IMG/VR virus record: IMGVR_UViG_3300031853_000001
Location: 96,001 to 160,000 of that record
Strand: one strand, 5' to 3'
Length of the DNA stretch: 64,000 nucleotides
Origin: a virus
Taxonomy: Duplodnaviria; Caudoviricetes
Part shown: piece after piece, positions 1 through 64,000 of the stretch
How positions within the stretch are numbered: the first letter of the stretch is position 1
Layout of the letters: the number at the start of each line of letters is the position of its first letter
The notes under the pieces: generated by a model
What the model was told of the DNA's origin: nothing
What the model saw: the letters and a program-made list of their open reading frames with translations, nothing else
Databases searched by the model: none
Position numbers and translations under genes: made by a program

Positions 1-696
1 GATTATACGGGGAAAATAATAAATAATGTTTACATTAAAGAAGTAGACCAAAATAGCGGTGGAGCAGGAAAACATAAGAGATGGATTTGTATTTGCCCTT
101 ATTGTAAAAAAGAATTTTCTGCCCAATCTAATCATATTAAAGATAAAATTTTATATTCTTGTAAAGATTGTCGAAATAGATATGGTTTTAATGATTTATC
201 TGGACAAACTTTTGGTCTATTATATGTAAAAGAACGAATATACGAACTTAAAAATGGAACTAAATATTTGTGTAATTGTAAATGTGGGAAAACTTGTATT
301 GTAGACGGGAGATATTTGACATATGGCTCTATAAAAAGTTGTGGTTGTTTAAAGTCTTCTTATGAAATTTTAATTAAAAATATTCTTACTAAAAATAAAA
401 TTGCTTTTGAAAAAGAAAAAACTTTTGATAATTGTAAAGATATTAATGCTTTGCGATTTGATTTTTATATTCCTCAATTAAATCTCTTAATAGAGATGCA
501 AGGAGAACAGCATTTCAAAGCAGTTTCTTTCTGGGGAGGAGAAGAAGGGTTAAAGAAAAGACAACAACATGATGAATTAAAAAGGCAGTTTTGTAAGAAT
601 AATAATTATAAACTTCTTGAAATTAAATATAATGAAGATATTGAACAAAAAATAAATGAAGAGATAGTCTGGCCGCTGCGAAAGCAGACGGATTAA
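1..696 (+). CDS. Intron-encoded homing endonuclease (Cys-rich repeats + C-terminal PD-(D/E)XK/Vsr-like domain), 5' truncated
   Basis: Frame open from base 1. WICICPYC, CNCKCG and KSCGC repeats; LRFDFYIP..LIEMQGEQH motif. Confidence 0.8.
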   Translation, partial: DYTGKIINNVYIKEVDQNSGGAGKHKRWICICPYCKKEFSAQSNHIKDKILYSCKDCRNRYGFNDLSGQTFGLLYVKERIYELKNGTKYLCNCKCGKTCIVDGRYLTYGSIKSCGCLKSSYEILIKNILTKNKIAFEKEKTFDNCKDINALRFDFYIPQLNLLIEMQGEQHFKAVSFWGGEEGLKKRQQHDELKRQFCKNNNYKLLEIKYNEDIEQKINEEIVWPLRKQTD

Positions 697-697
697 G
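1..697 (+). mobile_element. 3' part of a group I intron interrupting the endolysin gene (starts before the window)
   Basis: S/P7'-like GAAGAGATAGTCTG at ~658-671, P9-like hairpin CTGC-GAAA-GCAG and terminal G697. The next codon CAT (698) opens a frame continuous with the ORF at 803. Confidence 0.8.
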
Positions 698-1519
698 CAT
701 TTTATTGTCGCACGTGGATGCGATGACACTTATATTTACGCTAATGACCCAAATAAGAGTGAAACTCCACGTAAACAGGCCGCGAATAAATTCCAGTCTT
801 GTATGAAGCAAGCTTTTATTTTCTGGCCAATTATAAAAAAAAATGAGCCAACCCCAATTAAAAATGAACCTACCACAGTAACTAAAAATGAAAACTGGTT
901 TGATATAAATCCAGAGGGTAAAATTATTGATATTTCTAAGTGGCAAGGAAACATTAACTTTGAGAAATTAAAAAAAGAAGTTGGATTAGTAATTGTCCGC
1001 GCTTCTTGTGGTTCCGATAAAGATATTAAATTTGATGAATACGCGCAAGCAATGATTAAAAATAGAATTCCTTTTGGAGTATATTGTTATTCTTATGCAG
1101 GCACAATAGAAAAAGCGAAGGACGAAGCTAAGAAATTAGTAGTTTATTCTGGAAATTATCCTTTATTTTATATAATGGACGCTGAAGAACAAAAAATTAC
1201 TACTGAAGCTATTAAAGCTTTTGCGCAAGAACTTCGCGCGAATACAAATAAGAAAATTGGGTGTTATGTAGCCCATCATAGATATAATCAATATAAATAT
1301 TCTACTCTACGAGATTTATTTGACATTACTTGGATACCTTGTTATGGCTCTAATAACGGAACAATAGCTGGTTCAAAAAAACCATCTTACGAATGTGATT
1401 TATGGCAATATACCAGCACAGGCAAGATTTCCGGAATTAATGGCAATGTAGATATGAATATTACTATGAAAGAAAATAGAGATTTAAAATGGTTTTTAAC
1501 CAATGAGATAATTGGCTGA
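698..1519 (+). CDS. Endolysin exon 2: end of a C39-like peptidase domain plus GH25 muramidase
   Basis: HFIVARG..IYANDP (His/Asp of C39-like peptidases), then IIDISKWQG, GVYCYSYA, DAEE, WQYTSTG..GINGNVDMN (GH25). Confidence 0.85.
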   Translation, partial: HFIVARGCDDTYIYANDPNKSETPRKQAANKFQSCMKQAFIFWPIIKKNEPTPIKNEPTTVTKNENWFDINPEGKIIDISKWQGNINFEKLKKEVGLVIVRASCGSDKDIKFDEYAQAMIKNRIPFGVYCYSYAGTIEKAKDEAKKLVVYSGNYPLFYIMDAEEQKITTEAIKAFAQELRANTNKKIGCYVAHHRYNQYKYSTLRDLFDITWIPCYGSNNGTIAGSKKPSYECDLWQYTSTGKISGINGNVDMNITMKENRDLKWFLTNEIIG

Positions 1520-1542
1520 AATGATGCCAAGTAGGTGATTTT

Positions 1543-2073
1543 ATGGCGACGAATACCATAAAAACGAGAATTCAGTTGAAAAATGATACTGAGGCTAATT
1601 GGAATAAAGCTATAAATTTTATTCCGCTAAAGGGTGAGACTATCATTTATACAGCTGATAGTACTCACCCTTTTTCTCGTTTAAAAGTTGGTGATGGTAC
1701 GACTCCTGTAATTGATTTACCCTTTATTGATTCAAATTCTGTTAATGGAATTAATATACAAGCAAAAACTTTAGAAGAATGGAATAGTAAGAAAAATTAC
1801 ATTCCTGCCGCGGGACAACTAATGGTTTATTTAAATTATAGAACAATTAAAAAAGATGAAGAAACTGAAGTTGGAGTAGCAGGATTAAAAATTGGTGATG
1901 GGAGTAGTTATTTAATTGATTTACCATTTCTAGGAGAAATGGAAGAGTCTTTTTATGAACATTTAACTAATACCACTATTCACATTACTGAAAAAGAAAG
2001 ACAATTTTGGAATAATAAAATAAACTGTGAAGACTTCATTACGGAAGAAACTTTATTTTTAAACCGTAATTAA
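1543..2073 (+). CDS. Tail fibre/baseplate-associated protein with hyaluronidase-N/Mtd-N-like repeats
   Basis: TRIQLKNDTEANW..GE..KVGDG motif present twice (KVGDG, KIGDG). Confidence 0.6.
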   Translation: MATNTIKTRIQLKNDTEANWNKAINFIPLKGETIIYTADSTHPFSRLKVGDGTTPVIDLPFIDSNSVNGINIQAKTLEEWNSKKNYIPAAGQLMVYLNYRTIKKDEETEVGVAGLKIGDGSSYLIDLPFLGEMEESFYEHLTNTTIHITEKERQFWNNKINCEDFITEETLFLNRN

Positions 2074-2090
2074 AAAAGGAAGGGATTATT

Positions 2091-3146
2091 ATGGCAGATA
2101 TTAGTAAAATAACTTTACCTTCTGGTACTACTTATGACATAAAAGACGCAGTAGCTCGTAGTCAAATTGAAGCCCTAACTGGCGGTGACGCTGTTATCTT
2201 TATTGGAGTTTCTTCTGTAGAATTAACAGACGGTGGAAATGAAACTCCCAAAGTTAATGGAGAAAATAAAACTCCCGCGGCTGGACAGTTATTTTTCTAC
2301 GGCACTCAAGAGTTCATTTATGGGCCAGATAATAAATGGCACGCATTAGGTTCTTTAGATACTTTGGGCGATTTAGCTTATAAAAATAGTGCATCAGGTA
2401 CTTATAATACTGTTAGTGCAGTTTCGGTAACAACCAAAACAACTGCAAATAAAACAGCAACGGTCGCGCCAGCAGCTTCTGGTACAGCAACTTATACTCC
2501 AGATGGTTCTATTTCTGGAATTACTTGGGCAGGTTCCTCTACTACATCCACGGGTAAGTTTACTCCGGCTGGAACAGTAACTACTTCAAATAAAACCTTT
2601 TCTGTCACTGGCTCAGCAGTACCAGCAAGTGGAACCGCAAATTATACTCCTGCTGGTAGCGTTAGCGCCCCAACAATTTCAGTCGCAACTGCGGGTTCGA
2701 CAACAACTATTAAAAATCCTACAAGTAGTACCGTAGTAAAAACAGTTGTTGCTGCAGCTCCAGATGCAACTGCGCCCGCAAACGCAATTACTTATTATTC
2801 TGTAGCCAATGAAACTTTAAGTTTATATCAATTAGGATATACAACTGGTGCTTCTATTACCACAAGTAATGTTACAGTTAAAACTGGTGATGCGGCTTAT
2901 TCAGCTTCTGCACCAACTTTCACTGGAACAGGTACTATGTTAACTACAGCTACAATTAAAGAACCAACCGGAGCTTTTGCTGGTACTGAGGGGAATGTAT
3001 CTGTAACGGGTACTCCAAATGGAAGTATTACAAATCAAGGAACATTTTCTGGAACAGGAGTTCGTTTAGTAACTGGTAATATTGCAGTTCCAGATACATA
3101 TACTGCAACTATTACTTCTGGTACAGAAACAGTTACAGTTTCTTAA
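2091..3146 (+). CDS. Thr/Gly/Ser-rich virion structural protein
   Basis: Repeated YTPxGSV/FTGT beta-strand motifs; located in the tail gene block. Confidence 0.55.
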   Translation: MADISKITLPSGTTYDIKDAVARSQIEALTGGDAVIFIGVSSVELTDGGNETPKVNGENKTPAAGQLFFYGTQEFIYGPDNKWHALGSLDTLGDLAYKNSASGTYNTVSAVSVTTKTTANKTATVAPAASGTATYTPDGSISGITWAGSSTTSTGKFTPAGTVTTSNKTFSVTGSAVPASGTANYTPAGSVSAPTISVATAGSTTTIKNPTSSTVVKTVVAAAPDATAPANAITYYSVANETLSLYQLGYTTGASITTSNVTVKTGDAAYSASAPTFTGTGTMLTTATIKEPTGAFAGTEGNVSVTGTPNGSITNQGTFSGTGVRLVTGNIAVPDTYTATITSGTETVTVS

Positions 3147-3157
3147 TAAAGGAGGAA

Positions 3158-5485
3158 ATGGATATGGCAAATGGTGGTATTATAAATAAAATAAAATTAG
3201 TAGACAAGACCTATAACCTACAAGATGCAGAAGCTTTGCACGTAGGAACTACAGTAACCATACCACAAGGTGGTACTGGCGCGACTACTGCCGCGGTTGC
3301 GAGGGCTAATTTAGAAATTACGCCTGTAAATATTGGGGCTTATGGTGATTATCTTGGTAGTTCTATCACTGATGTGAATGATAAGGATTTAATTGGGTAT
3401 GCTTTCGTACAAAAGAAAAATTGTGCGAATTTACCTGATGCAGAAGATGCTAATACTTTTATTTTTGTAATATTCTCAAAAAATATTCAAATGGCAATAC
3501 CGTATAATTCAAATGGTTCACCTCGTATGTATATACGCTTTAATACTAATTCAAATACTTGGTATCCTTGGAGAGCAATTGGAGATATTGGAGTAGACAA
3601 TATTATTCCAATAGAAAGTGGTGGAACTGGAGCTAGTAGTGCGGCGGCAGCAAGAATAAATTTAGGAATTACTGCGGAAAATCTTAATGCTTTACCATTA
3701 ACTGGTGGAACTTTAACTGGAAATTTAAATATAAAAAGAAATGCTACTCAAGCTTCATTATGGTTTTATAACAAAGATTCTGAGACAGTTGCAGGAGGAA
3801 TTTCTAAAACAATTGATAGCAATGGTGATAATAGAATAGTATTTTCAGTTAGAAATGAAGAGTCAGAGGCAAACGAAGTATATTATTTACCACCATCAGA
3901 TATAATAACTACTGCTAAAGGTTATAATATTTTAACTACTAAAAACCCCGTAACTATAGCACAAGGAGGCACTGGAGCTACAACAGCTTCTCAAGCTCTG
4001 CAAAATCTAGACGCATTTGGAGCTAGTTCATCTAAAGTTTCAACAGATGCTGATATTTTTACATATGGAGCATCATTCTTAAATGCAGATGATGTAGCAA
4101 ATTTGCCAAATAATAGCTCAATAGACTCAAAATATTTTTTAACTACTTTTATGGGTAATTTACAGCGTGCGGAAGTCTTTGGAGACGTTGGAGTAAGAAA
4201 AGTATATGAAAGATATTATTCAAATTCTAAATGGTATCCTTGGGTCCGCACAGGAGTGCGAAATGCGGCAAGATTTATTCAGATTGACCAGGCTTCTAAA
4301 TCAACTATATATAATGAATTTCATTATATGGACATTGGAGAAACAGCTATAATTGAATGGAGCGCAGACCCGGATGTTTCTAAAATATTAACTGTTAATA
4401 ATATGACAGCGCAATCTTTTGAAGGAATTATATATAAAATTTCTGAAGGAGATTATGATTTCTTCGGTAATTTTGGCGCAGGTAATAGAATTGGAGCTTG
4501 GCGAATTACAGGGTTAACTTCTTCTGGTTTTAATCTTGCTTTAATAGGAGATTTCCATCTTTATGTCCCACTAATTAACGGAGTAATTCCAGTTTCTGTT
4601 GGTGGTACTGGAGCTACAAGTGCTTCAGAAGCAAGAACTAATTTAAATATTACTCCCGCGAATATTGGTGCCCTAGCTTTAGACGGGACAAACACTATGA
4701 GCGGCAATTTAAAGATTAAAGTTGATAATCCACATATTAGTCTTTATAAATCAGACCAAGCTTCTTATGTGGCATCATTTTATAGTACCGCAGATGCAAA
4801 TGGAGGTAATAAATTGTCTGTTGCTATAAGAAAAGATGGTAGCCAGGCTGAAATATACTCCTTACCTATACCAGATGCGCATACTGGTTCAGTAGACTAT
4901 CAAATACTTACTTCCAAAAAATTAAATATTACAGATGTTAATGATACCGTACTTTATACTTTTGGTTATTATGGAGGAGCTTCTGTATCGAATCTTCCAA
5001 ATAATACTAGTACGTTTGGTCTTCTTGGTCTTGGTCCTATCCAAATTGCTTATCCCTATGGAGCCTCAGCTTCTGATGTTAATGGAAATATTCACGACCA
5101 AGGTCCAAGACATTTATATATACGTTCTTATATAAATAATAGATGGTATCCATGGAGTACTTTTGATGCAGTATCTTATATTAGACTTGTTGGGGAAAAT
5201 ATAACCGCAGATGGAATAATGGAACAACTTCAAACTTTAACTATGGGAGAAGTAGCAAATATTTATATAGATGCTTATTCTTGTAAAATACTTACTAGTC
5301 AAAAGGTTAATATTTCTGGGTATGGAACTGTTATGAGAGGTTCTTCATTCCAAAATGGTAATTTTTATTTTGATATTGTCACAAATAGTGGTTCGCAAAG
5401 ATTTGCTTGGACTGTTGATAATCTTTCTAATGGAAAAACTTTTTCCGTTGGTAACGTTTATAACTATACTGGTACAGTAGTATAA
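3158..5485 (+). CDS. Tail fibre protein
   Basis: Four GGTGAT/SxAxxARxNL-type repeats alternating with WYPW-ending modules. Confidence 0.75.
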   Translation: MDMANGGIINKIKLVDKTYNLQDAEALHVGTTVTIPQGGTGATTAAVARANLEITPVNIGAYGDYLGSSITDVNDKDLIGYAFVQKKNCANLPDAEDANTFIFVIFSKNIQMAIPYNSNGSPRMYIRFNTNSNTWYPWRAIGDIGVDNIIPIESGGTGASSAAAARINLGITAENLNALPLTGGTLTGNLNIKRNATQASLWFYNKDSETVAGGISKTIDSNGDNRIVFSVRNEESEANEVYYLPPSDIITTAKGYNILTTKNPVTIAQGGTGATTASQALQNLDAFGASSSKVSTDADIFTYGASFLNADDVANLPNNSSIDSKYFLTTFMGNLQRAEVFGDVGVRKVYERYYSNSKWYPWVRTGVRNAARFIQIDQASKSTIYNEFHYMDIGETAIIEWSADPDVSKILTVNNMTAQSFEGIIYKISEGDYDFFGNFGAGNRIGAWRITGLTSSGFNLALIGDFHLYVPLINGVIPVSVGGTGATSASEARTNLNITPANIGALALDGTNTMSGNLKIKVDNPHISLYKSDQASYVASFYSTADANGGNKLSVAIRKDGSQAEIYSLPIPDAHTGSVDYQILTSKKLNITDVNDTVLYTFGYYGGASVSNLPNNTSTFGLLGLGPIQIAYPYGASASDVNGNIHDQGPRHLYIRSYINNRWYPWSTFDAVSYIRLVGENITADGIMEQLQTLTMGEVANIYIDAYSCKILTSQKVNISGYGTVMRGSSFQNGNFYFDIVTNSGSQRFAWTVDNLSNGKTFSVGNVYNYTGTVV

Positions 5486-5498
5486 GAAGGTGATATAA

Positions 5499-5696
5499 AT
5501 GGCACACATAATGACAAAACGCGGTTCTCAAGATAATATTATTACTTATGAGCATTATTGCGATACTATTGCAGACCGTGAAAATATAAATCCAAATGAA
5601 ATTACTCTAGGTTCTGTTTGTATTGTAGTGGAAGGAGAAAGCGGAGAACTTGAAGTTTATATTGCTAATAGCAATAAAGAATGGAAAGAAATCTAA
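5499..5696 (+). CDS. Small tail-associated protein
   Basis: RBS GAAGGTG; lies within the fibre operon. Confidence 0.55.
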   Translation: MAHIMTKRGSQDNIITYEHYCDTIADRENINPNEITLGSVCIVVEGESGELEVYIANSNKEWKEI

Positions 5697-5708
5697 AGGA
5701 GGAAACTT

Positions 5709-7637
5709 ATGGATATTTTAGATATTATAATAGCCAAAAAGAAATCCTTTACAGGAGAAACGGAAAAATTGGTTCGTCAAGCTAATGAAGCTATGGCAAA
5801 AGCTAATGAAATTGCCGCTAAAGTAGACGATGCCTCAGACGCACTTGCGGCAGCGCAAGAAGCGCAAGACGCGGCCGAAGCCGTAAATATTCGTGCGCAA
5901 GAAATTGCTACTGATTTAGAGAATATGAAAGAAGAAGTAACTTCCGCTGCGAATGAAGTTGTAGATGAAAAACTTGCTACTGCTACAGCAGAACTTCAAT
6001 CTGCTATTGATGAAGCCGTTACAGAAGTTACTGTAGAAGATGATAATAATTCTTCTTATAAAAGTAAGAACGCAAAAGTTCGTAAAAAGGGTATATTAAG
6101 TTCATTTAAGATTATGAAAAATTATACCTCAACTGGTTCTAATGAAGATGGGGCAATGACTCAAAAAGCCATTACCAATGCCCTGAATAGCCAGAAAACT
6201 GAATTAGAAAATAAGATTAAAAACATTAAGCCAAGTGGAAGTGGCTCTGGTAATATTTCTGGTAATATTTCTGCCGCGGACGAAGGTTCTATTGTATCTA
6301 TTGATGAAAATGGTAACATCCAACCAAGTTCTATTACAGAAGCAGACGTAATTCTTACTCAAATTGTTACTGGGACTTATAGAAATGATAATATTGTTGG
6401 GTTAGAATTAGATTATGCTAATAAAACTTATACTCGTTTACAGGCGGCCGCTGGTTTAACTGCGGGCGCAGACTTTGATAAATTTATTTTCTATGGCGGC
6501 CGCAGACGTTGTGCCGTAGATGCTAGTGGTAATATTGAATATTTCTTAACTGGTGAGGAAGATTCCTCTACTTTAGGAAATAAACGAATAATGGTTTATC
6601 AACCTGCTTTCTATTATTTGCGCGTGCCACTATCTGTTTCTAATACTGGAAATGGTTATAAAATTAACAAAGAACATTTATATTTGTCCGCGCAAAAATA
6701 TGCTGGTTTTACACTTCATCCATTATTCAGAGATGAAAATGGTAATGCTTTGCGCTATATTTTAATACCAGCTTTTGAAAGTGGCACCTATAGAGTAAAT
6801 TCTGGAACTTATAACTTAGATGATGCACAAAATGTAGATTTAGAAAATGACTGCTTAGTTTCGGTTATAAATACAAAACCAATTAGTGGAGTAACTCAAG
6901 AGTTTACAGCTAACGCCGCAAAACATATGTGTGAAAATAACGGTGAAGGTTGGAAGATGACAAATCTAGCATTTGAATCTGCAAATCAGATGTTAATGAT
7001 GGTTGAGTATGGCAGCCCAAATCTACAAAATGCTTTTAATGTGGGTATTACTCAACTTTCTAGCACAGCAAACATCAATTTTTCTTGTAATACTGGCTCT
7101 ACTTTAGTATTAAATAATGCCTCTGGCCAAGCGCTATCTACAACTAATATTCGTGAAAATAAAACCAACACTTATACTGCTGCTGGCCAATGTGCTATTT
7201 CTTATCGAGGTTTTGAAAATCCATATGGAAATATGTGGCGTTTTATTGACGATGTTTCAGTTGTAAATAATATTGTTACCTATAAAGATGAAATAATTGA
7301 TTTCAAAATTGCTACGACCGAAAATTGGATAAACACTTTTGGCTTTGATAGAAATCACGATTGGGTATATTTACCAATTGAAGTTAGTTCTAATGCCAAT
7401 AGTAATTTCCCAGTAGGAGATTACTATTACCCACCAATTTCTGCAAATGTTGCTTACACAGGTATTGTCGGTGGTTATTCCGCTTCAGGAACTAATGCTG
7501 GTATTTTCTATTATGCTTTCAATATTGAAAAAGATACTTTCCACTATCAGCACGATACCGCTCGTGTAATGTATATTCCAACTCCAAATTCTGTAGTTGA
7601 TAATAATAACTATAACTTATGGTACGGGGTGGTTTAA
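5709..7637 (+). CDS. Tail fibre/receptor-binding-type protein (N-terminal coiled coil)
   Basis: Coiled coil, GAMTQKAIT motif, C-terminal SYRGFENPYGNMWRFID domain common in Bacillota phage fibres. Confidence 0.6.
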   Translation: MDILDIIIAKKKSFTGETEKLVRQANEAMAKANEIAAKVDDASDALAAAQEAQDAAEAVNIRAQEIATDLENMKEEVTSAANEVVDEKLATATAELQSAIDEAVTEVTVEDDNNSSYKSKNAKVRKKGILSSFKIMKNYTSTGSNEDGAMTQKAITNALNSQKTELENKIKNIKPSGSGSGNISGNISAADEGSIVSIDENGNIQPSSITEADVILTQIVTGTYRNDNIVGLELDYANKTYTRLQAAAGLTAGADFDKFIFYGGRRRCAVDASGNIEYFLTGEEDSSTLGNKRIMVYQPAFYYLRVPLSVSNTGNGYKINKEHLYLSAQKYAGFTLHPLFRDENGNALRYILIPAFESGTYRVNSGTYNLDDAQNVDLENDCLVSVINTKPISGVTQEFTANAAKHMCENNGEGWKMTNLAFESANQMLMMVEYGSPNLQNAFNVGITQLSSTANINFSCNTGSTLVLNNASGQALSTTNIRENKTNTYTAAGQCAISYRGFENPYGNMWRFIDDVSVVNNIVTYKDEIIDFKIATTENWINTFGFDRNHDWVYLPIEVSSNANSNFPVGDYYYPPISANVAYTGIVGGYSASGTNAGIFYYAFNIEKDTFHYQHDTARVMYIPTPNSVVDNNNYNLWYGVV

Positions 7638-7892
7638 ATGAAAATTTATGAACATACCTATTCTATGAATAGACCACAAGAAATTGAGACCACTTCAAAA
7701 AAAGTATTTGTTGCTTCTAATATTGAAGAAGTAACTCTTGAAGTAGAAGAAAAAAATATAAATTGTTTTTCTTACACTCTTGCTGAATATGATAAAGATG
7801 AATATCTTGATATACTATTCAAGCAGCAAACTGATATTGCCGCGTTGCAGGAAGAACTTCAGGCCGCAAAAATCTTATTGGGGGTAGAGTAA
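7638..7892 (+). CDS. Small tail assembly-type protein
   Basis: Translationally coupled to the fibre gene. Confidence 0.5.
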   Translation: MKIYEHTYSMNRPQEIETTSKKVFVASNIEEVTLEVEEKNINCFSYTLAEYDKDEYLDILFKQQTDIAALQEELQAAKILLGVE

Positions 7893-7893
7893 T

Positions 7894-8304
7894 ATGGGGA
7901 ATTTAGTTGATTTAGCAATTAAACTTCGTCCATATATTGAAAAAGCTGCCGCAAATTTAGATGATACAGACGCGCTTGAAGCAGTTCAATTGTTTCCTAA
8001 ATGGGAGCCCAATATTCAATATGAGAAAGACGATAGAGTAAGATATGAAAATATCTTATATCGTTGTCTACAACCCCACAATTCTCAAGAATCTTGGACT
8101 CCACTCGCGGCCGCCAGTCTTTGGGCGAAAGTTTTAATTCCAGATGAAAATGTTATTCCTGAATGGGAGCAACCTTCTAGCACAAATGGTTATCAAATTG
8201 GTGATAAAGTAATGTTTGAAGGTAAAGTATATGAATGTCAAATTGCCAATAATGTTTGGTCTCCATCGGCGTATCCCGCAGGATGGAAAGAAATAAATAT
8301 TTGA
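7894..8304 (+). CDS. Carbohydrate-binding module (CBM5/12-like) protein
   Basis: Two W..Y..(G)D.V.(Y/F)....Y.C...(H/N)...W.P repeats. Confidence 0.75.
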   Translation: MGNLVDLAIKLRPYIEKAAANLDDTDALEAVQLFPKWEPNIQYEKDDRVRYENILYRCLQPHNSQESWTPLAAASLWAKVLIPDENVIPEWEQPSSTNGYQIGDKVMFEGKVYECQIANNVWSPSAYPAGWKEINI

Positions 8305-8394
8305 CTTCTATATAATTTTATGTTATAATAAATATGTCAAGAGGGAGAGAGGAATCTCTCTTGACATATTAAAATTATAAGGAGAGGAACTTAT

Positions 8395-8736
8395 ATGAAG
8401 TTTTATAGTGATGTAACACAGCGTTTTTATGACACAGAAAAGGCTTGTCTAGAAGCCGAATTTAAGGTAAAGGAAGAACAGAATCGTCAAAAGATTCTAA
8501 GGGAAAAGGCTGAGCGTGAAGCTAAGGAAAAGCAAGAGAAGCTCGCGGCTGAGCGTAAGGTTCGCGCGAATGAGGTTGAAGAGGCTCGTAAGGCTATGGT
8601 CGCGGCTCAGTCAAAGTATCGTGAAGTGCTTGAAGCCTTCGTGCGCGATTACAAGACTTACCATCTTTCTCTAAATGGCGAAGATGCGAAGGGTCTAATT
8701 CCAACTCTATTCGATAATTTCTTCAGTATCTTTTAA
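8395..8736 (+). CDS. Coiled-coil hypothetical protein
   Basis: Strong promoter and RBS; biased codon use (CTA, CGT, AAG). Confidence 0.75.
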   Translation: MKFYSDVTQRFYDTEKACLEAEFKVKEEQNRQKILREKAEREAKEKQEKLAAERKVRANEVEEARKAMVAAQSKYREVLEAFVRDYKTYHLSLNGEDAKGLIPTLFDNFFSIF

Positions 8737-8941
8737 TTGACTTTAAGTAAAAATTCTGGTATAATATTTATGTAAGGTTGAGGGAGAGATAATAAAGTTC
8801 GAACATAAAACTCTCTGCTCTATAAGGAAAGTGGGGCCTTAAACCTTATATCAATTCCCGCTGGGCACGAGCAACAGCGTCGTTGAAACGTAAGCCGGTG
8901 CATCGACTTACGTAGGTAGGTACGTGAACCCTACCAAATTC

Positions 8942-9017
8942 GCCGTCATAACTCAATTGGTAGAGTAGCACATTAGTAATGTGCAGGTTTTCAGTTCAAG
9001 TCTGAATGGCGGCTCCA
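8942..9017 (+). tRNA. tRNA-Thr(AGT)
   Basis: Cloverleaf; GCACA-TT AGT AA-TGTGC; CCA end. Confidence 0.9.
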
Positions 9018-9020
9018 TAT

Positions 9021-9098
9021 CGAGCAGTAGCACAGTTGGTCTAGTGCAGGGTGCTGATAACGCCAAGATCGAAAGTTCAAATCTTTCCTGCTCGACCA
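9021..9098 (+). tRNA. tRNA-Ile(GAT)
   Basis: CGAGCAG/CTGCTCG acceptor; CT GAT AA loop; ACCA. Confidence 0.9.
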
Positions 9099-9342
9099 GA
9101 AGCCGCGAGGATGACTGGGAGACGGCATTAAGAGGAGTCATGACCTCATCTCTTTCCCGAGTGTATAACTAGCCTTCAGCTCGATAAATATTGGTGGCTA
9201 GTCGCGACGGGTAGCGTAACAGACGTGAGCATTCGGACATACGCTCGGAAACCACATTCAAGAGATGCAGCATTATTGAGTGAAGGTCTGAAAACGGGGA
9301 AGATTGATATTGGTGCAATCCCTTTCTATCCGACAAATATAA

Positions 9343-9416
9343 TGGGGACTAACCTAATGGTAGGGTATTCGGCTCTGACCCGAAGTGTGATAGTTCAATT
9401 CTATCGTCCCCAGCCA
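9343..9416 (+). tRNA. tRNA-Gln(CTG)
   Basis: TTCGG-CT CTG AC-CCGAA; CCA. Confidence 0.9.
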
Positions 9417-9419
9417 TAT

Positions 9420-9497
9420 GGCTTGGTAACTTATGCGGTCTGTAGTGCTGGTCTGAAAAACCAGAGGGTGATAGTTCGACTCTATCCCAAGCCACCA
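9420..9497 (+). tRNA. tRNA-Phe(GAA)
   Basis: CTGGT-CT GAA AA-ACCAG; CCA. Confidence 0.9.
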
Positions 9498-9579
9498 ATA
9501 CGCATAGTCGCACTATGCAAGGCTACAGTTCCTAACCTTGGCTTCTAAAACCTGCGAGGATAGCGGCCGAAAGAACTGA

Positions 9580-9682
9580 TAGGCACAAACAGCAATTTTC
9601 TTTATTTAAGTATTGAGAAATTGTAGTATGTTGAACGGTCAAATATTAGAAACCATAGCTATTAAGCAAAACGAGTGCCTAG
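9580..9682 (+). ncRNA. ACAGCAA-stem element 1
   Basis: TAGGCAC..ACAGCAA ... GTGCCTA-G terminal stem. Confidence 0.65.
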
Positions 9683-9729
9683 AAATAAAGTTGATACTTA
9701 ATCGGTTTCTTTTATTTGACTAATGTTAT

Positions 9730-9805
9730 GCCGGTATAGCGCAGAGTATAGAGCATCAAACTTCTAATTTGAGGGTCGAAGGTTAGAATCCTTCTACCGG
9801 CGCCA
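9730..9805 (+). tRNA. tRNA-Arg(TCT)
   Basis: TCAAA-CT TCT AA-TTTGA; variant T-loop TTAGAAT; CCA. Confidence 0.85.
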
Positions 9806-9806
9806 C

Positions 9807-9897
9807 GCGGGTTTACTCAAGTCTGGGTTAAGAGGTCTGATTCGAAATCAGATAGGATGTAAAAGTCGCAAGGGTTCAAATCCCTTAGCCCGCGCCA
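9807..9897 (+). tRNA. tRNA-Ser(CGA)
   Basis: TCTGA-TT CGA AA-TCAGA; long variable arm; GCCA. Confidence 0.9.
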
Positions 9898-9903
9898 TTT
9901 ATA

Positions 9904-10031
9904 TAGTCGCTCACAGCAATCGTTCTTTATAGAACATATGGGTTCGAATCCCATACCACGCACCAAATCGCGTAGTTAGCCAAATGGTTTAGGCAGATGT
10001 CTAACAAACATCCTTCTATTAAAGCGACTAG
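9904..10031 (+). ncRNA. ACAGCAA-stem element 2 containing a circularly permuted tRNA (anticodon loop CT AAC AA)
   Basis: TAGTCGCT/AGCGACTA stem. Inside, in order: variable arm, T arm (ATGGG-TTCGAAT-CCCAT), ACCACGC-ACCA, linker, GCGTAGT, D arm, GATGT-CTAACAA-ACATC. Confidence 0.8.
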
Positions 10032-10036
10032 TATTT

Positions 10037-10111
10037 GCCCCGTTAGCTTAACGGATAGAGCATACGGCTACGGCCCGTGAGATGTGGGTCCAATTCCTAC
10101 ACGGGGTGCCA
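10037..10111 (+). tRNA. tRNA-Arg(ACG)
   Basis: TACGG-CT ACG GC-CCGTG; CCA. Confidence 0.9.
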
Positions 10112-10294
10112 CCACTAACAATTTTGGTCTTGTAAAGATAGGGCTATGGCTTTGTTTTAGTTAATTGTTAGTTAAGAAAGACTAAAACAAGACATAATAA
10201 CTAGAATAGTTATAAAAATGTCGCGCCTTACTCAGGAAAAAGAGTCGCCCGCCGCAGGGGTGTCCTAGGTGAAATAAAATACTGCGGACTTTAT

Positions 10295-10381
10295 GGGTGA
10301 GTATGCCTAGTGGCGAGGGCATCTGGCTGTAGACCAGACACGTTAGAAACACCGTGGGTTCAACTCCTACCTCACCCACCA
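10295..10381 (+). tRNA. tRNA-Tyr(GTA)
   Basis: TCTGG-CT GTA GA-CCAGA; long variable arm; ACCA. Confidence 0.9.
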
Positions 10382-10385
10382 ATAT

Positions 10386-10464
10386 GGACCGATAGCAGAA
10401 TTGGCATATGCACTGGTTTAAGGTACCAGGTTAAGTGTGGGTTCAAATCCCACTCGGTCTACCA
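10386..10464 (+). tRNA. tRNA-Leu(AAG), short variable arm
   Basis: CTGGT-TT AAG GT-ACCAG; ACCA. Confidence 0.85.
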
Positions 10465-10468
10465 AATT

Positions 10469-10540
10469 GCCGTATTAGTTCAACGGTAGAATAATAGATT
10501 CGTAATCTAGATGCTTGTTCAAATCAAGTATGCGGCTCCA
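10469..10540 (+). tRNA. tRNA-Thr(CGT), compact
   Basis: TAGA-TT CGT AA-TCTA; GCCGTAT/ATGCGGC; TCCA. Confidence 0.75.
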
Positions 10541-10575
10541 CAACCGCATACTTATTTTTTTATAAGGAGGAAATT

Positions 10576-13512
10576 ATGAAAAACAAAATATTTGCATTAC
10601 TTATGATACTAATAATCTTTATTTCTTCGGTAAGTTTCGCGGAAACTCAATTAGAAAGCTATACAAATATTTCTCCTGAAGATGATGAAAACCATTTAGT
10701 ATATACCGAAGTGTGGGAATATTATGTTCAACCAGACGGAACTTTAAGCTCCGGCAAACCAAGAGAGGATTTATCGACTTCAGAACTTGAACCACATAAT
10801 TTCAATGATGAGGGCATTTGTATAGATTGCAATTATGAAAAGGATGTTGTATTTGAAGCAGAAGTAGAAATGTCAAAAACTTTAGGTATTGTTGATATTT
10901 CTCAAACTGTTTCTGTTTATAATTATTTTTATGATAGAGCTACTAAAAAATATAGCGTTCCAATGCAAACTGAAGTCACCCAAAATGGTATAGATTCTTG
11001 GGTACGAGTTAAATTAGATGCCTATAGAACCGTGCGTTCAACAGGTGAGCGCGCGGAAATTAGTTGGGATTTAGCAGATGTTGGTATTTTAGATAGTGAA
11101 GGTAATTTAGTTGCTGAAGGTATTTCTGATTATGTAATTATAGGTGATTACTTATATTATACTAAAATACTTCCAAAAGACTATACTCTTTACATAAGTT
11201 ACTATGGTCGTTTTGCTAATTATCAAGAATTATATAGTAGTTCTTATGTAGGAACTACTCCTAGTTCTGATGCTGTCCAAGGTGAAAACTTTTATCCTGA
11301 TTTTTCTACTGATGACCCTTGGAACAATATAGATATTGAAGCCCGTGAAAAAGACCAAGTTGAGAACAAAAGTAGTTTTGATTTAAAAGTTTTACAAGGT
11401 GAAGGTTTCGCAGATATTTCAGCCGCGGTTACTAACGAAAATGATGAAGAGAATACTAATAGATATATTCTTCCTGGAGATGAATTGAATTTATCTACTG
11501 AATTGAAGATAAATGGGGAAGAAGGGTATGTGTATGATATAATTCAAAAAATTAATTTCGGTATTGAAATGACGCAACTTTTTAATTCTATTGTAGAAAA
11601 CTTTCAAGTTTTCTTGTCTGTAGATAATCAAGATTACACAGATGTAACATCTAGTGAAATGATTGAAGGAAAAGTTTCTTTAGGTAATTATATTAAAGAC
11701 CAGGTGTTAAATTTAATTTATAAAATAAAATTATCTACTTCACTTAATAATATATTTGAAAGTGAGCCTTTTAGTGTTTTAGTAAATTATAAAGCGAAAA
11801 TCGTGGCCACACCTACCCCAAGTCCTAGTCCAACTCCATCGCCAACACCAACTCCATCACCAACTCCATCACCATCACCAACTCCATCACCAACTTTATC
11901 ACCAACTCCATCGTTATCGCCAACGCCATTCATATCACCAACTCCATCATCAACGCCAACTCTATCGCCATCACCAACGCCAACATCAACTCCAATGCCA
12001 ACATCAACTCCAACATCAACTCCAATGTTAACGCCAACCTCAACTCCTACAATTAAACCTACTGAAACGCCAACACCTACACCTACTCCAACTATAACAC
12101 CTACTCTTACGCCGACAGTCACACCTACAATTACTCCTACTGTGACGCCTACTGTTACTGTTACTCCAACAGTTACTGTTACTCCAATAATTATTGTTAC
12201 TCCAACAGTTACACCAAGTTCAACCCCAGTTATAGTTCCTACAGTTACTCCAACAGCTACTCCTACCCCAACAATAATTGTAACCTCTACGCCAACTATA
12301 ACTCCTACGCCAACAGTAACTATTAAACCTACAATTACTCCAAATGTAACTATAACCCCCACCGTAATAATTACAGAGAAACCTACTGATAAGCCAACAG
12401 TAGAACCAACTCCTACTTTGACTGTTACGCCAACTAAAACTCCCACTCCTATTCCAACTTTAATACCTACTAAAACTCCTGTTCCAACAGAAGAACCTAC
12501 TGCAACACCTATACCAACACCTACTTCAACAAGTATACCTACTGCTACTCCTACTGTTGTAATTACTCCAAGTCCAACGCCAATAATTACTCCTACTCCA
12601 ATAATAACAGCAAGTCCTACGCTAACACCAACTATAAAACCTACTCTTACTCCAAGCCCTATACCAATTATAACACCTACACCTACTCTAACAATTTCTC
12701 CAACATCAACGCCTACTTTAACTCCAATTCCAACAGAAAAACCAACGGAGGAACCTACGCGTGAACCAACAGAAAAGCCTACAGCAACATCAACACCCAC
12801 TCCAGTTCCAGCAAACCCAACTCCAACAACAGAACCCAGTTCCACGCCAACTATTACCATCACTCCAACAGTTGAGCCCACCACAGTTCCTACCATACAA
12901 CCAACTGATACACCAGTTGTCACAGTTACCCCTGAAAAACCTAGTAAGTCTCCAAGACCTACTCCCGCACCTACCGAAACAATAAAACCTACTTCAACTC
13001 CACAAATTACTAATATACCTACATTGGAACCTAAATCTACGGAGAAACAGACAAATGAACCTACAATTATACCCATATCAACAGTTAAGCCTACAACAAC
13101 TCCAAGTATCACACTAACTATTGACTCTACAAGAACTCCTATGCCAACGGAAATACTTCCCGCTGACACACCTGTCTCTATTACTCCAAGACCAACACGA
13201 ATCCCACAATCAACAGAAAATTTAATACCTACTCCAAGTCCTACTCCATTAATTACTTATTCACCAGAATATATAGAAGAAATTATAAAAAATATAACTC
13301 CTACGACTCCACAATCTTCATTTTATCAAAAAGTTAGTCAAATGACAGAAACGGAATTAGAAGATTTAATTGAGTTGTTTGATTATAATACGCCTTTATA
13401 TGGAGATTTATTACAGACAGGAGACGATATTCCTCTATATATTCCAATTTCAATTTTAATAGGACTAATGTGTATAGTTGTTTATATAATTTCAAAGAAA
13501 CGTAATCCTTGA
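10576..13512 (+). CDS. Secreted, probably cell-wall-anchored mucin-like (Pro/Thr-rich) surface protein
   Basis: N-terminal signal peptide, ~500 aa of TP/SP repeats, C-terminal LQTGD + hydrophobic helix + KKR tail. Confidence 0.8.
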   Translation: MKNKIFALLMILIIFISSVSFAETQLESYTNISPEDDENHLVYTEVWEYYVQPDGTLSSGKPREDLSTSELEPHNFNDEGICIDCNYEKDVVFEAEVEMSKTLGIVDISQTVSVYNYFYDRATKKYSVPMQTEVTQNGIDSWVRVKLDAYRTVRSTGERAEISWDLADVGILDSEGNLVAEGISDYVIIGDYLYYTKILPKDYTLYISYYGRFANYQELYSSSYVGTTPSSDAVQGENFYPDFSTDDPWNNIDIEAREKDQVENKSSFDLKVLQGEGFADISAAVTNENDEENTNRYILPGDELNLSTELKINGEEGYVYDIIQKINFGIEMTQLFNSIVENFQVFLSVDNQDYTDVTSSEMIEGKVSLGNYIKDQVLNLIYKIKLSTSLNNIFESEPFSVLVNYKAKIVATPTPSPSPTPSPTPTPSPTPSPSPTPSPTLSPTPSLSPTPFISPTPSSTPTLSPSPTPTSTPMPTSTPTSTPMLTPTSTPTIKPTETPTPTPTPTITPTLTPTVTPTITPTVTPTVTVTPTVTVTPIIIVTPTVTPSSTPVIVPTVTPTATPTPTIIVTSTPTITPTPTVTIKPTITPNVTITPTVIITEKPTDKPTVEPTPTLTVTPTKTPTPIPTLIPTKTPVPTEEPTATPIPTPTSTSIPTATPTVVITPSPTPIITPTPIITASPTLTPTIKPTLTPSPIPIITPTPTLTISPTSTPTLTPIPTEKPTEEPTREPTEKPTATSTPTPVPANPTPTTEPSSTPTITITPTVEPTTVPTIQPTDTPVVTVTPEKPSKSPRPTPAPTETIKPTSTPQITNIPTLEPKSTEKQTNEPTIIPISTVKPTTTPSITLTIDSTRTPMPTEILPADTPVSITPRPTRIPQSTENLIPTPSPTPLITYSPEYIEEIIKNITPTTPQSSFYQKVSQMTETELEDLIELFDYNTPLYGDLLQTGDDIPLYIPISILIGLMCIVVYIISKKRNP

Positions 13513-13564
13513 CTTTTTATAAAAATTTTGTTATAATATTTATGTAAGGTAAGGAAATAAAAAA

Positions 13565-13608
13565 GGGGTAGCGTTAAATAACGAGATGAAGATATTTTAT
13601 ATCGGCCC
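13565..13608 (+). promoter_or_regulatory. Homing-endonuclease leader motif, copy A
   Basis: P1-AGC-hairpin-GAGATGAA-GATA(TTTTA)TATC-P1'. Loop complementary to ATAAAG at the RBS. Confidence 0.55.
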
Positions 13609-13634
13609 AATTTAATTCTTATAAAGGTGGTCTT

Positions 13635-14273
13635 ATGAATGGATATATTTATAAAATAATTAATAAAACCAATCAAAAAATATATATTGGTAAAACTTTA
13701 TATTCTATTGAAAAAAGATTTAAAGAGCATTTAAAAGATAGCAACAGAACAGAATATCAAGATAGACCACTATATAAAGCTATAAAAAAATATGGCGCAG
13801 AAAATTTTTCAATAGAATTAGTAGAAATAGCTCCAGTAGAAATATTATCAGAACGAGAAATTTATTGGATAAAATATTATAATAGTTATCATTATGGTTA
13901 TAATGCAACACAAGGTGGAGAAGGTAAATCATTATATGATTACAATTCTATTGTAGAACAATATAAACAAGGAAAACTTATAAAAACATTAGCAGAAGAT
14001 TTTGATTGCGATCCTAGTGTAATTAAAAAAGCTATTAAAAATTCTGGAATAGATACTCATATAAATGAAATTAAATCTAAACAAATTAAAATAAGTGCGT
14101 ATGATATAAAAAATCATCAATTAGTCCAAGAATTTTCTTCTCATAAAGAAGTAGGACAATGGCTTTTTGAAAATGGTTATACTCAATCTCAAAATTGGGA
14201 TAATATTTCTGCATCAATAGGCAGAGTAAAAAATGGTTTACGTCAATCTGCTTATGGATTTAATTGGAAATAA
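13635..14273 (+). CDS. GIY-YIG homing endonuclease
   Basis: GYIYKI...IYIGKT...RFKEH; GYNATQGG; NUMOD1-like C-terminus. Confidence 0.9.
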   Translation: MNGYIYKIINKTNQKIYIGKTLYSIEKRFKEHLKDSNRTEYQDRPLYKAIKKYGAENFSIELVEIAPVEILSEREIYWIKYYNSYHYGYNATQGGEGKSLYDYNSIVEQYKQGKLIKTLAEDFDCDPSVIKKAIKNSGIDTHINEIKSKQIKISAYDIKNHQLVQEFSSHKEVGQWLFENGYTQSQNWDNISASIGRVKNGLRQSAYGFNWK

Positions 14274-14348
14274 AAGAGAATAAGATAATTAGTAGTCGGG
14301 CAGTCTCCAAAACTGCTAGTCCTGGAGCAAAGCCAGGTTCTCCTGCCA
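14274..14348 (+). tRNA. tRNA-Trp(CCA), non-canonical elbow
   Basis: AAGAGAA/TTCTCCT acceptor (1 mismatch); GCAGT-CT CCA AA-ACTGC; T-loop AGCAAAG. Confidence 0.75.
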
Positions 14349-14775
14349 TTTGGTTCCTCCTGTAAAAATCCTCTTGTTCGCGACAAGAAAAAGGAGTGGC
14401 TGGGGCTAACAATATAAGTAAAGTAGAACTTATATTGCGTGTTCGCCATTAAAGAACGCTGGGAGTTCTCTTACCCCATAAGGTAGTCCGGAATACACAT
14501 AAGATTCGCTCGGTTTCCTAACCAACCGTAAGTCAATAAGATAAATTAGGCGGAAGTCCGCTTCGTTAATGTGGGCCACGAATCCGTGCGTGAATAATAG
14601 GCGGTGAGGTGCCCGATAGGCGTGTCAACCAATAGTAGAAAGAGGCACAAATATTTTGGAGAACGCACAACGCGAGTGCGAACTTTTTATGTTATTCTCG
14701 CGGCGAAATCAAATGGCGGCTCGGATGGATTGAGGCCCGGAAGATGCCAATACGAGAAGAAACCGCGAGATTTAA

Positions 14776-14851
14776 TGGAAGGTACCAAAGCGGTTATTGG
14801 GCTGGTCTTATAAACCAGTTGCCGCGGGTTCGATTCCCGCCCTTCCAACCA
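14776..14851 (+). tRNA. tRNA-Ile(TAT)
   Basis: CTGGT-CT TAT AA-ACCAG; TGGAAGG/CCTTCCA; ACCA. Confidence 0.85.
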
Positions 14852-14854
14852 TAT

Positions 14855-14929
14855 GGGGCCGTAGTGTAAAGAACACGCTCGGAAAGCAAGGGCCGAGAAA
14901 ACAAAGGGCAGTACCGCGAGGCTCCACCA
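14855..14929 (+). tRNA. Atypical tRNA-Ala-like RNA (G3:U70, 10-nt anticodon loop, weak T stem)
   Basis: GGGGCC/GGCTCC-ACCA; D stem GTGT/ACAC; CTCGG-AAAGCAAGGG-CCGAG. Confidence 0.5.
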
Positions 14930-14945
14930 TTTAAAGGAGAATACA

Positions 14946-15384
14946 ATGAATAAATACAAATTTGGTCGCATTACTTTTGGGACTATTCTTACAGTAGTAA
15001 TGTTTAGTAACGGTTTTGGAATTAATACTTGGCAATTTTGGGTAGTTTATATTTCTGCTTGGATGATGGTTTTTATGACCTATTTGGAGGATTTTAACGG
15101 ATGATTTATTTTAATATATTTTTAGCCGCACTAAATCTTTTTTGTTTCTATGTTTGCCAAGATAATTTAATATATATTCGTGGATTAAATTTAGCATGTT
15201 GTTTATTATCTAGTTTATGTGCCATTGTTAAAGCCACTGAGAGGAACGTATAATGTTTTTAAAAATTTATTTATACTTAGATATTTTATTTACAATATGG
15301 GCTCTTCCAATTCTTATTATGTATTGTTTTATTCCAAACAAAAGTATTACAGAAGGGTTGAGAGAATGGTTTACTGAGTATTAA
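14946..15384 (+). CDS. Three short, translationally coupled hydrophobic ORFs (14946-15104, 15101-15253, 15253-15384)
   Basis: RBS AAGGAG; ATGA and TAATG overlaps; membrane-like composition; below the ORF-track size cut-off. Confidence 0.6.
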
Positions 15385-15385
15385 T

Positions 15386-15460
15386 GCGTTCGTGGGAGAA
15401 TGGTTTATCCGGAAGTCTGCAAAACTTCATATGCCAGTTCAATTCTGGCCGAACGCTCCA
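15386..15460 (+). tRNA. tRNA-Cys(GCA)
   Basis: GAAGT-CT GCA AA-ACTTC; U73-CCA. Confidence 0.9.
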
Positions 15461-15586
15461 TTTATTATAAATTATAGTAATTCAATTTTAAAATACCTAC
15501 CTCTAACGCACGGGAAACCGTGCGTTTTTCTATTTGACTTAATAGAAAATTTATGATATAATAATTTTAGAAAGGAGGAAGATAAA

Positions 15587-16048
15587 ATGACACTTGATGA
15601 ATGTAAGTTAAAAACTATTGAACATATTAATCGTGTTCAATTCTATTTACGTTTTTTTATAGATAGATTAACTGATAAAGGAACTCATCATGATGAAAGT
15701 AAATTAGGTGATATTGAAGCACCTATTTTTGCAAAACATACTGAAAATTTAAGTAATATAAAATTTGGCTCTTCTGAATATAATGAAGAACTAAAACAAT
15801 TAAAAGTAGCTTTAGAACATCATTATAAATATAATCGCCATCATCCAGAATATTTTGGTGAAAACGGAATTAATGGAATGGATTTGACAGATATTCTTGA
15901 AATGCTCGCTGATTGGATGGCAAGTACAGAAAGAACTCAAAATGGAGACATTTTTGAATCTATTGAAATTAATGCTAAACGCTTTAATATAGATAATCAA
16001 TTAAAGCAGATATTAATAAATACTGCTAAACTACTAATTAATAAATAA
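15587..16048 (+). CDS. DUF5662-like HD-superfamily phosphoesterase
   Basis: H..HDESK...HHYKYNRHHPEYF...EMLADWMAS pattern. Confidence 0.65.
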   Translation: MTLDECKLKTIEHINRVQFYLRFFIDRLTDKGTHHDESKLGDIEAPIFAKHTENLSNIKFGSSEYNEELKQLKVALEHHYKYNRHHPEYFGENGINGMDLTDILEMLADWMASTERTQNGDIFESIEINAKRFNIDNQLKQILINTAKLLINK

Positions 16049-16049
16049 A

Positions 16050-16113
16050 ATAAGAGGGAGCAATAAATTGGCCATTTATTGAGATAACGATGCCTTAATC
16101 ATTGAGCTCTTAT
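16050..16113 (+). promoter_or_regulatory. Homing-endonuclease leader motif, copy B
   Basis: ATAAGAG/CTCTTAT P1; AGC; hairpin; GAGATAAC; GATG-CCTTAAT-CATT. Loop pairs with ATTAAGG (16130-16136). Confidence 0.7.
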
Positions 16114-16145
16114 TCATATAAATATCATTATTAAGGAGTGATAAC

Positions 16146-17105
16146 ATGTCAAAATTTATTGATTTAACTGGACAGCAATTTGGAAGATGGTTAGTAAAAG
16201 AGAAATCTAGTAAAAAAACTTCTTATGGACAATATTGGATATGTGAATGCCAATGTGAAAAAAGAACTATCAAGGAAATTTGTGGGCGGTCTTTAAAACA
16301 GGGAGAATCTACAAATTGCGGTTGTTTAAAATATAAACATAAAATAGATTTAACGGGTAAAAAATTTGATTATTTATTATGCTTAAAACCTGGAGAAAGT
16401 ATTAAAAGAAATGATGGACGCTCTAAATCAACTTGGATTTGCAAATGTGATTGTGGTAAGATAATAACAATTCAAACAGAAAGCTTACGAAGTGGTCGAG
16501 CTCATAGTTGTGGTTGTAAAAATGCCGATCTTAGACGAGAAGATTTAACTGGCCAACGTTTTGGTAAACTAATAGCCATTAAGCCCGATTCTTCTCATTA
16601 TACATCTGGTGGGAATGCTTTATCTCGATGGGTTTGTCAATGTGACTGTGGTAATACTATTAGTGTAATAACGCAAGCTTTAAAAAGCGGAAATACTCAA
16701 TCTTGTGGTTGTTTAAATTCTAAAGGTGAAAGCCGTATTAAACAATGGTTATTAAAAAATAATATTATTTTTAAAGCTCAATATATTAATAAAGAAATGA
16801 AATATAATAATGGTAGTTATCCACGTTTTGATTTTGCTATTTTTAATGAGAAAAATAAATTACAATTTTTAATTGAGTATCAAGGCGATATTCATTATAT
16901 CTCTCATAAAAGTGGCTGGAATACTCCAGAAGCTCTGGAAAAAAGACAAAAATATGACGAAGAAAAACGTAATTTATGCAAAACTTTTCATATAAATTTA
17001 ATTGAAATTCCTTATTGGGAATTTGATAATATAGAAAACATTTTAAATCAACTGGTAAAACAGTATAAAATTAATACAGCAAAAATTATGGAAGAGCATG
17101 AGTAA
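16146..17105 (+). CDS. Homing endonuclease (three DLTG..W.C.C.CG..SCGC repeats + PD-(D/E)XK-type domain)
   Basis: Repeat architecture and RFDFAI..LIEYQGDIH. Confidence 0.8.
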   Translation: MSKFIDLTGQQFGRWLVKEKSSKKTSYGQYWICECQCEKRTIKEICGRSLKQGESTNCGCLKYKHKIDLTGKKFDYLLCLKPGESIKRNDGRSKSTWICKCDCGKIITIQTESLRSGRAHSCGCKNADLRREDLTGQRFGKLIAIKPDSSHYTSGGNALSRWVCQCDCGNTISVITQALKSGNTQSCGCLNSKGESRIKQWLLKNNIIFKAQYINKEMKYNNGSYPRFDFAIFNEKNKLQFLIEYQGDIHYISHKSGWNTPEALEKRQKYDEEKRNLCKTFHINLIEIPYWEFDNIENILNQLVKQYKINTAKIMEEHE

Positions 17106-17114
17106 GGAGAAAAT

Positions 17115-18060
17115 ATGATTACGAATAACGGGGAAATTATTGAAGTAATTCCAGATTTAGAAACCCCAGAAGAAATTGCTAGAAGTTTTTTTCTTGACAG
17201 AGATATTAAACTTGTAGAAAATAAGATTGAAGATTTGAAGCAAGTTCTACTTTCTTTAACTCACAATAATGATAGATTACAGCGTCAATTTAATGAACTA
17301 TATGAAGAAAAATGGGCCGATACTACACTTCAAAATATGAAGAAAGAGTTAGAACAAGTAAAGCAAAATATGTATCGTGGTTTTCCTATTACTGAAGCGG
17401 AAGAAAAGAAAATTAATAATTGGATTTTAAAGCACGATGAAGAAATTCATAATAATCCTAATCATTATCATGGTGTTTCTGGTGGAGGTTATGAATACTC
17501 TTTTCACCCTACTGGTTTAGGCACGATTGGTTATTGTATCTGTGGTATTTGTAAAAGTAAAGCCATCCGTGAAGCTGGTGAAAAATGGTGGGAACATTTA
17601 AAAAATAATAACGGATATATTGAATTTGGAGATTTTGGATAATGAATATTTTTAAAAAAAGAAACGCACAAAACTACCTTCTCCCACCAGAAAAAGAGGA
17701 AAAAATAAAAAATTTACTAGATTCAGCACCTAGATTGCTTTGGCCGCACCCAAATGATGACGTAGAATTTATAATCCCTTTATTTAATGCAGAAAAGCAT
17801 TACAAACATTTAAAAAAGATTATATGGAAAAATAGTAGGAGGTAATTATGGGGGATGAATATAAATATACCTATAAAGAACAAGCCGAACATTTTAAAAA
17901 ATTAGTTCATCAATTAGAAAAAGAAATTAAAGAATTAAATAAAGAAAATGATGAATTACATATAATTATTAATGATTTAAAAGATAAAATTACATATCAT
18001 TGTAATCCTGAAGATACTTATAGAGAAGATTTTACTTTTAATCATTTGACTTTTAATTAA
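17115..18060 (+). CDS. Three hypothetical ORFs (17115-17642, 17642-17845, 17848-18060)
   Basis: RBSs and tight coupling. Confidence 0.6.
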
Positions 18061-18136
18061 AATTCTGCTATAATAATATTGTAAAAAAGAAAAGCCCTAG
18101 TCCAGGGCTGACCAAATGAAAAGGAGATTTAAAATT

Positions 18137-19756
18137 ATGACTAATTTCAATCAGGTAGTTTCTAATTTTGTTGCTTCTCAGAATTCTTACCCTGTTCGTA
18201 AGAATATTAGCAAGGCTCACGCTTCTTCCTTTATCAATGCGATGAAGCAAGAGGATAACTTCAAGTATACCGAAAATGGTGCGGTAGCCAAGAAGTCTAC
18301 TATGTCCAAGCTATACGACCTATTTGCACTTGGCGGCTCCTATCGTTCTCGCACCGAGAGCGATTGTATCGTTCTTTTTAAGAACGCATATCAGGAGAAC
18401 CCTGCCTATGCTCTAAAGTGCCTATGGTATCTTCGTGATATTCTTGAGGGTCAGGGTGAGCGTCGTTTCTTCCGTGTTTGCTTAAAGTGGCTTGCTACCT
18501 ACGACAAGCAGGCTGTACTACGCAACCTTGATACCATTGCCCGTGATGGTTTCGGCCGCTGGGATGATCTGTTTGTCCTATTTGACACTCCTTGCGAGGA
18601 TGCTGTTATGAAGCTGATTGAAAATCAGCTAGTTAGCGACCTAAAGGCGTATCAGGCCGGTGCCGCAGTATCTCTACTTGGCAAGTGGATTCCTTCCGAG
18701 AACTCCTCTTCTGCCAAGACTAAGCATAATGCTCGTCGCATTATTGCTGCTCTTCACGTATCTCCTCGTGAGTATCGTAAGACTCTATCTGCTCTGCGTG
18801 AGCGTATCCACGTTGTAGAGCGTCTTATGTCCCAGAACCGTTGGGACGAGATTGATTTCTCTCATCTACCTTCTCGTGCTGGCCTGATCTATCGCAAGGC
18901 TTTCGAGCGTCGCGATATGATTCAGCAGAAGTATCGTGAGTTCGCGAAGGATACTTCTACCAAGGTAAATGCTGGTAAGCTATATCCTTACGACGTTGTG
19001 CGTGAGGCACAGAAGGTTATGCACTGTGATTCCTACTGGAATTATGGTTCTCGCGAACCTCGCCTAGACGACACCCAGCGTCTAATGGTTAATAAGTATT
19101 GGGATAACCTACGTAATGTTTTCCCTGCGGGTGAAAACTTTAACGCTATGGTTGTTTGCGATACTTCTAGCTCTATGCTAAATGGAGCAAGCAATACTGC
19201 TTCTCCTATGCAGGTTGCGGTATCTCTGGCAATGTATGCCGCAGAGCGTGCCAACGGTCCTTTCAAGAACCATTATATCAGTTTCAGCCGTCAGGCTCGT
19301 CTGGTAGAGGTTTTTGGTGCGGACTTCTGCGACAAGGTATCTCGTATCATCCGCTCCAATGTGTGCGAGAATACCAATCTTGAAAGTGTTTTCGACCTAG
19401 TGCTAAATACTGCTATGCAGTATCGCCTACCTCGTAACGCTATGCCTAAGACTCTTGTAGTCGTGTCCGATATGGAAGTAGATCGTTCTGCGGGTATTTC
19501 CAGTCATAAGGAAACCTTTATGGAGTCTATGCGTCGTAAGTGGGCTCAGAAGTGCGGCAACCGCTATGAGTTCCCTGACGTAGTGTTCTGGAATGTGTCT
19601 GCTCGCAACGATACTTTCCTAGACGATCCTAAGAGTGGCATTACTTACGTGTCTGGCTGCAGTCCTGTACTGTTTGAGCAGATTCTGTCTGGTAAGACGT
19701 CTATTGACCTTATGCTAGACAAGCTTAACGCTCCTCGCTACAAAGACATCTACTAA
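18137..19756 (+). CDS. DUF2828-family helical-repeat + vWA protein (Ro60/TROVE-like architecture)
   Basis: TENGA..KST, LRDI..GQGERR, GRWDDL, LLGKWIPSE, LYPYDVV, MIDAS motif VCDTSSSM, VSDME, VFWNV. Own promoter; start at ATG 18137 after AAGGAG; strongly biased codons. Confidence 0.8.
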   Translation: MTNFNQVVSNFVASQNSYPVRKNISKAHASSFINAMKQEDNFKYTENGAVAKKSTMSKLYDLFALGGSYRSRTESDCIVLFKNAYQENPAYALKCLWYLRDILEGQGERRFFRVCLKWLATYDKQAVLRNLDTIARDGFGRWDDLFVLFDTPCEDAVMKLIENQLVSDLKAYQAGAAVSLLGKWIPSENSSSAKTKHNARRIIAALHVSPREYRKTLSALRERIHVVERLMSQNRWDEIDFSHLPSRAGLIYRKAFERRDMIQQKYREFAKDTSTKVNAGKLYPYDVVREAQKVMHCDSYWNYGSREPRLDDTQRLMVNKYWDNLRNVFPAGENFNAMVVCDTSSSMLNGASNTASPMQVAVSLAMYAAERANGPFKNHYISFSRQARLVEVFGADFCDKVSRIIRSNVCENTNLESVFDLVLNTAMQYRLPRNAMPKTLVVVSDMEVDRSAGISSHKETFMESMRRKWAQKCGNRYEFPDVVFWNVSARNDTFLDDPKSGITYVSGCSPVLFEQILSGKTSIDLMLDKLNAPRYKDIY

Positions 19757-19851
19757 GGTTAAGTATAAATTTGAGATGGAGAAATCCATCTCTTTTTTAT
19801 TTGACTTATTATAAAAATTTTGATATAATATTTATAGAAAGGATGAGGAAA

Positions 19852-20208
19852 ATGAACTATTACATTTATTTGGATGATGTGCGCGAAGATGATACTTGGT
19901 TTCGACAGCATTTGAATACCGAGCATTGGATTCCTTGTGTTGTTCGTTCTTATGAGGAAGTAATTCATATTCTTGACCATATGCAAGATTATATGGACAA
20001 GGATGAAGTGCTTATTCTCGACCTTGATCACGACCTTGGCGAAACTGAAGATGGTTACAATGAACTCGCGCACACAGGATATGATGTTTGTAAGTGGATG
20101 ATAGAAAATCATTTCCCTGCCTGCTATTTTCACATTCATAGCATGAACGCTAGTGGTTCTGCGAATATGCGACAACTTCTTACTCACTATGGCTATAAGG
20201 AGATTTAA
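19852..20208 (+). CDS. Cyclic-phosphate-processing receiver-like domain protein
   Basis: IYLDDVR...DLDHDLGE...TGYDVCKWM...IHSMNASG. Confidence 0.75.
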   Translation: MNYYIYLDDVREDDTWFRQHLNTEHWIPCVVRSYEEVIHILDHMQDYMDKDEVLILDLDHDLGETEDGYNELAHTGYDVCKWMIENHFPACYFHIHSMNASGSANMRQLLTHYGYKEI

Positions 20209-20408
20209 TATGCTTTTAGATGAAAATAATGATAAAGAAAAGCTTTATAAAATTATTGATTTTCTAATAGAACAAATTAAAAATCTGCAAAGAACTAATT
20301 CTGAAATAAATGAACTTTTGAAAGAATCAATTTTTAGAAAATAATTTCTTGACTTTCTCCAAAAATTCTGATATAATTATTATAGTAAAAGGAAAGGAGA
20401 ATAACATA

Positions 20409-20654
20409 GTGGAAAAGTACAGACCTATTTATAGAGATATTCACGATTGGGCAATTTTGGACGAACGAACTATTCATGATTTTTCTGAAAACGAAACTCC
20501 TATTCACGTGGTAGAAGTTCTTATTGGAACTCTTCATTATGAGCATATAGATTTTAATCAGCATTATACTGAACATCGCACTCCTATTATTCGTTGGCTA
20601 ACTCGTAATGAATATGATTATCTTTGCGCGAATGAAGGCACCGTAATTTGGTAA
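20409..20654 (+). CDS. Hypothetical protein
   Basis: GTG start after AAGGAG, downstream of promoter 20349. Confidence 0.5.
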   Translation: MEKYRPIYRDIHDWAILDERTIHDFSENETPIHVVEVLIGTLHYEHIDFNQHYTEHRTPIIRWLTRNEYDYLCANEGTVIW

Positions 20655-20667
20655 GAAAGGATTAAAT

Positions 20668-21318
20668 ATGCGTAAGTACGAAAAAATTGAAACTCTATTT
20701 GCCCGCGATATGGAAGGCACTAAAAAGCTAATGCCGGGTATTTTTCGTGACCCGACTATTGAGTTTCTTCAGTATTGTGATTGGGTATGGACTGAGAAGA
20801 TAGACGGCACTAATATCCGCGTGTATTGGGATGGCCATAAGGTTACTTTTAGTGGCCGTACCGATAACGCAGTTATTCCCGCAGAACTTATCACTCGTCT
20901 AAATGAACTTTTTAGCGGTGAGACTAATGCTCAAATTTTTGAGCAGGCTTTTGGCGATAAGGAAGTTATTCTATTCGGTGAGGGCTATGGTCGTAAAATT
21001 CAGAAGGGCGGTGGCAAGTATATTGCCGATGGCGTTGATTTTATTCTATTTGACGTTCTAATTGGTGAGAATTATCAAGAACGTGAATGGGTTGAAAGCA
21101 CCGCCAAGATGTTTGGTATTAAGGTCGTCCCAATTGTGGGTGGCGGTTCGCTTGAAGACGCTGTAAATTATGTTAAGAAGCACCCTAATTCGATAATTGC
21201 GGAAGATGTACGAGAAATGGAAGGTATTGTATGTAGACCCGCTGTTGAGCTACGTGACCGTCGTGGTAATCGTATTATTGTAAAAATTAAGTGGGAAGAT
21301 ATAAAGGAGCTTATTTAA
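20668..21318 (+). CDS. ATP-dependent RNA ligase (Rnl2-like nucleotidyltransferase)
   Basis: Motif I TEKIDGTN, ILFGEGYG, FILFDV, EGIVCRP, IVKIK. Confidence 0.8.
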   Translation: MRKYEKIETLFARDMEGTKKLMPGIFRDPTIEFLQYCDWVWTEKIDGTNIRVYWDGHKVTFSGRTDNAVIPAELITRLNELFSGETNAQIFEQAFGDKEVILFGEGYGRKIQKGGGKYIADGVDFILFDVLIGENYQEREWVESTAKMFGIKVVPIVGGGSLEDAVNYVKKHPNSIIAEDVREMEGIVCRPAVELRDRRGNRIIVKIKWEDIKELI

Positions 21319-21319
21319 T

Positions 21320-21544
21320 ATGAATGGATTTTATAAAGTAAAAGTTAATAATTATGGAGAAAAACCCGAAGAATGGTCTGGTGTTGTTGTGGGTAACGAT
21401 GAAGGTGACCTTATGAACAAGGTTATGAAATATTATGGTCACGATAATGTAGAACAAATAAGCTTTTGGTTTGGAGAATTTTATGATAATGATGTCGTAG
21501 AATTTGACGATTTTAAGGATTGTCCATTATTTGACTTTCACTAA
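21320..21544 (+). CDS. Hypothetical protein
   Basis: Coupled to the ligase gene. Confidence 0.55.
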   Translation: MNGFYKVKVNNYGEKPEEWSGVVVGNDEGDLMNKVMKYYGHDNVEQISFWFGEFYDNDVVEFDDFKDCPLFDFH

Positions 21545-21590
21545 AAATTTTGATATAATATTTATACAAGGTGAGGGAACTCACCAATAA

Positions 21591-21663
21591 TGCGGAGTGG
21601 CCAAGTAGTTAAGGCAATTGGCTCATACCCAATAGATCAAGAGTGCAAATCTCTTCTCCGCAA
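21591..21663 (+). tRNA. tRNA-Met/Ile2(CAT), no encoded CCA
   Basis: ATTGG-CT CAT AC-CCAAT; TGCGGAG/CTCCGCA; T-loop TGCAAAT. Confidence 0.8.
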
Positions 21664-21665
21664 CT

Positions 21666-22636
21666 CAGCGCAAAAGGAGAGCAAGCTGTTACTCCGAGTG
21701 AACTTATCGGCGCTATATAAATAGGAAAAACCAATTAAATACAGTATTTTAAATGAAGTAATAACTGCCATAGAAGTCATGACCTATGATAGAAGACACT
21801 TCATTTAAAGCAACCGGTTGATTTGCGCAATTAAGTCGTTAGAAGCGACTAGAGGGAGAGACCCTGACTAATAAGCAAGTCCATTCTATGAAATGGTAAT
21901 GTCGAAAACCAATTAGTGTAAAGTAGCATACCTTACCAATAATAAGGAGAATCAGCGTAGCGAACTGAATTGGCGTACTGGAATTTGTTGTCCAGAGTAG
22001 GCATAAATCGAGCAGCAATGCGGTAATACCCGTGCACAGGTAGCTAAATTACCCTGGCTCACCAATTATTTTAGAAGATAAGACTTGAGCTTATCTCTGG
22101 CTATGAAGCGAGTGCCGTGCCGCAGATGCGGTGCTTAGTGGAGCCTATGTGGGTTTAGCGTGTCAACCACAATGCGGATAGGTATTAACCGAAAGAAAAC
22201 ACGCTTTAATGGCGCTTTATCCCAAGCCTTTTCGCGGCGGCGCTATAAGTACCAAAAGGTATTATTTAATACTGAGCGTGAAACTAAGAGGGAACTGAAG
22301 GCTGTGCCAAGGTGAAAGGCTAACAGTCCGAGTGATGACCGTTGAAGCCATTCGGTGCATAGTGGTGCCGTTAAAGCGATGGATGCATACATCGTCCACT
22401 TCATTTAATGACTTGATGCTTATCAAGCTAGAACTATCGAGGACGTGTGCGGTGGGAATGTTTGAGATTAGATGTAGATAGTTTAAGTATAGACTTGCGG
22501 TGCAAGCCTAATCAACTGGCGTTCCGCGGCCAGAATACTTTGCGGGCTTTATTGATTCGGGAGGAAGTGTCCGTAGATGAACTTCTCGGAGTAATCGCCA
22601 TAATCGAATCAGCCGTGCGGCTGGCATAATGCCGCA
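21666..22636 (+). ncRNA. Large structured ncRNA region (GOLLD-like size and context; identity unverified)
   Basis: ~970 nt with raised GC, many hairpins and no credible ORF, flanked by tRNAs. Confidence 0.45.
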
Positions 22637-22640
22637 ATAT

Positions 22641-22760
22641 GGCACCGTAGTGCAAAGGTAAGCACGCCGGCCTTTGTGAGATAGGGTAAAGTGCAGTTCA
22701 ACTCTGCCGTCTCGCACCACAAGCCGGTGATGCTGGGTTCAAGTCCCGCCGGTGCTTCCA
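22641..22760 (+). tRNA. tRNA-Glu(TTC) interrupted at 35/36 by a 44-nt mini-tRNA (22676-22719)
   Basis: GGCACCG/CGGTGCT acceptor, D arm, CCGGC-CTTT|insert|CAA-GCCGG. Removing the insert gives CT TTC AA. Confidence 0.8.
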
Positions 22761-22763
22761 AGC

Positions 22764-22832
22764 AAAGAAAAGAGAAGCATAAATCTGATCAATTTATGAG
22801 ATAATGATGCCCTAACATCAAGTCTTTTCTTT
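22764..22832 (+). promoter_or_regulatory. Homing-endonuclease leader motif, copy C
   Basis: AAAGAAAAGA/TCTTTTCTTT; AGC; hairpin; GAGATAAT; GATG-CCCTAA-CATC. Loop pairs with TTAGGG (22844-22849). Confidence 0.7.
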
Positions 22833-22856
22833 AATAAATATTATTAGGGTGATATT

Positions 22857-23498
22857 ATGAGTAGAAAATTAAGCCAACAACAATTTGAAGAAAGAGTATA
22901 TAAGACATTTGGAGATAAATATTCTGTAGTAAGTGAATATTTAGGTCAAAGAAAACCTATAACTTTACATTGTAATATACACAATATTGATTTTACAGCT
23001 ACTGCTGAATGTTTCATGAGACAAGCTAATGACACTCGCTCAAGTTGTCCAGAATGTACTGCAGAAAAACGAAGACAAGAAAATAATTCTGTAAAATGTG
23101 AATGTGCTTATTGTCATAAAATTTTTTATTTGTCTCAATCTAAAGCTAATAATTCTAAAAGTGGATTACATTTTTGTTGTAGAGAACATAAAGATTTAGC
23201 TCAAAGAATAGATAGCGGTGAACAATTCGATATAATGCGCCCGCCTCATTATAATGCAATAAAAAATGATACAGGAACAATTGGGACATATCGTATTTTA
23301 GCTTTTAGAAATTATCCCCATAAGTGCGCTGTTTGTAATTGGGACGAAGATGAAGATATATTACAAGTTCATCATATAGATGAAAATAGACAAAATAATT
23401 CTTTAACCAATTTAATTATTTTATGTCCTAATTGTCACGCAAAAATAACTTATGGGAAATATAAATTAATTGATCGAAAACAAATTATATTAAAATAA
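22857..23498 (+). CDS. HNH homing endonuclease
   Basis: CAVC...LQVHHIDENRQNN...LCPNCH. Confidence 0.9.
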   Translation: MSRKLSQQQFEERVYKTFGDKYSVVSEYLGQRKPITLHCNIHNIDFTATAECFMRQANDTRSSCPECTAEKRRQENNSVKCECAYCHKIFYLSQSKANNSKSGLHFCCREHKDLAQRIDSGEQFDIMRPPHYNAIKNDTGTIGTYRILAFRNYPHKCAVCNWDEDEDILQVHHIDENRQNNSLTNLIILCPNCHAKITYGKYKLIDRKQIILK

Positions 23499-23520
23499 AA
23501 TTAAATAGGAGTTGTTGTAT

Positions 23521-23995
23521 ATGGCAATCCACGATAGAGCTTATACTCGTACAAAAAGTTGGACTAAGGCACTTCGTAAATACCACATTGATAGAGATAT
23601 TTCCGCAGGTAAATGGTGGCCTATGTACAATAATCTCCATCAATATGCTGATAATAAAATTCATTGTTCCTGTCCAATGTGTAGTGCTAAAACCAACAAC
23701 AAAAAGCGCAATGGGCCTCGTGGATGGGAACCTTCAAAAAATTGGTCTATTTCAGATCAAAAGAAAATTAATAGTATGGAAAGTCAAGTTGAGGAATTAA
23801 ATGATAACTTGGAATAATTTTAAATGTGATTTTCCGTATCATCGTATAGATAATTTTGGCGATTATAGTGAAATGTGGTGCGGACGATTAGAAAAATATA
23901 TTTCTAATTGTAATGATTGCCCATTTAACCAAAAAGAAAAAGAGATGCGTGAAGACCCCAATAATTATCAAAAATGGCTAAAATTACATAATTGA
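23521..23995 (+). CDS. Two small Cys-containing hypothetical ORFs (23521-23817, 23801-23995)
   Basis: RBS present; CSCPMC motif in the first. Confidence 0.55.
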
Positions 23996-24329
23996 CTTTT
24001 TCTAAAAATTATAGTATAATATATATAGTTAAGGGAAAGGAGATAAATTATTTATGAATTATCTGGATGATTTTCTTGTTGGCCCGCAGAGCGATGAATA
24101 TGATTGGTATTATGAAAATGAAATTCCTGATCCAGAATGGGACAGGAGATGTCGAGGATTGGATAAACTAATACTTGACAAGTAATAAAAATTATGTTAT
24201 AATATTTATAGAAACAAGGAAAGGATGATAATTGTGCGCTTTACGACTCGCAAGTCTCGTACTGTGTTTTCTTCTTCTTGGAGTCGCCGCAAGCAGGCAG
24301 AGATGCTTGATGAGTGGCAGATTTAAACG

Positions 24330-24865
24330 CCAGATTAGTTCAGCAAATTGCGGCCAATATTAATGGCGTTACCGCATTCCTTACTTATAGTTTGGAAGTA
24401 CAAAGGTTTTGAGTAATTGAACCGGTTAAATCAATGCTTGGCGCCGGGTCCACCCTACTGGGCTCGTAAACAAATCGCGGCCAATGGTGAGAAGCGCCAC
24501 CGCTATAAAGGAATGCCCCACGACGGGTTTCGTAAGTTATGTTGAAAGATATATACTAGCTTGGAATAAGCACACGCAAGAGTTGCTATAATGCGCAACA
24601 GAAAAATCCTTTATAATAGGTTAACCTACGGTCGGATGGGAGACGATAAACCCCTTTCAAGCAGTCTCTTTGGCGGTTGGACTTAAAATAAACCACCTAG
24701 GTCAGCAGGACTGATAACTATATATTATAGAAGCAATCTCTTTTATAATATATAGAAAACGCAGCCATAATCCTGTCGTTGCGGCGAACAACGATAAAAA
24801 TCGCTAGTAGCCCAGATACTTACTTAAAGGGTTTTCGCCGCGTTAATCTTGGTATCGGATTGCGG
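24330..24865 (+). ncRNA. Cluster of structured non-coding RNAs
   Basis: GCATTCCTT/AAGGAATGC long-range stem, long AT hairpin ~24718-24755, pseudoknots; no ORF. Confidence 0.45.
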
Positions 24866-24871
24866 TTGTAT

Positions 24872-25006
24872 CCACGCGTGGTGCAAATGGCGAGACACAG
24901 CGGACTTACGTAGGCCCAGTGGCTTGTTGGAGAGCAACACTCCTTCCTACGACCAAAATCCGCGACGCAAGATACATTGCTGGTTCAAATCCAGTCGCGT
25001 GGACCA
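24872..25006 (+). tRNA. tRNA-Leu(TAA) interrupted at 35/36 by a 47-nt mini-tRNA (24909-24955)
   Basis: CCACGCG/CGCGTGG-ACCA; GCGGA-CTTA|insert|AAA-TCCGC; long variable arm. Removing the insert gives CT TAA AA. Confidence 0.85.
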
Positions 25007-25009
25007 TAT

Positions 25010-25086
25010 GAGTTTGTAACCGAATTGGCATAGGTACTTGGCTCAAACCCAAGGTTTTGTGGGTTCGACTCCCACCAAACTCACCA
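25010..25086 (+). tRNA. tRNA-Leu(CAA), short variable arm
   Basis: CTTGG-CT CAA AC-CCAAG; ACCA. Confidence 0.9.
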
Positions 25087-25154
25087 AAATTTATATTTCG
25101 AGTGCGAATTATAATAATTTGAATTCGATGTTATTACTTATCTAATGTAAGGAG

Positions 25155-25925
25155 GTGGTTAATATGCCACTAAAATATAAATTAGAAGAAGTATTAACAG
25201 AAAATTCTCCTGTTACTAGAAAAGTTTTAAAAGATTATTTAGCAAAATATAATGTTTTAGAATATAAATGTGCAATATGCGATAACAGAGGAGAATGGAA
25301 TGGAGTTTCTTTAACATTACAAATAGACCATATTAATGGTATAAGAGATGATAATAGAAAAGAAAATCTTCGTTGGCTATGCCCGAATTGTCATTCTCAA
25401 ACTGATACTTTTACTGGGAAAAATAAAACTAAAAAAGAAGTTGTTAATTTTACAGTAGAAGAAGCTATTAAAGCATTACAACAAACTGAAAATGTAAATC
25501 AAGCAACCAAATTAATCGGCTGTGCGCAAGGTGGAGCAAATTGGATTAGAGTAAATGATATTAAAAAAAAGTATGGAATTATTCAATCTGGGGATTTAAA
25601 GAAAGAAGAAAAACAAAAGTTTAAAGAAAATCATATTAATGCGAAACCAATTAACTCTATTAAATTATGTAAAAAATGCGGCCGTCCGTTATCGACAAAA
25701 GATGCTGAATACTGTCAAACTTGTATACACGAATTTCAACGAAAATGTGAATGGCCTTCTCGCGAAGAACTTAAAAAATTAATTCGCTCTACACCTTTTT
25801 TACAAATAGGTAAAAAATATAATGTAAGCGATAATGCTGTAAGAAAATGGTGCTTAAATTATGGTTTGCCATCTAAAAAGATGGAAATAAAAGCAATTTC
25901 AGATGAAGATTGGAATAATATTTGA
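25155..25925 (+). CDS. HNH homing endonuclease with C-terminal HTH
   Basis: CAIC...LQIDHING..DNRKENLRWLCPNCH. Confidence 0.9.
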   Translation: MVNMPLKYKLEEVLTENSPVTRKVLKDYLAKYNVLEYKCAICDNRGEWNGVSLTLQIDHINGIRDDNRKENLRWLCPNCHSQTDTFTGKNKTKKEVVNFTVEEAIKALQQTENVNQATKLIGCAQGGANWIRVNDIKKKYGIIQSGDLKKEEKQKFKENHINAKPINSIKLCKKCGRPLSTKDAEYCQTCIHEFQRKCEWPSREELKKLIRSTPFLQIGKKYNVSDNAVRKWCLNYGLPSKKMEIKAISDEDWNNI

Positions 25926-25976
25926 CTTTCTTTTAAAATTATAGTATAATAATTATAGTAAAGAGAAAGGATTTAT

Positions 25977-26189
25977 ATGAAAGCAAAGTGTAAATGCAGT
26001 TGTATTTGGGACTATTCTTGTAATGATATTAAAGTTGAACCTGACGGTCACGATGTTGTAGTTACTTTATATTGCCCTAATTGTGGGCATCAGCTTTTTG
26101 CTTATAGCCCTAATGACCTAATAGAAAAAGTATCTCCTTCTTATGTTGATACTCATTGTTTTTCAAAATACACTTGGAATAATACTTGA
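25977..26189 (+). CDS. Small zinc-ribbon protein
   Basis: CKC and CPNC; own promoter and RBS. Confidence 0.55.
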   Translation: MKAKCKCSCIWDYSCNDIKVEPDGHDVVVTLYCPNCGHQLFAYSPNDLIEKVSPSYVDTHCFSKYTWNNT

Positions 26190-26227
26190 CTTTTAGCAGA
26201 AAATCTGCTATAATAAATATGTAAGAA

Positions 26228-26298
26228 CGACGGTAGCAGCAGTTTTAATAATAAATATTTTTAATGTAAAAATCCTTATTAGCAAAAATTCCGTCGTG
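26228..26298 (+). ncRNA. Variant ACAGCAA-type element (GCAGCAG)
   Basis: ACGACGG-TA-GCAGCAG ... CCGTCGT-G; first element after promoter 26186. Confidence 0.5.
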
Positions 26299-26311
26299 CT
26301 GATTGAAATTA

Positions 26312-26379
26312 AGGCGGACACAGCAAATAACTATTTAAGCAATAATCTTTTAAATTATGTAGCTAAAATAACCGCCTAG
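26312..26379 (+). ncRNA. ACAGCAA-stem element 3 carrying a Lys(TTT)-like anticodon stem-loop
   Basis: AGGCGG..ACAGCAA ... ATAAT-CTTTTAA-ATTAT ... CCGCCT-AG. Confidence 0.7.
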
Positions 26380-26386
26380 AATTTAT

Positions 26387-26464
26387 GTGCCCGTGGCGCA
26401 ACTTGGCAGACGCGCTACACTTAGGATGTAGATTTTCAGAGTTCAAATCTCTGCGGGCGCACCA
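26387..26464 (+). tRNA. tRNA-Leu(TAG), short variable arm
   Basis: CTACA-CT TAG GA-TGTAG; ACCA. Confidence 0.9.
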
Positions 26465-26672
26465 GTCACTCCTCGCTAATGCGACAAGTCGCGTTAACAT
26501 TTGTTTGTTAGCTACTGTTGGAAAACGCGACTTTAAAATACAAAGAAGCAACAGTAAATAGCTCAAACCGTATGTTGAGACTATCGTAACTATCACATTC
26601 TAGGAGTCCTGACTCGTTATTGGACTTAATACTCAACGGAGTTGGCGCCCAAACAAATCCTAGAATGTATAT

Positions 26673-26725
26673 GGTATCAAGTGAAGAGCCTTCTCGTGGC
26701 GATACTGATTTCGACTAATCTTCAC
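26673..26725 (+). ncRNA. Minimal HDV-like (theta-type) self-cleaving ribozyme
   Basis: P1 GGTATC/GATACT, P2 GTGAAGA/TCTTCAC, P3 GCC/GGC, L3 TTCTCGT, P1.1 TC/GA, J4/2 CTAA. Confidence 0.8.
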
Positions 26726-27120
26726 AAAATATTAAAGCGTGCTTTTCCTTGCTGTACACTTGTTGAAAAGCCAAATGTTCCCGTATGAGAATACGCAGGT
26801 TATACCTGTATATTGAAATCCCATAAGACGTCACAAAGGAATGGATAGAAATTACAATGGGCCATTCAGAAAGTAGAACACTTTAATATTTGACTTTTTC
26901 TGAAAATTCTGGTATAATAATTACAGAAACAAGGAAAGGACAAAATAATGAAGATACTTGTTGTAAATAAAGATGAGAAAATACAATTAATTCATCTCCT
27001 AAAACAAGAAATACGCAAACCTGGTTGTCCTTATGAATTACTTACTATTTTAGAAAAACTTAGTCCTGGAGACTATGAATATCTTTTTACAACTATGAAA
27101 TAAAAGAAAGGAAGTAGATA

Positions 27121-27690
27121 CTCCATTTAATAAAATGGTTGAACCAAGTGAAGAAGAGTTAACCACTCTGCTTGGGCTATCTAAATAACAGCCATACGAT
27201 TTAGCGGGATACTACTAAATCGCGGCCACGAAATCAGTAATGATTAGTGATAAGGAGAAACTCTTAATGTTAAGGATAGGCGCTTGGTTATTCGCTAACA
27301 AAAACTTGGCTCCTTGCGGCGTCGTAATAGAAAGCAGATTGAGCAGATTTGCCGAACCCAGAAAAGACTTTAAGGTGGCAGTTAAAGGGACTCTGGGAAA
27401 GCCATAAGACGTTTGGTGTCGTTGAAACCTAGAAATAGGATATAAGCAAGGTTCACAGATAAAGTAGCCTAAAACGACAATGATTCTAATAAGTAATTTA
27501 ATTAGAATAATGTGCTGAATGGTTTAGGTGAAATTTGGGAGTAATCAGTCTCCCCGTTGCTAGCCAAAAGGCAGGATGAAGAAGTTAAAGGGTCGCTACC
27601 TTTGGCTCAGCCTTCATCTTCAACGTGGTTGAATATGTTAGAAGGATAATACAAGTACGGCGAAGGTCGCAACGGTTTTATTAAATGGGG
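27121..27690 (+). ncRNA. ~570-nt large ornate ncRNA (ROOL-like)
   Basis: 21-nt terminal helix CTCCATTTAATAAAATGGTTG / CAACGGTTTTATTAAATGGGG, many internal stems, no ORF. Size and tRNA context fit ROOL. Confidence 0.6.
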
Positions 27691-27700
27691 TATTTGCCCT

Positions 27701-27768
27701 AGACTTTAAGGTAGCATTGGAGTAATTAACCAATGAGACAAAGATGCTCCTACATCGGCTTAAAGTTT
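27701..27768 (+). promoter_or_regulatory. Homing-endonuclease leader motif, copy D
   Basis: AGACTTTAAG/CTTAAAGTTT; AGC; hairpin; GAGACAAA; GATG-CTCCTA-CATC. Loop pairs with TAGGAG (27781-27786). Confidence 0.7.
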
Positions 27769-27795
27769 AAAATATAATCATAGGAGTGATTTAAT

Positions 27796-28356
27796 ATGCC
27801 AAGGAAAATTGATTTAACAGGAAAAATTTTTGGAATCATACAGGTAGATTCGCCAGCACCAAGTCAATCTGGTAAAACGTATTGGAATTGTCATTGTACA
27901 ATTTGTAATACTAAAAAAGTAATTCAAGGTTGCGCCTTAAAAAATGGTTCTATTAAAACTTGCGGTTGTGGTTGTTCTTTTCATAAACAAAATACTTCAA
28001 AAATTTGTGAAATTTGTGGAAAAGAATTTATTCCAATAAAATTTGGCGGTGCTAGAAAATATTGTTATGAATGTTCTCCGCAAGAAGGCTCAGAAACAGA
28101 TAAGCGCACAGTTATAAGACGAGCTTTAAAAAAGATGCTAGTTGATTATAAAGGTGGAAAATGTGAACGATGTGGATATAATAAATGTTTACGCGCATTA
28201 GAATTTCATCATTTAAATCCGTCTGAAAAAGATTTTGGAATTTCTGGATGTATAACTAAAAATGTAGAAGAATTAAAAAATGAAGTTAATAAATGTATTT
28301 TAGTTTGTTCTAATTGTCACGCGGAAATTCATGAAGAATTAGACGAGGCCCGTTAG
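27796..28356 (+). CDS. HNH homing endonuclease; stop codon lies inside tRNA-Asn
   Basis: CERCG...ALEFHHL...CILVCSNCH. Confidence 0.85.
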   Translation: MPRKIDLTGKIFGIIQVDSPAPSQSGKTYWNCHCTICNTKKVIQGCALKNGSIKTCGCGCSFHKQNTSKICEICGKEFIPIKFGGARKYCYECSPQEGSETDKRTVIRRALKKMLVDYKGGKCERCGYNKCLRALEFHHLNPSEKDFGISGCITKNVEELKNEVNKCILVCSNCHAEIHEELDEAR

Positions 28357-28423
28357 TCCAGTTGGCAGAACGATAGACTGTTAATCTATGTCAGCGCTGG
28401 TTCAAGTCCAGCACGGGCCGCCA
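28347..28423 (+). tRNA. tRNA-Asn(GTT)
   Basis: ATAGA-CT GTT AA-TCTAT; GCCA. Confidence 0.9.
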
Positions 28424-28703
28424 TAGTCACATAGAGGACTTATTCTCTATGCTTGCTCAACGTCCCACTTATGTGAACGCGCGAAGTCACATAAGAGAGT
28501 CAACCCTTCCGAAGTACGAAGGAACCCCTAAAATGGTCTGTGGGGATAAGCGGTGTCATGAACCGCCTAATGTAGCTGGCAAAGAGCATAGGTTCGTTAG
28601 GCTCCTAAGAAAAGCCTATCACCATCACGATAGCAAATAAGTGAATAAACGGATACGCGGTTAGCTGACCTTAAAGCTATTCTAATCTAGAGGAGAATAA
28701 AAT

Positions 28704-29243
28704 ATGAGTGACGTAAGACTAAAAATTTTACCTCCATGGACAGTAACAATTCGTAAGTTTGAGGCACTATTTGACGGTGACCCACAAATTGCTTGTAATT
28801 GTAATTTCTCAGGTTCTAATCCTTCTATTGTACTAGCTTGTAATAATGGTGATAAGGTTGCTGCTCTACAGCAGATTCTTCCTTCTGAAGTTGGCTTTGG
28901 CAATATTAAGCTAAAGGTCGCGGTTGATGGTGTTCCTTCTAATCGTACTTTCAAGAGTAAGGTTGAACTATTTGACACGGCTTTCAAGGGGAATCCAGCA
29001 TACGCTTATTCTGCATGTCCTGCTGAGGAAGGTTATCAGTGGATTGGGACTACTTATGTTGTATTTAATAACTGTGTAGTGCAGTTCGCGGCGGACAATC
29101 TAAATGATTGCCATGGTATTATTAGCACCCTATATGAAACTATCGCAAGCGAACTTCTAACTGGCCCCGCTACTGATGGTGTATTTTATAATACAAATGT
29201 AGAACGTGCTGGGCTTGGTCTTTCGCTAGGAGAATGGCCATAA
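28704..29243 (+). CDS. Conserved-looking hypothetical protein
   Basis: Strong RBS GAGGAG; biased codons. Confidence 0.7.
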   Translation: MSDVRLKILPPWTVTIRKFEALFDGDPQIACNCNFSGSNPSIVLACNNGDKVAALQQILPSEVGFGNIKLKVAVDGVPSNRTFKSKVELFDTAFKGNPAYAYSACPAEEGYQWIGTTYVVFNNCVVQFAADNLNDCHGIISTLYETIASELLTGPATDGVFYNTNVERAGLGLSLGEWP

Positions 29244-29245
29244 AA

Positions 29246-29443
29246 GATAAGTTCACTGGGCTCTTCTAAAGTCCAGTACCAAAGCCGAATGTCACATAAA
29301 GTTAACGACGGTGCGGTATGAAAAGACCACGCTGTAGTGGCACGGGCAGAGCTAATCCGGCAAGGAAAGCGGCGGTTAAAGTGAAATCGCGACGCGGAAA
29401 GAGAAAGAATAACAACCAGTGATGGGTCGAAAGACGTCTTATC
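29246..29443 (+). ncRNA. ~200-nt structured ncRNA of unknown class
   Basis: GATAAG/CTTATC and CACTGG/CCAGTG enclosing helices; GNRA loops; GC-rich. Confidence 0.5.
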
Positions 29444-29464
29444 AGTTTTCTCGGTCACTTTTAT

Positions 29465-29538
29465 AGTCCGTTAGTTTAACAGTAAAATATAACCCTGTCA
29501 CGGTTAAGTTACGAGGGCAGCACTCGTACGGACTGCCA
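29465..29538 (+). tRNA. tRNA-Asp(GTC), non-canonical elbow
   Basis: TAACC-CT GTC AC-GGTTA; T-loop GGCAGCA; GCCA. Confidence 0.85.
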
Positions 29539-29657
29539 TAGACTCAAACAGCAATATTTTACTTGCATGTGGGGCCGGAAGTATTGGTTTAACTCCAGTT
29601 CTCTCCACCACATGGAGAGATAGTGTAACGATAGCACGCCGTATAGTATGAGTCTAG
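29539..29657 (+). ncRNA. ACAGCAA-stem element 4 containing a circularly permuted tRNA
   Basis: TAGACTCA/TGAGTCTA stem; T arm ATTGG-TTTAACT-CCAGT, TCTCTCC-ACCA, CAT linker, GGAGAGA, D arm GTGT-AACGATA-GCAC. Confidence 0.8.
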
Positions 29658-29662
29658 TATAT

Positions 29663-30215
29663 CGGGTTGTAGCGCAGTTTGGTAGCGCGCCTCGCTTGGG
29701 AAAAGCGATTTGTGCTTAATTATTATGTTAGACATTACTCAACAAAAAGGAACGATTACAGAATTACGATGTATTTTAGATTTAACTAATTTGGGAATAC
29801 GATGTTTAGTTCCTGTAGATGAAAGTTCTAAATATGATGTAGTAGCAGATTTAAATGGTACTTTTATTAGAATTCAATGTAAAACAGCTTGTTGGGCTAA
29901 AGATACCGTTCAAGAAAAAGTAGCCTTTGAAATAGATACTTGTCGAAGTACAACAAATACTAAAACTACTACTCATTATAAGTATTCTGCTAATGAAATT
30001 GATTATTTTTATACATGGTTTGAAGGACAAGGTTACTTAGTCTCCATTAAAGAAGCAAAAGGTTTAACTTTTAGATGGCGATATGAATATCCTTCTACCA
30101 ATCAAAAACAAGGTATTCATATCGCAGAATTATATAAGACTGAGGAGGTTTTAAAAGCACTCTAAAATTTTCCTGGACGAGGAGGCCGCAGGTTCAAATC
30201 CTGCCTGCCCGACCA
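29663..30215 (+). tRNA. tRNA-Pro(TGG) split by a ~476-nt endonuclease-coding insertion (29699-30174 in the 35/36 register)
   Basis: 5' half CGGGTTG..CCTCG-CTTG; 3' half GGA-CGAGG..GGTTCAAATCC..CCCG-ACCA. Confidence 0.85.
29725..30165 (+). CDS. PD-(D/E)XK homing endonuclease (I-Ssp6803I-like family)
   Basis: KGTITE...YDVVAD...RIQCKT...Y...EIDYF. Confidence 0.8.
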   Translation: MLDITQQKGTITELRCILDLTNLGIRCLVPVDESSKYDVVADLNGTFIRIQCKTACWAKDTVQEKVAFEIDTCRSTTNTKTTTHYKYSANEIDYFYTWFEGQGYLVSIKEAKGLTFRWRYEYPSTNQKQGIHIAELYKTEEVLKAL

Positions 30216-30326
30216 TAATCAACTGGGTTTGAAGGTTATCCCATTTGAAAAACCTTCCCCTTTCTTTCTTGACTTTTTCTAAAAATTTTGATATAATAAA
30301 TATATCAAAGGAAAGGAAATAAAAAG

Positions 30327-30554
30327 ATGGATAAGAAAGAACTTTCTACTAATGCGGCAAAAGCAGAATTTGTAAAGTCTATTCATAATTGGCTTATGCG
30401 AACTTTAGAGCAAAACAATAAATCTGAATATAAAGATTGTTTTACTGTTGAAGGTTCTAGTATTATGTGCCAACTGCCGCAAGACTACTTTAATTCATGT
30501 AGTATTCCAGCGAACACTAAGATTGAAATGAAGTTTATTTCTAAGAAATCATAA
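30327..30554 (+). CDS. Hypothetical protein
   Basis: Own promoter and RBS. Confidence 0.6.
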   Translation: MDKKELSTNAAKAEFVKSIHNWLMRTLEQNNKSEYKDCFTVEGSSIMCQLPQDYFNSCSIPANTKIEMKFISKKS

Positions 30555-30558
30555 CTAA

Positions 30559-30651
30559 TAAGCCTTTACTGCAATTACTTAAATGGTTAAATTATTTTGC
30601 TTGAATACAAAATGAGAGAAGGTTCGAGCCCTTCACAATTAAAAGGCTTAG
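30559..30651 (+). ncRNA. ACTGCAA-stem element 5: tRNA-like body in normal order, with the element stem in place of the acceptor end
   Basis: TAAGCCTTT/AAAGGCTTA; D-loop-like AAATGGTTAA; ATTTTG-CTTGAATA-CAAAAT; GAAGG-TTCGAGC-CCTTC. Confidence 0.7.
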
Positions 30652-30666
30652 CAAAGTTAGAAACTA

Positions 30667-30733
30667 AAGGCACAAGCAGCAACAAGACGTTTTAATAATT
30701 TGATAGTGGATTAAATTTATTGAGTGTGCCTTG
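30667..30733 (+). ncRNA. GCAGCAA-stem element 6
   Basis: AAGGCACA-A-GCAGCAA ... TGTGCCTT-G with an internal hairpin. Confidence 0.65.
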
Positions 30734-30741
30734 ATTATTAA

Positions 30742-30818
30742 GTCGGTTTAGCTTAGCTGGTTAAAGCACTCGCCTTGTAAGCGAGAGACCTTCGGTCCGA
30801 ATCCGAAAACCGGCTCCA
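30742..30818 (+). tRNA. tRNA-Thr(TGT)
   Basis: CTCGC-CT TGT AA-GCGAG; TCCA. Confidence 0.9.
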
Positions 30819-30839
30819 TCTAAAAGAAGGAGTATTAAA

Positions 30840-31286
30840 ATGGGACTTTTTAATCGGTCTAAAAAAGAGCCTACAAAACAATATATTCCACCTGAGCAGC
30901 CTAAAAAATGCGAGCATAAATTTCAAGATTTTCCTTGGTATATAGAAGGAGAAGAAAATGAAGGTAATGTATATGGTTGTAACTCTTGGTATCATCTAGT
31001 AATTAAAGAACCTTATGTTTGTATTTATTGTGGCGAAAGATATGATAAAATATTGTGGGAAATAAGACGATATGGCTCTCATAAAGAAGCAATGCAGGCT
31101 CTAGATGATGTTAATGAAAAATTTAAAGACCGAATAAGACATCGCGCAGAAATTGAAGATATGATAAATGATATGCAATTAGTCGATCCTCAATATTTAC
31201 AATATTATCATATGCTTCAGGGAACAAAAGACCCATCTACTTCTCGATTATATGAGCAAGAAATTAAACCAAAATTAAAAACTTAA
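30840..31286 (+). CDS. Hypothetical protein
   Basis: RBS AAGGAG; CEH and CIYC motifs. Confidence 0.6.
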   Translation: MGLFNRSKKEPTKQYIPPEQPKKCEHKFQDFPWYIEGEENEGNVYGCNSWYHLVIKEPYVCIYCGERYDKILWEIRRYGSHKEAMQALDDVNEKFKDRIRHRAEIEDMINDMQLVDPQYLQYYHMLQGTKDPSTSRLYEQEIKPKLKT

Positions 31287-31289
31287 TTT

Positions 31290-31409
31290 TATGCGGTCAC
31301 AGCAATTTTAGATTTAATCTAAGTGTCATCGGTTCGATTCCGATTATTCCAGCCATTTAATTTGGAGTGTAGCTCAATTGGTAGAGCATTAGAATTATAA
31401 ACCGCATAG
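31290..31409 (+). ncRNA. ACAGCAA-stem element 7 containing a circularly permuted tRNA opened at the anticodon loop
   Basis: TATGCGGT/ACCGCATA; TCTAA-GTGTC-ATCGG TTCGATT CCGAT-TATTCCA-GCCA; linker; TGGAGTG-TA-GCTC AATTGGTA GAGC-A-TTAGA. Confidence 0.85.
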
Positions 31410-31420
31410 TACGATATTTA

Positions 31421-31489
31421 AGACGCTTACAGCAATTTAATACAGTCGCACACATAAATAATTACATGACTAAGTAATAGAGCGTCGCG
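31421..31489 (+). ncRNA. ACAGCAA-stem element 8
   Basis: GACGCT-T-ACAGCAA ... AGCGTC. Confidence 0.6.
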
Positions 31490-31509
31490 TTTTTATTTGA
31501 GGAATTAAA

Positions 31510-31944
31510 ATGAAGTTATATACATCTTATTTCGCGCAATTAAGGAATTTTCCACCAAATCTTGTTGGGCTTTCAACTGCAATTTGGAATCCCAAATGGT
31601 TGAATCCTGGCCGCGATAAAAATGGAGCAATTTGGTTAGATATTCCGCCACTTAAACCTGGGAAGGAGTGCGATGGATTATGTAATGGGAAGTGTGCTCC
31701 AAAACATCCTAATGATTGTGATTTTCTTAAAGTATATCGTAAGCAACTTGATAGGATAGATTTTAAGATGTTTATTGAACATTTAGAAACTCTTGCTAAA
31801 ACTATTCAACTTGGCGAAAATTTAGACGAAGTTAATTTTGCCTTTCTTGTTTATGAAAAGTATGATAATCCTTGTAGTGAACGCGCAATAATTCAACAAT
31901 GGTTTAAGGATAATGGAATGGAGATTGAAGAATGGAAGAAATAA
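31510..31944 (+). CDS. DUF488-like protein
   Basis: MKLYTSYFA start, L.P, Y..QL, LVYEK...CSER..I..W. Confidence 0.55.
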   Translation: MKLYTSYFAQLRNFPPNLVGLSTAIWNPKWLNPGRDKNGAIWLDIPPLKPGKECDGLCNGKCAPKHPNDCDFLKVYRKQLDRIDFKMFIEHLETLAKTIQLGENLDEVNFAFLVYEKYDNPCSERAIIQQWFKDNGMEIEEWKK

Positions 31945-32264
31945 ATAATTATGATTGGCTTCATTATATTCCACAGGGTTGGAAAGAAATTGGCCGACAA
32001 ATGATTCAAGAGTGCGAAGCAATTGACCCAACTTACTGCATTTGCGATTTAAAAGAAAAATGGGGAACCCTTGATGTAATCGCAAATTGTGATATGACTT
32101 ATTGGCGTGAAATAGATATGATTGAAAATAAGTATGAAAAATTAAGTGCAAGAACTTGTTGTTCCTGCGGCCAACCCGCTACAAAATATTCTACTGGATG
32201 GATTCTTCCTTGGTGTGATAAATGCGGCGATATGGATGAAAAGTTTTATAAGAGGTTTGAATAA
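31932..32264 (+). CDS. Hypothetical phage protein (KEKWG.L..TC..CG family)
   Basis: PQGW, KEKWGTL, zinc-finger C-terminus. Confidence 0.65.
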   Translation: MEEINNYDWLHYIPQGWKEIGRQMIQECEAIDPTYCICDLKEKWGTLDVIANCDMTYWREIDMIENKYEKLSARTCCSCGQPATKYSTGWILPWCDKCGDMDEKFYKRFE

Positions 32265-32360
32265 GGCGGGTTAAGCCTAATTTGGTAAGGCAGGAGATTG
32301 CTAATCTCTGAGTAATCGGTGTATACCGGTGTTTCGGTTCAAGTCCGAAACCCGTCGCCA
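32265..32360 (+). tRNA. tRNA-Ser(GCT)
   Basis: GGAGA-TT GCT AA-TCTCT; long variable arm; GCCA. Confidence 0.9.
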
Positions 32361-32362
32361 AT

Positions 32363-32520
32363 TGTGGACTGTTGGCTTAGAAGCAGCCATTCAGCTAAGG
32401 AGTTCTTAATTTCTCTATTAGTGCGAAATGTATTGTGGGCTACATTTGTTATAATGCCCCACGAGTATGATGTGCAAATAGGTAATAGGAATATAAGATT
32501 TGGCGTAATAGCACACCACA
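32363..32520 (+). ncRNA. 23S rRNA H43/H44 (L11-binding GTPase centre) mimic with an internal insertion
   Basis: TGTTGGCTTAGAAGCAGCCAT..TAAGGA ... GCGTAATAGCACAC, closed by TGTGG/CCACA. Confidence 0.8.
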
Positions 32521-32651
32521 AATATTGAGCTGGCCAGAGTAGCGTGCAGAAAGCTCATTAAACACGGGGTTACTACATAGACTTGCCCACGCCTCTTAAC
32601 AATGCGTACCTTGGAGAGCGCGTGTTCCGCGACGTTTAACTGCGGATTTAT

Positions 32652-32726
32652 GCGGGTGTAGTTCAACGGCTCGAATACTTGGCTTCCACCCAGGAGATGA
32701 GGTTTCGACTACCTCTACTCGCACCA
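32652..32726 (+). tRNA. tRNA-Gly(TCC)
   Basis: CTTGG-CT TCC AC-CCAGG; ACCA. Confidence 0.9.
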
Positions 32727-32729
32727 TAT

Positions 32730-32806
32730 AGGGAATTAGCGTAATGGTAGCGCCGCGGGCTTTGAACCCGTCTGTTGTAAAGGTTCGATTCCTTTATTCC
32801 CTGCCA
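32730..32806 (+). tRNA. tRNA-Gln(TTG)
   Basis: GCGGG-CT TTG AA-CCCGT; GCCA. Confidence 0.9.
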
Positions 32807-32879
32807 ACCCAGATAGCATTAGGGTTTTCGGTGCGATAAACTTGCTATCGGTTTGCACCTGTTTTAAGGAGATTATATT

Positions 32880-33443
32880 ATGAAACGAGGAACAGATCAT
32901 TCTTGGGAAGTGCGTAAATATTTAGGAGACATAGCTTGGTATGCACATTGTAAATGTGGGTTTGAATATGCTTGCTCAAAAAGTAAAAGAAATAATGATG
33001 GGACTTGGTCCGTTGAGCAAGAAATAGATTGGCTTGCCCATTATTGCCCAAATTGTGGTGCTCGCAAGAAATGGTATAATCTTGAAATAATTAAAATAAA
33101 TAAACATAAGTTCTAGGAGGTTAATCGGATGAACAAAGATATTTTAGATTTTATTAACAGGAGATTTCCTATTACCGATGAAGATAATGACAATTGGATG
33201 ACAACCAATTGTTATTACTTCGCCCGCATTTTAAAAACAAGATTCAAAGGTGAAATTTGGTATGACTTGGTTGATGGTCATTTTCTCTTCCGTCGCGGCG
33301 ATTACTTTTTTGATTGGACTGGGGTTAGATTAGAATATGATTTAAATAAGCCCGAAACGGTTGATAATCTAGTCAAGTGGTCTGATTATAAAAAGGTTGA
33401 CCCTGTGCATTATGATAGAATTGTAAGAGATGTAATTAATTAA
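32880..33443 (+). CDS. Two hypothetical ORFs (32880-33116 zinc ribbon; 33129-33443)
   Basis: RBSs; CKCG/CPNCG; NCYYFA..L...GH motif. Confidence 0.6.
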
Positions 33444-33457
33444 AGAGGATTAAAATT

Positions 33458-33703
33458 ATGAGTAGATTTCTAAGAAATATTAATGATTTAGACGCTTTTC
33501 GCGCGGCCGTAAGACAGTGTAAGGGAGATGTAATTCTTCGCAGCACTGATGGGGTGGAAGAGTTTAATTTAAAGAGTAAGCTATCGGAATTTATTGCTTT
33601 GGGTAAGTTAGCAGATACTCATGGCGATGAATATGAAATTTTTTGTATGGATAGAGCAGATGAAGCAGTTTTATTAAAGTATTTTTATGATAGAGATCAT
33701 TAA
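33458..33703 (+). CDS. HPr-fold-like small protein
   Basis: F..AV..CKGDVIL....NLKSKLS pattern resembles the HPr Ser46 region; no His15. Confidence 0.5.
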   Translation: MSRFLRNINDLDAFRAAVRQCKGDVILRSTDGVEEFNLKSKLSEFIALGKLADTHGDEYEIFCMDRADEAVLLKYFYDRDH

Positions 33704-33711
33704 TTAGTATA

Positions 33712-33739
33712 AAACCCGCGAAAGCGGGTTTATTTTTTT
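33712..33739 (+). terminator. Rho-independent terminator
   Basis: AAACCCGC-GAAA-GCGGGTTT + T tract. Confidence 0.8.
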
Positions 33740-33757
33740 AGGTGGAGGTGGGAAAAA

Positions 33758-36565
33758 ATGAGTAAAAGTTTTAATTTTGCAAATTTTGGTAATTTATATT
33801 ATTACCCAGGATTTAAACAAGATTTCTTTTATTTTAATAGTTTACTTTCTAATTATGAAAGAAATCCACCAAATTTAGCTTATGTAAAATATGCTCAAGG
33901 AATTGGACAAACAGCTGTCTCAGAATTATCTAATATCCCTGGAATAGGTTTGGAACAAAAAAATCAAGATGATTTTTTAATAGATCAAATTTCTCAAATC
34001 TTACAAATTCTTAATGCAGCTATTGTTCAAGAAAAAGAAAATGAAATAAAATTTGTAGATGATAAAATTGCTATGCTAAAAAATAATATAGATCCTAAAT
34101 ATTATAGAAAAAATCAAGATTTAGCTGCAATTGAGCATTTTTTACTTCAATTAAAAACTGAAGATGGTGAAATTAATTATGACGCTTTAATTCCATTATT
34201 AAATATTGTTGAACAAGGATTTGAAAATTCTAAAGAAATATTTAATTTTGAACAAAAACATTTAGAAGATTTAGATAATGCTGTAAAAAATAATAAACAA
34301 GCTTTAGAAAATCAAATTCGTGGGTTGTTAAAAACTGACAAATACCGTAATAAATCTGCTGAAGAACAAGAAGAAATATTAAACCGCTCTTTAAAGAAAA
34401 GAGACAAATTGAGAGTAGAATCTTATTTAAAACAATCTCATTTAACAAATGTTCCTAGTTTTAAAAAATATATGGCAAATATGACAACAGCAGATTATAA
34501 AATTGCCAATTGGATTTCAGAACAAATTCAAAATGTTTTAGATAATAATTACAGTACTTGGGCTACACTATTACAAAATAGCGGATTTACAAAAAATGGA
34601 TATAAAACCGTCGCTGAAAATATTAAAGAAAAACTTATTAGCTCCGTTTCTGCTTTTGCTGCAGAACATCAAGCAGAAATTCTTACTGACGGTTTAAAAA
34701 CATTGGATTTAAACAGTTTTTGTAATGATTTAATAAATGACTTTAATATAAGTCTTGGAACTAAAATTAGTAATGTACCAGATGATTTTGGATTAAAAGA
34801 AAATCATTTAAAGTTATTTGAACAAGCTATTGAAGCAAATAGTGATACTTATTATTCTGCTGAAGGAATTTATCAAGCATTAGAAGAAATAATGGGGAAA
34901 ATGAAAAGAAAAAACAGTTCTTCATACTCTCCAGAAGAACAATTAATTGACGGTCTTATTGGTAAAAATACTGTAACAAATTTTTATGATGATACTATTG
35001 AGCCCATTAATAAAATTATTAAACAAATGGAGCAACTTATTGAATTAGAAAAAAATAATAAAGCTTCAATAGTTTTACAAAGAAATAATGAAACTAAAAC
35101 TATTGAAGCAGCAATTACTATAGACGGTAATACTATTACTCAAAATTTTAGTCAAGCTTTCTCTTCTGCGGGACTAAAATTATACCAAAAAAAGAATTAT
35201 ATTCCAGCAAGTTTATCTTCTATAGTAACTAATATGAAAAGAGCTGCAGGAAAAAAAATACGCGATGAAATTGTAAGAATAATTACTTCAAGGCCCGCAC
35301 AAGCACGAAAAGATTTACAAACTGATATGGCGCATGCTTTACAACAAATTCATGTTGAAATAAAAGGGCCAGAAGTTTCAGAAATACTTCAAGGTTTTGA
35401 CAAAACTTGGTCAACAAAAATTTGGACTGGTCGAACAAATGTAAAAAATGACGTAATTGAAATTGTCGTAGGCATGCCAAATGGTCAAGAAACAAGTATG
35501 ATAGTAAATAATCTTTTAGAAGGAAATATCAATGCGATAAATAAACCTGCTTATATTAAAAAATTTTTTCAAGGCTATTCAGAAGTTTTTAAAGATTTTC
35601 AATCTCAATTTGAACAAGCAATTACTAACGATATGATTCAGACAAGAAATGCACAAGAATATACCGATTACGACAAAATGGCTGAAAGATTTTTTAAAAC
35701 TCAAGAAATCAAAAATGAAATGATTAAAAAAATTAATGAATTATATGGACAATATAAAGAAGAATTAACCAAACAAATAAAAGATGAAGAAAAAAGAGCA
35801 AAAAGTATTGATAATATCGAACGCGCTGCAGAAAGATTTATCCAATCTATTAGAGATACTCTTTATGTTAGTTCAACTATGAAAACTTATACAAATTATC
35901 AAAATGATCTTGGCTTTACAGGGGGTAGTTTAGGTTCTACAATAGATTCTCAAATCGAATCTTTTGACCAATTATTTACAGCTGCAGGAATGCCAATTGA
36001 AACAACACTAAAACGATGGTTAAAATTTGCTATTTTAAACTGTTCACCAGTTAGTGTAGTCGGAGAAAAAAATAAAGATTTTATTGAAAATTATTTAGGG
36101 GGATTAGCAGTATTTTCTTTATTTAATGAAGGAGGAGCAGAGTTAACTTTATTGCACCAACAATTACAAAATCAAGAATTAATAACCACAAATAATATTA
36201 TGCATCTTTATAGGTTAAATGGAATTTATTATCCTGGCTCTTATGTTTTAAAACAAGTTGTTGAAAATTTAAATATGGTAGTTACTCAAATTAATGAAGC
36301 TCAAGCTACAGTCGCAAGAAAAAATATTATGATTTATAACCCTGCATCTTTTGACGTTTTACCAAATGGAAAATTTTCTAATGGAAAATTTTCAAAAGGT
36401 TCAGGAAAAAATAAAATATTTAAAACACAAAATGAAACTAACCCTTGGAGCTATGTAGGGGAAAAAATTAATAGCCAAGTCCAAATAAAAGTTCTATTTT
36501 TAGCAGGTTTATTAGATGTGGTTAAAAATTTACATAAACAAATGGAATTTGAATTACCACAATAA
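33758..36565 (+). CDS. Large hypothetical protein (935 aa)
   Basis: Long ORF, helical and Asn/Lys-rich; no motif recognised. Confidence 0.75.
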   Translation: MSKSFNFANFGNLYYYPGFKQDFFYFNSLLSNYERNPPNLAYVKYAQGIGQTAVSELSNIPGIGLEQKNQDDFLIDQISQILQILNAAIVQEKENEIKFVDDKIAMLKNNIDPKYYRKNQDLAAIEHFLLQLKTEDGEINYDALIPLLNIVEQGFENSKEIFNFEQKHLEDLDNAVKNNKQALENQIRGLLKTDKYRNKSAEEQEEILNRSLKKRDKLRVESYLKQSHLTNVPSFKKYMANMTTADYKIANWISEQIQNVLDNNYSTWATLLQNSGFTKNGYKTVAENIKEKLISSVSAFAAEHQAEILTDGLKTLDLNSFCNDLINDFNISLGTKISNVPDDFGLKENHLKLFEQAIEANSDTYYSAEGIYQALEEIMGKMKRKNSSSYSPEEQLIDGLIGKNTVTNFYDDTIEPINKIIKQMEQLIELEKNNKASIVLQRNNETKTIEAAITIDGNTITQNFSQAFSSAGLKLYQKKNYIPASLSSIVTNMKRAAGKKIRDEIVRIITSRPAQARKDLQTDMAHALQQIHVEIKGPEVSEILQGFDKTWSTKIWTGRTNVKNDVIEIVVGMPNGQETSMIVNNLLEGNINAINKPAYIKKFFQGYSEVFKDFQSQFEQAITNDMIQTRNAQEYTDYDKMAERFFKTQEIKNEMIKKINELYGQYKEELTKQIKDEEKRAKSIDNIERAAERFIQSIRDTLYVSSTMKTYTNYQNDLGFTGGSLGSTIDSQIESFDQLFTAAGMPIETTLKRWLKFAILNCSPVSVVGEKNKDFIENYLGGLAVFSLFNEGGAELTLLHQQLQNQELITTNNIMHLYRLNGIYYPGSYVLKQVVENLNMVVTQINEAQATVARKNIMIYNPASFDVLPNGKFSNGKFSKGSGKNKIFKTQNETNPWSYVGEKINSQVQIKVLFLAGLLDVVKNLHKQMEFELPQ

Positions 36566-36648
36566 TTTTTTATAAAACTTTTATACAAGTATTCCTACAT
36601 ATCAATGAGGAGAACAAATCCTCACTCTAACCAAGGAGGTATAGACCA

Positions 36649-37104
36649 ATGCAGCAAATCCTTCAATGGTTGGCGAATCATCCATTAACTGGTTTAATCG
36701 TCTTTACTGGTTTAATTCAAATTGTGCCAATCAAAATAAATCCTTGGTCAGCCCTTTTCAAATGGATTAGTAAAATCATAACTGGAGATGCTTGCTCCAA
36801 AATAGACGGTCTTATAGAGAAAGTAAATAAAATTGACGGCTTAATTGATAAAGTTGATAAAATTGAAGCCGATGTAAAAACAAATGAAAAAGACCGAATT
36901 CGCTGGGAAGTATTAGATTTTGCTAATTCATGCCGCAATAATCGCAAGCATACAAGAGATGAATATCAGCATATTATCGCTTTAAATGACAAATATAGAG
37001 AATTACTAGCTCAAACTGGTGATACAAATGGTGTATTTGAAGCTGAATATGAATATATTAAAAAACTGTATGCCGAACGATTAGAGAAAAATGATTTTCT
37101 ATAA
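36649..37104 (+). CDS. Membrane-anchored lysis-associated protein
   Basis: N-terminal TM helix, IKINPW motif; immediately upstream of the holin. Confidence 0.6.
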   Translation: MQQILQWLANHPLTGLIVFTGLIQIVPIKINPWSALFKWISKIITGDACSKIDGLIEKVNKIDGLIDKVDKIEADVKTNEKDRIRWEVLDFANSCRNNRKHTRDEYQHIIALNDKYRELLAQTGDTNGVFEAEYEYIKKLYAERLEKNDFL

Positions 37105-37119
37105 GGAAGGTGAATTATT

Positions 37120-37329
37120 ATGATCTTTACTAAACAATGGCTAAAAGCCGCGGGTGTTCGTGCTATTAAAACTATTGCTCAAACTGCTATTGCTACTATT
37201 GGCACAAGTGCTGTTTTAGATGAAGTAAATTGGGTCATGGTAGCTTCCGCTTCTGCTTTAGCGGGCATTTTAAGCCTTCTAACTAGCGTCGCGGGCTTAC
37301 CAGAAGTAGAGGAGAAGGAAGAGGCTTAA
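37120..37329 (+). CDS. Holin (r1t-like family)
   Basis: WLKAAGVRAIKTIAQTA...LSLLTSVAGLPEV. Confidence 0.9.
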   Translation: MIFTKQWLKAAGVRAIKTIAQTAIATIGTSAVLDEVNWVMVASASALAGILSLLTSVAGLPEVEEKEEA

Positions 37330-37398
37330 TACCTCTTCCTTGACTTTTTTTTAATTTTATAGTATAATATTTTTGAAGAATAGAAGGAGGACAATATT

Positions 37399-37920
37399 TT
37401 GGAAAGACATAGTAAAGAAAAAGTAATTAATTTGGAAGTATATACTGATGGTTCTTTAAAGAAAACTGGTATGAAATCAACTTTTGGTGGTTGGGCCTAT
37501 ATTGTAACTCAAGATGGTAAGGAGTTATATTATGCGTCTGGGAATGAGCCTAATACTACAAATCAAAGAATGGAATTAATTGCTATTCGTGAAGCTTTAA
37601 ACTATGTAAAAAATGTCCGCCGTAACTCTGAAAAAGTTATTATATATAGCGACTCTGCTTATGCTATTAATTGTTATTTACAAGAATGGTATGTAAATTG
37701 GCAAGCGAATGGTTGGCGCAATGCTAATAAAAAAGAAGTTGCTAATCAAGATTTATGGCGAGAAATTATTCCATTCTTTGATAATTTTTGGTATGACTTT
37801 AAAAAAGTAGAGGGACATTCAGGAAATTATTGGAATGAAGAATGCGATAAACTTGCCCAAGATAAAGCAGAGGAGCTAAAGAAAACTTGGCGAGGTAATA
37901 AAAATTATGATAACAGATAA
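37399..37920 (+). CDS. rnhA: Ribonuclease HI
   Basis: YTDGS, TTNQRMEL, YSDSAY, ANQDLW, VEGHSG..WNEECD. Confidence 0.95.
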   Translation: MERHSKEKVINLEVYTDGSLKKTGMKSTFGGWAYIVTQDGKELYYASGNEPNTTNQRMELIAIREALNYVKNVRRNSEKVIIYSDSAYAINCYLQEWYVNWQANGWRNANKKEVANQDLWREIIPFFDNFWYDFKKVEGHSGNYWNEECDKLAQDKAEELKKTWRGNKNYDNR

Positions 37921-38465
37921 TAGTATTTATGAAGTAACTCGTAATGAATATAAGGGATTTGTAGAACAAATTAAACCCGAATGTAGACGAGTTGAAGTTG
38001 TTGAAATAGATAAGATTCATACCGCAGCAAAAATTTTCAGCACTAATACTGGAAAATGTTTATGTAGTAGATTAACTTATACCGCCGATTATGGTACACC
38101 AGAGCCAGAAAAATATTATGTGTTTGAAATGCCAGAAAATTATGAACGCCGAGCTCCGATACCAAAACAACAAGTAGTTTTAGAAACCAAAGAACAAGTT
38201 CAAGCTTTCTTTGATTTTTTAACGCAACAAGCGAAAAAGGAGAATAATAAAGATGATTGAGATTTTTGCCAATATTCCAGAAGAAATTCGTAAGCAAACT
38301 GAGCTAATCGCAAATTTTATTTTCTCAACTCTTAAACCAGAAGCTGGTTTAAAATTTATAGAAAGTTATATTGCTTCTTGTGAAAACGAAGAAGAAAAAG
38401 AATTTATTCGTTTCTATTTTAATATGAGAATGGAGCAGTTATTAAATGAAAATAATAATGATTAG
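37907..38465 (+). CDS. Two hypothetical ORFs (37907-38260, 38253-38465)
   Basis: Overlapping operon arrangement. Confidence 0.6.
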
Positions 38466-38979
38466 TGGTAAAGCAGGTCACGGGAAAGATACTGTCGCTC
38501 AAATATTAAAAGAGCAATTAGAAGAGCAAAATGAAAAGGTTCTTATTATTAAATTTGGAGATCCTGTAAAATGGTTCGCGCGCGAATATTATGGTTATAC
38601 TGGAATTAAAGACACAAAAGAACGGGCTTTGCTCCAATATATTGGAACAGAAATGATGCGTTCTTATGACGAATATTATTGGGGAAGAATTATAAGTGAA
38701 TTTATCGCGGCAAATAAAGATTTTACTTACGCACTAATTCCTGATTGGCGCTTTTATACAGAACGAGAAGCAATTCTTGCCGCGAATAAAAAATGCTATA
38801 CTTTAAGAATTGAACGTCCTAATTTTATTAATCCTAATATGACAGAAGAACAATTGAAACATATTAGTGAAACAGAATTAGATAATTATTATTTTAATTA
38901 TATTATTTATAATTCTGGTGATTTATCTGACTTGCGCGAAAACGCAAAATTTGCTCTTGACTATTTCAATAAATTATGA
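38446..38979 (+). CDS. Deoxynucleoside monophosphate kinase-like P-loop kinase
   Basis: SGKAGHGKDT, R.LLQYIGTE, IPDWRF..E, HISE..LD. Confidence 0.8.
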   Translation: MKIIMISGKAGHGKDTVAQILKEQLEEQNEKVLIIKFGDPVKWFAREYYGYTGIKDTKERALLQYIGTEMMRSYDEYYWGRIISEFIAANKDFTYALIPDWRFYTEREAILAANKKCYTLRIERPNFINPNMTEEQLKHISETELDNYYFNYIIYNSGDLSDLRENAKFALDYFNKL

Positions 38980-39006
38980 TATAATAAAAGAAAAAGGAGA
39001 AAATAA

Positions 39007-40137
39007 ATGACTGATAACTTATTTGAAATGGAACCAATGCGTTATTGGGCTCCTACTTCTTCTATGTCTCCCGAAGTTAAGCGACAGCATTTAGAGCAAA
39101 TGATTGCTCATGGTGATTATATTTGGAGCCGCAAGTATGATGGTAATTGGTCACGCGCAGTTATTACCCCTGAACGTAATGCTCTTCAAACTCGCGGTAT
39201 TAGTAAGAAAACTGGAACATATGGAGAAATTCAAAATAAAGTTTTCTTTTGGGATAGCGTTGTAAAGGCATTTTCGCGCGAAACAGTTATTCTTGGTGAA
39301 GTTTATCTTCCTGGTGGTATAGATAAAGACGTTGGTTCTATTCTTCGTTGTCTAGATCCAAAGGCTCAAGCTAGACAAAAAGACAAGAAACTAGAATGGA
39401 GAGTTTTTGATGTTCTTGTCCTTGATGGTGTTGATATGATGAATACTCCTGTTGAAGAGCGCATTCGATGTATTCCAGAAGTAGTTCATCGTATTAACAA
39501 CCCTCTTGTTATAGGAATTGAATACCATTATATGGATGAAGATTTTTTTGATGATTTAAATAATATCTTTGCAGAGGGTGGGGAAGGAGCTGTATGTTAT
39601 CGTCGTTCTTCTATTTATGTTCCTGGTAAACGAGGCCCATCTGCTTGGGAAACCTGTAAAGTAAAGCAAGAAATTTCCGCAGATATTGACTGTTTTATTA
39701 CTGGCGTTGAACCTGCTGTGCGTGATTATACTGGTAAAGATATTCAAACTTGGAACTTCTGGGAAGATGAACGTAGCGGAGAAAAGTTAGTTGGCCAATT
39801 ATATGGAGATTATAGAACTGGTCGCGCAATTCGCCCAATTTCTAAAGGCTACTATTATGGATGGCCTGGCGCTATTTATACAAGCGTATATGATAATAAT
39901 GGTAATATTATTCCACTTTGCAAAGTAGCTGGTCTTACAGAAGATTTCAAAACGGAACTGCGAGATAATTTTGAAGAGTGGAATATGTGCCCGCTAACAA
40001 TTGGCGGAATGATGGTTTCAACCGCGCAAGCAGAAAGTGATGGAACTGGCGTTTCAATTCGTCACCCTTATATAAAGAGTATTAGAAAGAATGATATTGA
40101 CCCCAAAGATTGCACTTTGACAAAAATTCTTTCTTAA
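39007..40137 (+). CDS. ATP-dependent DNA ligase
   Basis: RKYDG, ILGEVY, VFDVL, EGAV, CKVK, OB-fold ending SIRHP. Confidence 0.85.
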   Translation: MTDNLFEMEPMRYWAPTSSMSPEVKRQHLEQMIAHGDYIWSRKYDGNWSRAVITPERNALQTRGISKKTGTYGEIQNKVFFWDSVVKAFSRETVILGEVYLPGGIDKDVGSILRCLDPKAQARQKDKKLEWRVFDVLVLDGVDMMNTPVEERIRCIPEVVHRINNPLVIGIEYHYMDEDFFDDLNNIFAEGGEGAVCYRRSSIYVPGKRGPSAWETCKVKQEISADIDCFITGVEPAVRDYTGKDIQTWNFWEDERSGEKLVGQLYGDYRTGRAIRPISKGYYYGWPGAIYTSVYDNNGNIIPLCKVAGLTEDFKTELRDNFEEWNMCPLTIGGMMVSTAQAESDGTGVSIRHPYIKSIRKNDIDPKDCTLTKILS

Positions 40138-40182
40138 TATAAATAAATCTAAGTCGCGCGAAAACGCGGCGAGGAGGAACAA

Positions 40183-40779
40183 ATGAGCGACCTTGAATTT
40201 TTGGGTTTTGCTAATGATGTTAGCACTTTAGACCCAATAATGTATCAATATTTTAATCAGCTTTTAAGAAAAAGAACTATTGTTTTAAATGCTGAAATTG
40301 ATGAAAGTATTTTAGAAACAGTAGTTCTACCTTTAAAAGACTTTGAACAAGACACAGATGATACCCCAGTTAAGTTAATTTTAAATACTCCAGGCGGTTC
40401 AGTAGCTGATGGTTTAATGTTATGTAATATTATTGATAATTATAAAAAACCATTAGAAATTATTGTACCATCTTATTCTTGTAGTATGGGAACTATCATT
40501 TTATGTTCTGGAAATAAAAATCCTAATGTTATCAAGAAAGCATATCCCTTTTCTTTCGCTTTATTCCATAGCGGCCAAACTTATGTCGGCGGCGAATCTA
40601 CTTCTGTTGAAGATGTTATGAATTTCAATAAGGGCGTTGATAATAAAATCCGCGATTATATTATTGCTAATACTAATATAACCGAAGAATTATATGATGC
40701 CCATCATCGCAAACAGTGGTATATTTCCGCAGAGGAAATGCTGAAATATGGACTAATAAACGAAATTATTGGGGCGTGA
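40183..40779 (+). CDS. clpP: ClpP-like protease subunit
   Basis: LNTPGGSV.DG, CSMG, LFH, YISAEEMLKYGLI. Confidence 0.85.
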   Translation: MSDLEFLGFANDVSTLDPIMYQYFNQLLRKRTIVLNAEIDESILETVVLPLKDFEQDTDDTPVKLILNTPGGSVADGLMLCNIIDNYKKPLEIIVPSYSCSMGTIILCSGNKNPNVIKKAYPFSFALFHSGQTYVGGESTSVEDVMNFNKGVDNKIRDYIIANTNITEELYDAHHRKQWYISAEEMLKYGLINEIIGA

Positions 40780-42028
40780 TAATGTGATTAATTTTCTTGA
40801 CACTTCTGCTATTTTAAATGGGGCAATTAATTTATATGAAAATATTTATATTAGCCCATTAGCAATCGCAGAATTAGAAAATATTAAAACCTCCATTCAT
40901 AAAGATGACAATTTAAAATATAAAGCACGGCAAGCCGTAAGAGATATTCTTGCCAATCCTAAAATTATTGTTCAACCAATTTCTCAAAAATTGGTTGAAA
41001 AAATTTTTAAAGAGTATCCTTTTTTAAGTGATATAAACGACCATCATCTACTGTGCGAAGCAGTTGCACTAGATAGAAAAACTGAATCAGTTAATTTTAT
41101 TACCAGTGACTGTGCGTTATATGAAATGGCTAAATTTGTAGATTTAACCACAACTACATTTCTTGAAGAAAATGGAATGGAAAAATTCCAAGAAACATTT
41201 TATTGTGGTTATGGCAAATATTACCCAACAGATGATGAGCTTGTCAAACTTTATTCAGAAGGTTTAAATCAAAATGTATTAAATGCGAAAGTAAATGAAT
41301 ATTGTGAAATTTTTGACCATAATGGCTCTCTAACAGATATTTTACGTTGGGATGGCAAATCATACCAACATTTAAAATATATAAATATAGAAAATAAAAC
41401 ATTAGGTATTAGAGTTTCACCGCGAAATTTAAATCAGAAAATGATGTTTGATTTATTACAAAATCCTGAAATTCCTATTAAATTAATTACAGGAGTTTAT
41501 GGTAGCGGCAAAGACTACTGTGCTTTGATTCACGCACTTAATTTAATTGAGAAAGGTAAAAAGAATAAATTAGTTTTCGTTAGAAATCTAATTGACTTAA
41601 AAGACACCCCACAAATTGGTTTCTTACCAAATGATATAGAACAAAAAATTGGTTGGGGCCTTGGGCCAATTAAAGATATTTTAGGCGGCGACCAAGCCCT
41701 TGAAATATTTACTTCACAAGACCAAATAGAGGCAGTAAATTTAGGTTTCTGCCGCGGCCGTAGTTGGGAAAATGCGATAATATATGTAACTGAAGGCCAA
41801 AACTTAACAAGCTCTCAAATTAAATTACTTATTTCTCGTTTAGGAGAAGGTTCGGAAATTATTATTAACGGAGACTATCACGGTCAAGTTGATAAAGAAA
41901 TTTTTGAAAAGGATAATGGGATTAAAGCTATGCAAAATAAATTAGTTGGGCAGTCAATGTTTGGTTGTATTGATTTAATTAAAACAGAGCGTAGTAAAAT
42001 GGCTGAATTAGCTACGCTATTAGATTAA
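40769..42028 (+). CDS. phoH: PIN-PhoH protein
   Basis: FLDTS PIN start; Walker A GVYGSGK; GFLP; RGRS; EGQN; RLGEGS. Confidence 0.9.
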   Translation: MGRDNVINFLDTSAILNGAINLYENIYISPLAIAELENIKTSIHKDDNLKYKARQAVRDILANPKIIVQPISQKLVEKIFKEYPFLSDINDHHLLCEAVALDRKTESVNFITSDCALYEMAKFVDLTTTTFLEENGMEKFQETFYCGYGKYYPTDDELVKLYSEGLNQNVLNAKVNEYCEIFDHNGSLTDILRWDGKSYQHLKYINIENKTLGIRVSPRNLNQKMMFDLLQNPEIPIKLITGVYGSGKDYCALIHALNLIEKGKKNKLVFVRNLIDLKDTPQIGFLPNDIEQKIGWGLGPIKDILGGDQALEIFTSQDQIEAVNLGFCRGRSWENAIIYVTEGQNLTSSQIKLLISRLGEGSEIIINGDYHGQVDKEIFEKDNGIKAMQNKLVGQSMFGCIDLIKTERSKMAELATLLD

Positions 42029-42105
42029 GAGGGAGAGAAATCTCCCTCTTTTATTTTTTGACTTTTTTCAGATTTTATGATATAATAAAAAAAAAGGAGT
42101 AAAGT

Positions 42106-42408
42106 ATGAACCAATATTTTGAAGAACAAAAGAGAAAGTTTTGGATTTTATCGGGACTTAACGAAGATAATTTAGTTGAGTTTTGGGCTGACCAAACCTA
42201 TGATGCATATCAGGATGATGTCGCAGCGATGGCTGCTTTTGTCACAGTTTTAAATCATAAGTGCTGGTATTGGTATGATAAAGGAAATGAAGAACTTTCT
42301 AAAATCTATTCAGACCTTTATTATAAATATAACGATTTAGAATGGGATTGGTTAGAAGCCCACGGAACTTCTGAAGAAAAAAGTTGGTATTTTGATACTT
42401 TGGATTAA
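42106..42408 (+). CDS. Hypothetical protein
   Basis: Promoter and RBS; VLNHKCW motif. Confidence 0.65.
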   Translation: MNQYFEEQKRKFWILSGLNEDNLVEFWADQTYDAYQDDVAAMAAFVTVLNHKCWYWYDKGNEELSKIYSDLYYKYNDLEWDWLEAHGTSEEKSWYFDTLD

Positions 42409-42420
42409 TGGAGGAGTAAT

Positions 42421-43209
42421 ATGAAAATTTATTTAGCAGGTTCAATATTTTATCACGGTGACGCTCTGCGAAACACAGAATGGGCCGCGAAAATTCGTGC
42501 GGCGGTTCCCAATGTAGATTTATATAGCCCTATTGAAAATACTGAAATTAATGGAGCAGAAGGCAAAAAGAAATTCGCTGGTTCACAAGAAATCGCTAAT
42601 GGCGATAACATTAGATTAAATAACACTGATATTCTTGTTGCTTGTATTGACGGCGATATTCTTCCTGCGGGAACTTGTGCAGAAATTGGTAAGTTCCACG
42701 AAAAAATTGAGCGTGGCGACCATAAATATATTGTAGGTATTTGCACAGATAATCGTCAAATGTATTTAACTCATAGCGAAGCTAAAAATGCAGGTGGTGC
42801 CGCCTCACTTGGAGAACAGCAATATAGTTATCAAAATTTATATGTAACCGGTCTAATTAAGCAAGGCGGTATTTTAGTATCTAATATTGAAGATGCCATA
42901 AATTTTATTAAAGAAAAAGAACCTGAATTTAGTGAACAAAATCCAATTATTTACTTTGATAAAAATAAACTATTAAAAATGACTTCAAGAGTGCAAGCTT
43001 ATGGTAAACCAATGATTTATTGTAATGATCTCTATGCTAGTCAAATGCTCAATAGTATTATATACAAAAATGAAGAATACCAAGCAAAAGGCCTCATTGG
43101 AAAATTTTATGGCACCCCAGTATATAAAAATAATAGCTTATTTGAAAACAATGAACAACCTCAAGCAATGGTAGTACCAATTTTACAGGAGAAGTTTAAA
43201 AATGAATAA
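42421..43209 (+). CDS. Nucleoside 2-deoxyribosyltransferase-like protein
   Basis: KIYLAGSIF, YSP, D...L...D, GTCAEIG. Confidence 0.8.
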   Translation: MKIYLAGSIFYHGDALRNTEWAAKIRAAVPNVDLYSPIENTEINGAEGKKKFAGSQEIANGDNIRLNNTDILVACIDGDILPAGTCAEIGKFHEKIERGDHKYIVGICTDNRQMYLTHSEAKNAGGAASLGEQQYSYQNLYVTGLIKQGGILVSNIEDAINFIKEKEPEFSEQNPIIYFDKNKLLKMTSRVQAYGKPMIYCNDLYASQMLNSIIYKNEEYQAKGLIGKFYGTPVYKNNSLFENNEQPQAMVVPILQEKFKNE

Positions 43210-43531
43210 ACTTGGCTACTGTCCTTTCTTTTCATACTGCTCGCATAAAGACGATATATACCATGCATCGTTGCCTTATAAAAAATGTTGCCATTATACT
43301 ACTTTTATTAATGAAATGTATAAATTATATAATATGAAACCAGAAGATTTTTTGAAATATATAGGAGTTAAAAATGAATAGTTTAAAAAAACAAATTTTG
43401 AATTTATACCAAAATTGGTTTGAAAAAAACTACCCTGTTGATTATGAATCATATAAAGATGCATTAAGAAAAACTAGTGAATTATTGACTAGCATTTATA
43501 ATTTAACTAAAAATTATGAAGGAGAATAATT

Positions 43532-44806
43532 ATGAATAATATGTTATATGGTATTAACGATAAACTACCTACAAAGCGACTAATTGTCGCCGCACTACAA
43601 CAAGTAGTTGCTTGCTTTGTTGCGACAGTTCTTATCCCGCAAATTTGTGGAGTTCCAATTGCTCCTGCAATGTTAGGCGCGGGTTTAGGCACTCTAATTT
43701 ATCAACTATTCACTCGCGGCCAAAGCCCTATGTTTATTAGTTCTTCTGGCGCTTTTGTCGCCGCTGTTATTGGCGCATTAACATTAGGAACAGCTCCTAA
43801 TTATTCAGCCGTATTTGTTGGTGGTCTAATTATTTGTGCAGTTTATTTTATAATTGGTTTAGCGATTAATCATTTTGGAACAGATTGGATAAATAAATTA
43901 TTACCTCCAGTTGTTATTGGCCCAATTGTAGCTGTAATTGGTTTAAATCTTGCTACTTTCTTACCAACTTATTTTCAAGTTAATGGTCAATATAGCCTAA
44001 TTGGTTTTGGACTTGGAATACTTACACTACTAATTACTGCTTTAATTTCACATTATGGAAAGGGTTTTATTAAAAATCTTCCATTTTTAATAGCCATTTT
44101 AATTGTTTATGTTTTTTCTGCGCTATTAACTGTTTGTGGTATTCCCATTATAGATTTTTCTGTTTTTAAGAATGTTAAATTAATTCAAATTCCAGATTTT
44201 TCATTCTTACATTTTAATGGATGGAATTGGGCTTGGCTACCACAAATTCTACTTCTATTTCTGCCCCTAAGTTTAGTCACTATCTGTGAACACACATCCG
44301 ACCATAAAGCCTTAAGTGCTGTTATTGGAACAGATTTGACGCAAAACCCAGGGCTTGGTTATACTCTAATGGGTGATGGGGCCGCTACTGCTATCGGTTC
44401 ATTATTCGCGGCAATGCCTAATACCTCCTATGGGGAAAGCGTAGGCACAACTGGATTTAGCCGTATTTGTTCTAAATATGTTATTGCTCTCGCAGCTGTA
44501 ATTATGGGTGTTGCAGCCTTTATTGGCCCACTCCAAGCTTTCTTAATCAGCGTTCCATCTTGTATTTTTGGTGGCTGTGCTGGCGTATTGTATGGTTATA
44601 TTACTTTAAGTGGTATTCGCACTATTAAAGATAATGATATTGATTTAAATAATAATAAAAATATTATTATTCTTGCTGCTGTTCTTACTCTTGGTGTTTC
44701 TGGCGCAGTTTGTAATTTTGGTGTAGTAAGTATTGGAACAACTGCTCTTGCTATGATTGTAGGTATTGTTCTAAATCTTATCTTAAAGGAGGAGAAGGCA
44801 GCATAA
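43532..44806 (+). CDS. NCS2 uracil/xanthine permease (UraA/PyrP-like)
   Basis: SSSGAF, PPVVIGP, EH..D, GDG, PNTSYGES signature; many TM helices. Confidence 0.9.
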   Translation: MNNMLYGINDKLPTKRLIVAALQQVVACFVATVLIPQICGVPIAPAMLGAGLGTLIYQLFTRGQSPMFISSSGAFVAAVIGALTLGTAPNYSAVFVGGLIICAVYFIIGLAINHFGTDWINKLLPPVVIGPIVAVIGLNLATFLPTYFQVNGQYSLIGFGLGILTLLITALISHYGKGFIKNLPFLIAILIVYVFSALLTVCGIPIIDFSVFKNVKLIQIPDFSFLHFNGWNWAWLPQILLLFLPLSLVTICEHTSDHKALSAVIGTDLTQNPGLGYTLMGDGAATAIGSLFAAMPNTSYGESVGTTGFSRICSKYVIALAAVIMGVAAFIGPLQAFLISVPSCIFGGCAGVLYGYITLSGIRTIKDNDIDLNNNKNIIILAAVLTLGVSGAVCNFGVVSIGTTALAMIVGIVLNLILKEEKAA

Positions 44807-44824
44807 ACTGCCTTCTTCAAAATT

Positions 44825-45932
44825 ATGAGTTGTATAGGATGTAAAAATTTTTACTACCGTAGTGATGGTAGCGGCTGCTGTGATATGCCTTATAAAGACG
44901 CTTGCTTAAACAATAATTTTCAATTTTATCAATTGCCAATTTGTGAAGGAGATTCTGGTTTTTCTAGTAAAGAAGCCGCAGAAAGATATTTTAGACAAAA
45001 ATTTCTTTGTGGTTTACGAGCCAAAGCTTCATTTCTTGATGATTATTTAGTAGAAGATAAAAATAGTTTAGATATATTTTTACGCGAAAATTTAGAAGGA
45101 ACTCCACCACCACCTTTATTTTGACTTTTTATTTAATTTATTATATAATAAATATATAAAGGAGGAAATATGATTTGTGAACAATGTCCTTTTGGTGAAT
45201 TAGTTCAAGTAGATTCTTTTATTTGGATGATTAAATGCACTATTGAGGATACACTAATGGCTCGAGAAGATGAATGTTTTTTCCCTGAAACAATTCAGGA
45301 GAAAGGAGTTTAATTTGAATCAATGGCACGAATATTCTTATTTAGCTAAAACTTGTGGTAATACACATTGCAAATATTTTACAATAAACGGATGTATACA
45401 CCCTAATGTAAAAGCTTGTAAAAGTGCTAGTTTATATTGGCCTTGGCAATTAGATTATGATAATATGAAAATTTTAATTAAGAAAAGGAATGAGATAAAT
45501 GAAATATAAATTAGCAATTGATTATGAATATATACGAGATGTGCAAGAAGAATATGATGAATTAATTGAAGATGGTTATTTACCTGATGAAGCAAAACGA
45601 CAAATTGAATCTAATTTAAAAGAATTAGCTTATAAAATTAGTGGCCGTGCAGATAATACTTTTTGGGGCGGATACACCGAAGTTATTAATGTGGAGGAAA
45701 TTGATGAATGAAACTTAATATAAATAACCATCAAAGTGTAAAAATGTTTAAACATACTTGTATGCGTGGATTGTTTCATCATAAAAGACGAGTAAGAAAG
45801 AAGAATTACGCTCGCGCGCATCGAAATCTTGAAATGTGGATGGGCGCTAAAAATAGAAAAATTAATCTTATTCGCGCGAAAAAATTAACTGGATGGAGAG
45901 AACCAGAATGGTATTTAGTTAGAGGCTATTAA
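44825..45932 (+). CDS. Cluster of small hypothetical ORFs
   Basis: 44825-45124, 45270-45509, 45499-45711, 45708-45932. Confidence 0.5.
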
Positions 45933-46054
45933 TTTTTATTAGTATAATAAAATGATAGAAATTAAATTAGAAATATTACTTATCTATTGGTAAGAATATT
46001 TCTTTTTACTTAAAGATGTGCTAAATATGTCCGCACATTTCAAGGAGGATAATT

Positions 46055-46249
46055 ATGATACAAGAAATCATTAATAAGTATAAACAGTATCAAATGGATA
46101 ATAGATTAACTCAGCAACAAGCAGCTGATAAAGTTCATATTAGCAGAACTCATTTATCAAGAATTTTTAGTGGTGAAAGAACTCCATCTATGACATTACT
46201 TAACCGTATGGAAGAAGTAATGAAAACTGGAAGCAGTAGTAAATATTAA
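46055..46249 (+). CDS. XRE-family HTH regulator
   Basis: LTQQQAADKVHISRTHLSRIFSGERTPS. Confidence 0.85.
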   Translation: MIQEIINKYKQYQMDNRLTQQQAADKVHISRTHLSRIFSGERTPSMTLLNRMEEVMKTGSSSKY

Positions 46250-46262
46250 TCAAATTAACAAA

Positions 46263-46822
46263 ATGACAAAGAGGTATTCAGGTATGACAGATAAAAATAT
46301 TTATCGAGTATATACTCGTTGGTTAGCTTATGAGCTAAGAAAATTAGGATTTAAAATAGTTGGAACAGATATAAATGAATATCATCCAGAGTATACTGTA
46401 TGGCTTTTTGAAAATAGTCAAAAATTACAACAAGCAATTCCTAATTTAACTAAGCAGCATAAGCATAGTTAAGGAGGAAATCCAAGATGGCAAATACTAC
46501 AAACGCTCCCGCTTTATATATAAGCGGGCAAAAATGGAAACAACAAAATGAACAGCGTATAAGTGTCGCTGATAGATTATTAGTAGCAATAGGTAATAAA
46601 AAAGGATTAACCGCAAATGATAGATTATTACTTATAGTTCTTATTGGACAAACTGATGACCCAACTCGTCCATTTCATCCTTCCGAAAAATGGATAAGAG
46701 ATAGAACTGGAATGTCACACGATACATATATAGAGCGACGTAAATCTCTCGCGGCAAAAGGTATAATTGATTTTAAAGAATACGAATCTATTACTATTAA
46801 TTTAGAATCTTTAGAAAATTAG
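46263..46822 (+). CDS. Small protein (46263-46472) and winged-helix-like protein (46487-46822)
   Basis: PS..WI..RTGMS..TY...RK.L..KG.I resembles the wHTH of replication initiators. Confidence 0.5.
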
Positions 46823-47087
46823 TCGGAAATTCCTACTTATTAACAAGTCGGAAAATCGTTCTATATTTTAGGTAGGAAATTTCGTGGCAATAAGTCGGAA
46901 ATTCCTACTTATTATTAAGTAGGAAAATTCTACCTATCAAAAGTCCGAAAATCCTACCCATAACATAATAAGAACATAATATATAAAACATAATAATAAC
47001 ACAAAAATAAAAATTACGACAGGTAGGAATTTCCGACCCTCTTACATTTACTGCTGTGCCCGTTGGGCTTCGCAGTAAATGTAAGAG
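46821..47087 (+). repeat. Iteron-like repeat array + AT-rich AACATAAT repeats + long hairpin (putative origin)
   Basis: AGTCGGAAATTCCTACTTATTA at 46821 and 46893, four degenerate copies, one inverted copy ~47021-47038; hairpin 47039-47087. Confidence 0.65.
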
Positions 47088-47171
47088 CCGCTTCGCGGGA
47101 TTTTGTTATAAAAGAATTTGACTTTTTCTAAAAACTATGTTATACTAAATAAAAGAAAAGGAGAATTAAGT

Positions 47172-48460
47172 ATGTATAGATATAAGCAAGAGAAACGTTG
47201 GCGGTCAAAAAATAAAGCCGCAGAACTTGATCCAAACTATCCAATTGACCCAGAAGTTCTACAAAAGCAAGAAGAAGCAACTGCAAAACTTGAATTAATT
47301 TATCGTGAAATTGATACACAAGAGGTAAGTGGCAATGGTGCCCATGAACATATTTGTACTTTTGAAATGCTAAGTAATGATAAAACCCGTCAAGCCCGAG
47401 AATGTAAGGAATGGTTAAAGAAACATCCTATTAAATATCCAACAGACGATGATTTTTGGGAGCCTTGTGATTTTTGTGCTATGATGAATTATGTGGCACA
47501 AGATGACGAAGGAAAGATTATGTATGTATCAAGAGCTTTTCCAGAAAAACGAATAAATTGGACCAAAAGATTTAAGGAGACTAATAATGTTTCATTATAG
47601 GTATGATATGATTGGAGCTGATTTAGATTATAATATTCATAAACATCCTCAACAAGATTTAGAAGATAGAGGATACAAATGGATAAAAAGTGAACCTTTT
47701 TCAATTGCAGATTGTTGGATTTTTCGTTTTCAAAATGAATTAGAAAATCCTCCAAAGTATTTACAAAGAATTTCAAATGATTTTAAGTTTTCAGACGAGA
47801 GGTAATTAATATGATTACAATTATTCAAAATCGTGGAACTGGTAAGGCAAAGAAACTACTTGAGACCGCGCGCGAAAAGAACGCAACAATTATTACCCAA
47901 GACAAACGAGCTTTTGAAGTAAAAGCAAAATCTTACGGCTTTTCTGATGTTGAAATTTTAGATTATGACGATTTAGAAGATGATAACTATACTATTGACA
48001 AGCCAGTTTTAGTTCATAATGGAGATAAGTTTTTAGAGTATCTACTTGACCGCTATTATGGTTTAGATATAATTGGCTTTAGCGCCACACAGGAGGATTA
48101 ATTATGAATTATACGACTACTACTAATTTTAAAAATAAAACTACTCTAGAGCATTTTGAAGATATTTATTGTCGTATTAATAAGCTAGAAAATTATATGC
48201 TTGGAATTAAGAAAGACAATAAACCAGCAGATATTAATATTGTTGCAAACTTAGATTTAAAGAATGATAAAGCAATAGAAAATATTCACGAAGTAAAAGA
48301 AGAAGTTGAAGAATTAAATGATTTACTCGCGGAGTTAGAACTACCAGATATCCGCCCAATCATTAATTTCTATGGCTGTTCCTTCAATTTTGGAGAAGGT
48401 TCCGCAGAAGCTACTTATCATATGGGCGATGACAATTGGGAAAGAAAGGTTGAGGATTAA
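47172..48460 (+). CDS. Four hypothetical ORFs (47172-47600, 47587-47805, 47811-48101, 48104-48460)
   Basis: RBSs and coupling; 47811 has a degenerate P-loop RGTGK. Confidence 0.55.
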
Positions 48461-48551
48461 TCAATAAAATAAAGATTTTTCCTAAAAAAAGAAGAAAACA
48501 CATTAATTCATTTCCTATAATATTACTTATCTTATGAAAGGAGTGGTTCAT

Positions 48552-48749
48552 ATGGGTTTAAAAGAAAAAATTCAATATTTAATTGATAAAGGTTTTTCTT
48601 GCGGCCAGGTAGGAAAAATTTGTAATTGTCATTCTTCTTCTATTTCTAAATGGTTAAATGGAGTTTCACAAATTTCACCGCGAATGGAAGAATCAATTGA
48701 AAATCATATGAAATCATTTCTAGAAGATTTAAATAATATTTGGAAGTGA
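48552..48749 (+). CDS. Small HTH protein
   Basis: FSCGQVGKICNCHSSSISKWLNG. Confidence 0.6.
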   Translation: MGLKEKIQYLIDKGFSCGQVGKICNCHSSSISKWLNGVSQISPRMEESIENHMKSFLEDLNNIWK

Positions 48750-48754
48750 TTTAT

Positions 48755-49552
48755 ATGGGTGCTAAAATAGATATGACTGGTTGGAAAATGTGGGAACATG
48801 GAGTTTCTGAAAGTAGAATAACCGTTATTAAAGAATTAACAGAAAGAAACTCTGATAATAGAATTATGTGGCAATGCCAATGTTCTTGCGGCAAAGTTTT
48901 TAATGCTTGTGGTAAATTAATTAAAAATGGTACTACTAAATCTTGTGGCTGTTATAACCGAGATAAAATCCAAGAAAGACTCGCAAAAAAGGCATTGGAA
49001 AAAATTGGAAAACGAAATGGTTTATTAACGGTTAAAGAATTTATTGGTTTTAAAAAGAAAAAGAATAGTAATTTTAATACCGCTTATTTTTTATGCCAGT
49101 GTGATTGTGGTAATTTTATTGAATTAGAAGAAAAACGTGTTCAAGATGGAAGAGTAAAAAGTTGTGGTTGTACATCTACGTCTATTGGTGAAAAAAGAAT
49201 TAAATATATATTAGAAAATAATCACATTCATTTTGATTATGATACATGTTTCCCGCAATTATTAAAAGATACAAATAGAAATCTTCGTTTTGATTTTATT
49301 ATTTATAATAAAGATAATAGCATTAATAGATTTATTGAATTTGATGGGGTACAACATATCACTGGTTTAATAGGTGGTACTTGGGGAAAAATTAATAATA
49401 AAGAAATTATTCAAGAAAGAGATAAAATTAAAAATGATTGGTGTTTAAAAAATAATTATATATTAGTTAGAATTCCTCATACTAAACTTAATACTTTATG
49501 TTTAGAAGATATAATGGGTGATAAATTTATCTATAAAGGAGATGATTTTTAA
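48755..49552 (+). CDS. Homing endonuclease (Cys repeats + PD-(D/E)XK-type domain)
   Basis: WQCQCSCG..SCGC twice; LRFDF..FIEFDGVQH. Confidence 0.8.
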   Translation: MGAKIDMTGWKMWEHGVSESRITVIKELTERNSDNRIMWQCQCSCGKVFNACGKLIKNGTTKSCGCYNRDKIQERLAKKALEKIGKRNGLLTVKEFIGFKKKKNSNFNTAYFLCQCDCGNFIELEEKRVQDGRVKSCGCTSTSIGEKRIKYILENNHIHFDYDTCFPQLLKDTNRNLRFDFIIYNKDNSINRFIEFDGVQHITGLIGGTWGKINNKEIIQERDKIKNDWCLKNNYILVRIPHTKLNTLCLEDIMGDKFIYKGDDF

Positions 49553-50279
49553 TGTCCCGGTTTTTTCTTACCGGTGACACCTAACTCATGGGTCACTTGA
49601 AACTAAAAAATTAAGTTATAAAAATTTTCCGCTTGGCCGCGCACTCAATAAGGAAGACTGTATTTGTATATTAGGTGATTTTGGAAATGTTTGGCGTCTT
49701 GATAATGAAGATAACTATTGGCTAGATTTTTTAGAAGATAAAAATTTTACGACTATCTTCATTCCGGGGAACCATGAATGCTATCCTCTTCTTCGTACTT
49801 TTCCAATAGAACGATGGCATAATGGCATTGTTAGAAAAATTCGTCCTTCTGTAATTATGCTTGAACGTGGCGAAATATTTAATATAAATAATCAAACTTT
49901 CTTTTGCTTTGGCGCCGCACGAAGTGTAGATAAAATATACCGAAAAGAAGGTATTTCATGGTGGCCAGAAGAGCAAGCTTCACGAGAAGAATATGAAAAT
50001 GGAATTAATAATCTTGAAAAACATAATTTTCAAATAGATTATATTTTAACCCATTGTGCGCCTAATTATTTAGTTGATAAACTTTTTCCTTATGAAAATC
50101 AACATGATGATACAACTAATTATCTCGAAAAGTGTATACGACAACAAGTAACTTTTAAAAAGTGGTTTTTAGCGCATTATCATGTTGACCGCAGCTATGA
50201 CAATCAAAAATATAATATACTCTATAATGATATAATTGAACTCTTTCCTAACGATGAAATTAAGGTGGTAAATAATTAA
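49552..50279 (+). CDS. Calcineurin-like metallophosphoesterase, frame broken by a 5-nt insertion in the DxH motif (recoded or pseudogene)
   Basis: MSRFFLTGDT-(TAACT)-HGS...ILGDFG...GNHE...THCAP...AHYH. Confidence 0.8.
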
Positions 50280-50690
50280 ATGGATAAATACGATTATTAT
50301 GTTGAAGTAGCAAATGATATAGAATGCTGGATGGATAAAGATGGAGACCCATTTGACCTATCTCAATTTGAAAATAGAGAAGAAGCCGCGGAATTTCTCC
50401 GCGATGAACTTTGGACAGAAGATACTATTACTGGTAATGGCCCGGATGGGTATGCTAGTGAAGAAGAGTGTGAGGAATATCTTTGTCATAATTTAAATCT
50501 TCTATTTGATGCTTTATTTGAATTTGGAGAATTAGAAGAATCATTACTAGATAATATTCATAAACACTATAAAGAAAAAAACTTAGCCCGTTGGGCTGAT
50601 TGCACAATACGATGTTATGTTTTAGATAATGCGATTGAAGAAGTACTTATTACTTGGGAAGGATATGGGTTTAAATATAAAGGAGAATAA
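50280..50690 (+). CDS. Hypothetical acidic protein
   Basis: D.LW.ED.ITGN motif; coupled. Confidence 0.6.
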   Translation: MDKYDYYVEVANDIECWMDKDGDPFDLSQFENREEAAEFLRDELWTEDTITGNGPDGYASEEECEEYLCHNLNLLFDALFEFGELEESLLDNIHKHYKEKNLARWADCTIRCYVLDNAIEEVLITWEGYGFKYKGE

Positions 50691-50691
50691 A

Positions 50692-51174
50692 ATGAAAATC
50701 TATCTAGCTGGAGATTGTAGTTCAGAAAATCGTTATAACATGGTTCAAATTTCCAAAGTTTTTCGCGAATATGGCGGTTATGAAGTATATTGTCCTTGGG
50801 AACTTAAAATTGAAAATGCTTGGGATATGCCGCAAGAAGACTGGGCACGAAAAGTTTTTGAAGCAGATATTAAAACTATTCAAGAATGTGAAGTATTTGT
50901 AATGATTACTTCTGGCCGCGAAAGTACCGCGGGAACCAATTGGGAAAATGGTTATGCTTATGCTTTAAATAAACGTATTGTAGTTATTCAAGTCACTGAT
51001 AAACCAACGTCTTTAATGACTTATGCTAGTTCTTCTGAATTTTTTAATTCTTCTTTAGCAGATTGTTTAGATACCGTGAAAGAAGTTGTCAATCGTTGGG
51101 AACGATGGGGATTATATAGCATTGCTTTAAACGGTGTTGATGGGAATTATGTGTGTAAGACGGTATTAACTTAA
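50692..51174 (+). CDS. Second nucleoside 2-deoxyribosyltransferase-like protein
   Basis: KIYLAG, VYCP, FEAD...I, AGTNWENGYAYAL. Confidence 0.8.
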   Translation: MKIYLAGDCSSENRYNMVQISKVFREYGGYEVYCPWELKIENAWDMPQEDWARKVFEADIKTIQECEVFVMITSGRESTAGTNWENGYAYALNKRIVVIQVTDKPTSLMTYASSSEFFNSSLADCLDTVKEVVNRWERWGLYSIALNGVDGNYVCKTVLT

Positions 51175-51184
51175 AGGAGTAATT

Positions 51185-51589
51185 ATGTCTAAATATCAAG
51201 AAATGTTAGATTATGTAAAATGGTATCAAGAAAAGCATAAATACGTAAATGGTAATGTTCCTAATCCTATTTTTGAAATTATGGTTTTTGAATATCCTAA
51301 TAAAGAAATGACTTATCCTACATCAAATGGGAATGTTCGTTCTGGTTGGCCAGATACTGGTTGTATAGACCATATAGGATTTTATTATGAACTTGATACC
51401 GCAATTCAAGCAATGAATGAAAACTGGTGTGACATTCAAGAAACGTGCTATCACGCAGGTTTTATTCTCTGTCGTTTTCCTGGGCTATATTATGCGGCAA
51501 TTTCTCGAATGTATTTTCTTTGGGATGAAGAAAAGAAAGGTTTTTTTGAAGCAGAAGAACCTGAAATTTTTAAACATGTTGCCTATTAA
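51185..51589 (+). CDS. Hypothetical protein
   Basis: RBS AAGGAG. Confidence 0.6.
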   Translation: MSKYQEMLDYVKWYQEKHKYVNGNVPNPIFEIMVFEYPNKEMTYPTSNGNVRSGWPDTGCIDHIGFYYELDTAIQAMNENWCDIQETCYHAGFILCRFPGLYYAAISRMYFLWDEEKKGFFEAEEPEIFKHVAY

Positions 51590-51635
51590 AGCCAAGAAAA
51601 TCTTGGCTTTTTAAATATATAAAGGAGGAATAATA

Positions 51636-52469
51636 ATGAGAGAAGTAACAGATAAAATGCGTATTGCCGCGAAAAAATATTTTACTCCTCGATGGCGTGA
51701 AAAATATGGATTTTTAGAACCATATGATATTGATGAAGATAAAATACAAGAAACAACTTGTGGAATATATTTAAAATGTAGGTGTCATTTTCCAGACTGT
51801 CCAACAATGAAAGACCCAATTCATCCTTGGGTTAGTGTAAGAGGGAGTAAATTAAATGGAAGAACTCAAATTTCTTGCGGAGCTTGTTCTAAAAAAGCTA
51901 GACAATTAGAAGAATTTAAATTTAAAGAAATGAAAGTAGGAGATATAATAGGATGTTGGCAATTAGATGAAGAATTAAAAAATAAAGAATTAAAAACAAA
52001 AATGGGATGGTCAGGACATAGTAAATATTATAAAGCTCACTGTATATATTGCGGAATTTCAGACTATAAAAGTTCTGATCATCTTAAAGTTGGTGATGAT
52101 AGCTGTGTATGTCGTTCTGGAAGTTTTAATGAAAAACGATTAAATAAATTATTAGGAAGAATTTTTAAAGATAATGAAAAATTTTTTTATACCTCTGAAT
52201 ATGGCTTTGACAATCAACGAATAGATTTTGCTATTTTTAATAAAAATGAAGAACCTTTATTATTTATAGAATATGATGGAGAATTTCATGATAAAGATGA
52301 AATGCACAAAGGTGAATTAGAATTAAATAAAGAAAGAGATCACCGTAAAAATTCTCGCGCAGAACAGCTTGGAATTCCAATAATTAGAATTACATATAAA
52401 GAACAAAAACTCATTAGTGAAATTTGGCTGAAAAAACATATTAAAGAATTTATTGGAGAAATTGATTGA
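51636..52469 (+). CDS. Homing endonuclease-like protein (C-terminal DUF559/Vsr-like domain)
   Basis: RIDFAI...FIEYDGEFH...RD..KN...G.PIIRI. Confidence 0.7.
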   Translation: MREVTDKMRIAAKKYFTPRWREKYGFLEPYDIDEDKIQETTCGIYLKCRCHFPDCPTMKDPIHPWVSVRGSKLNGRTQISCGACSKKARQLEEFKFKEMKVGDIIGCWQLDEELKNKELKTKMGWSGHSKYYKAHCIYCGISDYKSSDHLKVGDDSCVCRSGSFNEKRLNKLLGRIFKDNEKFFYTSEYGFDNQRIDFAIFNKNEEPLLFIEYDGEFHDKDEMHKGELELNKERDHRKNSRAEQLGIPIIRITYKEQKLISEIWLKKHIKEFIGEID

Positions 52470-52524
52470 CTTTTTCTTTAATTTATATTATAATAAATAT
52501 ATAAAATAAGAAAGGAAAATAATA

Positions 52525-52827
52525 ATGCACGAATATATTATTGAAAAACAGACTTGTGATATGGGTAGTGGAAAAGGTGAATATATTTTTTCAAATATTA
52601 CGCTAGAACAAGCATTAGATTGGTTTGAAAAGAATTTGAACGAATGGGGAACAATAATAATTAAATTCAAAAATGGAGAAATTTTGAGAAAATTTGATTA
52701 TGACTTATATAATTCGCATCAATTTTATCACCATTTAAACGGATGGGAATATGATTCCTTAATAAAGAAAATAGAATTTTCTTATTGTTTTATGAACAGA
52801 GATATTATTATTTATTTGAATAAATAA
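52525..52827 (+). CDS. Hypothetical protein
   Basis: Own promoter. Confidence 0.5.
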   Translation: MHEYIIEKQTCDMGSGKGEYIFSNITLEQALDWFEKNLNEWGTIIIKFKNGEILRKFDYDLYNSHQFYHHLNGWEYDSLIKKIEFSYCFMNRDIIIYLNK

Positions 52828-52898
52828 GTTAAACCAAAAAGGTTTGACTTTTCTTTTAATTTATGTTATAATTAAATATAAAGAAAAGGAGGGATAAT

Positions 52899-55788
52899 GT
52901 GAATCAAAATTATGACATTAACTCCATTGAAAGTCTGGATTTTCGCACTGGCGTCCGCACTCGTATTCAAATGTATTTAGGCTCGGATGACATAGAAGGA
53001 ACCTATCAGGCTTTAAAGGAAATTATTAATAATAGCACTGATGAAGCGCTTGCTGGCTTTGGAAAGAAAATTGAAATTACAGTTGATGAAAAAGAAAACG
53101 CAGTAGCAGTAAGAGATTATGGCCGCGGCGTTCCTTTCGGCATTCGCGAAAATGGGGAAAACGTGCTAGTATCTGTTTATACACAATCTCATACAGGTGG
53201 TAAATTTAATCATAATGCTTATAAAAATTCCAGTGGCCTTAACGGTTTAGGAGCAAGCTGCACTTGTCTTTCTTCTGAAAAATTTGAAGTTCAAAGTAAT
53301 CGTGATGGTAAGTGTGCTTGTGCTTTTTTTGAGAAAGGTAATTTAATCACTTATAAAGAAGGAAAAACTAAGGATAAGGATGGAACATATGTTCGTTTTA
53401 AGCCTGACCCAGAAGTTTTTTCTAATGGTGAAATTGGCTATTCTTATGAGCGTATTTGCTCTGATATAAAAGATATTTCTTATCTTTATCCTGGAATAGA
53501 TTTTGTTGTATCTTGTGGAGACGAAACAAAAACATATTGTGCCAAAGAAGGTATTGTAGATTTCGTAAGAGAAATGGTTCAGAAACCATTACAAAAACAT
53601 ATTATTACTGGTTCTGCTTCTGATGGAACCGATTCAGTAGAAATTGCTTTTCAATGGGGAACTAAGCGTGAAACTCCTTATGTTTTCGTAAATGGTCTTC
53701 GTTGTCCTGAATTAGGAACTCCAGTGACTGGTGCGAAAACCGCTATTACAAAAACTATTAATAGTTTATCTGGACAAAATTTTGAAGGAGAAAATATTCG
53801 GAAAAATTTATTTTATGTAATTAATTGTAAAGTAGAAAATCCTTCATTTGCAAATCAGACTAAAACTAAAATTAATAATCCTTCTCTACGCACTCTTGCT
53901 ACAACTGCCTTTACTTCGGCCTTAAAAGAAATGAACATTAAATATAATAGTGAATTTAACACTATTGTAGAAATGTTAAAGAAAGTTGAAAAGGCAGAAG
54001 CCGCAGCAGAAAAGGCTCGTAATGCTGTCCTTAATATGGAAAAGAAGGAGTCGGAACACAAGAAACAAAAGATTACTTCTTCCGATAAATTTAAGGACTG
54101 TGAAAAGCACGGACAAGATTCTATGCTAATTGTGTGCGAGGGTAATTCCGCTCTGGGCGGCCTTATGCCTGCACGTGATGTTAATACAGAAGCTTTATAC
54201 GCTGTGCGCGGAAAGGTAAAGAATCTGTTAAAACATCCACTTGATGAATGCCTTGAAAATCAGGAAGTTTCTGATATTATTATGGCTCTTGGCTGTGGTA
54301 TTCAAAATCGGTATAATAGCAAGAAATTAAATTATGGTAAGGTTGCTATTGCAGTTGATGCAGACGCTAAAATTTATTAAATTGGCGTAAAATGCTTTAC
54401 TCTTTATCAGGAGGGTCTACATATTATATGAGGATGGATATCATATAAAGTAGGCTAACGGTCAACTAAACTGAAAAGTTAAGGTGGTAAGAGAGCCTAA
54501 GTCCTTTAAGGATATGGTAATACCGTGGGAATCAAATATTAATCCATTCTCACTAATTTTATGAGGTGAGAATATGATAGGAATTTATAAAATAACAAAT
54601 AAACTCTCTGGGAAAACCTATATTGGACAGTCTAATGATATTGAACGAAGATTTAAAGAACATAAATGTAAAAAAGATATTCCAGTTGAAATAGCAATTC
54701 AAAAATATGGAGTAGAAAATTTTATATTTGAAGTTCTTGAAGAATGTTCAATAGATGAATTAGATGAAAAAGAAAAATACTATATTAATCTTTATAATAC
54801 ATATCGTGGAAATGGTTATAATTGTAACGAAGGCGGCGGATGTTCTAATTGTGAAAACAATGGTAGAACTAAATTAACAAACGAAGATGTTTATGATATT
54901 CGTGAAGCATATAATAAACATTTAAGAAGAAAAGATGTTTATGAAAATTATAAAGATAAAATAGCTTTTGGGGCTTTTGCTCGTATTTGGGATGGTTCTA
55001 CTTGGAAAGGTATACATTCTGATGTTTATACTCCAGAAAATAAAGAATATTATAAACATCAAGCAACTAATGGTGAATCATCAGATAGAGCAGTTTTTAC
55101 CAATGAAGAAGTTATTGCAATGCGAACACGATATGTAAATGAAACCGCCGATAAAATTTATGAAGATTATAAAGATAGATGTGCTTTACAAACCTTAAAA
55201 GCAATTTTATGGGGTAACGCTTATAAAGATTTACCTTTATATAAAAAAAGAGAGAAAAGATGGATTAATATTTGAAGCCTGTAACGACTATCTACGTTTA
55301 GTAGAGTACCGATACTATTGATACGTATTGGGAAAGAGCATTCCTTGTAAAAGGTAAAATATAGTCTAGCTTTATGGAAACATAAAGAGTAACTGGATGG
55401 TTATAATATAATGTGTTTAATTTCAACGATGTTTTATGTGTTAATGCCTGAATTTATTAAAGAAGGTAGATTATGTTGGCTAAGAGCTCCGTTATACCGT
55501 TTAAGTAAAGGAAATCAAAAAGTTTATGCTTATACAGATGAAGAATTAAAACGACTTTCTAAAGGTAGAGAAAATTGGGAGCAAAGTCGCTATAAAGGCT
55601 TGGGAGAATGCACTGCAGATGATATGGAAGCCTCTATGCTTCACCCAACTGAACGTCGTCTTGAAATATTAACTATTCACGACGCAGAAGCCGCGGCTGA
55701 AAGTTTACAAATGCTTATGGGTAATGATGTTGATCCACGGCGTGAGTTTCTATTTGAGAACGTTGATTTTAGTATTTTAAATAGTTGA
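52899..55788 (+). CDS. gyrB: Type IIA topoisomerase B subunit, two exons (52899-54368 + 55396-55788)
   Basis: EIINNSTDE, DYGRGVP, HTGGKF, EGNSA, RGKVKN. Splicing restores the TOPRIM motif DADA|DGYNI. RYKGLGE. Confidence 0.92.
54369..55395 (+). mobile_element. Group I intron in gyrB
   Basis: Exon ends in U (GACGCT) pairing with IGS GGCGT; CTGTAACGACTA (R) and AATATAGTCTA (S); terminal G55395. Confidence 0.9.
54574..55275 (+). CDS. Intron-encoded GIY-YIG endonuclease
   Basis: GIYKITN...YIGQS..RFKEH; RBS sequestered in a TCTCAC/GTGAGA hairpin. Confidence 0.9.
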   Translation: MIGIYKITNKLSGKTYIGQSNDIERRFKEHKCKKDIPVEIAIQKYGVENFIFEVLEECSIDELDEKEKYYINLYNTYRGNGYNCNEGGGCSNCENNGRTKLTNEDVYDIREAYNKHLRRKDVYENYKDKIAFGAFARIWDGSTWKGIHSDVYTPENKEYYKHQATNGESSDRAVFTNEEVIAMRTRYVNETADKIYEDYKDRCALQTLKAILWGNAYKDLPLYKKREKRWINI

Positions 55789-55794
55789 GGTTTT

Positions 55795-56328
55795 ATGTTT
55801 AAAGAAATTCAAGAGCAAATTCAGGAAAATATTCAAGAGCCAATTCTCAAAATCTTTTTTGAAAAATATTCTGGAGTATATAATATTTTAACACAAGATA
55901 ATAAAAAAGATTATCATCTTTACTGGTTATATCGTAAAATGGAAGATGCCACTTGGTATTGTGAAGAAATAATTTAAAATGAAAAAATAGTTAAGGAGAA
56001 AATAATGAAAACACAAGAATTTTTTTATACTGCTAAGCCAATTAAGAAAAAAGTATCTAAACAAGAATTTTTAAATTTTATTAAAAATTATCCTCGTAAG
56101 CTTCAAGTCGATTGTTGTGGAATTAGTGACCCTCCTAGTATTACTTATAATGATTTTGAGCTTGCTAATAGATGGCCGTATAGTATTGTAGCTTCAACAT
56201 TTGCTTATGATGATAATCCAGATGATTATTTTTATGAACCCGAAGATAAAAGAGATTATTTTATCATTATAAACTATGAAGAATTATTTAAATCTAAAAC
56301 TAGTAATATAGCAAAAAGCAATGAATAA
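55795..56328 (+). CDS. Two hypothetical ORFs (55795-55977, 56005-56328)
   Basis: RBSs; located between the topoisomerase genes. Confidence 0.5.
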
Positions 56329-56392
56329 AAGCTTGACTTCTCTCCAAAATCATGATATAATATAATAAAGAAGAAAAGGAAGTGAAAACAAT

Positions 56393-58771
56393 TTGATTTA
56401 CGAAACTGACTTTCAAAAACAAATTGAAAATGCTTTCTTGACCTACGGAGCATCCGTGGCGCAAGAACGTGCCATTCCCGATGTTCGGGATATGCTCAAA
56501 ATCGGTTTGCGTCAAGGACTGTATGCTCAATTCACAAATAAACTAACTCATAAGGACAAGATGCAAAAAGCACAGAAGTCCGTAGCAGCAGCCATGAACC
56601 AAAGTTACGTTCATGGTGATGTTGCTATGTATGACACTTTCATTCGTGCGGCAAGACCTTGGTCTTATCGTTATCCTATTGAGGATGTTCAAGGTAGCTT
56701 TGGTAATCCATCTTCTCCTGATAGTCATGCGGCCGCGCGCTATGTTGAGATGCGCGCAGGTGAAATGGCGGATTATTTCTTTGCTGGTTTAAAGAAAAAC
56801 GCGATTGGAGAACAATGGTATTCTAATTATGATGATACAGAAATGATACCTTCTGTATTTCCCTCTGTTGGTTATTGGAATATTGTAAATGGTTGTTCTG
56901 GCATTGCTGTTGCGATGGCTACATCAGTTCCACAATTTAACTTGCGTGAAGTTAATGAAGCATTAATTAAGATTATTCAAAATCCCGACGTAAGTTTCAA
57001 TGAAATTTATTGTGCTCCAGATTTCGCAACTGGTGGAACAATTACCAATGCTAAGGCTGTTAAAGAAAGTTTAAAAAATGGTAAGGGAGAATCTATTCGT
57101 TTAAAGGCGAAGTTAGAATATTTCCCAGACCAAAATATGATTCAAGCTACCGAACTCCCTTATGGTGTTTTCACCAATACAATTATAGACCAACTAGCCG
57201 CGCTCACAAATGAAAATGAAAGTTATGGAATAGAACGAGTAGTTGACCATACGAAGAAAACAGCTGATATTCGCATTTACTTATCTAAGGGAGCAAACCC
57301 AAAGAAAATGATAGCAAAATTATATAAAGATACTAGTCTTGAGAACTGGTATGCCATAAATATGATTTTGTTAGATAATGGCCGTTTCCCAAAAGTATTT
57401 GGTTGGCGTGAAGCCTGTGATGCTTATATTACTCATATTAGAGAATGTAAGCGTAATATGGTTCAATTTGATTTAGATAAAGCTCTTGCTCGTGAAAATG
57501 TAGTAGAAGGATTAATTCTCGCGGCTGCATCCATTGATGAAGTCGTAGCAATTATTCGTTCTTCTCAAAATCCCGCAGAAGCGTCAACTAAGTTAATTGC
57601 TCGTTTTAAGTTTAATGAAGAACAAACCAAAGCAATTCTTGCTATGAAGCTATCTTCATTAACAAAAATAGATGCTATTAAGCTAAATGATGAACTGGAA
57701 GAACTTAAAAGAAAAATTAAGGAGTATCAACACTTATTATCTGATACTACCGCTTTGAATAATGAATTAATAAAAACACTACAGGTAGTTGCTGATAAAT
57801 ATGGAGATGCTCGTCGTACAAAAATTTTAAATATTGTAGAAAACGATAACGAAGAAGAACAGCAAATTCAAGAAGAAGAAATTGGTATTATGTTATTTGA
57901 TAACAATATGCTTCGTCTTGTTAAAAAAGAGGATTTACAAGGTGGAAAGCGTGGCCGTCGTGGAGTAAATATTAAGCCGCCGAAGAACGCGAACTTAATT
58001 AATACTTTATATACAACCAATCTTGGTGTAGTAGCAGCTTTTACTAATGCAGGTAGAATGTATAACTTTTCTCTTGCAGATTTAGATTATGGAAAGGACT
58101 ATTCAATTTATGAACTCATTATGCTGCAAGATAATGAAAAAGTCCTGCTACTAATAGATACAACTTCCTTCAACTCATATCATAATTTAGTAACCATAAG
58201 TAAGAAAGGTTATATTAAAAAAACTGCGACACGAGAATATAATATGAGAGCCAAGAAAGGTACTGCCGCGATGAAATTAGATGCTGATGACCAACTAATT
58301 GGTGTTTATCTATCTATGAGTGATGAGGATAAGATTTTTATCGCAAGTAGTAGTGGTAATTATAATTTCTATGAAATTAATGAAATATCTGACACTGGTA
58401 GATTAACCAAGGGAGTTAAAGCTATTAAGCTAACTTCTGATGAATACATTCGTGCGGCGACTTTAATTAAAAAAGATATTGAATATCGTGGTCTATTAAC
58501 CATTACTACAACTGGTAAAGGCAAGATTACTAAAATAGAAGATTTCAATACTACAAGTCGTGCGATTAAAGGTCCACAAGTTATGGCTTTAAAAGATGAA
58601 AATCTTGCTACCGTTTTTGCTGTCCCAGTATCTCAAGAGAAAATATTTATTACAACAAATAATAAAGCGGTTCTATTAAATGTAGATTCAATTCCAATTC
58701 AAAATCGTGTAACTAGTGGTGTACGAATTATTGATGGACGAGGTGTTGAATCTGAAATAGAAATTATGTAA
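56393..58771 (+). CDS. gyrA: Type IIA topoisomerase A subunit with beta-pinwheel CTD
   Basis: RAIPDVRD, HGD, AAARYVE (catalytic Tyr), NG.SGIAVAMAT, PDFATGG, CTD blades. Confidence 0.92.
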   Translation: MIYETDFQKQIENAFLTYGASVAQERAIPDVRDMLKIGLRQGLYAQFTNKLTHKDKMQKAQKSVAAAMNQSYVHGDVAMYDTFIRAARPWSYRYPIEDVQGSFGNPSSPDSHAAARYVEMRAGEMADYFFAGLKKNAIGEQWYSNYDDTEMIPSVFPSVGYWNIVNGCSGIAVAMATSVPQFNLREVNEALIKIIQNPDVSFNEIYCAPDFATGGTITNAKAVKESLKNGKGESIRLKAKLEYFPDQNMIQATELPYGVFTNTIIDQLAALTNENESYGIERVVDHTKKTADIRIYLSKGANPKKMIAKLYKDTSLENWYAINMILLDNGRFPKVFGWREACDAYITHIRECKRNMVQFDLDKALARENVVEGLILAAASIDEVVAIIRSSQNPAEASTKLIARFKFNEEQTKAILAMKLSSLTKIDAIKLNDELEELKRKIKEYQHLLSDTTALNNELIKTLQVVADKYGDARRTKILNIVENDNEEEQQIQEEEIGIMLFDNNMLRLVKKEDLQGGKRGRRGVNIKPPKNANLINTLYTTNLGVVAAFTNAGRMYNFSLADLDYGKDYSIYELIMLQDNEKVLLLIDTTSFNSYHNLVTISKKGYIKKTATREYNMRAKKGTAAMKLDADDQLIGVYLSMSDEDKIFIASSSGNYNFYEINEISDTGRLTKGVKAIKLTSDEYIRAATLIKKDIEYRGLLTITTTGKGKITKIEDFNTTSRAIKGPQVMALKDENLATVFAVPVSQEKIFITTNNKAVLLNVDSIPIQNRVTSGVRIIDGRGVESEIEIM

Positions 58772-58784
58772 TGGAGAAATTAGT

Positions 58785-59171
58785 ATGGATAAAAGATATA
58801 TAGAATTATTTACTTTGATTTCTAAAAGCGTTGCTAATTTAGCGGAACAAGTTATGAATAGTCATCAAGATAAAGGAGAAACCAAAGAACAGGAAACTGC
58901 TCAGATTATGCGTGATGATTATATGGCTCTTCACGATAAACTTACCACAGGTGAAGATTTAGTAAAGGCAGATTTTGCTCGACTACTTGTCGGTGCAATT
59001 ATTATTACTAATCAATTAGATGCTCGTATTAAGAATGAACAAAAGGCTTTAGATGGCTATAAGATAGATGTTATTCCTAAGTTAGATAGAATTAATAATA
59101 CTGAAGCAGATGAAATTCCTTCTCTCGCAGTTGAACTATTTAATATTAAAGAATCAGATAATCAGGAATAA
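58785..59171 (+). CDS. Hypothetical protein
   Basis: RBS GGAG. Confidence 0.6.
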   Translation: MDKRYIELFTLISKSVANLAEQVMNSHQDKGETKEQETAQIMRDDYMALHDKLTTGEDLVKADFARLLVGAIIITNQLDARIKNEQKALDGYKIDVIPKLDRINNTEADEIPSLAVELFNIKESDNQE

Positions 59172-59390
59172 TTAATATTTGACTTTTATAGAAAATTGTA
59201 ATATAATATAATTACAGAAAAGGGAAAGGAAAATACCGAGCTTGAACTTTTAGCAAGAAAAAATTATTTAACATTTGACTTTCACCTAAAAATCTGTTAT
59301 AATATTTACATAAAGAGGAAAAGGAGAAAAGAAAGTCCTTGCCGCTTTAAAAAACTATTAACAAACGTATTAAAAGGAGATTGATGTATT

Positions 59391-59750
59391 ATGATTACCC
59401 CAAATAGTGAACTAGTTCTAAATTATCTAAAGAAGCATTTTGGCCAGGAGTTTACCAAGCAGGAGATCGCAGAGACTCTAAATATTTCAGTTCCCGCCGT
59501 TACTGGTTCTATTAATGGCCTAGTAAAGAAGGGCTATGTTGTTGAGCGTCTAGAAGAGGTTGAGGTAGAGCCCGCCACCGATACTCGCAAGGCAAAGGTT
59601 AAGACTATTCGTCACGAGACTCTAACTGAGACTGGTCTAGCTTATGACCCAGTAGCTGAGGAAGAGGCTAAGCAGGCTGCTAAGGCTGCCGAGAAGGAGC
59701 GTAAGGCTGCTGAGCGTGCCGCTGCTAAGGCCGCAAAAGAGAACGCCTAA
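59391..59750 (+). CDS. Winged-helix (MarR-like) DNA-binding protein with Ala/Lys-rich tail
   Basis: TKQEIAETLNISVPAVTGSINGLVKKGYV; two tandem promoters upstream. Confidence 0.75.
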   Translation: MITPNSELVLNYLKKHFGQEFTKQEIAETLNISVPAVTGSINGLVKKGYVVERLEEVEVEPATDTRKAKVKTIRHETLTETGLAYDPVAEEEAKQAAKAAEKERKAAERAAAKAAKENA

Positions 59751-59856
59751 TTAAATAGATTGGAGCGGTCCCCGCTCGGGGCCGCTCTTTTATCTTGATA
59801 AATTATTAAATTTATGTTAAAATAAATATACAAAATAAATAAATGAGGTAAAAAAT

Positions 59857-60747
59857 ATGAGCAAGAATATTATGGAACAAGCAACAAATAAGGTAAATAT
59901 TGTTGGTAAGCTACTAGATACAACTTTCCGTGAAGGTAAGACTTCTACTGGTCAGACTTATGAGAGCTGTAATTTTACAGTTCGGGTCACTCAAACCTAT
60001 GGTGGCCGTGAGGAAACCAGTGAAATTCCAGTAAGCATTTTTGCGACTCAATATACTTCCCAGAATAAGCCGCATCCTGGTTATAAGAATATTCAGGAAA
60101 TGAAGAAAATGAAGACTGTTCAAGATTATGGCGAAGCTGAAGCTACCGTTGTTCGTATGACTAGTGCGAATATTCGCGAAAACAACTTCGTATCTCGTAA
60201 TGGTCAGCTAATTAATGGTTGGCAGATTAACACTTCCTTCCTAAACGAAGGTAAGACTTCTGATATTGCTTCCTTTAATATGGACATCTTCATTATGGAT
60301 ATGCACGAGGAGATGGATCGTGAAGGTGAGCCTACTGGCCGTCTAGTTATTAAGGGTGCTGTTGTTCAGTATCTGGGTAGACTTGACGTAATTGAATTTA
60401 TCGTTGAAGGTTCTGACGCCGTTAATTATATTTCTCGTAATTGGGAAGAGAATAAGACTGTTAATGTTGGCGGTCGTATTCGTGTAACTTCTCAGGAAGA
60501 GAAGCGTTCTGCCAACGAAAGTTCTTGGGGTGAAGAGCTACCAGAAACTTCCACTCGTATGGTTCGTGAGCTAATTATCACTCGTGGTTCTGATGAGCCA
60601 TTTGATGACGATTTTGCTTATGATGCTACAGAAATTAAGAAAGCATTTAATGAGCGTAAGGCTCGTCTAGAGCAGATGCAGATTGATGCTAAGAAGGGCT
60701 CTCCTGCGAAGGCAGCTGCCTCTGATAAGAAGTATAGTTGGGAATAA
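59857..60747 (+). CDS. Single-stranded DNA-binding protein (double OB-fold-like)
   Basis: NKVNIVGKL start, aromatic-tipped C-terminus, position before the Sak4-like ATPase. Confidence 0.6.
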   Translation: MSKNIMEQATNKVNIVGKLLDTTFREGKTSTGQTYESCNFTVRVTQTYGGREETSEIPVSIFATQYTSQNKPHPGYKNIQEMKKMKTVQDYGEAEATVVRMTSANIRENNFVSRNGQLINGWQINTSFLNEGKTSDIASFNMDIFIMDMHEEMDREGEPTGRLVIKGAVVQYLGRLDVIEFIVEGSDAVNYISRNWEENKTVNVGGRIRVTSQEEKRSANESSWGEELPETSTRMVRELIITRGSDEPFDDDFAYDATEIKKAFNERKARLEQMQIDAKKGSPAKAAASDKKYSWE

Positions 60748-60783
60748 TAAATTCCCAACTATATTTTAAAGGAGGGCTAAGTT

Positions 60784-61785
60784 ATGGCTGATATAGATAT
60801 TTTTAATTTAAGTCCAAGTGTTATAGACAAGTCGCTTAAGGGAAAGTATTTACTTATTTATGGTTCTAGTAAAATCGGCAAAACTTCTTTTGCAGTTCAA
60901 GCTCCTCGAACATTAACTTGTGCTTTTGAATTAGGTCTTAATGCTTTAAGCGGGCAAAGATATGTGCCTATTCCAAAATGGTCAGATTTCAAAAAGGTAC
61001 TTTCTCAGTTGCGGAAACCCCAAGCCAGAGAGATGTATGATACTATTGTTATTGATACAGCAACTTGGGCTTATGGTCTTTGTGAAAAATATATTTTACA
61101 GAGAGAGGGCGCGGATGATATAAGGTCGATACCCTGGGGGCAGGGTTGGGGCATGGTAAAAAATGAATTTTCAGAATCGTTGCGCGAAATTACAATGCTA
61201 GGTTTTGGAATTATTCTTATTTGCCACGAAAAAGAAAAACCCACAGAATTTCGGGACGAAGAAGGAAATGCGATTTCAAGAGTTGAACCAGATGGCCCGC
61301 GTCAAATGCGAGAAATTATAGACGCTCTTGTTGATATTATCGGCTATATTGGAGTAGAATTTGATCCTGTCACTGGTGAAAGTGTTAGATATTTATATAC
61401 TCGTTCTACCCCAACTATTTTTGCTGGTTCTAGGTATCGTTATCTAGCTCCTAAAATTAAATTTGGATATCAAGAATTAGTAGATGCAATAGGACAAGCA
61501 ATTGATGACTCAGTAGAAAAAGATGGCGCACAAGTAACAGAACACGCAGAGACTGTTCAAATTAAATCTCGTTCATTTACGGATGTTATGCAAGAAGCAA
61601 GAGATATTTGGATTTCTTATTTAAATGATGGAAAAACAGATGAAGATAAAGAGCAACGATTAAGAATTATGAAAGATATTGTTCGTCGAATTTTTGGTTC
61701 AGAGGATTTTAAAATTAGTGGGGCTGTAATGTCACAACAAGATCTTGTTGAACTTTTTATAGATGAAATGAAAAATTTGGAATAA
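60784..61785 (+). CDS. AAA_24/Sak4-like ATPase
   Basis: IYGSSKIGKTS, TIVIDT, WGQGW, ILICHEK, VDIIGY. Confidence 0.8.
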   Translation: MADIDIFNLSPSVIDKSLKGKYLLIYGSSKIGKTSFAVQAPRTLTCAFELGLNALSGQRYVPIPKWSDFKKVLSQLRKPQAREMYDTIVIDTATWAYGLCEKYILQREGADDIRSIPWGQGWGMVKNEFSESLREITMLGFGIILICHEKEKPTEFRDEEGNAISRVEPDGPRQMREIIDALVDIIGYIGVEFDPVTGESVRYLYTRSTPTIFAGSRYRYLAPKIKFGYQELVDAIGQAIDDSVEKDGAQVTEHAETVQIKSRSFTDVMQEARDIWISYLNDGKTDEDKEQRLRIMKDIVRRIFGSEDFKISGAVMSQQDLVELFIDEMKNLE

Positions 61786-61854
61786 AATTAAATAATTTAC
61801 CTTTTATATCACTACTAATTTTATGAGTGAGAAAGTAATTAGGAGTGAAAAAAA

Positions 61855-62919
61855 ATGGGAATTATTTATTTAATGACAAATAAAATTAATGGCCTACAAT
61901 ATGTAGGCCAAACTTCTTTAACTTTAGCCGCGAGAATGAGAGGGCATAAAAATGAAGCAAAATATCTAAAACCAAATGTTTATTTTGTGAGAGCAATGCA
62001 CAAGTATGGGTTTGAAAATTTTGATGTAAAAATAATCGAAGAATGCCCGGATGAAAATTTAGATGAAAGAGAAGTATTTTGGATTTCTGAATATAACACT
62101 TTCTTAGGGCCAGGTTATAATTCTACACGGGGCGGACAAGGAAACAAAAAAATTTTAAACTCTGATATTGCAAAATTATGGGATGCAGGTTTTACGCGCG
62201 CCGAAATTGCGGATAAGTTAAATTGCAGTAAAGCAACTGTTACAAATGGTTTTAGAATTTTGGGTATTTCGCAAGAAGAAATAAGAAAAAGAGGCCAATC
62301 TTTAGTCTGTAAGAAAAAAGAAGTTTTACAATATGATTTGTCAGGTATGTTAATTGCCACATATTCCTGTGTAGATGAAGCCGCAAGAATAATTGGTGGT
62401 TCTTCCAGTATTATTCGACAAGTTTGTAATCATCATTTGCATACAGGATTTGGCTATATTTGGTGCCACGCAGATGAACCAAAAGCTATCCAAGAACTTA
62501 TAAACGAGATTCCTAAATCTAAACGAGAAAAACAAGTAGAACAATATGATTTAAACGGTAAATTAATTAAAATATATAATTCTTGTGCAGAAGCCAGCCG
62601 GCAACTAAACGTCAGTGCTTGCACAATTGAACAGGCCGCAAGAGGAGAACTTTTTTCGTGCGCCAATTTTCTTTGGAAATATACTAATGATAGTATAGAA
62701 ATTGGAGAAAAAGTTCAAAAAAATCAGAGTAAAAAAGATTATAAAAAAAGACAAATAAATCAATACGATTTAAAAGGCAAGTTTATAATGTCACATAATT
62801 CAGCTAAAGAAGCTTCTTTATTTATCGGCAAAGAGCAAGGAAGTTCTTCTATTACAAAAGCTTGTCGCGGGAAATTAAAAACTGCATACGGTTATAAGTG
62901 GAGTTATGCTGAAGCATAA
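61855..62919 (+). CDS. GIY-YIG homing endonuclease with three NUMOD1-like repeats
   Basis: GIIYL..YVGQT; (V/I).QYDL.G..I..Y.S..EA three times. Confidence 0.9.
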   Translation: MGIIYLMTNKINGLQYVGQTSLTLAARMRGHKNEAKYLKPNVYFVRAMHKYGFENFDVKIIEECPDENLDEREVFWISEYNTFLGPGYNSTRGGQGNKKILNSDIAKLWDAGFTRAEIADKLNCSKATVTNGFRILGISQEEIRKRGQSLVCKKKEVLQYDLSGMLIATYSCVDEAARIIGGSSSIIRQVCNHHLHTGFGYIWCHADEPKAIQELINEIPKSKREKQVEQYDLNGKLIKIYNSCAEASRQLNVSACTIEQAARGELFSCANFLWKYTNDSIEIGEKVQKNQSKKDYKKRQINQYDLKGKFIMSHNSAKEASLFIGKEQGSSSITKACRGKLKTAYGYKWSYAEA

Positions 62920-62985
62920 CTTCACTTGACTTTTTTTAAAAACTGTGCTATACTTAATATAGTAAAAGTATAGGAAGGTGTTTAT

Positions 62986-63480
62986 ATGGCAATTCGTCCA
63001 ACTCATAAATGTCATGTTTGTAAAGAAGTTTTTAGAAATGAAGATATGGTAAATTACGCCAGTCCTCGCTCGAAAACTTCTTATTGGTATTGTAAAAAGT
63101 GCTATGATGAAAAAATGGCACAAGAAAATTTTTCTAATAAAGTTTGTTCTATTTTTGGAATTAAAACTCCTGGCCCAAGGATTTGGGCTGAGCGTAAGCG
63201 TTTAATAGATACTTATGGATATACTGATGAAACAATTGTAAATTGTTTAGATTATATTTATAATGTTCTTAAAAAGCCAAAAAAAGTTGAAACAATTTAT
63301 TTAGTTAATCCAACTATGGTTGATGAAATGATGCGTTATAAGCGACAGCAAAATCATAAAAGTTTAAATCTTGCGGCCGCACTTCAAACTGAAGTGCATG
63401 AGCATATTGTTCCAATTAAAGAAAATGTTGGTGGGAAAAAGAAAGTAAATTATGATCCAGATGAATGGCTGGATGATTAA
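62986..63480 (+). CDS. Zinc-finger replication-associated hypothetical protein
   Basis: CHVC/CKKC; directly upstream of the helicase-like gene. Confidence 0.55.
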   Translation: MAIRPTHKCHVCKEVFRNEDMVNYASPRSKTSYWYCKKCYDEKMAQENFSNKVCSIFGIKTPGPRIWAERKRLIDTYGYTDETIVNCLDYIYNVLKKPKKVETIYLVNPTMVDEMMRYKRQQNHKSLNLAAALQTEVHEHIVPIKENVGGKKKVNYDPDEWLDD

Positions 63481-63494
63481 GGAGAGATTTAGTT

Positions 63495-64000
63495 GTGACT
63501 TTATCAGACAAAATGGCATATCGTCAAATTATAGGGTGTTTGATGAAAAATCCTCTTTTATTTTTAGAGTATCCCGACATACATCCTCTTGACTTTGATA
63601 ACACAAATAAAGTCGCACGAATTTGTTTTATAAGTATTCAAAGGTTATATAACGAAGGAGCAACTAAATTAACACCAATTGAAGTAGATCAAGAAATAGA
63701 GAAACATATTAATAGTGCGGCGATTTATAATAATGATGGTGGTCTTGATTTTTTAAAAGCTTGTTTTGAGTTTGCAGAATTAGCAAATTTCAAAGTTTAC
63801 TATACAAGATTAAAAAAATATTCTTTATTAAGAAGATTGATTAGTGAAGGATATGACGTTAGCGAATTTTATGTAGATGATAAAAGTGATGTAAGTCCAA
63901 TTGAAGAAGCTGAAATTCAAGAGCGTTTTGACGGCGCGTCAATTGAAGATATATTAAATTCTGTTGAAGGAAAATATAATATAATTCGCAATGAGTTTTT
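63495..64000 (+). CDS. Probable replicative (DnaB-like) helicase N-terminus, truncated by the window
   Basis: QIIGCLMKNP.L...DF...I..LY...LKKYSLLR.L pattern and replication-module position. Confidence 0.55.
   Translation, partial: MTLSDKMAYRQIIGCLMKNPLLFLEYPDIHPLDFDNTNKVARICFISIQRLYNEGATKLTPIEVDQEIEKHINSAAIYNNDGGLDFLKACFEFAELANFKVYYTRLKKYSLLRRLISEGYDVSEFYVDDKSDVSPIEEAEIQERFDGASIEDILNSVEGKYNIIRNEF

What the first reader, a model, noticed from the sequence alone, without database searches (positions are those of the whole stretch)
9904..10031. Permuted tRNA opened between anticodon arm and variable arm, with an intact AAC anticodon loop
Seen: order is variable hairpin (GTTCT-TTAT-AGAAC), T arm, acceptor-3' + ACCA, 4-nt linker, acceptor-5', D arm, complete anticodon arm GATGT-CTAACAA-ACATC. 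The permutation point differs from 31290, so the ACAGCAA handle can be grafted at different places. The body is type-II-like but the anticodon reads Val(AAC), and there is no ordinary tRNA-Val in the window. Inference: trimming the linker would give a two-piece tRNA held together by the handle.
Basis: partly seen in the sequence, partly recalled or inferred. Interest (0 to 1): 0.78.

Follow-up and report, generated by a model that had tools for sequence, protein, structure and literature searches.

The report
Permuted tRNA-mimic RNA with Ro60-like partner
This is a small phage RNA built like a complete tRNA whose two halves are in swapped order and whose ends are clamped by a conserved "handle"; it is most likely not a decoding tRNA but one of a large, uncatalogued family of Y-RNA-like tRNA mimics that travel with a Ro60-shaped phage protein.

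Summary
Window 9904-10031 has an 8-bp terminal helix, ACAGCAA, a V hairpin, a T arm, a 7-bp acceptor with ACCA and a 4-nt linker, a D arm and a 5-bp/7-nt anticodon-like arm. Un-permuted in silico, ARAGORN calls it tRNA-Val(AAC).

Eighteen homologues from other phages keep all six helices: 92.5% of cells are paired and 23 of 33 pairs show compensatory changes.

The decoding reading fails. The "anticodon" takes nine different triplets inside an invariant CU...AA frame. Only this copy has CCA; the other 17 close the acceptor with a 3-7 nt loop.

The handle (helix + ACAGCAA + 3' G) closes at least six RNAs in this window and hundreds in related phages. It lies beside a DUF2828 gene (18116-19756) whose model matches only Ro60/TROVE rings over its full length, next to cREC and RNA-ligase genes. 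I found the same pairing in Listeria A511, a mycobacteriophage, a Felix O1-like phage and a KVP40-like phage.

Best reading: a YrlA-like Y RNA of a divergent Ro60 system. RNase P opening at the CCA linker remains possible, as in M. smegmatis YrlA.

This scan has already noted the family in at least 43 other genomes. I found no paper or Rfam family for it.

The parts
9904..9911 (+). handle helix, 5' strand (8 nt)
   Evidence: Pairs with 10023-10030. 5 of 8 pairs show compensatory changes in 18 homologues, and the helix is 96.5% paired.
9913..9919 (+). ACAGCAA motif, single-stranded, directly 3' of the handle's 5' strand
   Evidence: Positions 2-7 (CAGCAA) are invariant across the 18 homologues of A4; the first A is G in three rows. 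With a closing 7-mer it occurs 143 times in 1.2 Mb of related loci, against 6-18 for four scrambled controls.
9922..9935 (+). variable-arm-like hairpin (5 bp, 4-nt loop)
   Evidence: This is the weakest helix in the alignment, at 72% paired.
9938..9954 (+). T arm (5 bp, loop TTCGAAT)
   Evidence: 100% paired, 3 of 5 pairs covary, and the GGTTC.A..CC core is invariant.
9955..9976 (+). acceptor-like stem-loop: 3' strand 9955-9961, ACCA 9962-9965, linker 9966-9969, 5' strand 9970-9976
   Evidence: 7 of 7 pairs covary. ACCA plus linker occurs only in this copy of the 18.
9977..9994 (+). U8/A9 equivalents plus D arm (3 bp, 10-nt loop with GG)
   Evidence: The A14, G18, G19 and A21 equivalents are invariant and the U8 equivalent is nearly so (at least 90%).
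9996..10012 (+). anticodon-like arm (5 bp, 7-nt loop, triplet AAC at 10003-10005)
   Evidence: 5 of 5 stem pairs covary. The CU...AA loop frame is invariant and the triplet is hypervariable.
10023..10031 (+). handle helix, 3' strand, plus invariant 3' G (10031)
9580..9681 (+). sister handle RNA A (non-tRNA cargo)
   Evidence: Orthologues lie in L016 and L029.
26312..26377 (+). sister handle RNA C (short, non-tRNA cargo)
29539..29656 (+). sister handle RNA D (permuted tRNA-like, ACCA plus 3-nt linker)
31290..31408 (+). sister handle RNA E (YrlA-like: V hairpin, T arm, acceptor with GCCA plus linker, D arm; no anticodon arm)
   Evidence: Rfam YrlA RF02553 at 30.4 bits, E 5e-5, below the gathering score of 69. 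Also.
31422..31486 (+). sister handle RNA F (short; 6-bp helix)
18116..19756 (+). DUF2828/DUF7788 protein with a predicted Ro60-like fold (helical ring plus vWA); proposed partner of the handle
   Evidence: Pfam. PHROG 850 'RNA-binding protein', E 3e-120. AF2 model pLDDT 76.7. The top 13 Foldseek PDB hits are all Ro60/TROVE over the full length.
19771..20208 (+). cREC (cyclic-phosphate-processing receiver) domain protein
   Evidence: PF20274, E 1.8e-18.
20668..21318 (+). ATP-dependent RNA ligase
   Evidence: PF09414, E 4e-18. PHROG 548.
8737..8765 (+). promoter-like site upstream of the tRNA array that contains the element
   Evidence: 11 of 12 consensus matches with an extended -10. This is a consensus match only.
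10526..10553 (+). terminator-like hairpin plus T run at the end of the array
   Evidence: This is a consensus match only.

Best explanation
The element is a non-decoding tRNA mimic of the Y-RNA kind.

1. It is transcribed inside the phage's tRNA operon. The enzymes that trim the flanking tRNA-Ser (ends 9897) and tRNA-Arg (starts 10037) set it free.
2. It folds into an L-shaped, tRNA-like body whose acceptor end is closed.
3. Its own 5' and 3' ends form an 8-bp helix followed by single-stranded ACAGCAA and a 3' G.
4. This handle is the binding site for the phage's Ro60-like DUF2828 protein, encoded 8 kb downstream on the same strand.
5. The tRNA-shaped cargo, including an anticodon-like loop whose triplet is free to vary, then presents a tRNA look-alike to host or phage proteins that act on tRNA. 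Candidates are nucleases, modification enzymes and repair enzymes such as the neighbouring cREC protein and RNA ligase.

Shown here: the anatomy, covariation of all helices, the family, the Ro60-like predicted fold, and gene linkage across unrelated phages.

Inferred: binding of the handle by the protein, release by tRNA processing, and the downstream role.
For: - Structure: six helices with 23 of 33 compensatory pairs in 18 homologues. The tRNA elbow nucleotides are invariant or nearly so.
- Family within related loci: helix plus ACAGCAA occurs 143 times (139 on the DUF2828 gene's strand) in 80 loci, against 6-18 for four scrambled controls. There are 324 distinct elements in 194 loci. Cargo ranges from short hairpins to permuted or unpermuted tRNA bodies.
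- Family in this window: six copies.
- YrlA link: sister element E matches the tRNA-like core of Rfam YrlA.
- Protein: the DUF2828 model's best 13 PDB matches are all Ro60/TROVE over 520-605 alignment columns, probability 1.0.
- Linkage found starting from the RNA: 23 of 26 large phage records found only through a handle 16-mer encode DUF2828, and 15 of 16 that are at least 90% complete do.
- Linkage in unrelated cultured phages: handle RNAs lie within 0.05-0.7 kb of the gene in Listeria A511, mycobacteriophage Wyatt2 and the Felix O1-like phage nataliec. In Vibrio phi-pp2 they lie mostly in the upstream tRNA array.
- Context: cREC and RNA ligase are the next genes.
- Precedent: Ro60 binds a terminal helix plus an adjacent conserved motif in YrlA and in phiLo Yrl RNAs (PMC4201824, PMC12135203).
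Against: - No binding, expression or end-mapping data.
- The protein is not a sequence-level TROVE member. PF05731 is absent, and sequence and profile searches of the PDB find no Ro60.
- The handle motif differs from the GNCGAAN0-1G/CGAA motif of known Ro60 partners.
- This element itself does not hit the YrlA model.
- In this phage the nearest handle RNAs lie 6.5-8 kb from the gene, not adjacent.
- Co-occurrence within a phage clade could reflect shared descent. Only the four unrelated cultured phages speak against that.
Confidence: 0.7

Rival explanations
1. Nicked Y-like RNA. This is the same family and partner, but in this phage the RNA is opened. RNase P cuts between 9969 and 9970, exonucleases trim the linker back to ACCA, and the two pieces stay together through the acceptor stem and the handle. 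This is a variant of the best explanation rather than an alternative to it. The confidence given is for cleavage happening.
For: - The element has a 7-bp acceptor, discriminator A, CCA and a 4-nt linker.
- M. smegmatis YrlA, also with a 7-bp acceptor, is cut by RNase P and carries CCA in vivo, and both halves stay on Rsr (PMC4201824).
- NCCA plus a 1-8 nt linker follows the acceptor in about 18 of 55 permuted family members (about 1 expected by chance), with varying linkers and covarying stems.
- All three permuted RNAs of this window have it.
Against: - 17 of 18 homologues of this RNA type lack CCA and have 3-7 nt loops.
- The acceptor has an A.C mismatch.
- NCCA plus a short spacer is also what a junction between two of this phage's CCA-encoding tRNA genes looks like (19 of 20 encode CCA). 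It may therefore be a relic of origin rather than a signal.
- No RNA data.
Confidence: 0.3
2. True permuted tRNA gene. After linker removal the two-piece molecule is charged, with Val or a type-II amino acid, and decodes GUN codons for a phage that has no tRNA-Val.
For: - ARAGORN accepts the un-permuted sequence as tRNA-Val(aac).
- A35, C36 and A73 fit the E. coli ValRS identity set (from my own knowledge, not tested here).
- ARAGORN calls no tRNA-Val in the phage.
- The phage uses other A34 tRNAs: Thr AGT and Leu AAG.
Against: - The triplet differs among homologues with near-identical bodies: GAT against GTT, and AAC against AAT.
- The acceptor is closed and has no CCA in 17 of 18.
- A roughly 36-nt handle region sits in the variable region.
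- The phage has no splicing endonuclease, RtcB or CCA-adding enzyme.
- The same handle closes RNAs with no tRNA parts at all.
Confidence: 0.04
3. The handle is not a protein-binding tag for DUF2828. Instead it is a processing or mobility signal, for example a nuclease site or the ends of an intron-like or mobile cassette that inserts into tRNA genes. The Ro60-like gene is then only a clade-mate.
For: - The handle sits at different points of tRNA bodies.
- The same phage holds tRNA genes split by small CCA-ended inserts and many homing endonucleases (unverified notes).
Against: - The elements are free-standing between intact tRNAs and do not interrupt them.
- The handle is conserved next to DUF2828 in four unrelated phage families.
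- Strand bias is 139 to 4 with the gene.
Confidence: 0.1
4. Decaying relic of a tandem tRNA duplication, that is, a pseudogene with no function.
For: The CCA-spacer-acceptor junction looks like a tRNA-tRNA gene boundary.
Against: Compensatory changes occur in every helix. The elbow nucleotides and the handle are invariant or nearly so across phages whose DUF2828 proteins are only about 50% identical.
Confidence: 0.02

Closest known systems
YrlA, the tRNA-like Y RNA bound by bacterial and mycobacteriophage Ro60 (Rsr); Rfam RF02553; Chen et al. 2014, PMC4201824
   Same: The order of parts is the same: terminal helix with an adjacent conserved motif, V hairpin, T arm, closed acceptor stem-loop, D arm. 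It is encoded near, and on the strand of, a Ro60-type gene. The M. smegmatis member is opened by RNase P and carries CCA.
   Different: The motif is ACAGCAA, not GNCGAAN0-1G. The protein is DUF2828, not Pfam TROVE. This element adds a full anticodon-like arm. There are many copies per genome with swappable cargo. It is not detected by the Rfam model.
Thermus phage phiLo Ro60 with Yrl1/Yrl2 (PMC12135203; PDB 9KOP, 9L5Y)
   Same: A phage-encoded Ro60 ring with phage-encoded partner RNAs that have a 5'-3' stem next to a short conserved motif. 9KOP is the best structural match of the DUF2828 model.
   Different: The phiLo RNAs use CGAA and are not described there as tRNA-like. The protein is a recognisable TROVE member.
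Class I RNAs of Dictyostelium (PMC7919456; search pattern in PMC5054030)
   Same: [quoted passage not shown] The rest of the RNA is variable. The 3' end runs ...C-U-G-U, and the phage handle ends ...CT[TA]-G-T.
   Different: These are eukaryotic RNAs of 42-65 nt with no tRNA cargo. The known binder is the RRM protein Rnp1A. Rfam reported no Class I family match for this window's elements. Any link to DUF2828 is untested.
Circularly permuted tRNA genes of Cyanidioschyzon merolae (Soma et al. 2007; from my own knowledge)
   Same: The 3' half lies upstream of the 5' half, joined by a short linker after CCA or the acceptor.
   Different: Those mature through a bulge-helix-bulge motif, a splicing endonuclease and a circular intermediate into decoding tRNAs. 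Here there is no such motif or enzyme, the anticodon is not conserved and the acceptor is usually closed.
Two-piece tmRNA from permuted ssrA genes
   Same: A permuted gene whose product can be a two-piece molecule with a tRNA-like domain.
   Different: There is no tag reading frame or pseudoknots. ARAGORN finds no tmRNA, and Rfam tmRNA models give only faint T-arm matches on the sister element.

Membership tests
Canonical or permuted decoding tRNA | Complete cloverleaf with conserved elbow nucleotides | tested here: met
   ARAGORN on the un-permuted sequence. Invariant or nearly invariant U8, A14, G18, G19, A21 and T-loop equivalents.
Canonical or permuted decoding tRNA | Anticodon kept among orthologues | tested here: not met
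   Nine different triplets in 18 homologues, within an invariant loop frame.
Canonical or permuted decoding tRNA | Free or releasable acceptor end with CCA | tested here: not met
   17 of 18 homologues have a closed 3-7 nt loop without CCA; only this copy has ACCA plus a linker.
Canonical or permuted decoding tRNA | Maturation machinery for permuted genes (BHB motif, splicing endonuclease) | tested here: not met
   The termini form a plain 8-bp helix. PF01974 is absent from the phage. The host was not examined.
Canonical or permuted decoding tRNA | Aminoacylation and use in translation | not testable with these tools
   Needs acid-gel Northern blots and charging assays.
YrlA (RF02553) | tRNA-like module in the order V, T, closed acceptor, D | tested here: met
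   Sister element E hits model positions 23-87.
YrlA (RF02553) | Score above Rfam gathering threshold | tested here: not met
   No YrlA hit at E <= 10 for this element. E scores 30.4 against a threshold of 69 bits.
YrlA (RF02553) | GNCGAAN0-1G motif near the 5' end | tested here: not met
   ACAGCAA stands at that place. The motif definition is from PMC4201824.
YrlA (RF02553) | Encoded near a TROVE (PF05731) Ro60 gene on the same strand | tested here: not met
   No PF05731 in the phage. A DUF2828 gene with a Ro60-like fold lies 8 kb away on the same strand.
Ro60/Y-RNA type ribonucleoprotein (broad sense) | Ring of helical repeats plus vWA domain | tested here: met
   AF2 model, pLDDT 76.7. The top 13 PDB matches are all Ro60/TROVE, TM about 0.5, probability 1.0. 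This is a prediction, not a solved structure.
Ro60/Y-RNA type ribonucleoprotein (broad sense) | Partner RNA closed by a terminal helix with an adjacent conserved single-stranded motif | tested here: met
Ro60/Y-RNA type ribonucleoprotein (broad sense) | Physical binding of RNA by the protein | not testable with these tools
   Complex prediction takes no RNA. EMSA or RIP is needed.
Helix + ACAGCAA 'handle' RNAs linked to DUF2828 (uncatalogued; noted earlier by this scan) | Covarying terminal helix, 1-2 nt, ACAGCAA, variable cargo, 3' strand followed by G | tested here: met
Helix + ACAGCAA 'handle' RNAs linked to DUF2828 (uncatalogued; noted earlier by this scan) | Co-occurrence with a DUF2828 gene, also in unrelated phages | tested here: met
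Dictyostelium Class I RNAs | Short terminal stem directly followed by a motif ending in ACAGCAA | tested here: met
   Motif-level match to the published pattern (PMC5054030; PMC7919456).
Dictyostelium Class I RNAs | Match to an Rfam model; dictyostelid origin; 42-65 nt | tested here: not met
   No such hit at E <= 10. The source is a phage and the RNA is 127 nt.

The most novel reading that the evidence does not exclude
The handle RNAs are a programmable display system. The Ro60-like protein holds the handle, and the cargo presents a tRNA body whose three 'anticodon' letters are swapped freely between phages. Each RNA would then bait or titrate a particular host enzyme that reads anticodon loops, for example an anticodon nuclease. 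In this phage the CCA-linker copies would in addition be opened by RNase P into nicked, CCA-ended molecules that the neighbouring cREC and RNA-ligase enzymes can act on.
Probability: 0.15. Interest if true: 0.85.

Novelty: new variant of a known kind. Interest (0 to 1): 0.62.

Why it matters
DUF2828 is a large protein family of unknown function. It occurs in 698 cultured phage records, including Felix O1-like, A511-like, KVP40-like and mycobacterial phages, and Pfam also lists it in eukaryotes.

A conserved RNA handle next to these genes gives the family a testable RNA partner. It also extends the Ro60/Y-RNA idea to a second protein lineage with a different recognition motif.

This element is the most tRNA-complete kind of cargo I saw. 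Its conserved anticodon-like loop with a freely changing triplet points to a role in the contest over tRNAs between phage and host.

The same motif in the unexplained Class I RNAs of Dictyostelium hints at a much wider distribution.

Tried and rejected
- Rfam at gathering thresholds finds nothing at 9904-10031. At E <= 10 it finds only weak partial tRNA matches and no YrlA. Short element C gives nothing.
- Pfam TROVE is absent from the phage.
- Sequence and profile searches of the PDB with the DUF2828 protein find no Ro60. Only the fold search links them.
- blastn of 9500-10600 against cultured phages matches only a tRNA-Arg, so there are no close cultured relatives.
- Literature searches for DUF2828 and for Ro-like phage RNAs found no description of the handle.
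- The three tRNA-mimic families of the 2026 preprint (skipping-rope, DUF2693-FD, salivarius-1) have other architectures and did not hit.
- No splicing endonuclease, RtcB or CCA-adding enzyme is encoded by the phage.
- Global alignment of the un-permuted body to 1405 phage tRNAs gives only weak matches, mostly Leu, Ser and Tyr. This fits a long-arm body plan but names no parent tRNA.
- Complex prediction was not used because it takes no RNA.

Full report
**Setting.** The window is bases 96001-160000 of a 180,932-bp IMG/VR phage record rated 100% complete. Bases 8.9-32.8 kb of the window hold 20 ARAGORN tRNAs plus four more Rfam tRNA hits, a ROOL RNA and a drum RNA. The finding fills the gap between tRNA-Ser (9807-9897) and tRNA-Arg (10037-10111). 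A strong promoter-like site (8737-8765) and a terminator-like hairpin (10526-10553) bracket this tRNA block. The element is therefore probably co-transcribed with the tRNAs and released by their trimming. That step is inferred.

**Observation.**
- The two ends form an 8-bp helix (9904-9911 with 10023-10030).
- ACAGCAA follows one base after the helix's 5' strand.
- The parts then run V hairpin, T arm, acceptor 3' strand, ACCA, a 4-nt linker, acceptor 5' strand, D arm, and a 5-bp/7-nt anticodon-like arm with AAC in the middle of the loop.
- The fold is far better than shuffles (z = -4.25).
- With the halves swapped in silico, ARAGORN reports an 89-nt long-variable-arm tRNA-Val(aac).
- ARAGORN calls no tRNA-Val in the phage.

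**Homologues.** I fetched 80 related phage loci through the neighbouring DUF2828 protein. I fetched 114 more through a 16-base handle word. A covariance model built from seven hand-picked homologues then found 18 distinct full-length members of this exact architecture at 86-143 bits.

On their alignment the six helices are 92.5% paired and 23 of 33 pairs show compensatory changes. By helix these are acceptor 7/7, anticodon stem 5/5, handle 5/8, T 3/5, V 2/5 and D 1/3. No shuffle in 500 reaches this, and slid controls give 33-48%. The nucleotides that build the tRNA elbow are invariant or nearly so. The permuted cloverleaf with its handle is therefore a selected RNA structure.

**What speaks against a decoding tRNA.** In the 18 homologues C32, U33, A37 and A38 never change. 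The three middle letters read GAT (7), AAC (2), TAA (2), GTA (2), AAT, GTT, AGA, TGA and GAA, sometimes on nearly identical bodies. The acceptor is closed by a 3-7 nt loop without CCA in 17 of 18; only the window's copy has ACCA plus a linker. The phage encodes no tRNA-splicing endonuclease, RtcB or CCA-adding enzyme.

**The handle defines a family.** Six RNAs in this window share it. Three carry permuted tRNA-like bodies and three carry unrelated short cargo.

In the 80 loci, ACAGCAA preceded by a 7-mer whose exact complement lies 35-260 nt downstream occurs 143 times. Of these, 139 are on the strand of the DUF2828 gene. Four scrambled motifs give 6-18.

The consensus is [AT]AG[AG]C plus three free pairs, one or two bases, ACAGCAA, cargo, the complementary strand, then G. 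In all 194 loci there are 324 distinct elements.

Cargo classes are:
- short hairpins;
- YrlA-like permuted bodies;
- the same plus an anticodon arm (this finding);
- unpermuted D, anticodon and T arms with the handle in place of the acceptor;
- partial tRNAs.

**The likely partner.** ORF 18116-19756 carries DUF2828 and DUF7788 and PHROG 850 "RNA-binding protein". Its AlphaFold model (pLDDT 76.7) matches Ro60/TROVE proteins over its full length for the 13 best PDB hits. These include Xenopus, human, Deinococcus and Thermus-phage Ro60. After them come only vWA domains. Sequence methods do not see this link. The next genes encode a cREC domain and an RNA ligase, which are RNA-repair components discussed for jumbo phages in PMC7824862.

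**Linkage.** Of 26 large phage records found only through the handle word, 23 encode DUF2828. Among those at least 90% complete, 15 of 16 do.

DUF2828 homologues occur in 698 cultured phage records. In four unrelated ones I found handle RNAs on the gene's strand:
- three in tandem just upstream of the gene in Listeria A511;
- three just downstream in mycobacteriophage Wyatt2, where the gene is annotated "Ro-like RNA binding protein";
- four among the tRNAs downstream in the Felix O1-like phage nataliec;
- several in the tRNA array upstream in Vibrio phi-pp2.

This argues against mere shared descent.

**Comparison with known systems.** The plan matches YrlA: a terminal helix with an adjacent motif, then V, T, closed acceptor and D (PMC4201824). 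Sister element E hits the tRNA-like core of the Rfam YrlA model below threshold.

The differences are the motif (ACAGCAA against GNCGAAN0-1G/CGAA), the protein family, the extra anticodon arm, and the many copies with modular cargo.

The same "short stem then ...ACAGCAA" signature defines the Class I RNAs of Dictyostelium (pattern in PMC5054030; PMC7919456). Rfam reported no Class I family match for the window's elements.

**The two-piece idea.** It cannot be dismissed.
- M. smegmatis YrlA has a 7-bp acceptor, is cut by RNase P, carries CCA in vivo, and both halves stay bound to Rsr.
- Across the family, NCCA plus a 1-8 nt linker follows a 7-bp acceptor strand in about 18 of 55 permuted members, against about one expected by chance. 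Linkers differ and stems covary. All three permuted RNAs in this window have it.
- On the other side, 19 of 20 tRNA genes here encode CCA and are spaced by 1-4 nt. The motif is therefore also what remains if a permuted gene arose from the junction of two neighbouring tRNA genes.

I put cleavage of this copy at about 0.3 and a role in decoding at about 0.04.

**Earlier notes of this scan**. The same handle family with the same Ro60-like reading was recorded before in at least 43 other genomes. I reached that reading before looking at the notes. I re-tested the fold, the enrichment, the linkage and the Felix O1-type case myself. The Class I resemblance was a lead from those notes, which I checked in the literature.

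**Verdict.** The element is a new architectural variant, with a full cloverleaf including an anticodon-like arm, within an uncatalogued Y-RNA-like family tied to a divergent Ro60-like protein.

Noticed in passing
window 29539-29656 and 31290-31408; L062:2824-2957, L029:2905-3043, L016:2477-2602, L043:4677-4827, L007:21379-21510: In the sister subfamilies D and E, NCCA directly after the 7-bp acceptor strand is kept across distant phages, while the linker (1-8 nt) and the stem sequence change. This suggests selection for a CCA end, and so possibly for opening by RNase P. Decayed versions (ACTA, ATCA) also exist.
   Followed up: partly
all 194 loci: Anticodon-like 7-nt loops displayed by handle RNAs are most often CTTTTAA (14, the tRNA-Lys UUU loop) and CTGTTAA (11, the tRNA-Asn GUU loop). 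Both are classic targets of anticodon nucleases. AT-rich composition has not been ruled out as the cause.
   Followed up: partly
window 27120-27688 and 22098-22209: A full-length ROOL RNA (315 bits) and a drum RNA (70.8 bits) lie in the same tRNA/handle-RNA region as the Ro60-like gene.
   Followed up: no
window 8942-9017 and 10386-10464: The phage carries A34 tRNAs other than Arg: Thr(AGT) and Leu(AAG). These are unusual for bacteria and their viruses.
   Followed up: no
window 10469-10537: Rfam calls a tRNA here (52 bits) that ARAGORN misses. Its loop reads as anticodon CGT (Thr). The terminator-like hairpin overlaps its 3' end.
   Followed up: partly
window 9962-9976 versus 10461-10475: The ACCA-linker-acceptor junction inside the element closely resembles the natural junction between tRNA-Leu(AAG) and the next tRNA. 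This hints that this copy gained its CCA and linker by recombination with a tRNA-tRNA boundary.
   Followed up: no
window 13635-14273, 16146-17105, 22857-23498, 25155-25925, 27796-28356: Five homing-endonuclease-type genes (one GIY-YIG, four HNH) are interspersed with the tRNA and small-RNA genes. Earlier notes of this scan report tRNA genes split by small CCA-ended inserts at 22641-25006.
   Followed up: no
window 40769-42028, 43532-44806, 52899-54380, 56393-58771: The phage encodes a PIN-PhoH fusion protein, a xanthine/uracil-family permease, and both gyrase/topoisomerase IV-type subunits.
   Followed up: no
L195:9699-9962 (Listeria phage A511), L196:11458-11705 (Mycobacterium phage Wyatt2), L197:12078-12911 (Escherichia phage nataliec): These well-studied cultured phages carry unannotated tandem handle RNAs right next to their DUF2828 genes. 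In A511 an RtcB-type 'tRNA splicing ligase' and a second RNA ligase lie 1.3-4 kb downstream. These phages are ready experimental systems.
   Followed up: partly

Follow-up and report, generated by a model that had tools for sequence, protein, structure and literature searches.

Introduction

As toxic passengers, free-standing homing endonucleases must be tolerated by the phage, and how this is achieved in the most heavily transcribed regions is known only for a few T-even cases, each of which relies on a hairpin of its own. In these cases, which comprise T4 I-TevI, I-TevII, I-TevIII and segB as well as Aeh1 mobE, the nuclease genes are silenced on read-through transcripts by hairpins that sequester the ribosome binding site (PMC2988022). 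The T-even leaders are single local hairpins, specific to each gene, and a late promoter located within the hairpin lifts the repression (PMC2988022).

The leader described here resembles the T-even leaders in that a cis RNA would pair with the Shine-Dalgarno sequence (SD) of a nuclease gene that is transcribed by read-through from other genes. The genes behind it also lie among tRNA genes, as does T4 segB. The RNA in question is a small three-armed element, henceforth referred to as the three-way junction (3WJ), that precedes selfish genes for DNA-cutting enzymes where phages of the cattle rumen cluster their tRNA genes.

Occurrence and structure of the junction RNA

The consensus P1-GNAGC-P2-GAGANNAN-P3-(R)RG-P1' was found in four copies, both in the window (the entire 64-kb stretch of DNA that was analysed) and in the whole 181-kb phage genome. 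A scan of the 180,932-bp genome with a looser pattern returned only these same copies, c1 to c4. The window likewise contains four matches to the pattern GAGAYRANGATR-N4-9-YATY, each of them on the + strand (13583, 16081, 22798 and 27735), where chance alone would give 0.04; none of 100 shuffled sequences contained four. Helices P1, P2 and P3 were present in 4/4 copies, each located 30–50 nt upstream of a nuclease ORF. These counts bear out the preliminary description of this DNA, which had reported a conserved structured leader with fixed junction bases ahead of four nuclease genes.

Searches with two covariance models, R2 and R3, extended the family to some 50 distinct copies, which were located in IMG/VR and in rumen and gut metagenome contigs, all on large contigs of uncultured phages. 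No copy was detected in GTDB genomes by one exact-pattern scan or in cultured phages by two BLAST queries. Comparison with Rfam, which had been proposed as a check, matched no known family: no Rfam 15 family matches the junction, and the families called at the gathering threshold in the window are limited to ROOL, drum and tRNAs. No ribozyme family was listed for c2 and c4 at E up to 10, or for four further loci at E up to 1. The junction RNA is a family not catalogued before and absent from Rfam 15.

The 3WJ spans approximately 60 nt around the fixed core G-N-A-G-C / G-A-G-A-N-N-A / R-G; about 8 bases of the junction are invariant and 5 nearly so. The helix sequences are almost wholly different from copy to copy. 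The P2 loop falls into two recurrent classes, AGUAAUUAA and NUAGCUA, which are retained on different stems, and the P2 apex forms a DNA palindrome in 13 of the 23 distinct P2 sequences. All 16 modelled 3WJ pairs change on both sides. P2 was 99% paired and P3 100% paired, compared to 24–47% for slid controls, and 0/500 shuffles reached the 3WJ covariation. P2 and P3 were also recovered independently by RNAalifold from a plain MAFFT alignment. The 3WJ was not called as a tRNA by ARAGORN or by the Rfam tRNA model. A tRNA-like RNase P substrate was rejected as its identity, given that there is no cloverleaf and that P1+P3 has no fixed length because P1 varies from 3 to 11 bp.

The copy c1 (13562..13611, + strand) lies immediately 3' of its own promoter (TTGACT-17-TATAAT, 13509-13537) and is composed of P1 GGG/CCC, GUAGC, P2 GUU-AAAU-AAC, GAGAUGAA, P3 GAUA-UUUUA-UAUC and GG. 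It is a weak outlier, scoring 48.9 bits with model R3, with just 3 bp in P1 and just 3 bp in P2. The gene behind it encodes a GIY-YIG homing endonuclease (13635..14273, + strand; Pfam PF01541, 3.6e-09; phrog_7168).

In c2 (16049..16114, + strand; R2, 63.3 bits), P1 is AAUAAGAG/CUCUUAUU and the P2 apex is UGGCCA. Its P3, (C)GAUG-CCUUAAU-CAUU(G) with the loop at 16093-16099 (+ strand), is followed by a second hairpin that carries the SD, designated P4 (16123..16143, + strand; UAUCAUU-AUUAAGG-AGUGAUA). Base for base, the P4 loop (16130-16136) is reverse-complementary to the P3 loop. The ATG at 16146 opens a gene for a DUF2726/PD-(D/E)XK-like homing endonuclease in which the IDLTG repeat occurs three times (16146..17105, + strand; Pfam PF10881; phrog_374/559/9084).

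The third copy, c3 (22764..22832, + strand; R2, 78.2 bits), starts 3 nt past the CCA end of the upstream tRNA and has a P1 of 10 bp and the P2 apex UGAUCA; its MFE fold is the 3WJ. The loop of P3 (22810-22815, + strand), in (U)GAUG-CCCUAA-CAUC(A), is complementary to the loop (22844-22849) of P4 (22837..22856, + strand; AAUAUUA-UUAGGG-UGAUAUU). The ATG at 22857 begins an HNH homing endonuclease gene (DUF723 + HNH; 22857..23498, + strand; Pfam PF01844, 1.1e-06).

Copy c4 (27700..27769, + strand; R3, 75.1 bits) adjoins the 3' side of a ROOL RNA (27120-27688). It has a P1 of up to 11 bp and the P2 loop AG-UAAUUA-A, and its MFE fold has z = -2.4. Its P3, GAUG-CUCCUA-CAUC (loop 27747-27752, + strand), faces a P4 (27776..27791, + strand; AAUCA-UAGGAG-UGAUU) with a complementary loop at 27781-27786, and the ATG at 27796 starts another HNH homing endonuclease gene (27796..28356, + strand; phrog_2255, 3.9e-27; PF01844 in frame). 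The four endonucleases had been called unrelated, which is correct for the catalytic domains but not throughout, as an IDLTGxxFG...C.C DNA-binding module is common to the proteins encoded behind c2 and c4.

Pairing of the P3 loop with the ribosome binding site

The P3 loop and the SD of the following gene are exactly complementary in c2 (CCUUAAU/AUUAAGG), c3 (CCCUAA/UUAGGG) and c4 (CUCCUA/UAGGAG), so that the complementarity first reported for all four copies stands for three of them. The UUUUA/UAAAG pairing reported for c1 is not sustained: it depends on a G-U pair, does not cover the SD core AAGGUGG (13624-13630, + strand), gives a duplex of +0.3 kcal/mol and is no better than chance.

Among non-redundant copies, the P3 loop was fully complementary to the cognate SD in 19 of 20, compared to 4.5% of non-cognate pairs (permutation p < 5e-5; 14 distinct loop sequences). 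In a MAFFT alignment that was not fitted to any structure, the loop–SD helix was 97.4% paired (26 sequences), with double changes at 5 of its 6 pairs; for the three helices together, slides gave 37–53% and 0/500 shuffles reached the observed value. Homologous units also displayed paired swaps of loop and SD, with CCCUAA/UUAGGG of c3 corresponding to CCUCAA/UUGAGG and CCCUUA/UAAGGG. The reported covariation of the loop with each gene's own ribosome binding site is thus upheld in the wider family. The complementarity, as read directly from the sequences, is confined to the loops and excludes the stems, and therefore does not represent a DNA inverted repeat.

The SD lies in the loop of P4, a conserved hairpin that the preliminary description did not contain. 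P4 lies 7–16 A/U-rich nt beyond the 3WJ, its stem has at least 4 bp in 27 of 28 copies (mean 6.6 bp versus 3.4 for the null), and it appears in the MFE folds of c2–c4. The interaction had been termed a pseudoknot, and a distal loop does pair with the SD; because the SD is itself the loop of P4, as in AAUCA-UAGGAG-UGAUU, it is a loop–loop kissing complex and not a plain pseudoknot. A simple T4-type local hairpin with its 5' arm over the SD was excluded by the same position of the SD in the P4 loop.

Genomic context

The array is driven by 11 near-perfect TTGACT-17-TATAAT promoters and, as judged from the promoter consensus, all four units are co-transcribed from strong sigma-70-type promoters driving tRNA, drum or ROOL genes. 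This setting fits the earlier idea that the RNA allows nucleases to be housed in highly transcribed RNA operons. The candidate late-promoter motif TATAAATA occurs in some linkers, but neither the genome as a whole nor the regions ahead of genes are enriched for it (60 sites; rank 18 among 56 permutations).

Intact downstream ORFs that were tested matched HNH, GIY-YIG, PD-(D/E)XK_5 or DUF2726, with the exception of the ORF at L162, which had no Pfam match; at L177 and L204, the nuclease call is an HNH-type zinc-finger motif read by eye. No metabolic or transport function was found among the downstream genes tested. The genome carries six further nuclease genes that have no leader.

Among relatives, a c4-type leader precedes three different ORFs (HNH, GIY-YIG and a third ORF), with homology breaking at the start codon. 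Comparison of L093 with L244 revealed a 908-bp nuclease cassette inserted 3 nt past an otherwise identical junction. Regulatory RNA and nuclease ORF are therefore swapped independently of each other. The exchange of unrelated nuclease ORFs behind one unchanged leader had been missed previously, as had the existence of gene-less junction copies between tRNAs.

Approximately 10 such orphan copies have no nuclease gene and are placed exactly between two tRNA genes. At two of three loci, the tRNA–tRNA gap is filled to 1–5 nt (28 nt at L168). Structure and junction bases are retained in the orphans, with variation in the loops only plus one compensatory P3 change. Since the junction is kept although no gene follows, it probably has a role beyond that of a nuclease leader. 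At least 21 of 49 copies start −4 to +6 nt from a tRNA 3' end as called by ARAGORN, with more found by eye, and L284 displays the tandem order tRNA-3WJ-tRNA-3WJ-nuclease.

Proposed function and alternative explanations

Given the fold, the loop–loop covariation, the nuclease-only link and the transcriptional context (promoter consensus) demonstrated above, we consider it fairly probable that the leader is a cis-acting translational silencer of the nucleases, built on a modular junction RNA. As the P3 loop matches the cognate SD exactly in nearly all copies, the nucleases most likely stay untranslated on transcripts that are very abundant. The nuclease ORFs would be carried along by read-through of tRNA, drum and ROOL genes from strong early-type promoters, and the leader, about 100 nt in full, would act in two parts. 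The fixed-core 3WJ would present the P3 hairpin, with a 6–7-nt anti-SD loop suited to the following gene, while P4 would carry the SD in its loop and cover the SD-to-AUG spacer with its 3' arm. Because the P3 and P4 loops are fully complementary and would kiss over 6–7 bp, the whole initiation region would be base-paired. Repression by this pairing, as we infer it, would hold nuclease translation very low and would be constitutive with some leak, for example via the A/U-rich linker as a standby site, and not switched. The junction is a separate module behind which nuclease ORFs are exchanged.

Several observations count against a silencer. An anti-SD scaffold is not obviously in need of 8 invariant junction bases, c1 lacks the pairing, and both the six leaderless nuclease genes and the gene-less orphans fall outside the scheme. 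In addition, the predicted pairing of the SD with an assumed 16S rRNA tail is at least equal in strength to the loop–loop duplex, where both were treated as simple duplexes.

It is possible, in a tentative sense, that the junction belongs to a new autonomous RNA class, a self-cleaving or RNase-guiding punctuation at tRNA 3' ends that doubles as a reusable dock for nuclease expression; unrelated homing endonucleases would occupy this dock one after another, each restrained by an SD loop that matches the P3 loop. Equally tentatively, such an RNA could dimerise via its palindromic P2 loop, with junction processing timing nuclease synthesis. In its narrower form, in which the junction is an autonomous processing "punctuation mark" of phage tRNA arrays, self-cleaving or guiding a host or phage RNase, behind which nucleases dock, this explanation is unlikely; it is likewise doubtful that the junction separates the CCA end of the upstream tRNA, with SD hairpins adapted to the P3 loop and cutting or unfolding freeing the SD. 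The frequent position at tRNA 3' ends, the tandem order at L284, the location of c4 and its relatives after ROOL and the orphans that fill tRNA–tRNA gaps with structure and junction bases retained would all suit a processing element. The number of invariant and nearly invariant bases is on the scale of small ribozymes. A conceptual precedent exists in the GIR1 ribozyme, which carries out 5'-end processing of the mRNA for a homing endonuclease (PMC2219692). However, no Rfam ribozyme family was matched even at E up to 10 (c2 and c4), the variable P1 speaks against an RNase P-type molecular ruler, c1 and c2 are not preceded by a tRNA, and the orphans could be what remains after a recent loss of the nuclease gene, as L244 and L279 retain the anti-SD loop CUCCUA. 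If the junction were catalytic or RNase-guiding, tRNA processing would be tied to the control of a selfish gene.

The preliminary description had favoured a ligand- or protein-responsive switch, or a processing element. In such a switch, the binding of a small molecule or of a phage or host protein to the junction would set the access of the P3 loop to the SD. Invariant junction bases among variable helices do recall binding pockets, and the two P2 loop classes on different stems could mark a recognition site. Sequestration of the SD by a distal loop is also reminiscent of cobalamin riboswitches, which use a kissing-loop expression platform. We nevertheless regard a switch as quite improbable. 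Nothing points to a ligand, the downstream genes tested are nearly all nucleases, without metabolic or transport logic, and the folds revealed no mutually exclusive alternative. The motif is also small, with only about 8 invariant and 5 nearly invariant bases, and a search for a protein that accompanies it yielded no candidate: the Ro60-like protein used as bait for relatives is present in 41 records in which the motif gave no match at E <= 0.01.

A DNA-level landing pad, in which the conserved sequence is a homing or recombination site of the endonucleases and the RNA fold is incidental, is very improbable despite the cassette inserted just past the junction, the homology break at the start codon of the three ORFs and the palindromic P2 apices, as compensatory changes in three helices, P4 and the kissing helix indicate selection at the RNA level and little common DNA target exists beyond about 13 bases because the helix sequences differ almost completely between copies; it is compatible as an addition to an RNA role, not as a replacement.

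Relation to described systems

Compared to the T-even leaders, in which each gene has its own hairpin, the silencer proposed here would employ one 3WJ family before many unrelated nuclease genes; at least four nuclease families share this single conserved module, which also occurs without a gene. The SD would be bound by a distal loop in a kissing interaction in addition to its own hairpin P4, and no internal late-type promoter could be demonstrated from the TATAAATA sites.

Kissing-loop elements include the L5-L13 platform of cobalamin riboswitches, ColE1 RNA I/RNA II and TAR/TAR*. The leader resembles such controls in having two hairpins with fully complementary 6–7-nt loops, one of which contains the ribosome binding site; it differs in that it has no known ligand domain, is intramolecular and, as far as visible, constitutive, and controls phage nuclease genes. 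Its 14 loop/SD pairs constitute a natural covariation series of unusual clarity for a kissing complex within one molecule. Viewed as a possible riboswitch, the leader displays a conserved junction and SD sequestration but no alternative fold.

Hammerhead, twister, twister-sister, pistol and hatchet ribozymes are of similar size and occur in phage regions rich in tRNAs and ornate RNAs, and the phage junction has in common with the hammerhead a 3WJ with about a dozen conserved junction bases. A hammerhead identity was rejected, as the core CUGANGA / GAAA / UH is absent, and neither this nor any other Rfam ribozyme model was matched at E up to 10 on c2 and c4 or at E up to 1 on four further loci. 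The GIR1 lariat-capping ribozyme of twin-ribozyme introns (I-DirI) is comparable as a junction-core RNA directly 5' of a homing-endonuclease ORF, the ORF being embedded in a non-mRNA transcript and adapted for expression by RNA (PMC2219692). GIR1 differs in being about 190 nt long, derived from a group I intron, eukaryotic and catalytic (PMC2219692), and it has no sequence or model similarity to the phage junction.

ROOL (RF03087) and drum (RF02958) share the habitat of the junction RNA, namely rumen phages, beside tRNA genes (Weinberg et al. 2017, PMC5737381). They differ from it in having unrelated folds and in being free-standing, with no link to a downstream ORF. With the junction RNA, the RNAs of phage tRNA islands that still lack an explanation (ROOL, drum, Y-RNA-like) gain a well-supported new family.

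Results

Four copies of a three-way junction (c1–c4), each lying 5′ of a homing-endonuclease gene, were found in the window against 0.04 expected for the core pattern, and a looser scan of the whole source genome (180,932 bp, 34% G+C) returned no further copy. By direct reading, the order in each copy is helix P1, G-N-A-G-C, the P2 hairpin, G-A-G-A-Y-R-A-N, P3, purines and P1′, where P3 is a 4-bp hairpin with a 5–7-nt loop followed by two or three purines, the last of which is G. Copy c1 is an outlier in which P1 and P2 are each 3 bp long. The ORFs behind the copies begin at 13635 (c1, GIY-YIG), 16146 (c2, a DUF2726/PD-(D/E)XK-like gene, 16146–17105), 22857 (c3, HNH) and 27796 (c4, HNH). All four are of nuclease type. 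The preliminary description of a conserved leader before four endonuclease genes was borne out, and it is greatly extended here. Its term "unrelated" fits the catalytic domains of the c2 and c4 proteins, which differ, but not the repeated IDLTG...C.C module that both contain. This module (IDLTGxxFG...W.C.C...GC) occurs as three tandem repeats in the c2 nuclease and once in the c4 protein; the HNH motif is the sole part common to the c3 and c4 proteins.

Folding of the leaders revealed a second hairpin, P4, which was absent from the preliminary description; it lies 3′ of P1′ and holds the Shine-Dalgarno (SD) sequence in its loop. The complementarity originally proposed between each P3 loop and the RBS of its own gene is exact to the P4 loop in c2, c3 and c4 but fails in c1, where loop UUUUA does not match SD AAGGUGG (duplex energy +0.3 kcal/mol). 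The P3 and P4 stems are not complementary to each other. Because the loops match and the stems do not, the two-hairpin design is that of a kissing complex, and a DNA inverted repeat is ruled out by the same limitation of complementarity to the loops.

Loop–SD covariation was evident across the ORF-linked copies, which carry 14 different P3 loops (CUCCUA, CCUCCA, CCCUAA, CCUCAA, CCCUUA, CCUUAAU, CUCCUAA, CUCUCC, CUCCUGU, CCUCUA, CCUCUAU, CCCCAUA, CCUUCA and, in c1, UUUUA); later metagenome copies added CCUCCAA. Of 20 non-redundant copies, 19 have the reverse complement of the full loop just 5′ of the start codon; c1 is counted among the 19, although its match falls within the ORF and carries no meaning. 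Non-cognate loop/leader pairings matched likewise in 4.5% of cases (permutation p < 5e-5). On a MAFFT alignment fitted to no structure, the six pairs of the kissing helix were 97.4% paired, with double changes in five, while pairing fell to 37–53% (three helices counted together) when the partner was slid by one to three columns. Concerted swaps are seen between homologous units, as between c3 (CCCUAA/UUAGGG) and a related unit in phage G001 (CCUCAA/UUGAGG). Of 28 copies, 27 have the P4 stem, whose mean length is 6.6 bp against 3.4 for the null; its 3′ arm reaches the start codon, overrunning it in some copies. With the kissing helix and P4 both formed, the SD and spacer are predicted to be fully paired.

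The junction fold was supported by a model-based alignment of 29 distinct sequences, in which changes on both sides were observed for all 16 pairs. Pairing was 99% in P2 and 100% in P3, compared with 24–47% for slid controls, and no shuffle reached the observed values. Both helices were recovered independently by RNAalifold on a plain MAFFT alignment, together with an invariant C-G pair closing P2. The invariant bases are G-N-A-G-C, G-A-G-(A)-N-N-A and the final G of junction strand J31.

Of 23 distinct P2 sequences, 13 carry a self-complementary hexamer, U-NNNN-A, at the apex; 5000 shuffles gave a mean of 2.0 and never more than 8. The palindromes are of five to six kinds, among them UAGCUA, UAAUUA, UGAUCA, UGGCCA and UCAUGA; in the window they are found in c4 (27721–27729, AG-UAAUUA-A), c3 (22786–22791, UGAUCA) and c2 (16069–16074, UGGCCA). 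The 9-nt P2 loops are laid out like the HIV-1 dimerisation loop, with two purines, the hexamer and one purine, and the palindromes could reflect kissing homodimers or a DNA dyad.

The Rfam comparison suggested at the outset returned no Rfam 15 family on any copy, either in a gathering scan of the window or in permissive scans of six loci, run with E up to 10 on c2 and c4 and up to 1 on the four others. Relatives were found with our own covariance models R2, in which J31 was mis-registered, and R3, for which 14 copies were aligned in a single register; an earlier model, R1, was discarded as distorted because its source MAFFT alignment was mis-registered. Among 87 loci encoding proteins related to two of the nucleases, the motif was present in one related phage only, so the leader is not merely carried along with nuclease protein families. 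Whole records of phages sharing a Ro60-like protein were positive in 8 of 49 cases, and further whole records in 23 of 47, with 1–4 copies each. Exact-pattern scans covered IMG/VR, metagenome contigs and GTDB genomes. In total, about 50 distinct copies were collected, every one in large uncultured phage contigs, and the sequencing runs containing the c4 region came mostly from the gut or rumen of cattle and sheep. Searching cultured phages with two leaders as queries (blastn, word size 11) gave only chance SD-region similarity. The pattern scan of bacterial genomes in GTDB gave no genuine copy; its two matches, inside coding sequence and scoring 23–26 bits, were judged false. The main text of the work reporting 10,006 IMG/VR candidate RNAs (PMC10690425) does not mention nuclease-linked motifs, and an unnamed entry there may correspond to the leader.

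Nearly all intact ORFs tested behind copies matched homing-endonuclease-type families, comprising several HNH subfamilies, several GIY-YIG subfamilies, PD-(D/E)XK_5 and DUF2726. At relative loci L177 and L204 an HNH-type zinc-finger motif was recognized by eye only, and the L162 ORF had no Pfam match. In several related phages TAG appears to encode glutamine, which matters for ORF calling: at L093:1587-2255, L092, L089, L164, L165 and L177 (IMG/VR sample 3300045988 and others), nuclease ORFs are 11–60 aa under table 11 versus 200–310 aa with TAG as glutamine, and 'YKITN*ING' aligns with 'YKITNQING'. The association runs one way only, as the source genome also has nuclease genes with no leader: four of GIY-YIG type, one HNH and one PD-(D/E)XK_5. 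One of these GIY-YIG genes, outside the tRNA array, instead has a simple hairpin, UUCUCAC...GUGAGAA, over SD GAGGUGAGAA (G000:C1:150540-150576 of the source genome; window ~54540–54576), so that the classical T4-style solution and the junction leaders coexist in one genome.

The region surrounding c1–c4 is a dense RNA-gene array with 20–24 tRNA genes, a drum RNA (22098–22209, 70.8 bits) and a ROOL RNA (27120–27688, 315 bits) whose 3′ end lies 12 nt before c4. Eleven near-perfect TTGACT-17-TATAAT promoters, all on the + strand between 13509 and 26918, drive the array; most have an extended -10 TG, and their targets are tRNA, drum and ROOL genes and small ORFs. In four rumen metatranscriptome runs (contigs only), no other part of the region was covered as deeply as ROOL-like sequence. 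A single contig of unknown origin in metatranscriptome run X22 joins 27703 to 28657 and would represent a relative lacking the junction, HNH gene, tRNA-Asn and a 63-aa ORF all together.

The leader behaves as a module. Loci L093 and L244 share 96% identity on either flank of a 908-bp nuclease cassette, which begins 3 nt behind the junction, and both have loop CUCCUA. In one relative the c3 leader is followed by a different HNH-type ORF, and relatives with the c4 leader have either a GIY-YIG gene or yet another ORF behind it, homology stopping at the start codon in each case; the break at 27793 recurs in one metatranscriptome-run contig. Junction and gene also move together: the c3-type junction and HNH unit is preceded by a different tRNA in G001, and the c4-type junction with GIY-YIG is found after a tRNA in place of ROOL.

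The start of the junction lies no more than a few nucleotides from a tRNA 3′ end in at least 21 of 49 copies, and further cases were recognized by eye. ARAGORN misses several tRNA-like genes (T arm and CCA end) directly 5′ of the junction, about 80 nt before it at L190, L203 and L171 and at window 22641–22760, and such counts are therefore lower bounds. About ten orphan copies have no ORF and fill the interval between two tRNA genes; of three loci, two leave gaps of only 1–5 nt, and L168 one of 28 nt. The orphans keep the junction bases unchanged, and variation is confined to the loops and one compensatory P3 change. Orphan P3 loops are mostly not anti-SD, and no consistent partner was found within ±300 nt. 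At L284:1451-1731, a tRNA, an orphan junction (loop CUCGUGU), a second tRNA and a second junction with SD hairpin and nuclease gene stand in tandem, separated by 0–3 nt.

Discussion

The best-supported reading of the leader is a cis-acting translational silencer, in which repression and its relief are what we infer. The junction would offer an anti-SD loop tailored to the following gene; by kissing the SD hairpin, this loop would lock the initiation region of the nuclease ORF carried on abundant RNA-gene transcripts. The preliminary interpretation as a switch for nucleases within transcribed RNA operons is partly upheld, with respect to loop–SD covariation and the RNA-operon setting, but nothing points to a ligand. 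A T4-like internal late promoter found no support, as the candidate TATAAATA in the linker is not enriched.

The invariance of its bases and the existence of orphan copies suggest that the junction has an additional role, independent of nuclease genes. Judging from its position at tRNA CCA ends, that putative role would most likely lie in transcript processing. The junction matched no known ribozyme model in Rfam 15, and an RNase P substrate or tRNA mimic was rejected on account of the variable length of P1 and the lack of a tRNA call.

The leader is well supported as a new RNA family, and there is a credible chance that it is more than a new form of a known regulatory principle. In T-even phages, RBS-sequestering hairpins are established for I-TevI/II/III, segB and mobE (PMC2988022); the three-way-junction kissing silencer would extend that precedent.

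Follow-up and report, generated by a model that had tools for sequence, protein, structure and literature searches.

Miniature tRNA-shaped inserts in the anticodons of two phage tRNA genes: candidate introns of a tRNA-mimicking class

To our knowledge, protein-dependent tRNA splicing is regarded as archaeal and eukaryotic, and the established introns of bacteria and phages are self-splicing ones only. The closest described counterparts of the inserts considered here are the 'enigmatic' tRNA introns of Lak megaphages, published in 2019 (Devoto et al. 2019, Nat Microbiol, PMC6784885; Fig. 4, Table S6). One of them was described as 'a possible tRNA', with no rule or mechanism being proposed (PMC6784885). 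The Lak introns are prior art for the observation of tRNA-like introns in phage tRNAs, and the initial annotation of the present locus, which spoke of a candidate new tRNA-splicing system, is preceded by them in this respect. As to the proposed mechanism, a full-text search of the literature found no paper that proposes or tests splicing of phage tRNA introns by RNase P and a ligase.

Two tRNA genes interrupted within the anticodon

The genome of a 181-kb uncultured phage contains two tRNA genes that are interrupted within the anticodon by small inserts. Both are located in the window, that is, the whole stretch of 64,000 nucleotides that was analysed (positions without prefix refer to it). 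With introns allowed (-i), ARAGORN places a tRNA-Glu(UUC) at 22641-22760 with an insert of 44 nt and a tRNA-Leu(UAA) at 24872-25006 with an insert of 47 nt; the anticodons printed in this mode (Val CAC and Leu CAA, respectively) are in the wrong register, and in default mode both genes are passed over. The Rfam tRNA model covers 22641-22757 with 44.8 bits. The two genes consist of the following parts.

22641..22675, + strand: tRNA-Glu(UUC) 5' exon with acceptor, D arm, 5' anticodon stem and loop bases CTTT (32-35); ARAGORN -i, Rfam tRNA model, L026:9638
22676..22719, + strand: 44-nt tRNA-shaped candidate intron of the Glu gene; geometry, fold, absence from L026 in the same flanks, recurrence in 5 contigs
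22720..22760, + strand: tRNA-Glu(UUC) 3' exon with loop bases CAA (36-38), 3' anticodon stem, T arm, acceptor and encoded CCA; ARAGORN, L026 orthologue
24872..24908, + strand: tRNA-Leu(UAA) 5' exon of a body with long variable arm, ending in loop bases CTTA; ARAGORN -i, L011:14363
24909..24955, + strand: 47-nt tRNA-shaped candidate intron of the Leu gene, junction possibly one base leftward; geometry, same insert in L006:2892 and L105
24956..25006, + strand: tRNA-Leu(UAA) 3' exon with AAA, 3' anticodon stem, long variable arm, T arm, acceptor and encoded CCA; ARAGORN, orthologue comparison

The mature loops, CTTTCAA for Glu and CTTAAAA for Leu, follow from uninterrupted orthologues in related phage contigs, namely a tRNA-Glu(ttc) at L026:9638, whose alignment with the Glu exons scores 65 of a maximum of 69, and a tRNA-Leu(taa) at L011:14363. 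Because the L026 loop reads CTTTCAA, the Glu junction is unique, between CTTT and CAA at position 35/36, with the insert at 22676-22719. For Leu, one A can be assigned to either side, which allows a junction at 34/35 or at 35/36; with 24909-24955, the insert begins at the stem and finishes with CCA. Removal of each insert from its first acceptor base through CCA, as initially suggested, thus yields exactly the loops of the orthologues. The absence of an intact gene for either anticodon, first noted for the window, extends to the whole 180,932-bp genome, in which ARAGORN finds no uninterrupted Glu(UUC) or Leu(UAA) gene. An assembly artefact is ruled out for the inserts: in 5 further contigs, which come from different samples, the Glu insert is found near-invariant, and two contigs contain the Leu insert, identical in a different Leu body (L006:2892) and present also in L105.

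Both inserts are composed of the same succession of elements.

22676-22682, + strand: Glu insert, acceptor 5' strand
22683-22691, + strand: Glu insert, linker, D-arm remnant TAGGGTAAAG
22692-22708, + strand: Glu insert, T stem and loop (TTCAACT)
22709-22715, + strand: Glu insert, acceptor 3' strand
22716-22719, + strand: Glu insert, tail ACCA
24909-24915, + strand: Leu insert, acceptor 5' strand
24916-24927, + strand: Leu insert, linker
24928-24944, + strand: Leu insert, T-like stem and loop (AGCAACA)
24945-24951, + strand: Leu insert, acceptor 3' strand
24952-24955, + strand: Leu insert, tail ACCA

The Glu insert forms 7 of 7 acceptor pairs and 4 of 5 T-stem pairs, which was equalled by 1 of 2000 shuffles, and its minimum free energy hairpin has -15.8 kcal/mol (z = -3.0). 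For the Leu insert the values are 6 of 7 and 4 of 5 pairs (equalled by 7 of 2000 shuffles). The description of the inserts as miniature tRNAs, built of acceptor and T arms plus NCCA and common in architecture but different in sequence, agrees with this geometry: a gap-free stack of a 7-bp acceptor stem and a 5-bp T stem with a 7-nt T loop is present in both, as are the discriminator and CCA at the 3' end (ACCA). For the Leu insert a T arm is indeed present, but it is weaker than had been implied, with two central mismatches and a non-TTC loop. A non-TTC T loop (GGCAGCA) is, however, also carried by a tRNA-Asp-like gene that stands alone in this phage (29465-29535). The D arm and anticodon arm needed for decoding are missing, and ARAGORN reports no tRNA when given the 44- and 47-nt inserts. 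Judged from sequence, both inserts show the geometry of a bacterial RNase P substrate, an acceptor/T-arm stack with a 3' RCCA, for which cleavage would be expected 5' of base +1. As stated from the outset, they are too small for group I or group II ribozymes and no bulge-helix-bulge (two 3-nt bulges with a 4-bp helix between them) is formed in the predicted precursor folds; in these, the anticodon stem is followed by an internal loop that is asymmetric, with 4 nt in the 5' strand and 7 nt in the 3' strand, and then by the insert helix.

Inserts in related phages, their conservation and mobility

Using the DUF2828/DUF7788 gene as a marker to fetch relatives, we surveyed 1.56 Mb of related phage DNA, which contains 18 inserts in 14 sequence families from at least 12 phage records. 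In all 18, the first base is base 1 of a 7-bp acceptor-like stem, and this stem is directly stacked on a second one of 5 bp, whose loop has 7 nt (consensus T-K-C-R-A-N-N); shuffled inserts attain the acceptor/T-arm geometry 0-7 times per 2000. The register is unambiguous in 13 of the 18. The position within the outer loop varies (32/33, 34/35 or 35/36) and the inner ends are fixed, which indicates that the cut sites are set by the inner tRNA shape. The restored anticodon loop is always exactly 7 nt long, with U33 and a purine at 37. Homologous inserts had been expected to conserve fold, CCA and register. The acceptor/T-arm fold is found throughout; position 35/36, in contrast, does not hold as a rule, the constant being the start at inner base +1, and CCA is not universal. 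NCCA is the 3' tail in 9 of the 14 families (the L008 copy of the insert ends in GCCA), the others having ACTA, GCAA, AA, AT or T. Such non-CCA tails are restricted to phages in which 15-29% of the tRNA genes encode CCA, versus 60-100% elsewhere (Fisher p = 0.03), and the tail type of an insert follows the phage's own tRNA 3'-end habit.

Some of the related introns are longer. According to ARAGORN, the intron of an Ile gene (L008:3366) is a whole tRNA(CUA) and that of a Gln gene (L048:5959) is tRNA-Tyr-like (Tyr GUA). Together the introns form a decay series from whole tRNAs over broken anticodon arms to inserts of 44-50 nt with acceptor and T arms and D-arm remnants. On the main reading evaluated below, each insert would be a tRNA gene that sits within the anticodon of a second one and has degenerated to acceptor and T arms plus NCCA. 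The hosts of 12 of the 14 intron families are U34 tRNAs, compared to a background of 45% (p = 0.002). The nearest cultured phages by DUF2828 protein (39% identity), Bacillus phages FADO, PBC2 and Thrax1, have 55 tRNAs beside the DUF2828 gene and zero introns, and a blastn search of the region against the phage collection returned only a T5-like tRNA-Leu similarity, to the neighbouring gene; a tractable carrier in culture was not found.

Intron conservation equals exon conservation, whereas the flanks diverge. Comparison of homologous introns reveals six compensatory double changes in the inner stems, and nine more are found in the outer stems of the Asn and Thr pairs, one outer T-stem pair of the Thr pair losing its pairing. 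The Lys pair adds further compensatory changes, with its outer T-stem comparison off register, and intron-bearing Glu alleles show additional variants of the outer anticodon stem (C-G, T-A and T.G). These patterns indicate that inner and outer RNA are both under selection for pairing while nested. The inserts are also mobile at the DNA level, and plus and minus alleles exist; the Glu insert, for example, is missing from L026 within the same flanks. Exon co-conversion holds for Leu, where a GCGGA/TCCGC anticodon stem is restricted to two intron-bearing alleles with different bodies, and fails for Glu, where L003 and L104 have the intron together with the anticodon-stem variant of the allele that lacks it. 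Two free-standing homing-type endonuclease genes lie close to the interrupted genes.

22857..23498, + strand: HNH homing endonuclease, 97 nt downstream of tRNA-Glu; PF01844
25155..25925, + strand: second HNH endonuclease, downstream of the tRNA-Leu pair; PF13392/PF01844

The HNH gene at 22857-23498 is a possible driver of insert mobility. By tblastn across the related loci it is found in this genome alone, and other intron-bearing alleles have a different HNH gene nearby, or none. A gene of the orf27796 type precedes both the intron-less Asn gene of the window and the intron-bearing Asn gene of L017. Strict pairing in the sense of 'collaborative homing' is not supported, as the association of HNH genes and introns is inconsistent across relatives.

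A possible route of removal and its alternatives

Our main reading takes both inserts for genuine introns of tRNA genes that form a class of their own, mimicking tRNA, and has them removed by enzymes of tRNA maturation, with a joint probability of about 0.45. The 5' splice site, inner base +1, would be cleaved by host RNase P, so that the 5' exon ends in a 3'-OH; behind the inner tail, an RNase Z-like endonuclease of tRNA 3'-end maturation would act and give the 3' exon a 5'-P; and an ATP-dependent RNA ligase would close the nick in the anticodon loop while the outer cloverleaf holds the halves together. This mechanism is coherent but unproven, and we consider it the most likely route at the RNA level. 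RNase P and RNase Z measure the 12-layer acceptor/T-arm helix, the minimal RNase P substrate is the acceptor/T-arm module, and their products (3'-OH and 5'-P, respectively) need no end healing before an Rnl-type ligase; the chemistry as initially proposed, with an ATP ligase joining these ends, is hence self-consistent. The obvious candidate for sealing would be the phage's own Rnl2-like enzyme, located in the following module.

18116..19756, + strand: DUF2828/DUF7788 vWA protein (TROVE/Ro-like), first gene of the module; Pfam, 64 related loci
19771..20208, + strand: cRec (cyclic-phosphate-processing receiver) domain protein of the RNA-repair module; PF20274, 67.4 bits
20668..21318, + strand: ATP-dependent RNA ligase, 216 aa, distantly Rnl2-like, candidate sealing enzyme with a putative link to the introns; PF09414

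The assignment of this gene as a phage RNA ligase was borne out by PF09414 (66.6 bits versus a cut-off of 27) and by its similarity to the T4 Rnl2 structures 1s68/2hvq (E about 1e-7, N-terminal domain only). The equivalog level of TIGR02307 is not reached (37.4 bits, far under the cut-off of 197), and the C-terminal domain of T4 Rnl2 is absent, leaving the nucleotidyltransferase domain only. Its proximity, however, is no specific evidence for splicing as had been supposed. The ligase sits in a TROVE-like/cRec/ligase module, and such modules in phages are predicted to function in RNA repair (Iyer et al. 2021, PMC7824862). RNA-ligase-family matches are found in 5 of 5 further intron-bearing genomes and likewise in 28 of another 34 related records, the majority of which showed no tRNA-shaped intron in the parts scanned. 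The ligase is a member of a generic phage RNA-repair kit, and its co-occurrence with introns is uninformative.

The main reading is favoured by the independently fixed junctions, the constant inner geometry at variable loop positions, the decay series, the compensatory changes, the conservation of the introns and the tail types described above. Three more observations concern the route via RNase P, an RNase Z-like enzyme and a ligase. What the shortest inserts retain matches the minimal RNase P substrate; the 3'-OH/5'-P ends would suit an Rnl-type ligase, and this phage (G000) carries the ligase but no RNase Z-like or CCA-adding gene of its own; and the relatives with no RNA-ligase match, G027 (complete) and G013 (89% complete), have 61 tRNAs and no tRNA-shaped intron, these being two genomes only. 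Other points count against it. In Bacillus-type bacteria, CCA blocks RNase Z and exonucleases finish CCA-encoding precursors, and the 3' exon would therefore have no defined 5' end. We know of a cut exactly after CCA for few RNase Z enzymes only, for example that of Thermotoga. The nearest cultured relatives infect Bacillus. The 4-nt length of the tails ACTA and GCAA suggests a ruler rather than recognition of CCA, and the tails AA, AT and T are not all compatible with a cut directly after the discriminator. For introns of the Lak type, RNase P would leave the extra 5' hairpin on the 5' exon. We also count against the route that the ligase family is near-universal in this phage group, with or without introns seen, and that the ligase here has a nucleotidyltransferase domain only.

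A further objection is that cRec and a Pnkp-like kinase suit 2',3'-cyclic-phosphate/5'-OH ends, the product of a different kind of nuclease. The corresponding alternative, which we regard as unlikely, assumes that a metal-independent endonuclease of phage or host reads the tRNA-like fold and leaves such ends, which cRec and the kinase/phosphatase heal and the Rnl2-like ligase seals, or which host RtcB seals directly; it amounts to the T4 repair pathway used for splicing. In its favour, the cRec gene adjoins the ligase and is predicted to open cyclic phosphates (PMC7824862), and the same genome has a Pnkp-like kinase (300-aa AAA_33 kinase ORF, G000:74904-75305). RNase P and RNase Z alone leave the 4-nt tails ACTA and GCAA and the Lak 5' hairpin unaccounted for, and a second type of interruption (ACAGCAA motif) together with a permuted tRNA in the same genome hints at a dedicated processing activity. 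Against this, the Pfam scan of 30 island ORFs yields no RNA endonuclease that would be a candidate, and the 5' junction at inner base +1 and the exact retention of acceptor and T arm fit the needs of RNase P; we know of no meaning that these features would have for anticodon-type nucleases.

Less probable still is that no splicing takes place. The nested element would then be what the gene makes (tRNA, decoy in the form of a CCA-minihelix, or tRNA-like partner of the TROVE/Ro-like protein), or it would act at the DNA level only and shield the gene from neighbouring homing endonucleases, with the outer tRNA sacrificed or halved in either case. Some long introns do resemble working tRNAs (CUA, Tyr-GUA), cellular TROVE proteins act with tRNA-like RNAs (PMC7824862), many of these tRNAs are flanked by homing endonuclease genes, and Glu and Leu tRNAs could be supplied by the host. 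Yet many compensatory changes keep the outer cloverleaf stems paired in intron-bearing lineages, removal of the insert restores, without exception, a loop of exactly 7 nt with U33 and purine 37, the interrupted genes are the phage's sole Glu(UUC) and Leu(UAA) genes, the mini inserts have lost all that a decoding tRNA needs, and HNH linkage is inconsistent.

It is highly improbable that the inserts act as ribozymes of very small size, self-cleaving or self-splicing. They occupy the classical site of bacterial self-splicing tRNA introns, and some tRNAs of related contigs do contain group I-like introns (174-264 nt; L036:2715, L068:7803 and L068:8490). At 44 and 47 nt, however, the inserts match no Rfam ribozyme or intron model, including Intron_gpI, at gathering threshold, nor is there a match with E<=1 over 21500-25200; covariance models of small self-cleaving ribozymes (hammerhead, twister, pistol, hatchet, HDV-like) do not match the inserts either, and what the families have in common is a fold, with no catalytic core conserved among them. 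The reading as hairpins that arose by chance, or by faulty assembly, in tRNA pseudogenes undergoing decay, for which only the general frequency of tRNA pseudogenes in phage islands speaks, is already contradicted by the same inserts in independent assemblies, a geometry far beyond shuffles, covariation and clean insertion alleles within identical flanks.

Implications and comparison with known systems

If RNase P, a 3' endonuclease and a ligase remove the inserts, this would be a new splicing pathway built from housekeeping enzymes. Any tRNA-shaped insertion could then be a tolerated intron wherever an anticodon-loop ligase is present, phage RNA ligases would have a constitutive task beyond damage repair, and the 'enigmatic' Lak introns would have an explanation, too. 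A broader proposition, to which we assign a lower probability than to the main reading and which is hence tentative, is that bacterial RNase P, an RNase Z-like cut and a phage ATP ligase constitute a third way of tRNA splicing beside self-splicing and bulge-helix-bulge introns, with nested-gene origin and decay included. A tRNA gene would have become nested in the anticodon of another and decayed to a minimal processing signal; possibly, an anticodon nuclease made the cut into which a ligase inserted a mature tRNA with a CCA end, the product then being copied back into DNA. Key U34 tRNAs would depend on the phage ligase, with a CCA-minihelix released as by-product. Because tRNA finders miss or misname such genes, the decoding capacity of large phages is under-counted. 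The rule that an insert runs from inner base +1 to the end of its tail, while its place in the loop varies, is simple and thereby suited to searches and in vitro tests.

Among known systems, the Lak introns are likewise short non-ribozyme inserts in anticodon loops of phage tRNAs, strongly conserved in sequence across samples, with insert-plus and insert-minus alleles and with an acceptor stem and T arm near the 3' junction, ending 1-3 nt before it. They differ in their length (80-115 nt versus 44 and 47 nt), in an extra 5' hairpin (ACA... start) and an A-rich linker, both missing from the window inserts, so that the 5' junction is not at inner base +1, in the lack of a CCA tail and in a site after base 36. 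The archaeal and eukaryal bulge-helix-bulge introns (EndA/TSEN, RtcB or Trl1) are also small, located in the region of the anticodon loop with the exon halves held by the tRNA body, and are removed by proteins and sealed by a ligase, as proposed for the window inserts. Their recognition element is the bulge-helix-bulge, however, and not a tRNA minihelix with an asymmetric 4-nt/7-nt junction loop, and EndA/TSEN chemistry yields cyclic-phosphate/5'-OH ends, unlike the proposed 3'-OH/5'-P. We know of no EndA/TSEN-type splicing endonuclease family in bacteria or phages, and no such Pfam family is found among the 30 island ORFs. Group I introns, classically in tRNA-Leu(UAA), share the type of host gene and the site, and are mobile and often linked to homing endonucleases; unlike the window inserts they are ribozymes of 170-300 nt with a conserved core (P3-P8).

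Glu, Lys, Gln and Leu-UAA tRNAs are typical targets of anticodon nucleases. In T4 repair, where the PrrC cut is countered by Pnkp and Rnl1, a phage ligase likewise seals an anticodon-loop break in an intact tRNA, and this phage has the same gene kit as the modules of Iyer et al. 2021 (PMC7824862). There a damaged mature tRNA is restored, whereas here the break would be programmed by the gene insert. Permuted and split tRNA genes (Cyanidioschyzon, Nanoarchaeum) are comparable in requiring cutting and ligation in the anticodon region, and differ in their bulge-helix-bulge recognition; a permuted tRNA gene is present in the same window (31292-31408). Finally, MALAT1 mascRNA, the t-elements of plant mitochondria and the bacterial Y RNA YrlA harbor an acceptor/T-arm mimic within a longer RNA, and such a mimic suffices to recruit tRNA end-processing enzymes in a non-tRNA context. 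In these cases the flanks are not rejoined, whereas the outer tRNA of the window inserts would need rejoining.

The tRNA island and its two interrupted genes

The window covers bases 96001-160000 of a virus contig of 180,932 bp. The default mode of ARAGORN reports 20 window tRNAs but misses two genes that are called when introns are allowed; the Rfam tRNA model also spans 22641-22757 of the first. The tRNA island includes:

22098-22209, drum RNA
22641-22760, interrupted tRNA-Glu(UUC) with a 44-nt insert
24872-25006, interrupted tRNA-Leu(UAA) with a 47-nt insert
27120-27688, ROOL RNA

The registers chosen by ARAGORN (Val CAC for the Glu gene, Leu CAA for the Leu gene) are wrong, as orthologues fix other loops. 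Related contigs were fetched via the ligase, a DNA pattern, and the DUF2828 protein, and the exons were compared with 531 distinct uninterrupted tRNAs. The Glu exons match an uninterrupted tRNA-Glu(ttc) with loop CTTTCAA on a related contig (L026:9638; alignment score 65 of 69 possible), whose flanks are shared by the intron-bearing allele of L016, resulting in a clean presence/absence pair. The uninterrupted orthologue of the Leu gene, tRNA-Leu(taa) at L011:14363, has the loop CTTAAAA. Given these loops, the Glu insert (22676-22719) has a unique cut between CTTT and CAA, confirming the position 35/36 assigned by the initial annotation. For Leu the assigned loop is upheld, but the cut is ambiguous, falling between CTTA and AAA or between CTT and AAAA. 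The claim that no intact Glu(UUC) or Leu(UAA) gene accompanies the interrupted ones is borne out for the whole genome.

The window and L006 carry the identical 47-nt Leu insert, along with a GCGGA/TCCGC anticodon stem, in Leu bodies that differ from each other, and the intron-less counterparts in L011 and L016 both have a GCAGA/TCTGC stem. Judged from these alleles, insert and stem look like a case of co-conversion. No such stem-intron linkage is seen among Glu alleles. Homing endonuclease genes crowd the tRNA island; a consistent pairing of homing endonucleases with introns was not found.

The window has further features of note. A tRNA-Asp(GUC)-like gene (29465-29535; Rfam 45.8 bits) is missed by ARAGORN, and its T loop is GGCAGCA rather than TTCRANN, the same unusual type of loop that the Leu introns carry. 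The tRNA-Leu genes 25010-25086, 10386-10464, and 26387-26464 (anticodons CAA, AAG, and TAG, respectively) are only 77-79 nt long with a short variable region; the first is 81-84% identical to the tRNA-Leu found in T5-like and Aeromonas phages. Conserved non-coding blocks located 5' of tRNA-Leu (24190-24320, 24440-24504, 24772-24869), common to many relatives and without an Rfam match, may represent a leader or a novel structured RNA.

tRNA-shaped inserts across the phage group

ARAGORN -i, applied to 84 loci and the genome (1.56 Mb), returned 798 tRNA calls, 63 of them interrupted (43 distinct). The interruptions are of three kinds: tRNA-shaped, a hairpin + GTGACAGCAAT located 5' of the anticodon, and group I-like (174-264 nt). 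The first kind comprises 18 sequences in 14 families, counts that are lower bounds because intron-bearing tRNA-Glu copies in L003 (5441-5560) and L104 (reverse strand) escaped ARAGORN -i and were found only by DNA pattern.

For the geometry, the mature loop was set from orthologues before the insert start was located. In 18 of 18 inserts a permitted register, unique in 13, makes the first base of the insert also the first base of a 7-bp stem, and a 5-bp stem closing a 7-nt loop directly precedes the 3' strand of that stem without a gap. The T-like loops are TTCAACT, AGCAACA, GGCAGCA, TGCAAGA, TTCAAAT, TGCAATA, TTCGTAA, and similar; shuffled inserts equalled the pair counts 0-7 times in 2000. 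The acceptor/T-arm fold of the initial annotation holds throughout, but the 35/36 site given there is incidental, since inserts also occur at 34/35 and 32/33 (L015 Leu). Likewise, the proposed CCA end is present as NCCA in 9 families, the remaining tails being ACTA, GCAA, AA, AT, and T. The invariant is an insert that starts at inner base +1 and runs through the inner tail.

Several evolutionary patterns speak for a function of the inserts. Between homologous introns (Asn L011/L017, Thr L030/L074, Lys L009/L030) the inner stems carry six compensatory double changes; the inner T arm of L009 Lys is poorly formed (3 of 5 pairs). In the Asn and Thr pairs, nine such changes lie in outer stems, and one Thr T-stem pair loses pairing. 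The Lys pair adds further outer changes, but there the outer T stems were compared out of register. Intron-bearing Glu alleles differ in two pairs of the outer anticodon stem, which read C-G, T-A, or T.G, while their intron varies at two sites only, and tRNA and intron are conserved far above the flanks.

When excised, two long introns are called complete tRNAs by ARAGORN: the 76-nt Ile intron of L008:3366-3518 as an amber-suppressor type tRNA(CUA) nested in Ile(UAU), and the 86-nt Gln intron of L048:5959-6116 as tRNA-Tyr(GUA) nested in Gln(UUG). Each transcript may therefore give two tRNAs. Other inserts have broken anticodon loops, and inserts of 44-50 nt retain only the acceptor and T arms and a TAGNNTAAAG D-arm remnant. 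Selection has preserved the portion read by tRNA end-processing enzymes, while the decoding portions decayed.

The ARAGORN -i locus set also holds 14 distinct tRNA(CUA) genes among relatives (e.g. L085:17555, L094:370), and one RNA-ligase-like ORF is broken by TAG (related genome G028), which suggests that some phages of the group read through or recode amber codons.

Further interruptions and rearranged tRNAs

Other unusual tRNA genes are:

L033, L034, L035, L036, L037, L051, L052, L066, L067, L069, L070, L080: hairpin, then GTGACAGCAAT-like sequence, just 5' of the anticodon
L036:2715-2981, L068:7803-8116, L068:8490-8840: group I-like anticodon-loop inserts, assigned by size and sequence motifs
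31292-31408 (window): circularly permuted tRNA gene
L015:6648-6757 (= L009:4995-5104): tRNA-like gene with an aberrant anticodon loop

The hairpin type matches no Rfam family and shares an ACAGCAA motif with stem-closed cassettes of the window (26227-31486). If the 174-264-nt inserts are truly group I, three intron types coexist in the phage group. The permuted gene consists, in this order, of a closing stem ATGCGGT/ACCGCAT, the motif CACAGCAA, a 3' half that terminates in GCCA, a spacer of 7 nt, and the 5' half; once the two halves are exchanged in silico, ARAGORN recognizes canonical acceptor, D, and T arms. To mature, this tRNA would likewise have to be ligated in the anticodon region. The L015 gene has two T-arm-like hairpins, GGACG-TTCGATT-CGTCT and TGGG-TTCGATT-CCCA.

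By DUF2828 protein, the nearest cultured phages are Bacillus phages of 142-169 kb. The three fetched (FADO, PBC2, Thrax1) have the tRNA island followed by DUF2828, as in the window, and no tRNA introns. The host is probably a member of the Bacillota.

Candidate splicing route and published precedent

Cleavage by RNase P before base +1 gives the upstream fragment a 3'-OH, cleavage by RNase Z-type enzymes gives the downstream fragment a 5'-P, and these are precisely the ends that Rnl-type ligases connect; nicks in anticodon loops are sealed by T4 Rnl1. The insert anatomy fits this established enzymology. In the proposed route, RNase P would cut at inner base +1, leaving a 3'-OH on the 5' exon, an RNase Z-like enzyme would cut after the inner tail, leaving a 5'-P on the 3' exon, and the phage Rnl-type ligase would join both ends in the anticodon loop. 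The phage encodes a PF09414 ligase, and its genome no RNase Z-like or CCA-adding enzyme; the nucleases would therefore be those of the host. We tentatively assign the full route a probability of about 45%. In its favour, non-CCA tails are confined to phages that seldom encode CCA in their own tRNA genes, and two ligase-negative relatives have 61 tRNAs and no tRNA-shaped introns. Against it, cleavage exactly behind CCA is not typical of bacterial RNase Z, the tails ACTA and GCAA point to a 4-nt ruler, and the ligase family is almost universal across the phage group and belongs to a TROVE-like/cRec/ligase module.

Such modules were interpreted as RNA repair by Iyer et al. (PMC7824862). Outside the window, an AAA_33 P-loop kinase domain (G000:C1:74904-75305, the phage's own genome) lies in an ORF of 300 aa, as large as T4 Pnkp; it would complete, with cRec and ligase, a heal-and-seal RNA-repair kit. 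Cyclic-phosphate chemistry is therefore equally serviceable, and splicing by another nuclease, whose cyclic-phosphate ends would suit the repair module and kinase, is a rather unlikely alternative to the RNase P route. That the inserts are not spliced at all is improbable.

Devoto et al. 2019 (PMC6784885) described "enigmatic", highly conserved introns in tRNAs of Lak megaphages and remarked that one "may encode a tRNA". The paper offered no splicing mechanism, and full-text literature searches revealed none in later work. Four A1/A2 intron types of its Table S6 each end in an acceptor/T-arm module, as here; unlike the window inserts, these four have an additional 5' hairpin and linker and lack CCA. 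The tRNA-shaped inserts are variations of an already published type; the splicing mechanism, if true, would be new.

Follow-up and report, generated by a model that had tools for sequence, protein, structure and literature searches.

A nuclease gene inside tRNA-Pro(UGG)

The 64,000-nucleotide stretch analysed here, referred to as the window, comes from an IMG/VR virus record of 180,932 bp, rated complete by CheckV, of which it covers positions 96001-160000. It contains a long tRNA array together with a ROOL RNA and a drum RNA. When introns are allowed, ARAGORN identifies a tRNA-Pro(UGG) with a 476-nt insert at window positions 29663-30215 (genome 125663-126215); without the intron option the gene is missed. 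This split gene is the sole tRNA-Pro of the 181-kb phage genome, and blastn found no match to the region in the 'phages' collection. The initial annotation had described complete tRNA-Pro(UGG) halves around about 476 nt that are nearly all a PD-(D/E)XK open reading frame. Both descriptions hold, the first by ARAGORN in intron mode and the second by a match of the ORF to Pfam PF11645. The ORF takes up 441 of the 476 nt, leaving 35 nt non-coding, 25 before the ATG and 10 after the stop codon. The parts of the gene are listed below.

29663-29699, plus strand: 5' exon of tRNA-Pro(UGG), nt 1-36, with acceptor, D arm, the 5' strand of the anticodon stem and C32 U33 U34 G35 G36 (ARAGORN -i and 32 copies)
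29700-30175, plus strand: insert (candidate intron), 476 nt in the 36/37 register (ARAGORN and copies; absent from the syntenic tRNA-Pro at L062:741-815)
29725-30165, plus strand: homing endonuclease gene, 146 aa from the ATG, PD-(D/E)XK, I-Ssp6803I family, with E13, D38 and Q51-x-K53 (PF11645; sequence and fold of 2OST)
30176-30215, plus strand: 3' exon of tRNA-Pro, from G37 to CCA (ARAGORN and 32-copy alignment)

The product of the ORF matches PF11645 (PDDEXK_5) with an E-value of 2.6e-20 and 73.3 bits, the cut-off being 26.1, and the sequence of I-Ssp6803I (PDB 2OST) with an E-value of 2.7e-6. The AlphaFold model has a pLDDT of 91, and its best fold match is again 2OST (TM-score 0.75), followed by archaeal Hjc resolvases. 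Across 30 sequences from several intron families the residues E13, D38, Q51 and K53 are unchanged. Judged by sequence and model, the protein is an I-Ssp6803I-type PD-(D/E)XK homing endonuclease, for which cleavage of target DNA is predicted; its earlier assignment to a nuclease family found in tRNA group I introns was therefore sound. There are 357 close homologues of the nuclease, at roughly 70-98% identity, and a large protein library holds 787 nuclease clusters at 50% identity. PD-(D/E)XK homing enzymes cleave across the minor groove and produce 3' overhangs (PMC2175346), and in I-Ssp6803I the cleavage is carried out by two of the four subunits (PMC3017599).

Copies, exact site and mobility of the insert

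Scans of IMG/VR, metagenomes and genomes gave 39 loci with the nuclease gene. In every locus readable across both ends, the gene lies inside the tRNA-Pro of a phage-type tRNA array. The sample sources of the loci include human gut, and two MAG bins carry the element, on short contigs. One copy, L060, has an in-frame stop in the nuclease ORF. A search of IMG/VR for ORF-less derivatives with the same ends, at a spacing of 8-38 nt, found none.

We aligned 32 distinct Pro-type copies. It had been noted that a GGA repeat makes the junction ambiguous from 35/36 to 38/39, which is true for the single sequence alone, and the 35/36 register had been preferred, which the 32 copies overturn. G35, G36, G37 and A38 are invariant, and the adjacent insert bases are variable: the base 3' of G36 is A in 3 of the 32 copies, and L051 and L058, which are independent copies, have an A 5' of G37. 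These two end in ..CCTA/GA (the slash marks the junction), and their anticodon would be altered if the register were 35/36. The junction is at nt 36/37 of tRNA-Pro and not at 35/36, because 36/37 is the only register with an identical canonical loop, YU-NGG-GA, across 32/32 copies. Joined in silico at this position, all 32 products are recognised as tRNA-Pro by ARAGORN without the intron option, 30 of them with the anticodon UGG and two with CGG. Divergence among the nuclease genes of the 32 copies reaches ~37%; pairing in the acceptor, D and T stems is at 98-99%, and the exon stems are without decay.

The same neighbourhood is found in a sister phage, L062 (184,104 bp, with terminal repeats in the record), where the tRNA-Pro, at L062:741-815, is uninterrupted and has the loop UUUGGGA. 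The identity of L062 to the phage studied here falls beside the insertion site, as listed below; the bounds of the L062 segments are one base off on the 5' side, which leaves the picture unchanged.

Upstream spacer: 116/127 identical, 91%
First 26 nt of the tRNA: 23/26 identical, 88%
Anticodon-stem side: 5/10 identical, 50%
3' exon: 25/41 identical, 61%
Downstream: 155/183 identical, 85%

This dip is as expected if it is a trace of co-conversion in homing. The inserts in tRNA-Lys and tRNA-Asp described below likewise differ in presence between two related phages, L004 and L005. From these comparisons the insert is a mobile element, as the initial annotation had claimed; the insert-free allele at the same locus in the sister phage, the co-conversion-like tract and the invariant catalytic residues all speak for it.

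More distant relatives of the nuclease occur in another layout, in which a 5' tRNA fragment is followed by the nuclease gene and a complete spare tRNA (L069, L072, L074, L075). This arrangement shows that such nucleases can apparently break tRNA genes without any intron. To break a tRNA also seems costly, because these relatives bring a spare, and the split type is without one. The lack of a spare argues for splicing; it is equally compatible with selfish insertion into a dispensable gene.

Paired ends of the insert and signals in the coding sequence

The two ends of the insert pair with each other and with the anticodon, forming a rod. Its elements, and two further signals within the ORF, are as follows.

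29697-29704, plus strand: 5' strand of helix H, anticodon U34 G35 G36 and the first five insert bases GAAAA, pairing with 30168-30175 (covariation, RNAalifold, MFE)
29705-29706, plus strand: 5' side of an asymmetric kink-turn-like internal loop, G followed by C here and by A in other copies (32 copies)
29707-29717, plus strand: 5' strands of helix a (GA) and helix b (GTGCTT), separated by a UUU bulge, pairing with 30155-30162
30078-30125, plus strand: conserved hairpin in the ORF, ~15 bp with a 19-nt loop (RNAalifold, MFE)
30142-30148, plus strand: GAGGAGG, a Shine-Dalgarno-like word in the ORF, 5 nt before helix b, kept by GAG codons that are rare elsewhere in the gene
30155-30162, plus strand: 3' strands of helix b (AAGCAC) and helix a (TC), formed by the last ORF codons, with Ile146 encoded by the otherwise rare ATC (covariation, RNAalifold)
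30163-30167, plus strand: 3' side of the internal loop, TAAAA, including the stop codon TAA at 30163-30165 (32 copies)
30168-30175, plus strand: 3' strand of helix H, TTTTC and the 'anti-anticodon' CUG, the last three insert bases (covariation, RNAalifold)

In helix H (alignment columns 37-44 versus 534-541) both sides have changed at four positions. Helix a has 2 bp (29707-08 with 30161-62), and helix b, which closes off the ORF, has 6 bp (29712-17 with 30155-60), every one of them changed on both sides. Over the whole rod, 98.7% of the cells in the 32 copies are standard pairs, and 26 of the 34 pairs show changes on both sides. None of 500 shuffles gave covariation as high, and slid controls were far below. 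RNAalifold predicts the rod independently, and the single-sequence MFE agrees. The pairings GGAAAA/TTTTCC and GTGCTT/AAGCAC, seen earlier in the single sequence, are thus real; they covary in the copies and are found again by RNAalifold. The proposal that they form an acceptor-like helix with one overhanging base has to be given up: the insert instead has a 3-nt 3' tail that is complementary to the anticodon.

In the internal loop the two sides vary strictly together: 19 copies combine G-A-G with UAAGA, and the other 13 combine G-C-G with UAAAA. A kink-turn (UAA bulge, G.A, A.G) fits 19 of the 32 copies; in the other 13 an A.C replaces the key G.A, and the C stem is 2 bp long, followed by the UUU bulge. 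We therefore call the loop only kink-turn-like, since its second form is not a clean fit. The pairing of the insert ends is counted as evidence for selection at the RNA level.

Related loci carry further nuclease-bearing inserts of 460-490 nt in other tRNAs, all at 36/37. The anticodons and the terminal insert triplets of the six tRNA species are:

Pro: anticodon UGG, last three insert bases CUG
Lys: anticodon UUU, last three insert bases AAA
Asp: anticodon GUC, last three insert bases GGC
Ser: anticodon GCU, last three insert bases AGC
Val: anticodon UAC, last three insert bases GUA
Ala: anticodon UGC, last three insert bases GUA

In all six species the terminal triplet pairs with the anticodon, and the first insert bases pair with those just upstream of the triplet. 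The Lys junction is confirmed by an insert-free tRNA-Lys in L004. This pairing places the two junctions 3 bp from each other, one on each strand of the helix. The 5' junction comes directly after nt 36, the 3' junction directly after the partner of nt 34, and nt 35 is their centre of symmetry. If the strands were cut here, both products would bear 3' overhangs. By analogy, the geometry is that of a dimeric nuclease cutting across the minor groove.

Within 22 nt upstream of the ATG, a Shine-Dalgarno core is missing from all 32 Pro-type ORFs but present in 29 of the 46 others in the window. Near the other end of the gene, some 20 nt short of the stop codon, 26 of the 32 have GGAGG or GAGGA. The Ser, Val and Ala types follow the same pattern, with the 3' word and no upstream Shine-Dalgarno; the Lys and Asp types mostly start behind an ordinary Shine-Dalgarno and lack the 3' copy. 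GAGGAGG precedes the ATG only if the insert ends are joined, with the rod hairpin in between and a spacer of ~5 + 7 nt. The word gives indirect support to excision and circularisation. The hairpin at 30078-30125 is nearly invariant, and its few synonymous third-codon changes preserve the pairing. Within it, Ile133 is encoded by the otherwise rare ATC in 27 of the 32 copies. In the codon and hairpin statistics related sequences count as independent, so that their p-values overstate the significance. The Val-type intron has a hairpin of another sequence at the homologous place.

Ribozyme search, candidate machinery and readings of the insert

The initial annotation had seen no group I core, and the covariance-model check it proposed was negative: a search with Rfam at E<=10 over window positions 29400-30500 gave no match to group I or any other ribozyme. 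Nor was there a ribozyme match at the gathering score in 16 related loci searched with the 4227 Rfam families. The tRNA-fMet group I intron of Synechocystis PCC 6803, which encodes I-Ssp6803I, is 655 nt long with a 150-aa ORF (PDB 2OST; PMC1995217, PMC3384342). The phage insert resembles it in nuclease family and fold, ORF size, tRNA host gene, position in the anticodon loop and homing. It differs in having 35 non-coding nt in place of a ribozyme core of ~200 nt, no covariance-model match and no adherence to the U(-1)/omega-G rule. Where the Synechocystis intron has an internal guide, the insert pairs its 3' end with the 5' exon end, and its host is a phage, not a cyanobacterium. The insert also resembles the catalogued group I introns of bacterial tRNA genes (Williams 2020, bioRxiv 10.1101/2020.01.27.920355) in its anticodon-loop site, and several of those types have homing endonucleases; the catalogue requires an Intron_gpI match, so elements such as the phage insert are invisible there.

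A group I intron in degenerate or cryptic form, with its fold overlying the ORF, is hardly credible to us. It was in a group I intron, that of the Synechocystis tRNA-fMet, that the nuclease family first came to light (PMC1995217), and the anticodon loops of bacterial tRNA genes host group I introns at several positions (bioRxiv 10.1101/2020.01.27.920355), but there is no Intron_gpI-type match at E<=10, only 35 nt are non-coding, and the junction bases break the rule of a U before the 5' junction and a terminal G. In Pro the 5' exon ends in G, and in Asp, Val and Ala it ends in C; most families also lack the terminal G, the Lys, Val and Ala inserts ending in A and the Asp and Ser inserts in C. 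The anticodon, as the end of the 5' exon, has its pairing partner in the terminal insert triplet and not in a P1-like guide near the 5' end of the insert.

The phage genome encodes two RNA ligases:

Genome 66583-67725: Rnl1-type RNA ligase
Window 20668-21318: Rnl2-type RNA ligase, adjoining a cyclic-phosphate-processing receiver domain and a DUF7788 protein

Neither RtcB nor an EndA-type endonuclease was found in the phage genome. Five other carrier phages, 91-100% complete, were compared: Rnl1 occurs in one of the five and PF09414 above cut-off in two, three have no RNA ligase above the Pfam cut-off, and RtcB is found in none. A phage RNA ligase as obligatory partner is not supported, as the ligases do not travel with the insert. 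The idea of introns plus a phage RNA ligase is weakened, because the ligases are not constant in the carrier phages. A host ligase, a protein of the element itself, or RNA catalysis would be needed.

Several known routes of removal were considered and set aside. RNase P and RNase Z would act on an acceptor-like helix, and the insert has no T arm and no CCA, with its leader paired to its trailer. RNase III is a poor fit to a rod of ~15 continuous bp with a stagger of 3 nt rather than 2. A canonical bulge-helix-bulge (BHB) motif has two 3-nt bulges and a 4-bp helix; here the helix is continuous, the junctions are 3 bp apart and the bulges are absent. The idea that the rod mimics the sequence of the DNA homing site also failed: apart from the exon half, only the initial GA of the Pro insert agrees with it, and nothing comparable is seen in the Lys and Asp inserts.

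Two ORF-less mini-introns lie in other tRNAs of the phage, at window positions 22641-22757 and 24872-25006. The initial annotation had placed the insert in the same class; with its junction at 36/37, and without T arm and CCA, that placement is not supported. Like them and the 'enigmatic' tRNA introns of Lak megaphages (PMC6784885), it is a non-group-I insert in the anticodon loop of a phage tRNA gene. The mini-tRNA and Lak introns are short, ORF-less and tRNA-shaped, with acceptor stem, T arm and CCA, whereas the insert carries a nuclease gene, uses another register and is optional between sister phages. With the spare-tRNA cassettes described above it shares the nuclease family and a phage tRNA target. 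The cassettes consist of a 5' fragment and a whole replacement gene; the insert, in contrast, keeps both halves exactly and adds a conserved rod.

Archaeal BHB introns may also carry homing endonuclease genes, an example being the rRNA intron that encodes I-DmoI, which forms stable circles. The insert resembles these introns in being ribozyme-less, in carrying a homing endonuclease ORF and in having dyad-related splice sites on opposite strands of a helix, and ligation-closed products, including a circular intron, would be expected in both. Unlike the archaeal introns, it has no 3-nt bulges or 4-bp central helix, its centre consists of 3 continuous bp, and it lies at 36/37 and not 37/38. It is further set apart by belonging to a bacterial virus, in whose genome neither EndA nor RtcB was found, and by a nuclease of the PD-(D/E)XK and not the LAGLIDADG type.

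The initial annotation had proposed a protein-spliced intron, and we too tentatively lean towards excision by proteins, at the symmetric helix, to which we give not quite an even chance. In this reading the element homes, by its own I-Ssp6803I-type enzyme, into the anticodon loop of phage tRNA-Pro genes, between nt 36 and 37. In the transcript, the insert ends and the anticodon prolong the anticodon stem into the rod, through the weak pairs 32/38 and 33/37 and the pairs between anticodon and terminal triplet; further outward follow five insert-insert pairs, the kinked loop and the two helices that close off the ORF. From this anatomy we infer that a protein endonuclease would cut both strands of the rod at the junctions, leaving 3' overhangs on both products, and that a ligase would reseal the tRNA and probably also close the insert into a circle. 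The predicted tRNA junction is ..GCUUGG/GACGAGG.., and the predicted circle (back-spliced) junction is ..UUUUCCUG/GAAAAGCG.. The logic would be that of archaeal BHB splicing with a different motif. This reading is supported by the missing ribozyme match, the covariation of the rod and the same rule in six tRNA species. The invariant exon bases, the intact exon stems and the 32/32 spliced products that are good tRNA-Pro point the same way, as do the insert-free allele of the sister phage, the spare tRNA brought by the relatives that break the gene, and a GAGGAGG that would precede the start codon only after end-joining. The Rnl1-like and Rnl2-like ligases of the phage, its cyclic-phosphate-processing domain and the two ORF-less mini-introns elsewhere are also consistent with it. 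It is weakened in that neither an EndA-type endonuclease nor RtcB was found in the phage, and no RNA ligase above the Pfam cut-off in three of the five other carriers. The rod and the intact exons could, moreover, be explained by an mRNA scaffold plus constant re-invasion, and the conserved ORF hairpins leave room for an unrecognised RNA catalyst. We know of no protein-only tRNA splicing in bacteria or phages. As to which protein would cut, I-Ssp6803I is said to have been found by Bonocora and Shub in 2001 to cut tRNA-fMet DNA on either side of the anticodon, leaving 3-nt 3' overhangs. The two RNA junctions are of this geometry. The homing endonuclease of the insert might also be the splicing endonuclease, the tetrameric enzyme cutting both strands of the rod beside the anticodon. 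Ligation would then restore the tRNA loop and turn the insert into a circular mRNA, in which GAGGAGG would stand upstream of the ATG. This we regard as rather improbable.

The insert may also not be spliced at all, a possibility that we take seriously without holding it probable. In that case a selfish cassette for a homing endonuclease would have put tRNA-Pro out of action, and the nuclease mRNA would use the tRNA body and the rod only as promoter, processing signal and stabilising scaffold. As a rule phages can do without their tRNAs, and co-conversion in homing would keep renewing the exons through re-invasion; the anticodon stem, being part of the rod, would stay paired regardless. The failure to find a constant ligase partner, and the in-frame stop in L060, which fits a cycle of invasion and decay, agree with this. 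However, it leaves unexplained why both junction bases mark the exact start of the helix in six tRNA species, why the split type has no spare tRNA when its breaking relatives do, and why a Shine-Dalgarno-like word stands at the 3' end of the ORF; the almost fully paired acceptor, D and T stems, kept despite the divergence of the nuclease, also tell against it. Self-splicing by a new compact RNA catalyst that overlaps the ORF, built from the rod, the kinked loop and the hairpins of the coding sequence, we consider unlikely. A self-contained mechanism is favoured by the movement of the element among unrelated phages without a constant protein partner. The pairing holds the 5' exon end beside the 3' junction, and the ~15-bp ORF hairpin is near-invariant with its pairing kept and has a Val-type counterpart at the same place. 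Yet such a catalyst has no match in the 4227 Rfam families, and the Lys and Asp families share the architecture of Pro with no conserved core bases and with different internal loops. Junctions across a regular helix are, in addition, the geometry of a dimeric nuclease, unlike that of known ribozymes.

The element is real, mobile, without a known ribozyme and, to our knowledge, undescribed; in the literature we found no description of ribozyme-less, nuclease-bearing tRNA introns in phages. As far as we know, all bacterial and phage tRNA introns of known mechanism are self-splicing. The intron family is widespread in gut and rumen phages. Inventories of phage tRNAs are under-counted, because standard tRNA finders miss or mis-name split genes. 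The anatomy makes the question of splicing testable, as it provides an exact junction, predicted 3-nt staggered cuts, a predicted circular mRNA and natural insert-free targets.

If the insert is not spliced, homing endonucleases would routinely silence phage tRNAs. If it is spliced, RNA splicing that depends on proteins or is new in some other way would exist beyond archaea and eukaryotes, by a route so far undescribed in bacteria or phages. Should the homing enzyme itself make the cuts, bacterial viruses would possess a protein-based intron complete in itself, a counterpart of BHB splicing in archaea. According to an old proposal, archaeal BHB introns arose from group I introns through loss of the core (cited in PMC6125680). 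Splicing of the phage insert would bear on this proposal, since one nuclease family would then be found in introns with a core, in cyanobacteria, and without one, in phages.

Genes and RNAs of the tRNA arrays

The tRNA array of the phage holds two non-coding RNAs, one of them a ROOL RNA. A related phage (L007) has a ROOL RNA as well (L007:4529-5122), adjoining its split tRNA-Pro. At two other related loci, L018 and L021, different RNAs adjoin split tRNA-Lys genes.

Non-coding RNAs near the tRNA arrays
Window 27120-27688, ROOL RNA, 315 bits, in the tRNA array
Window 22098-22209, drum RNA, 71 bits, in the tRNA array
L018:1000-1423, phage-borne tmRNA, 74 bits, adjoining a split tRNA-Lys
L021:2039-2126, partial match to OLE RNA (model positions 437-594), 53 bits, adjoining a split tRNA-Lys

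The array also contains a group of RNA-repair-like genes (window 19361-21318), and the phage has a further ligase gene elsewhere in its genome.

RNA-repair-like genes of the phage
Window 19361-19756, DUF7788
Window 19771-20208, cyclic-phosphate-processing receiver domain (PF20274)
Window 20668-21318, Rnl2-type RNA ligase (PF09414)
Genome 66583-67725 (outside the window), Rnl1-type ligase

Two tRNAs are called by Rfam and missed by ARAGORN, at window 10469-10537 and 29465-29535. The anticodon loop of the latter reads CUGUCAC (Asp GUC), and its T loop is odd. This tRNA directly precedes the split tRNA-Pro, and its syntenic counterpart in the sister phage (L062) is the tRNA-Asp.

Two tRNA genes (window 22641-22757 and 24872-25006) carry ORF-less inserts of 44 and 47 nt that resemble mini-tRNAs ending in ACCA. 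The ARAGORN isotypes of these tRNAs (Val, Leu) vary with the register chosen, and the first is retained in the sister phage with 99% identity. At L018:80-782 an insert of 608 nt with an ORF interrupts a class II tRNA and departs from the rule of insertion at 36/37 with the last three bases pairing with the anticodon. No group I match was found in it with Rfam at the gathering score, and this insert may belong to another type.

Matches in species genomes

In the species-genome collection the sole matches are two short contigs of 17 and 13 kb (L063 and L064), which were binned with MAGs of Congzhengia and Candidatus Nanosyncoccus, respectively. Both look like phage tRNA arrays, and the bins therefore tell little about the host.

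Layout and translation of the nuclease gene

Distant PF11645 genes have a 5' tRNA fragment on one side and, on the other, a whole tRNA of matching type. Such nuclease cassettes supply a spare tRNA instead of cleanly splitting one.

PF11645 genes between a tRNA fragment and a whole tRNA
L069:870-1493, tRNA-Pro
L072:880-1513, tRNA-Thr
L074:960-1493, tRNA-Thr
L075:880-1599, tRNA-Lys

One copy of the nuclease gene (L060:1501-1938) has an in-frame stop and is possibly decaying.

The nuclease ORF contains a hairpin (window 30078-30125, about 15 bp) that hardly varies and whose pairing is preserved through synonymous changes; at the corresponding position the Val-type intron (L039) also forms a hairpin, but its sequence differs.

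None of the 32 aligned Pro-type copies has a Shine-Dalgarno sequence upstream of the nuclease ORF. The word GAGGAGG is instead found close to the 3' end of the ORF (window 30142-30148), maintained by rare GAG codons, and at the equivalent site in relatives (L002-L060, L036:2871-3422, L039:2601-3158 and L071:936-1490), while most Lys- and Asp-type inserts have an ordinary 5' Shine-Dalgarno in place of the 3' word. The absence of the 5' signal, together with the GAGGAGG kept at the 3' end, suggests that the nuclease is translated from a circular or end-joined RNA.
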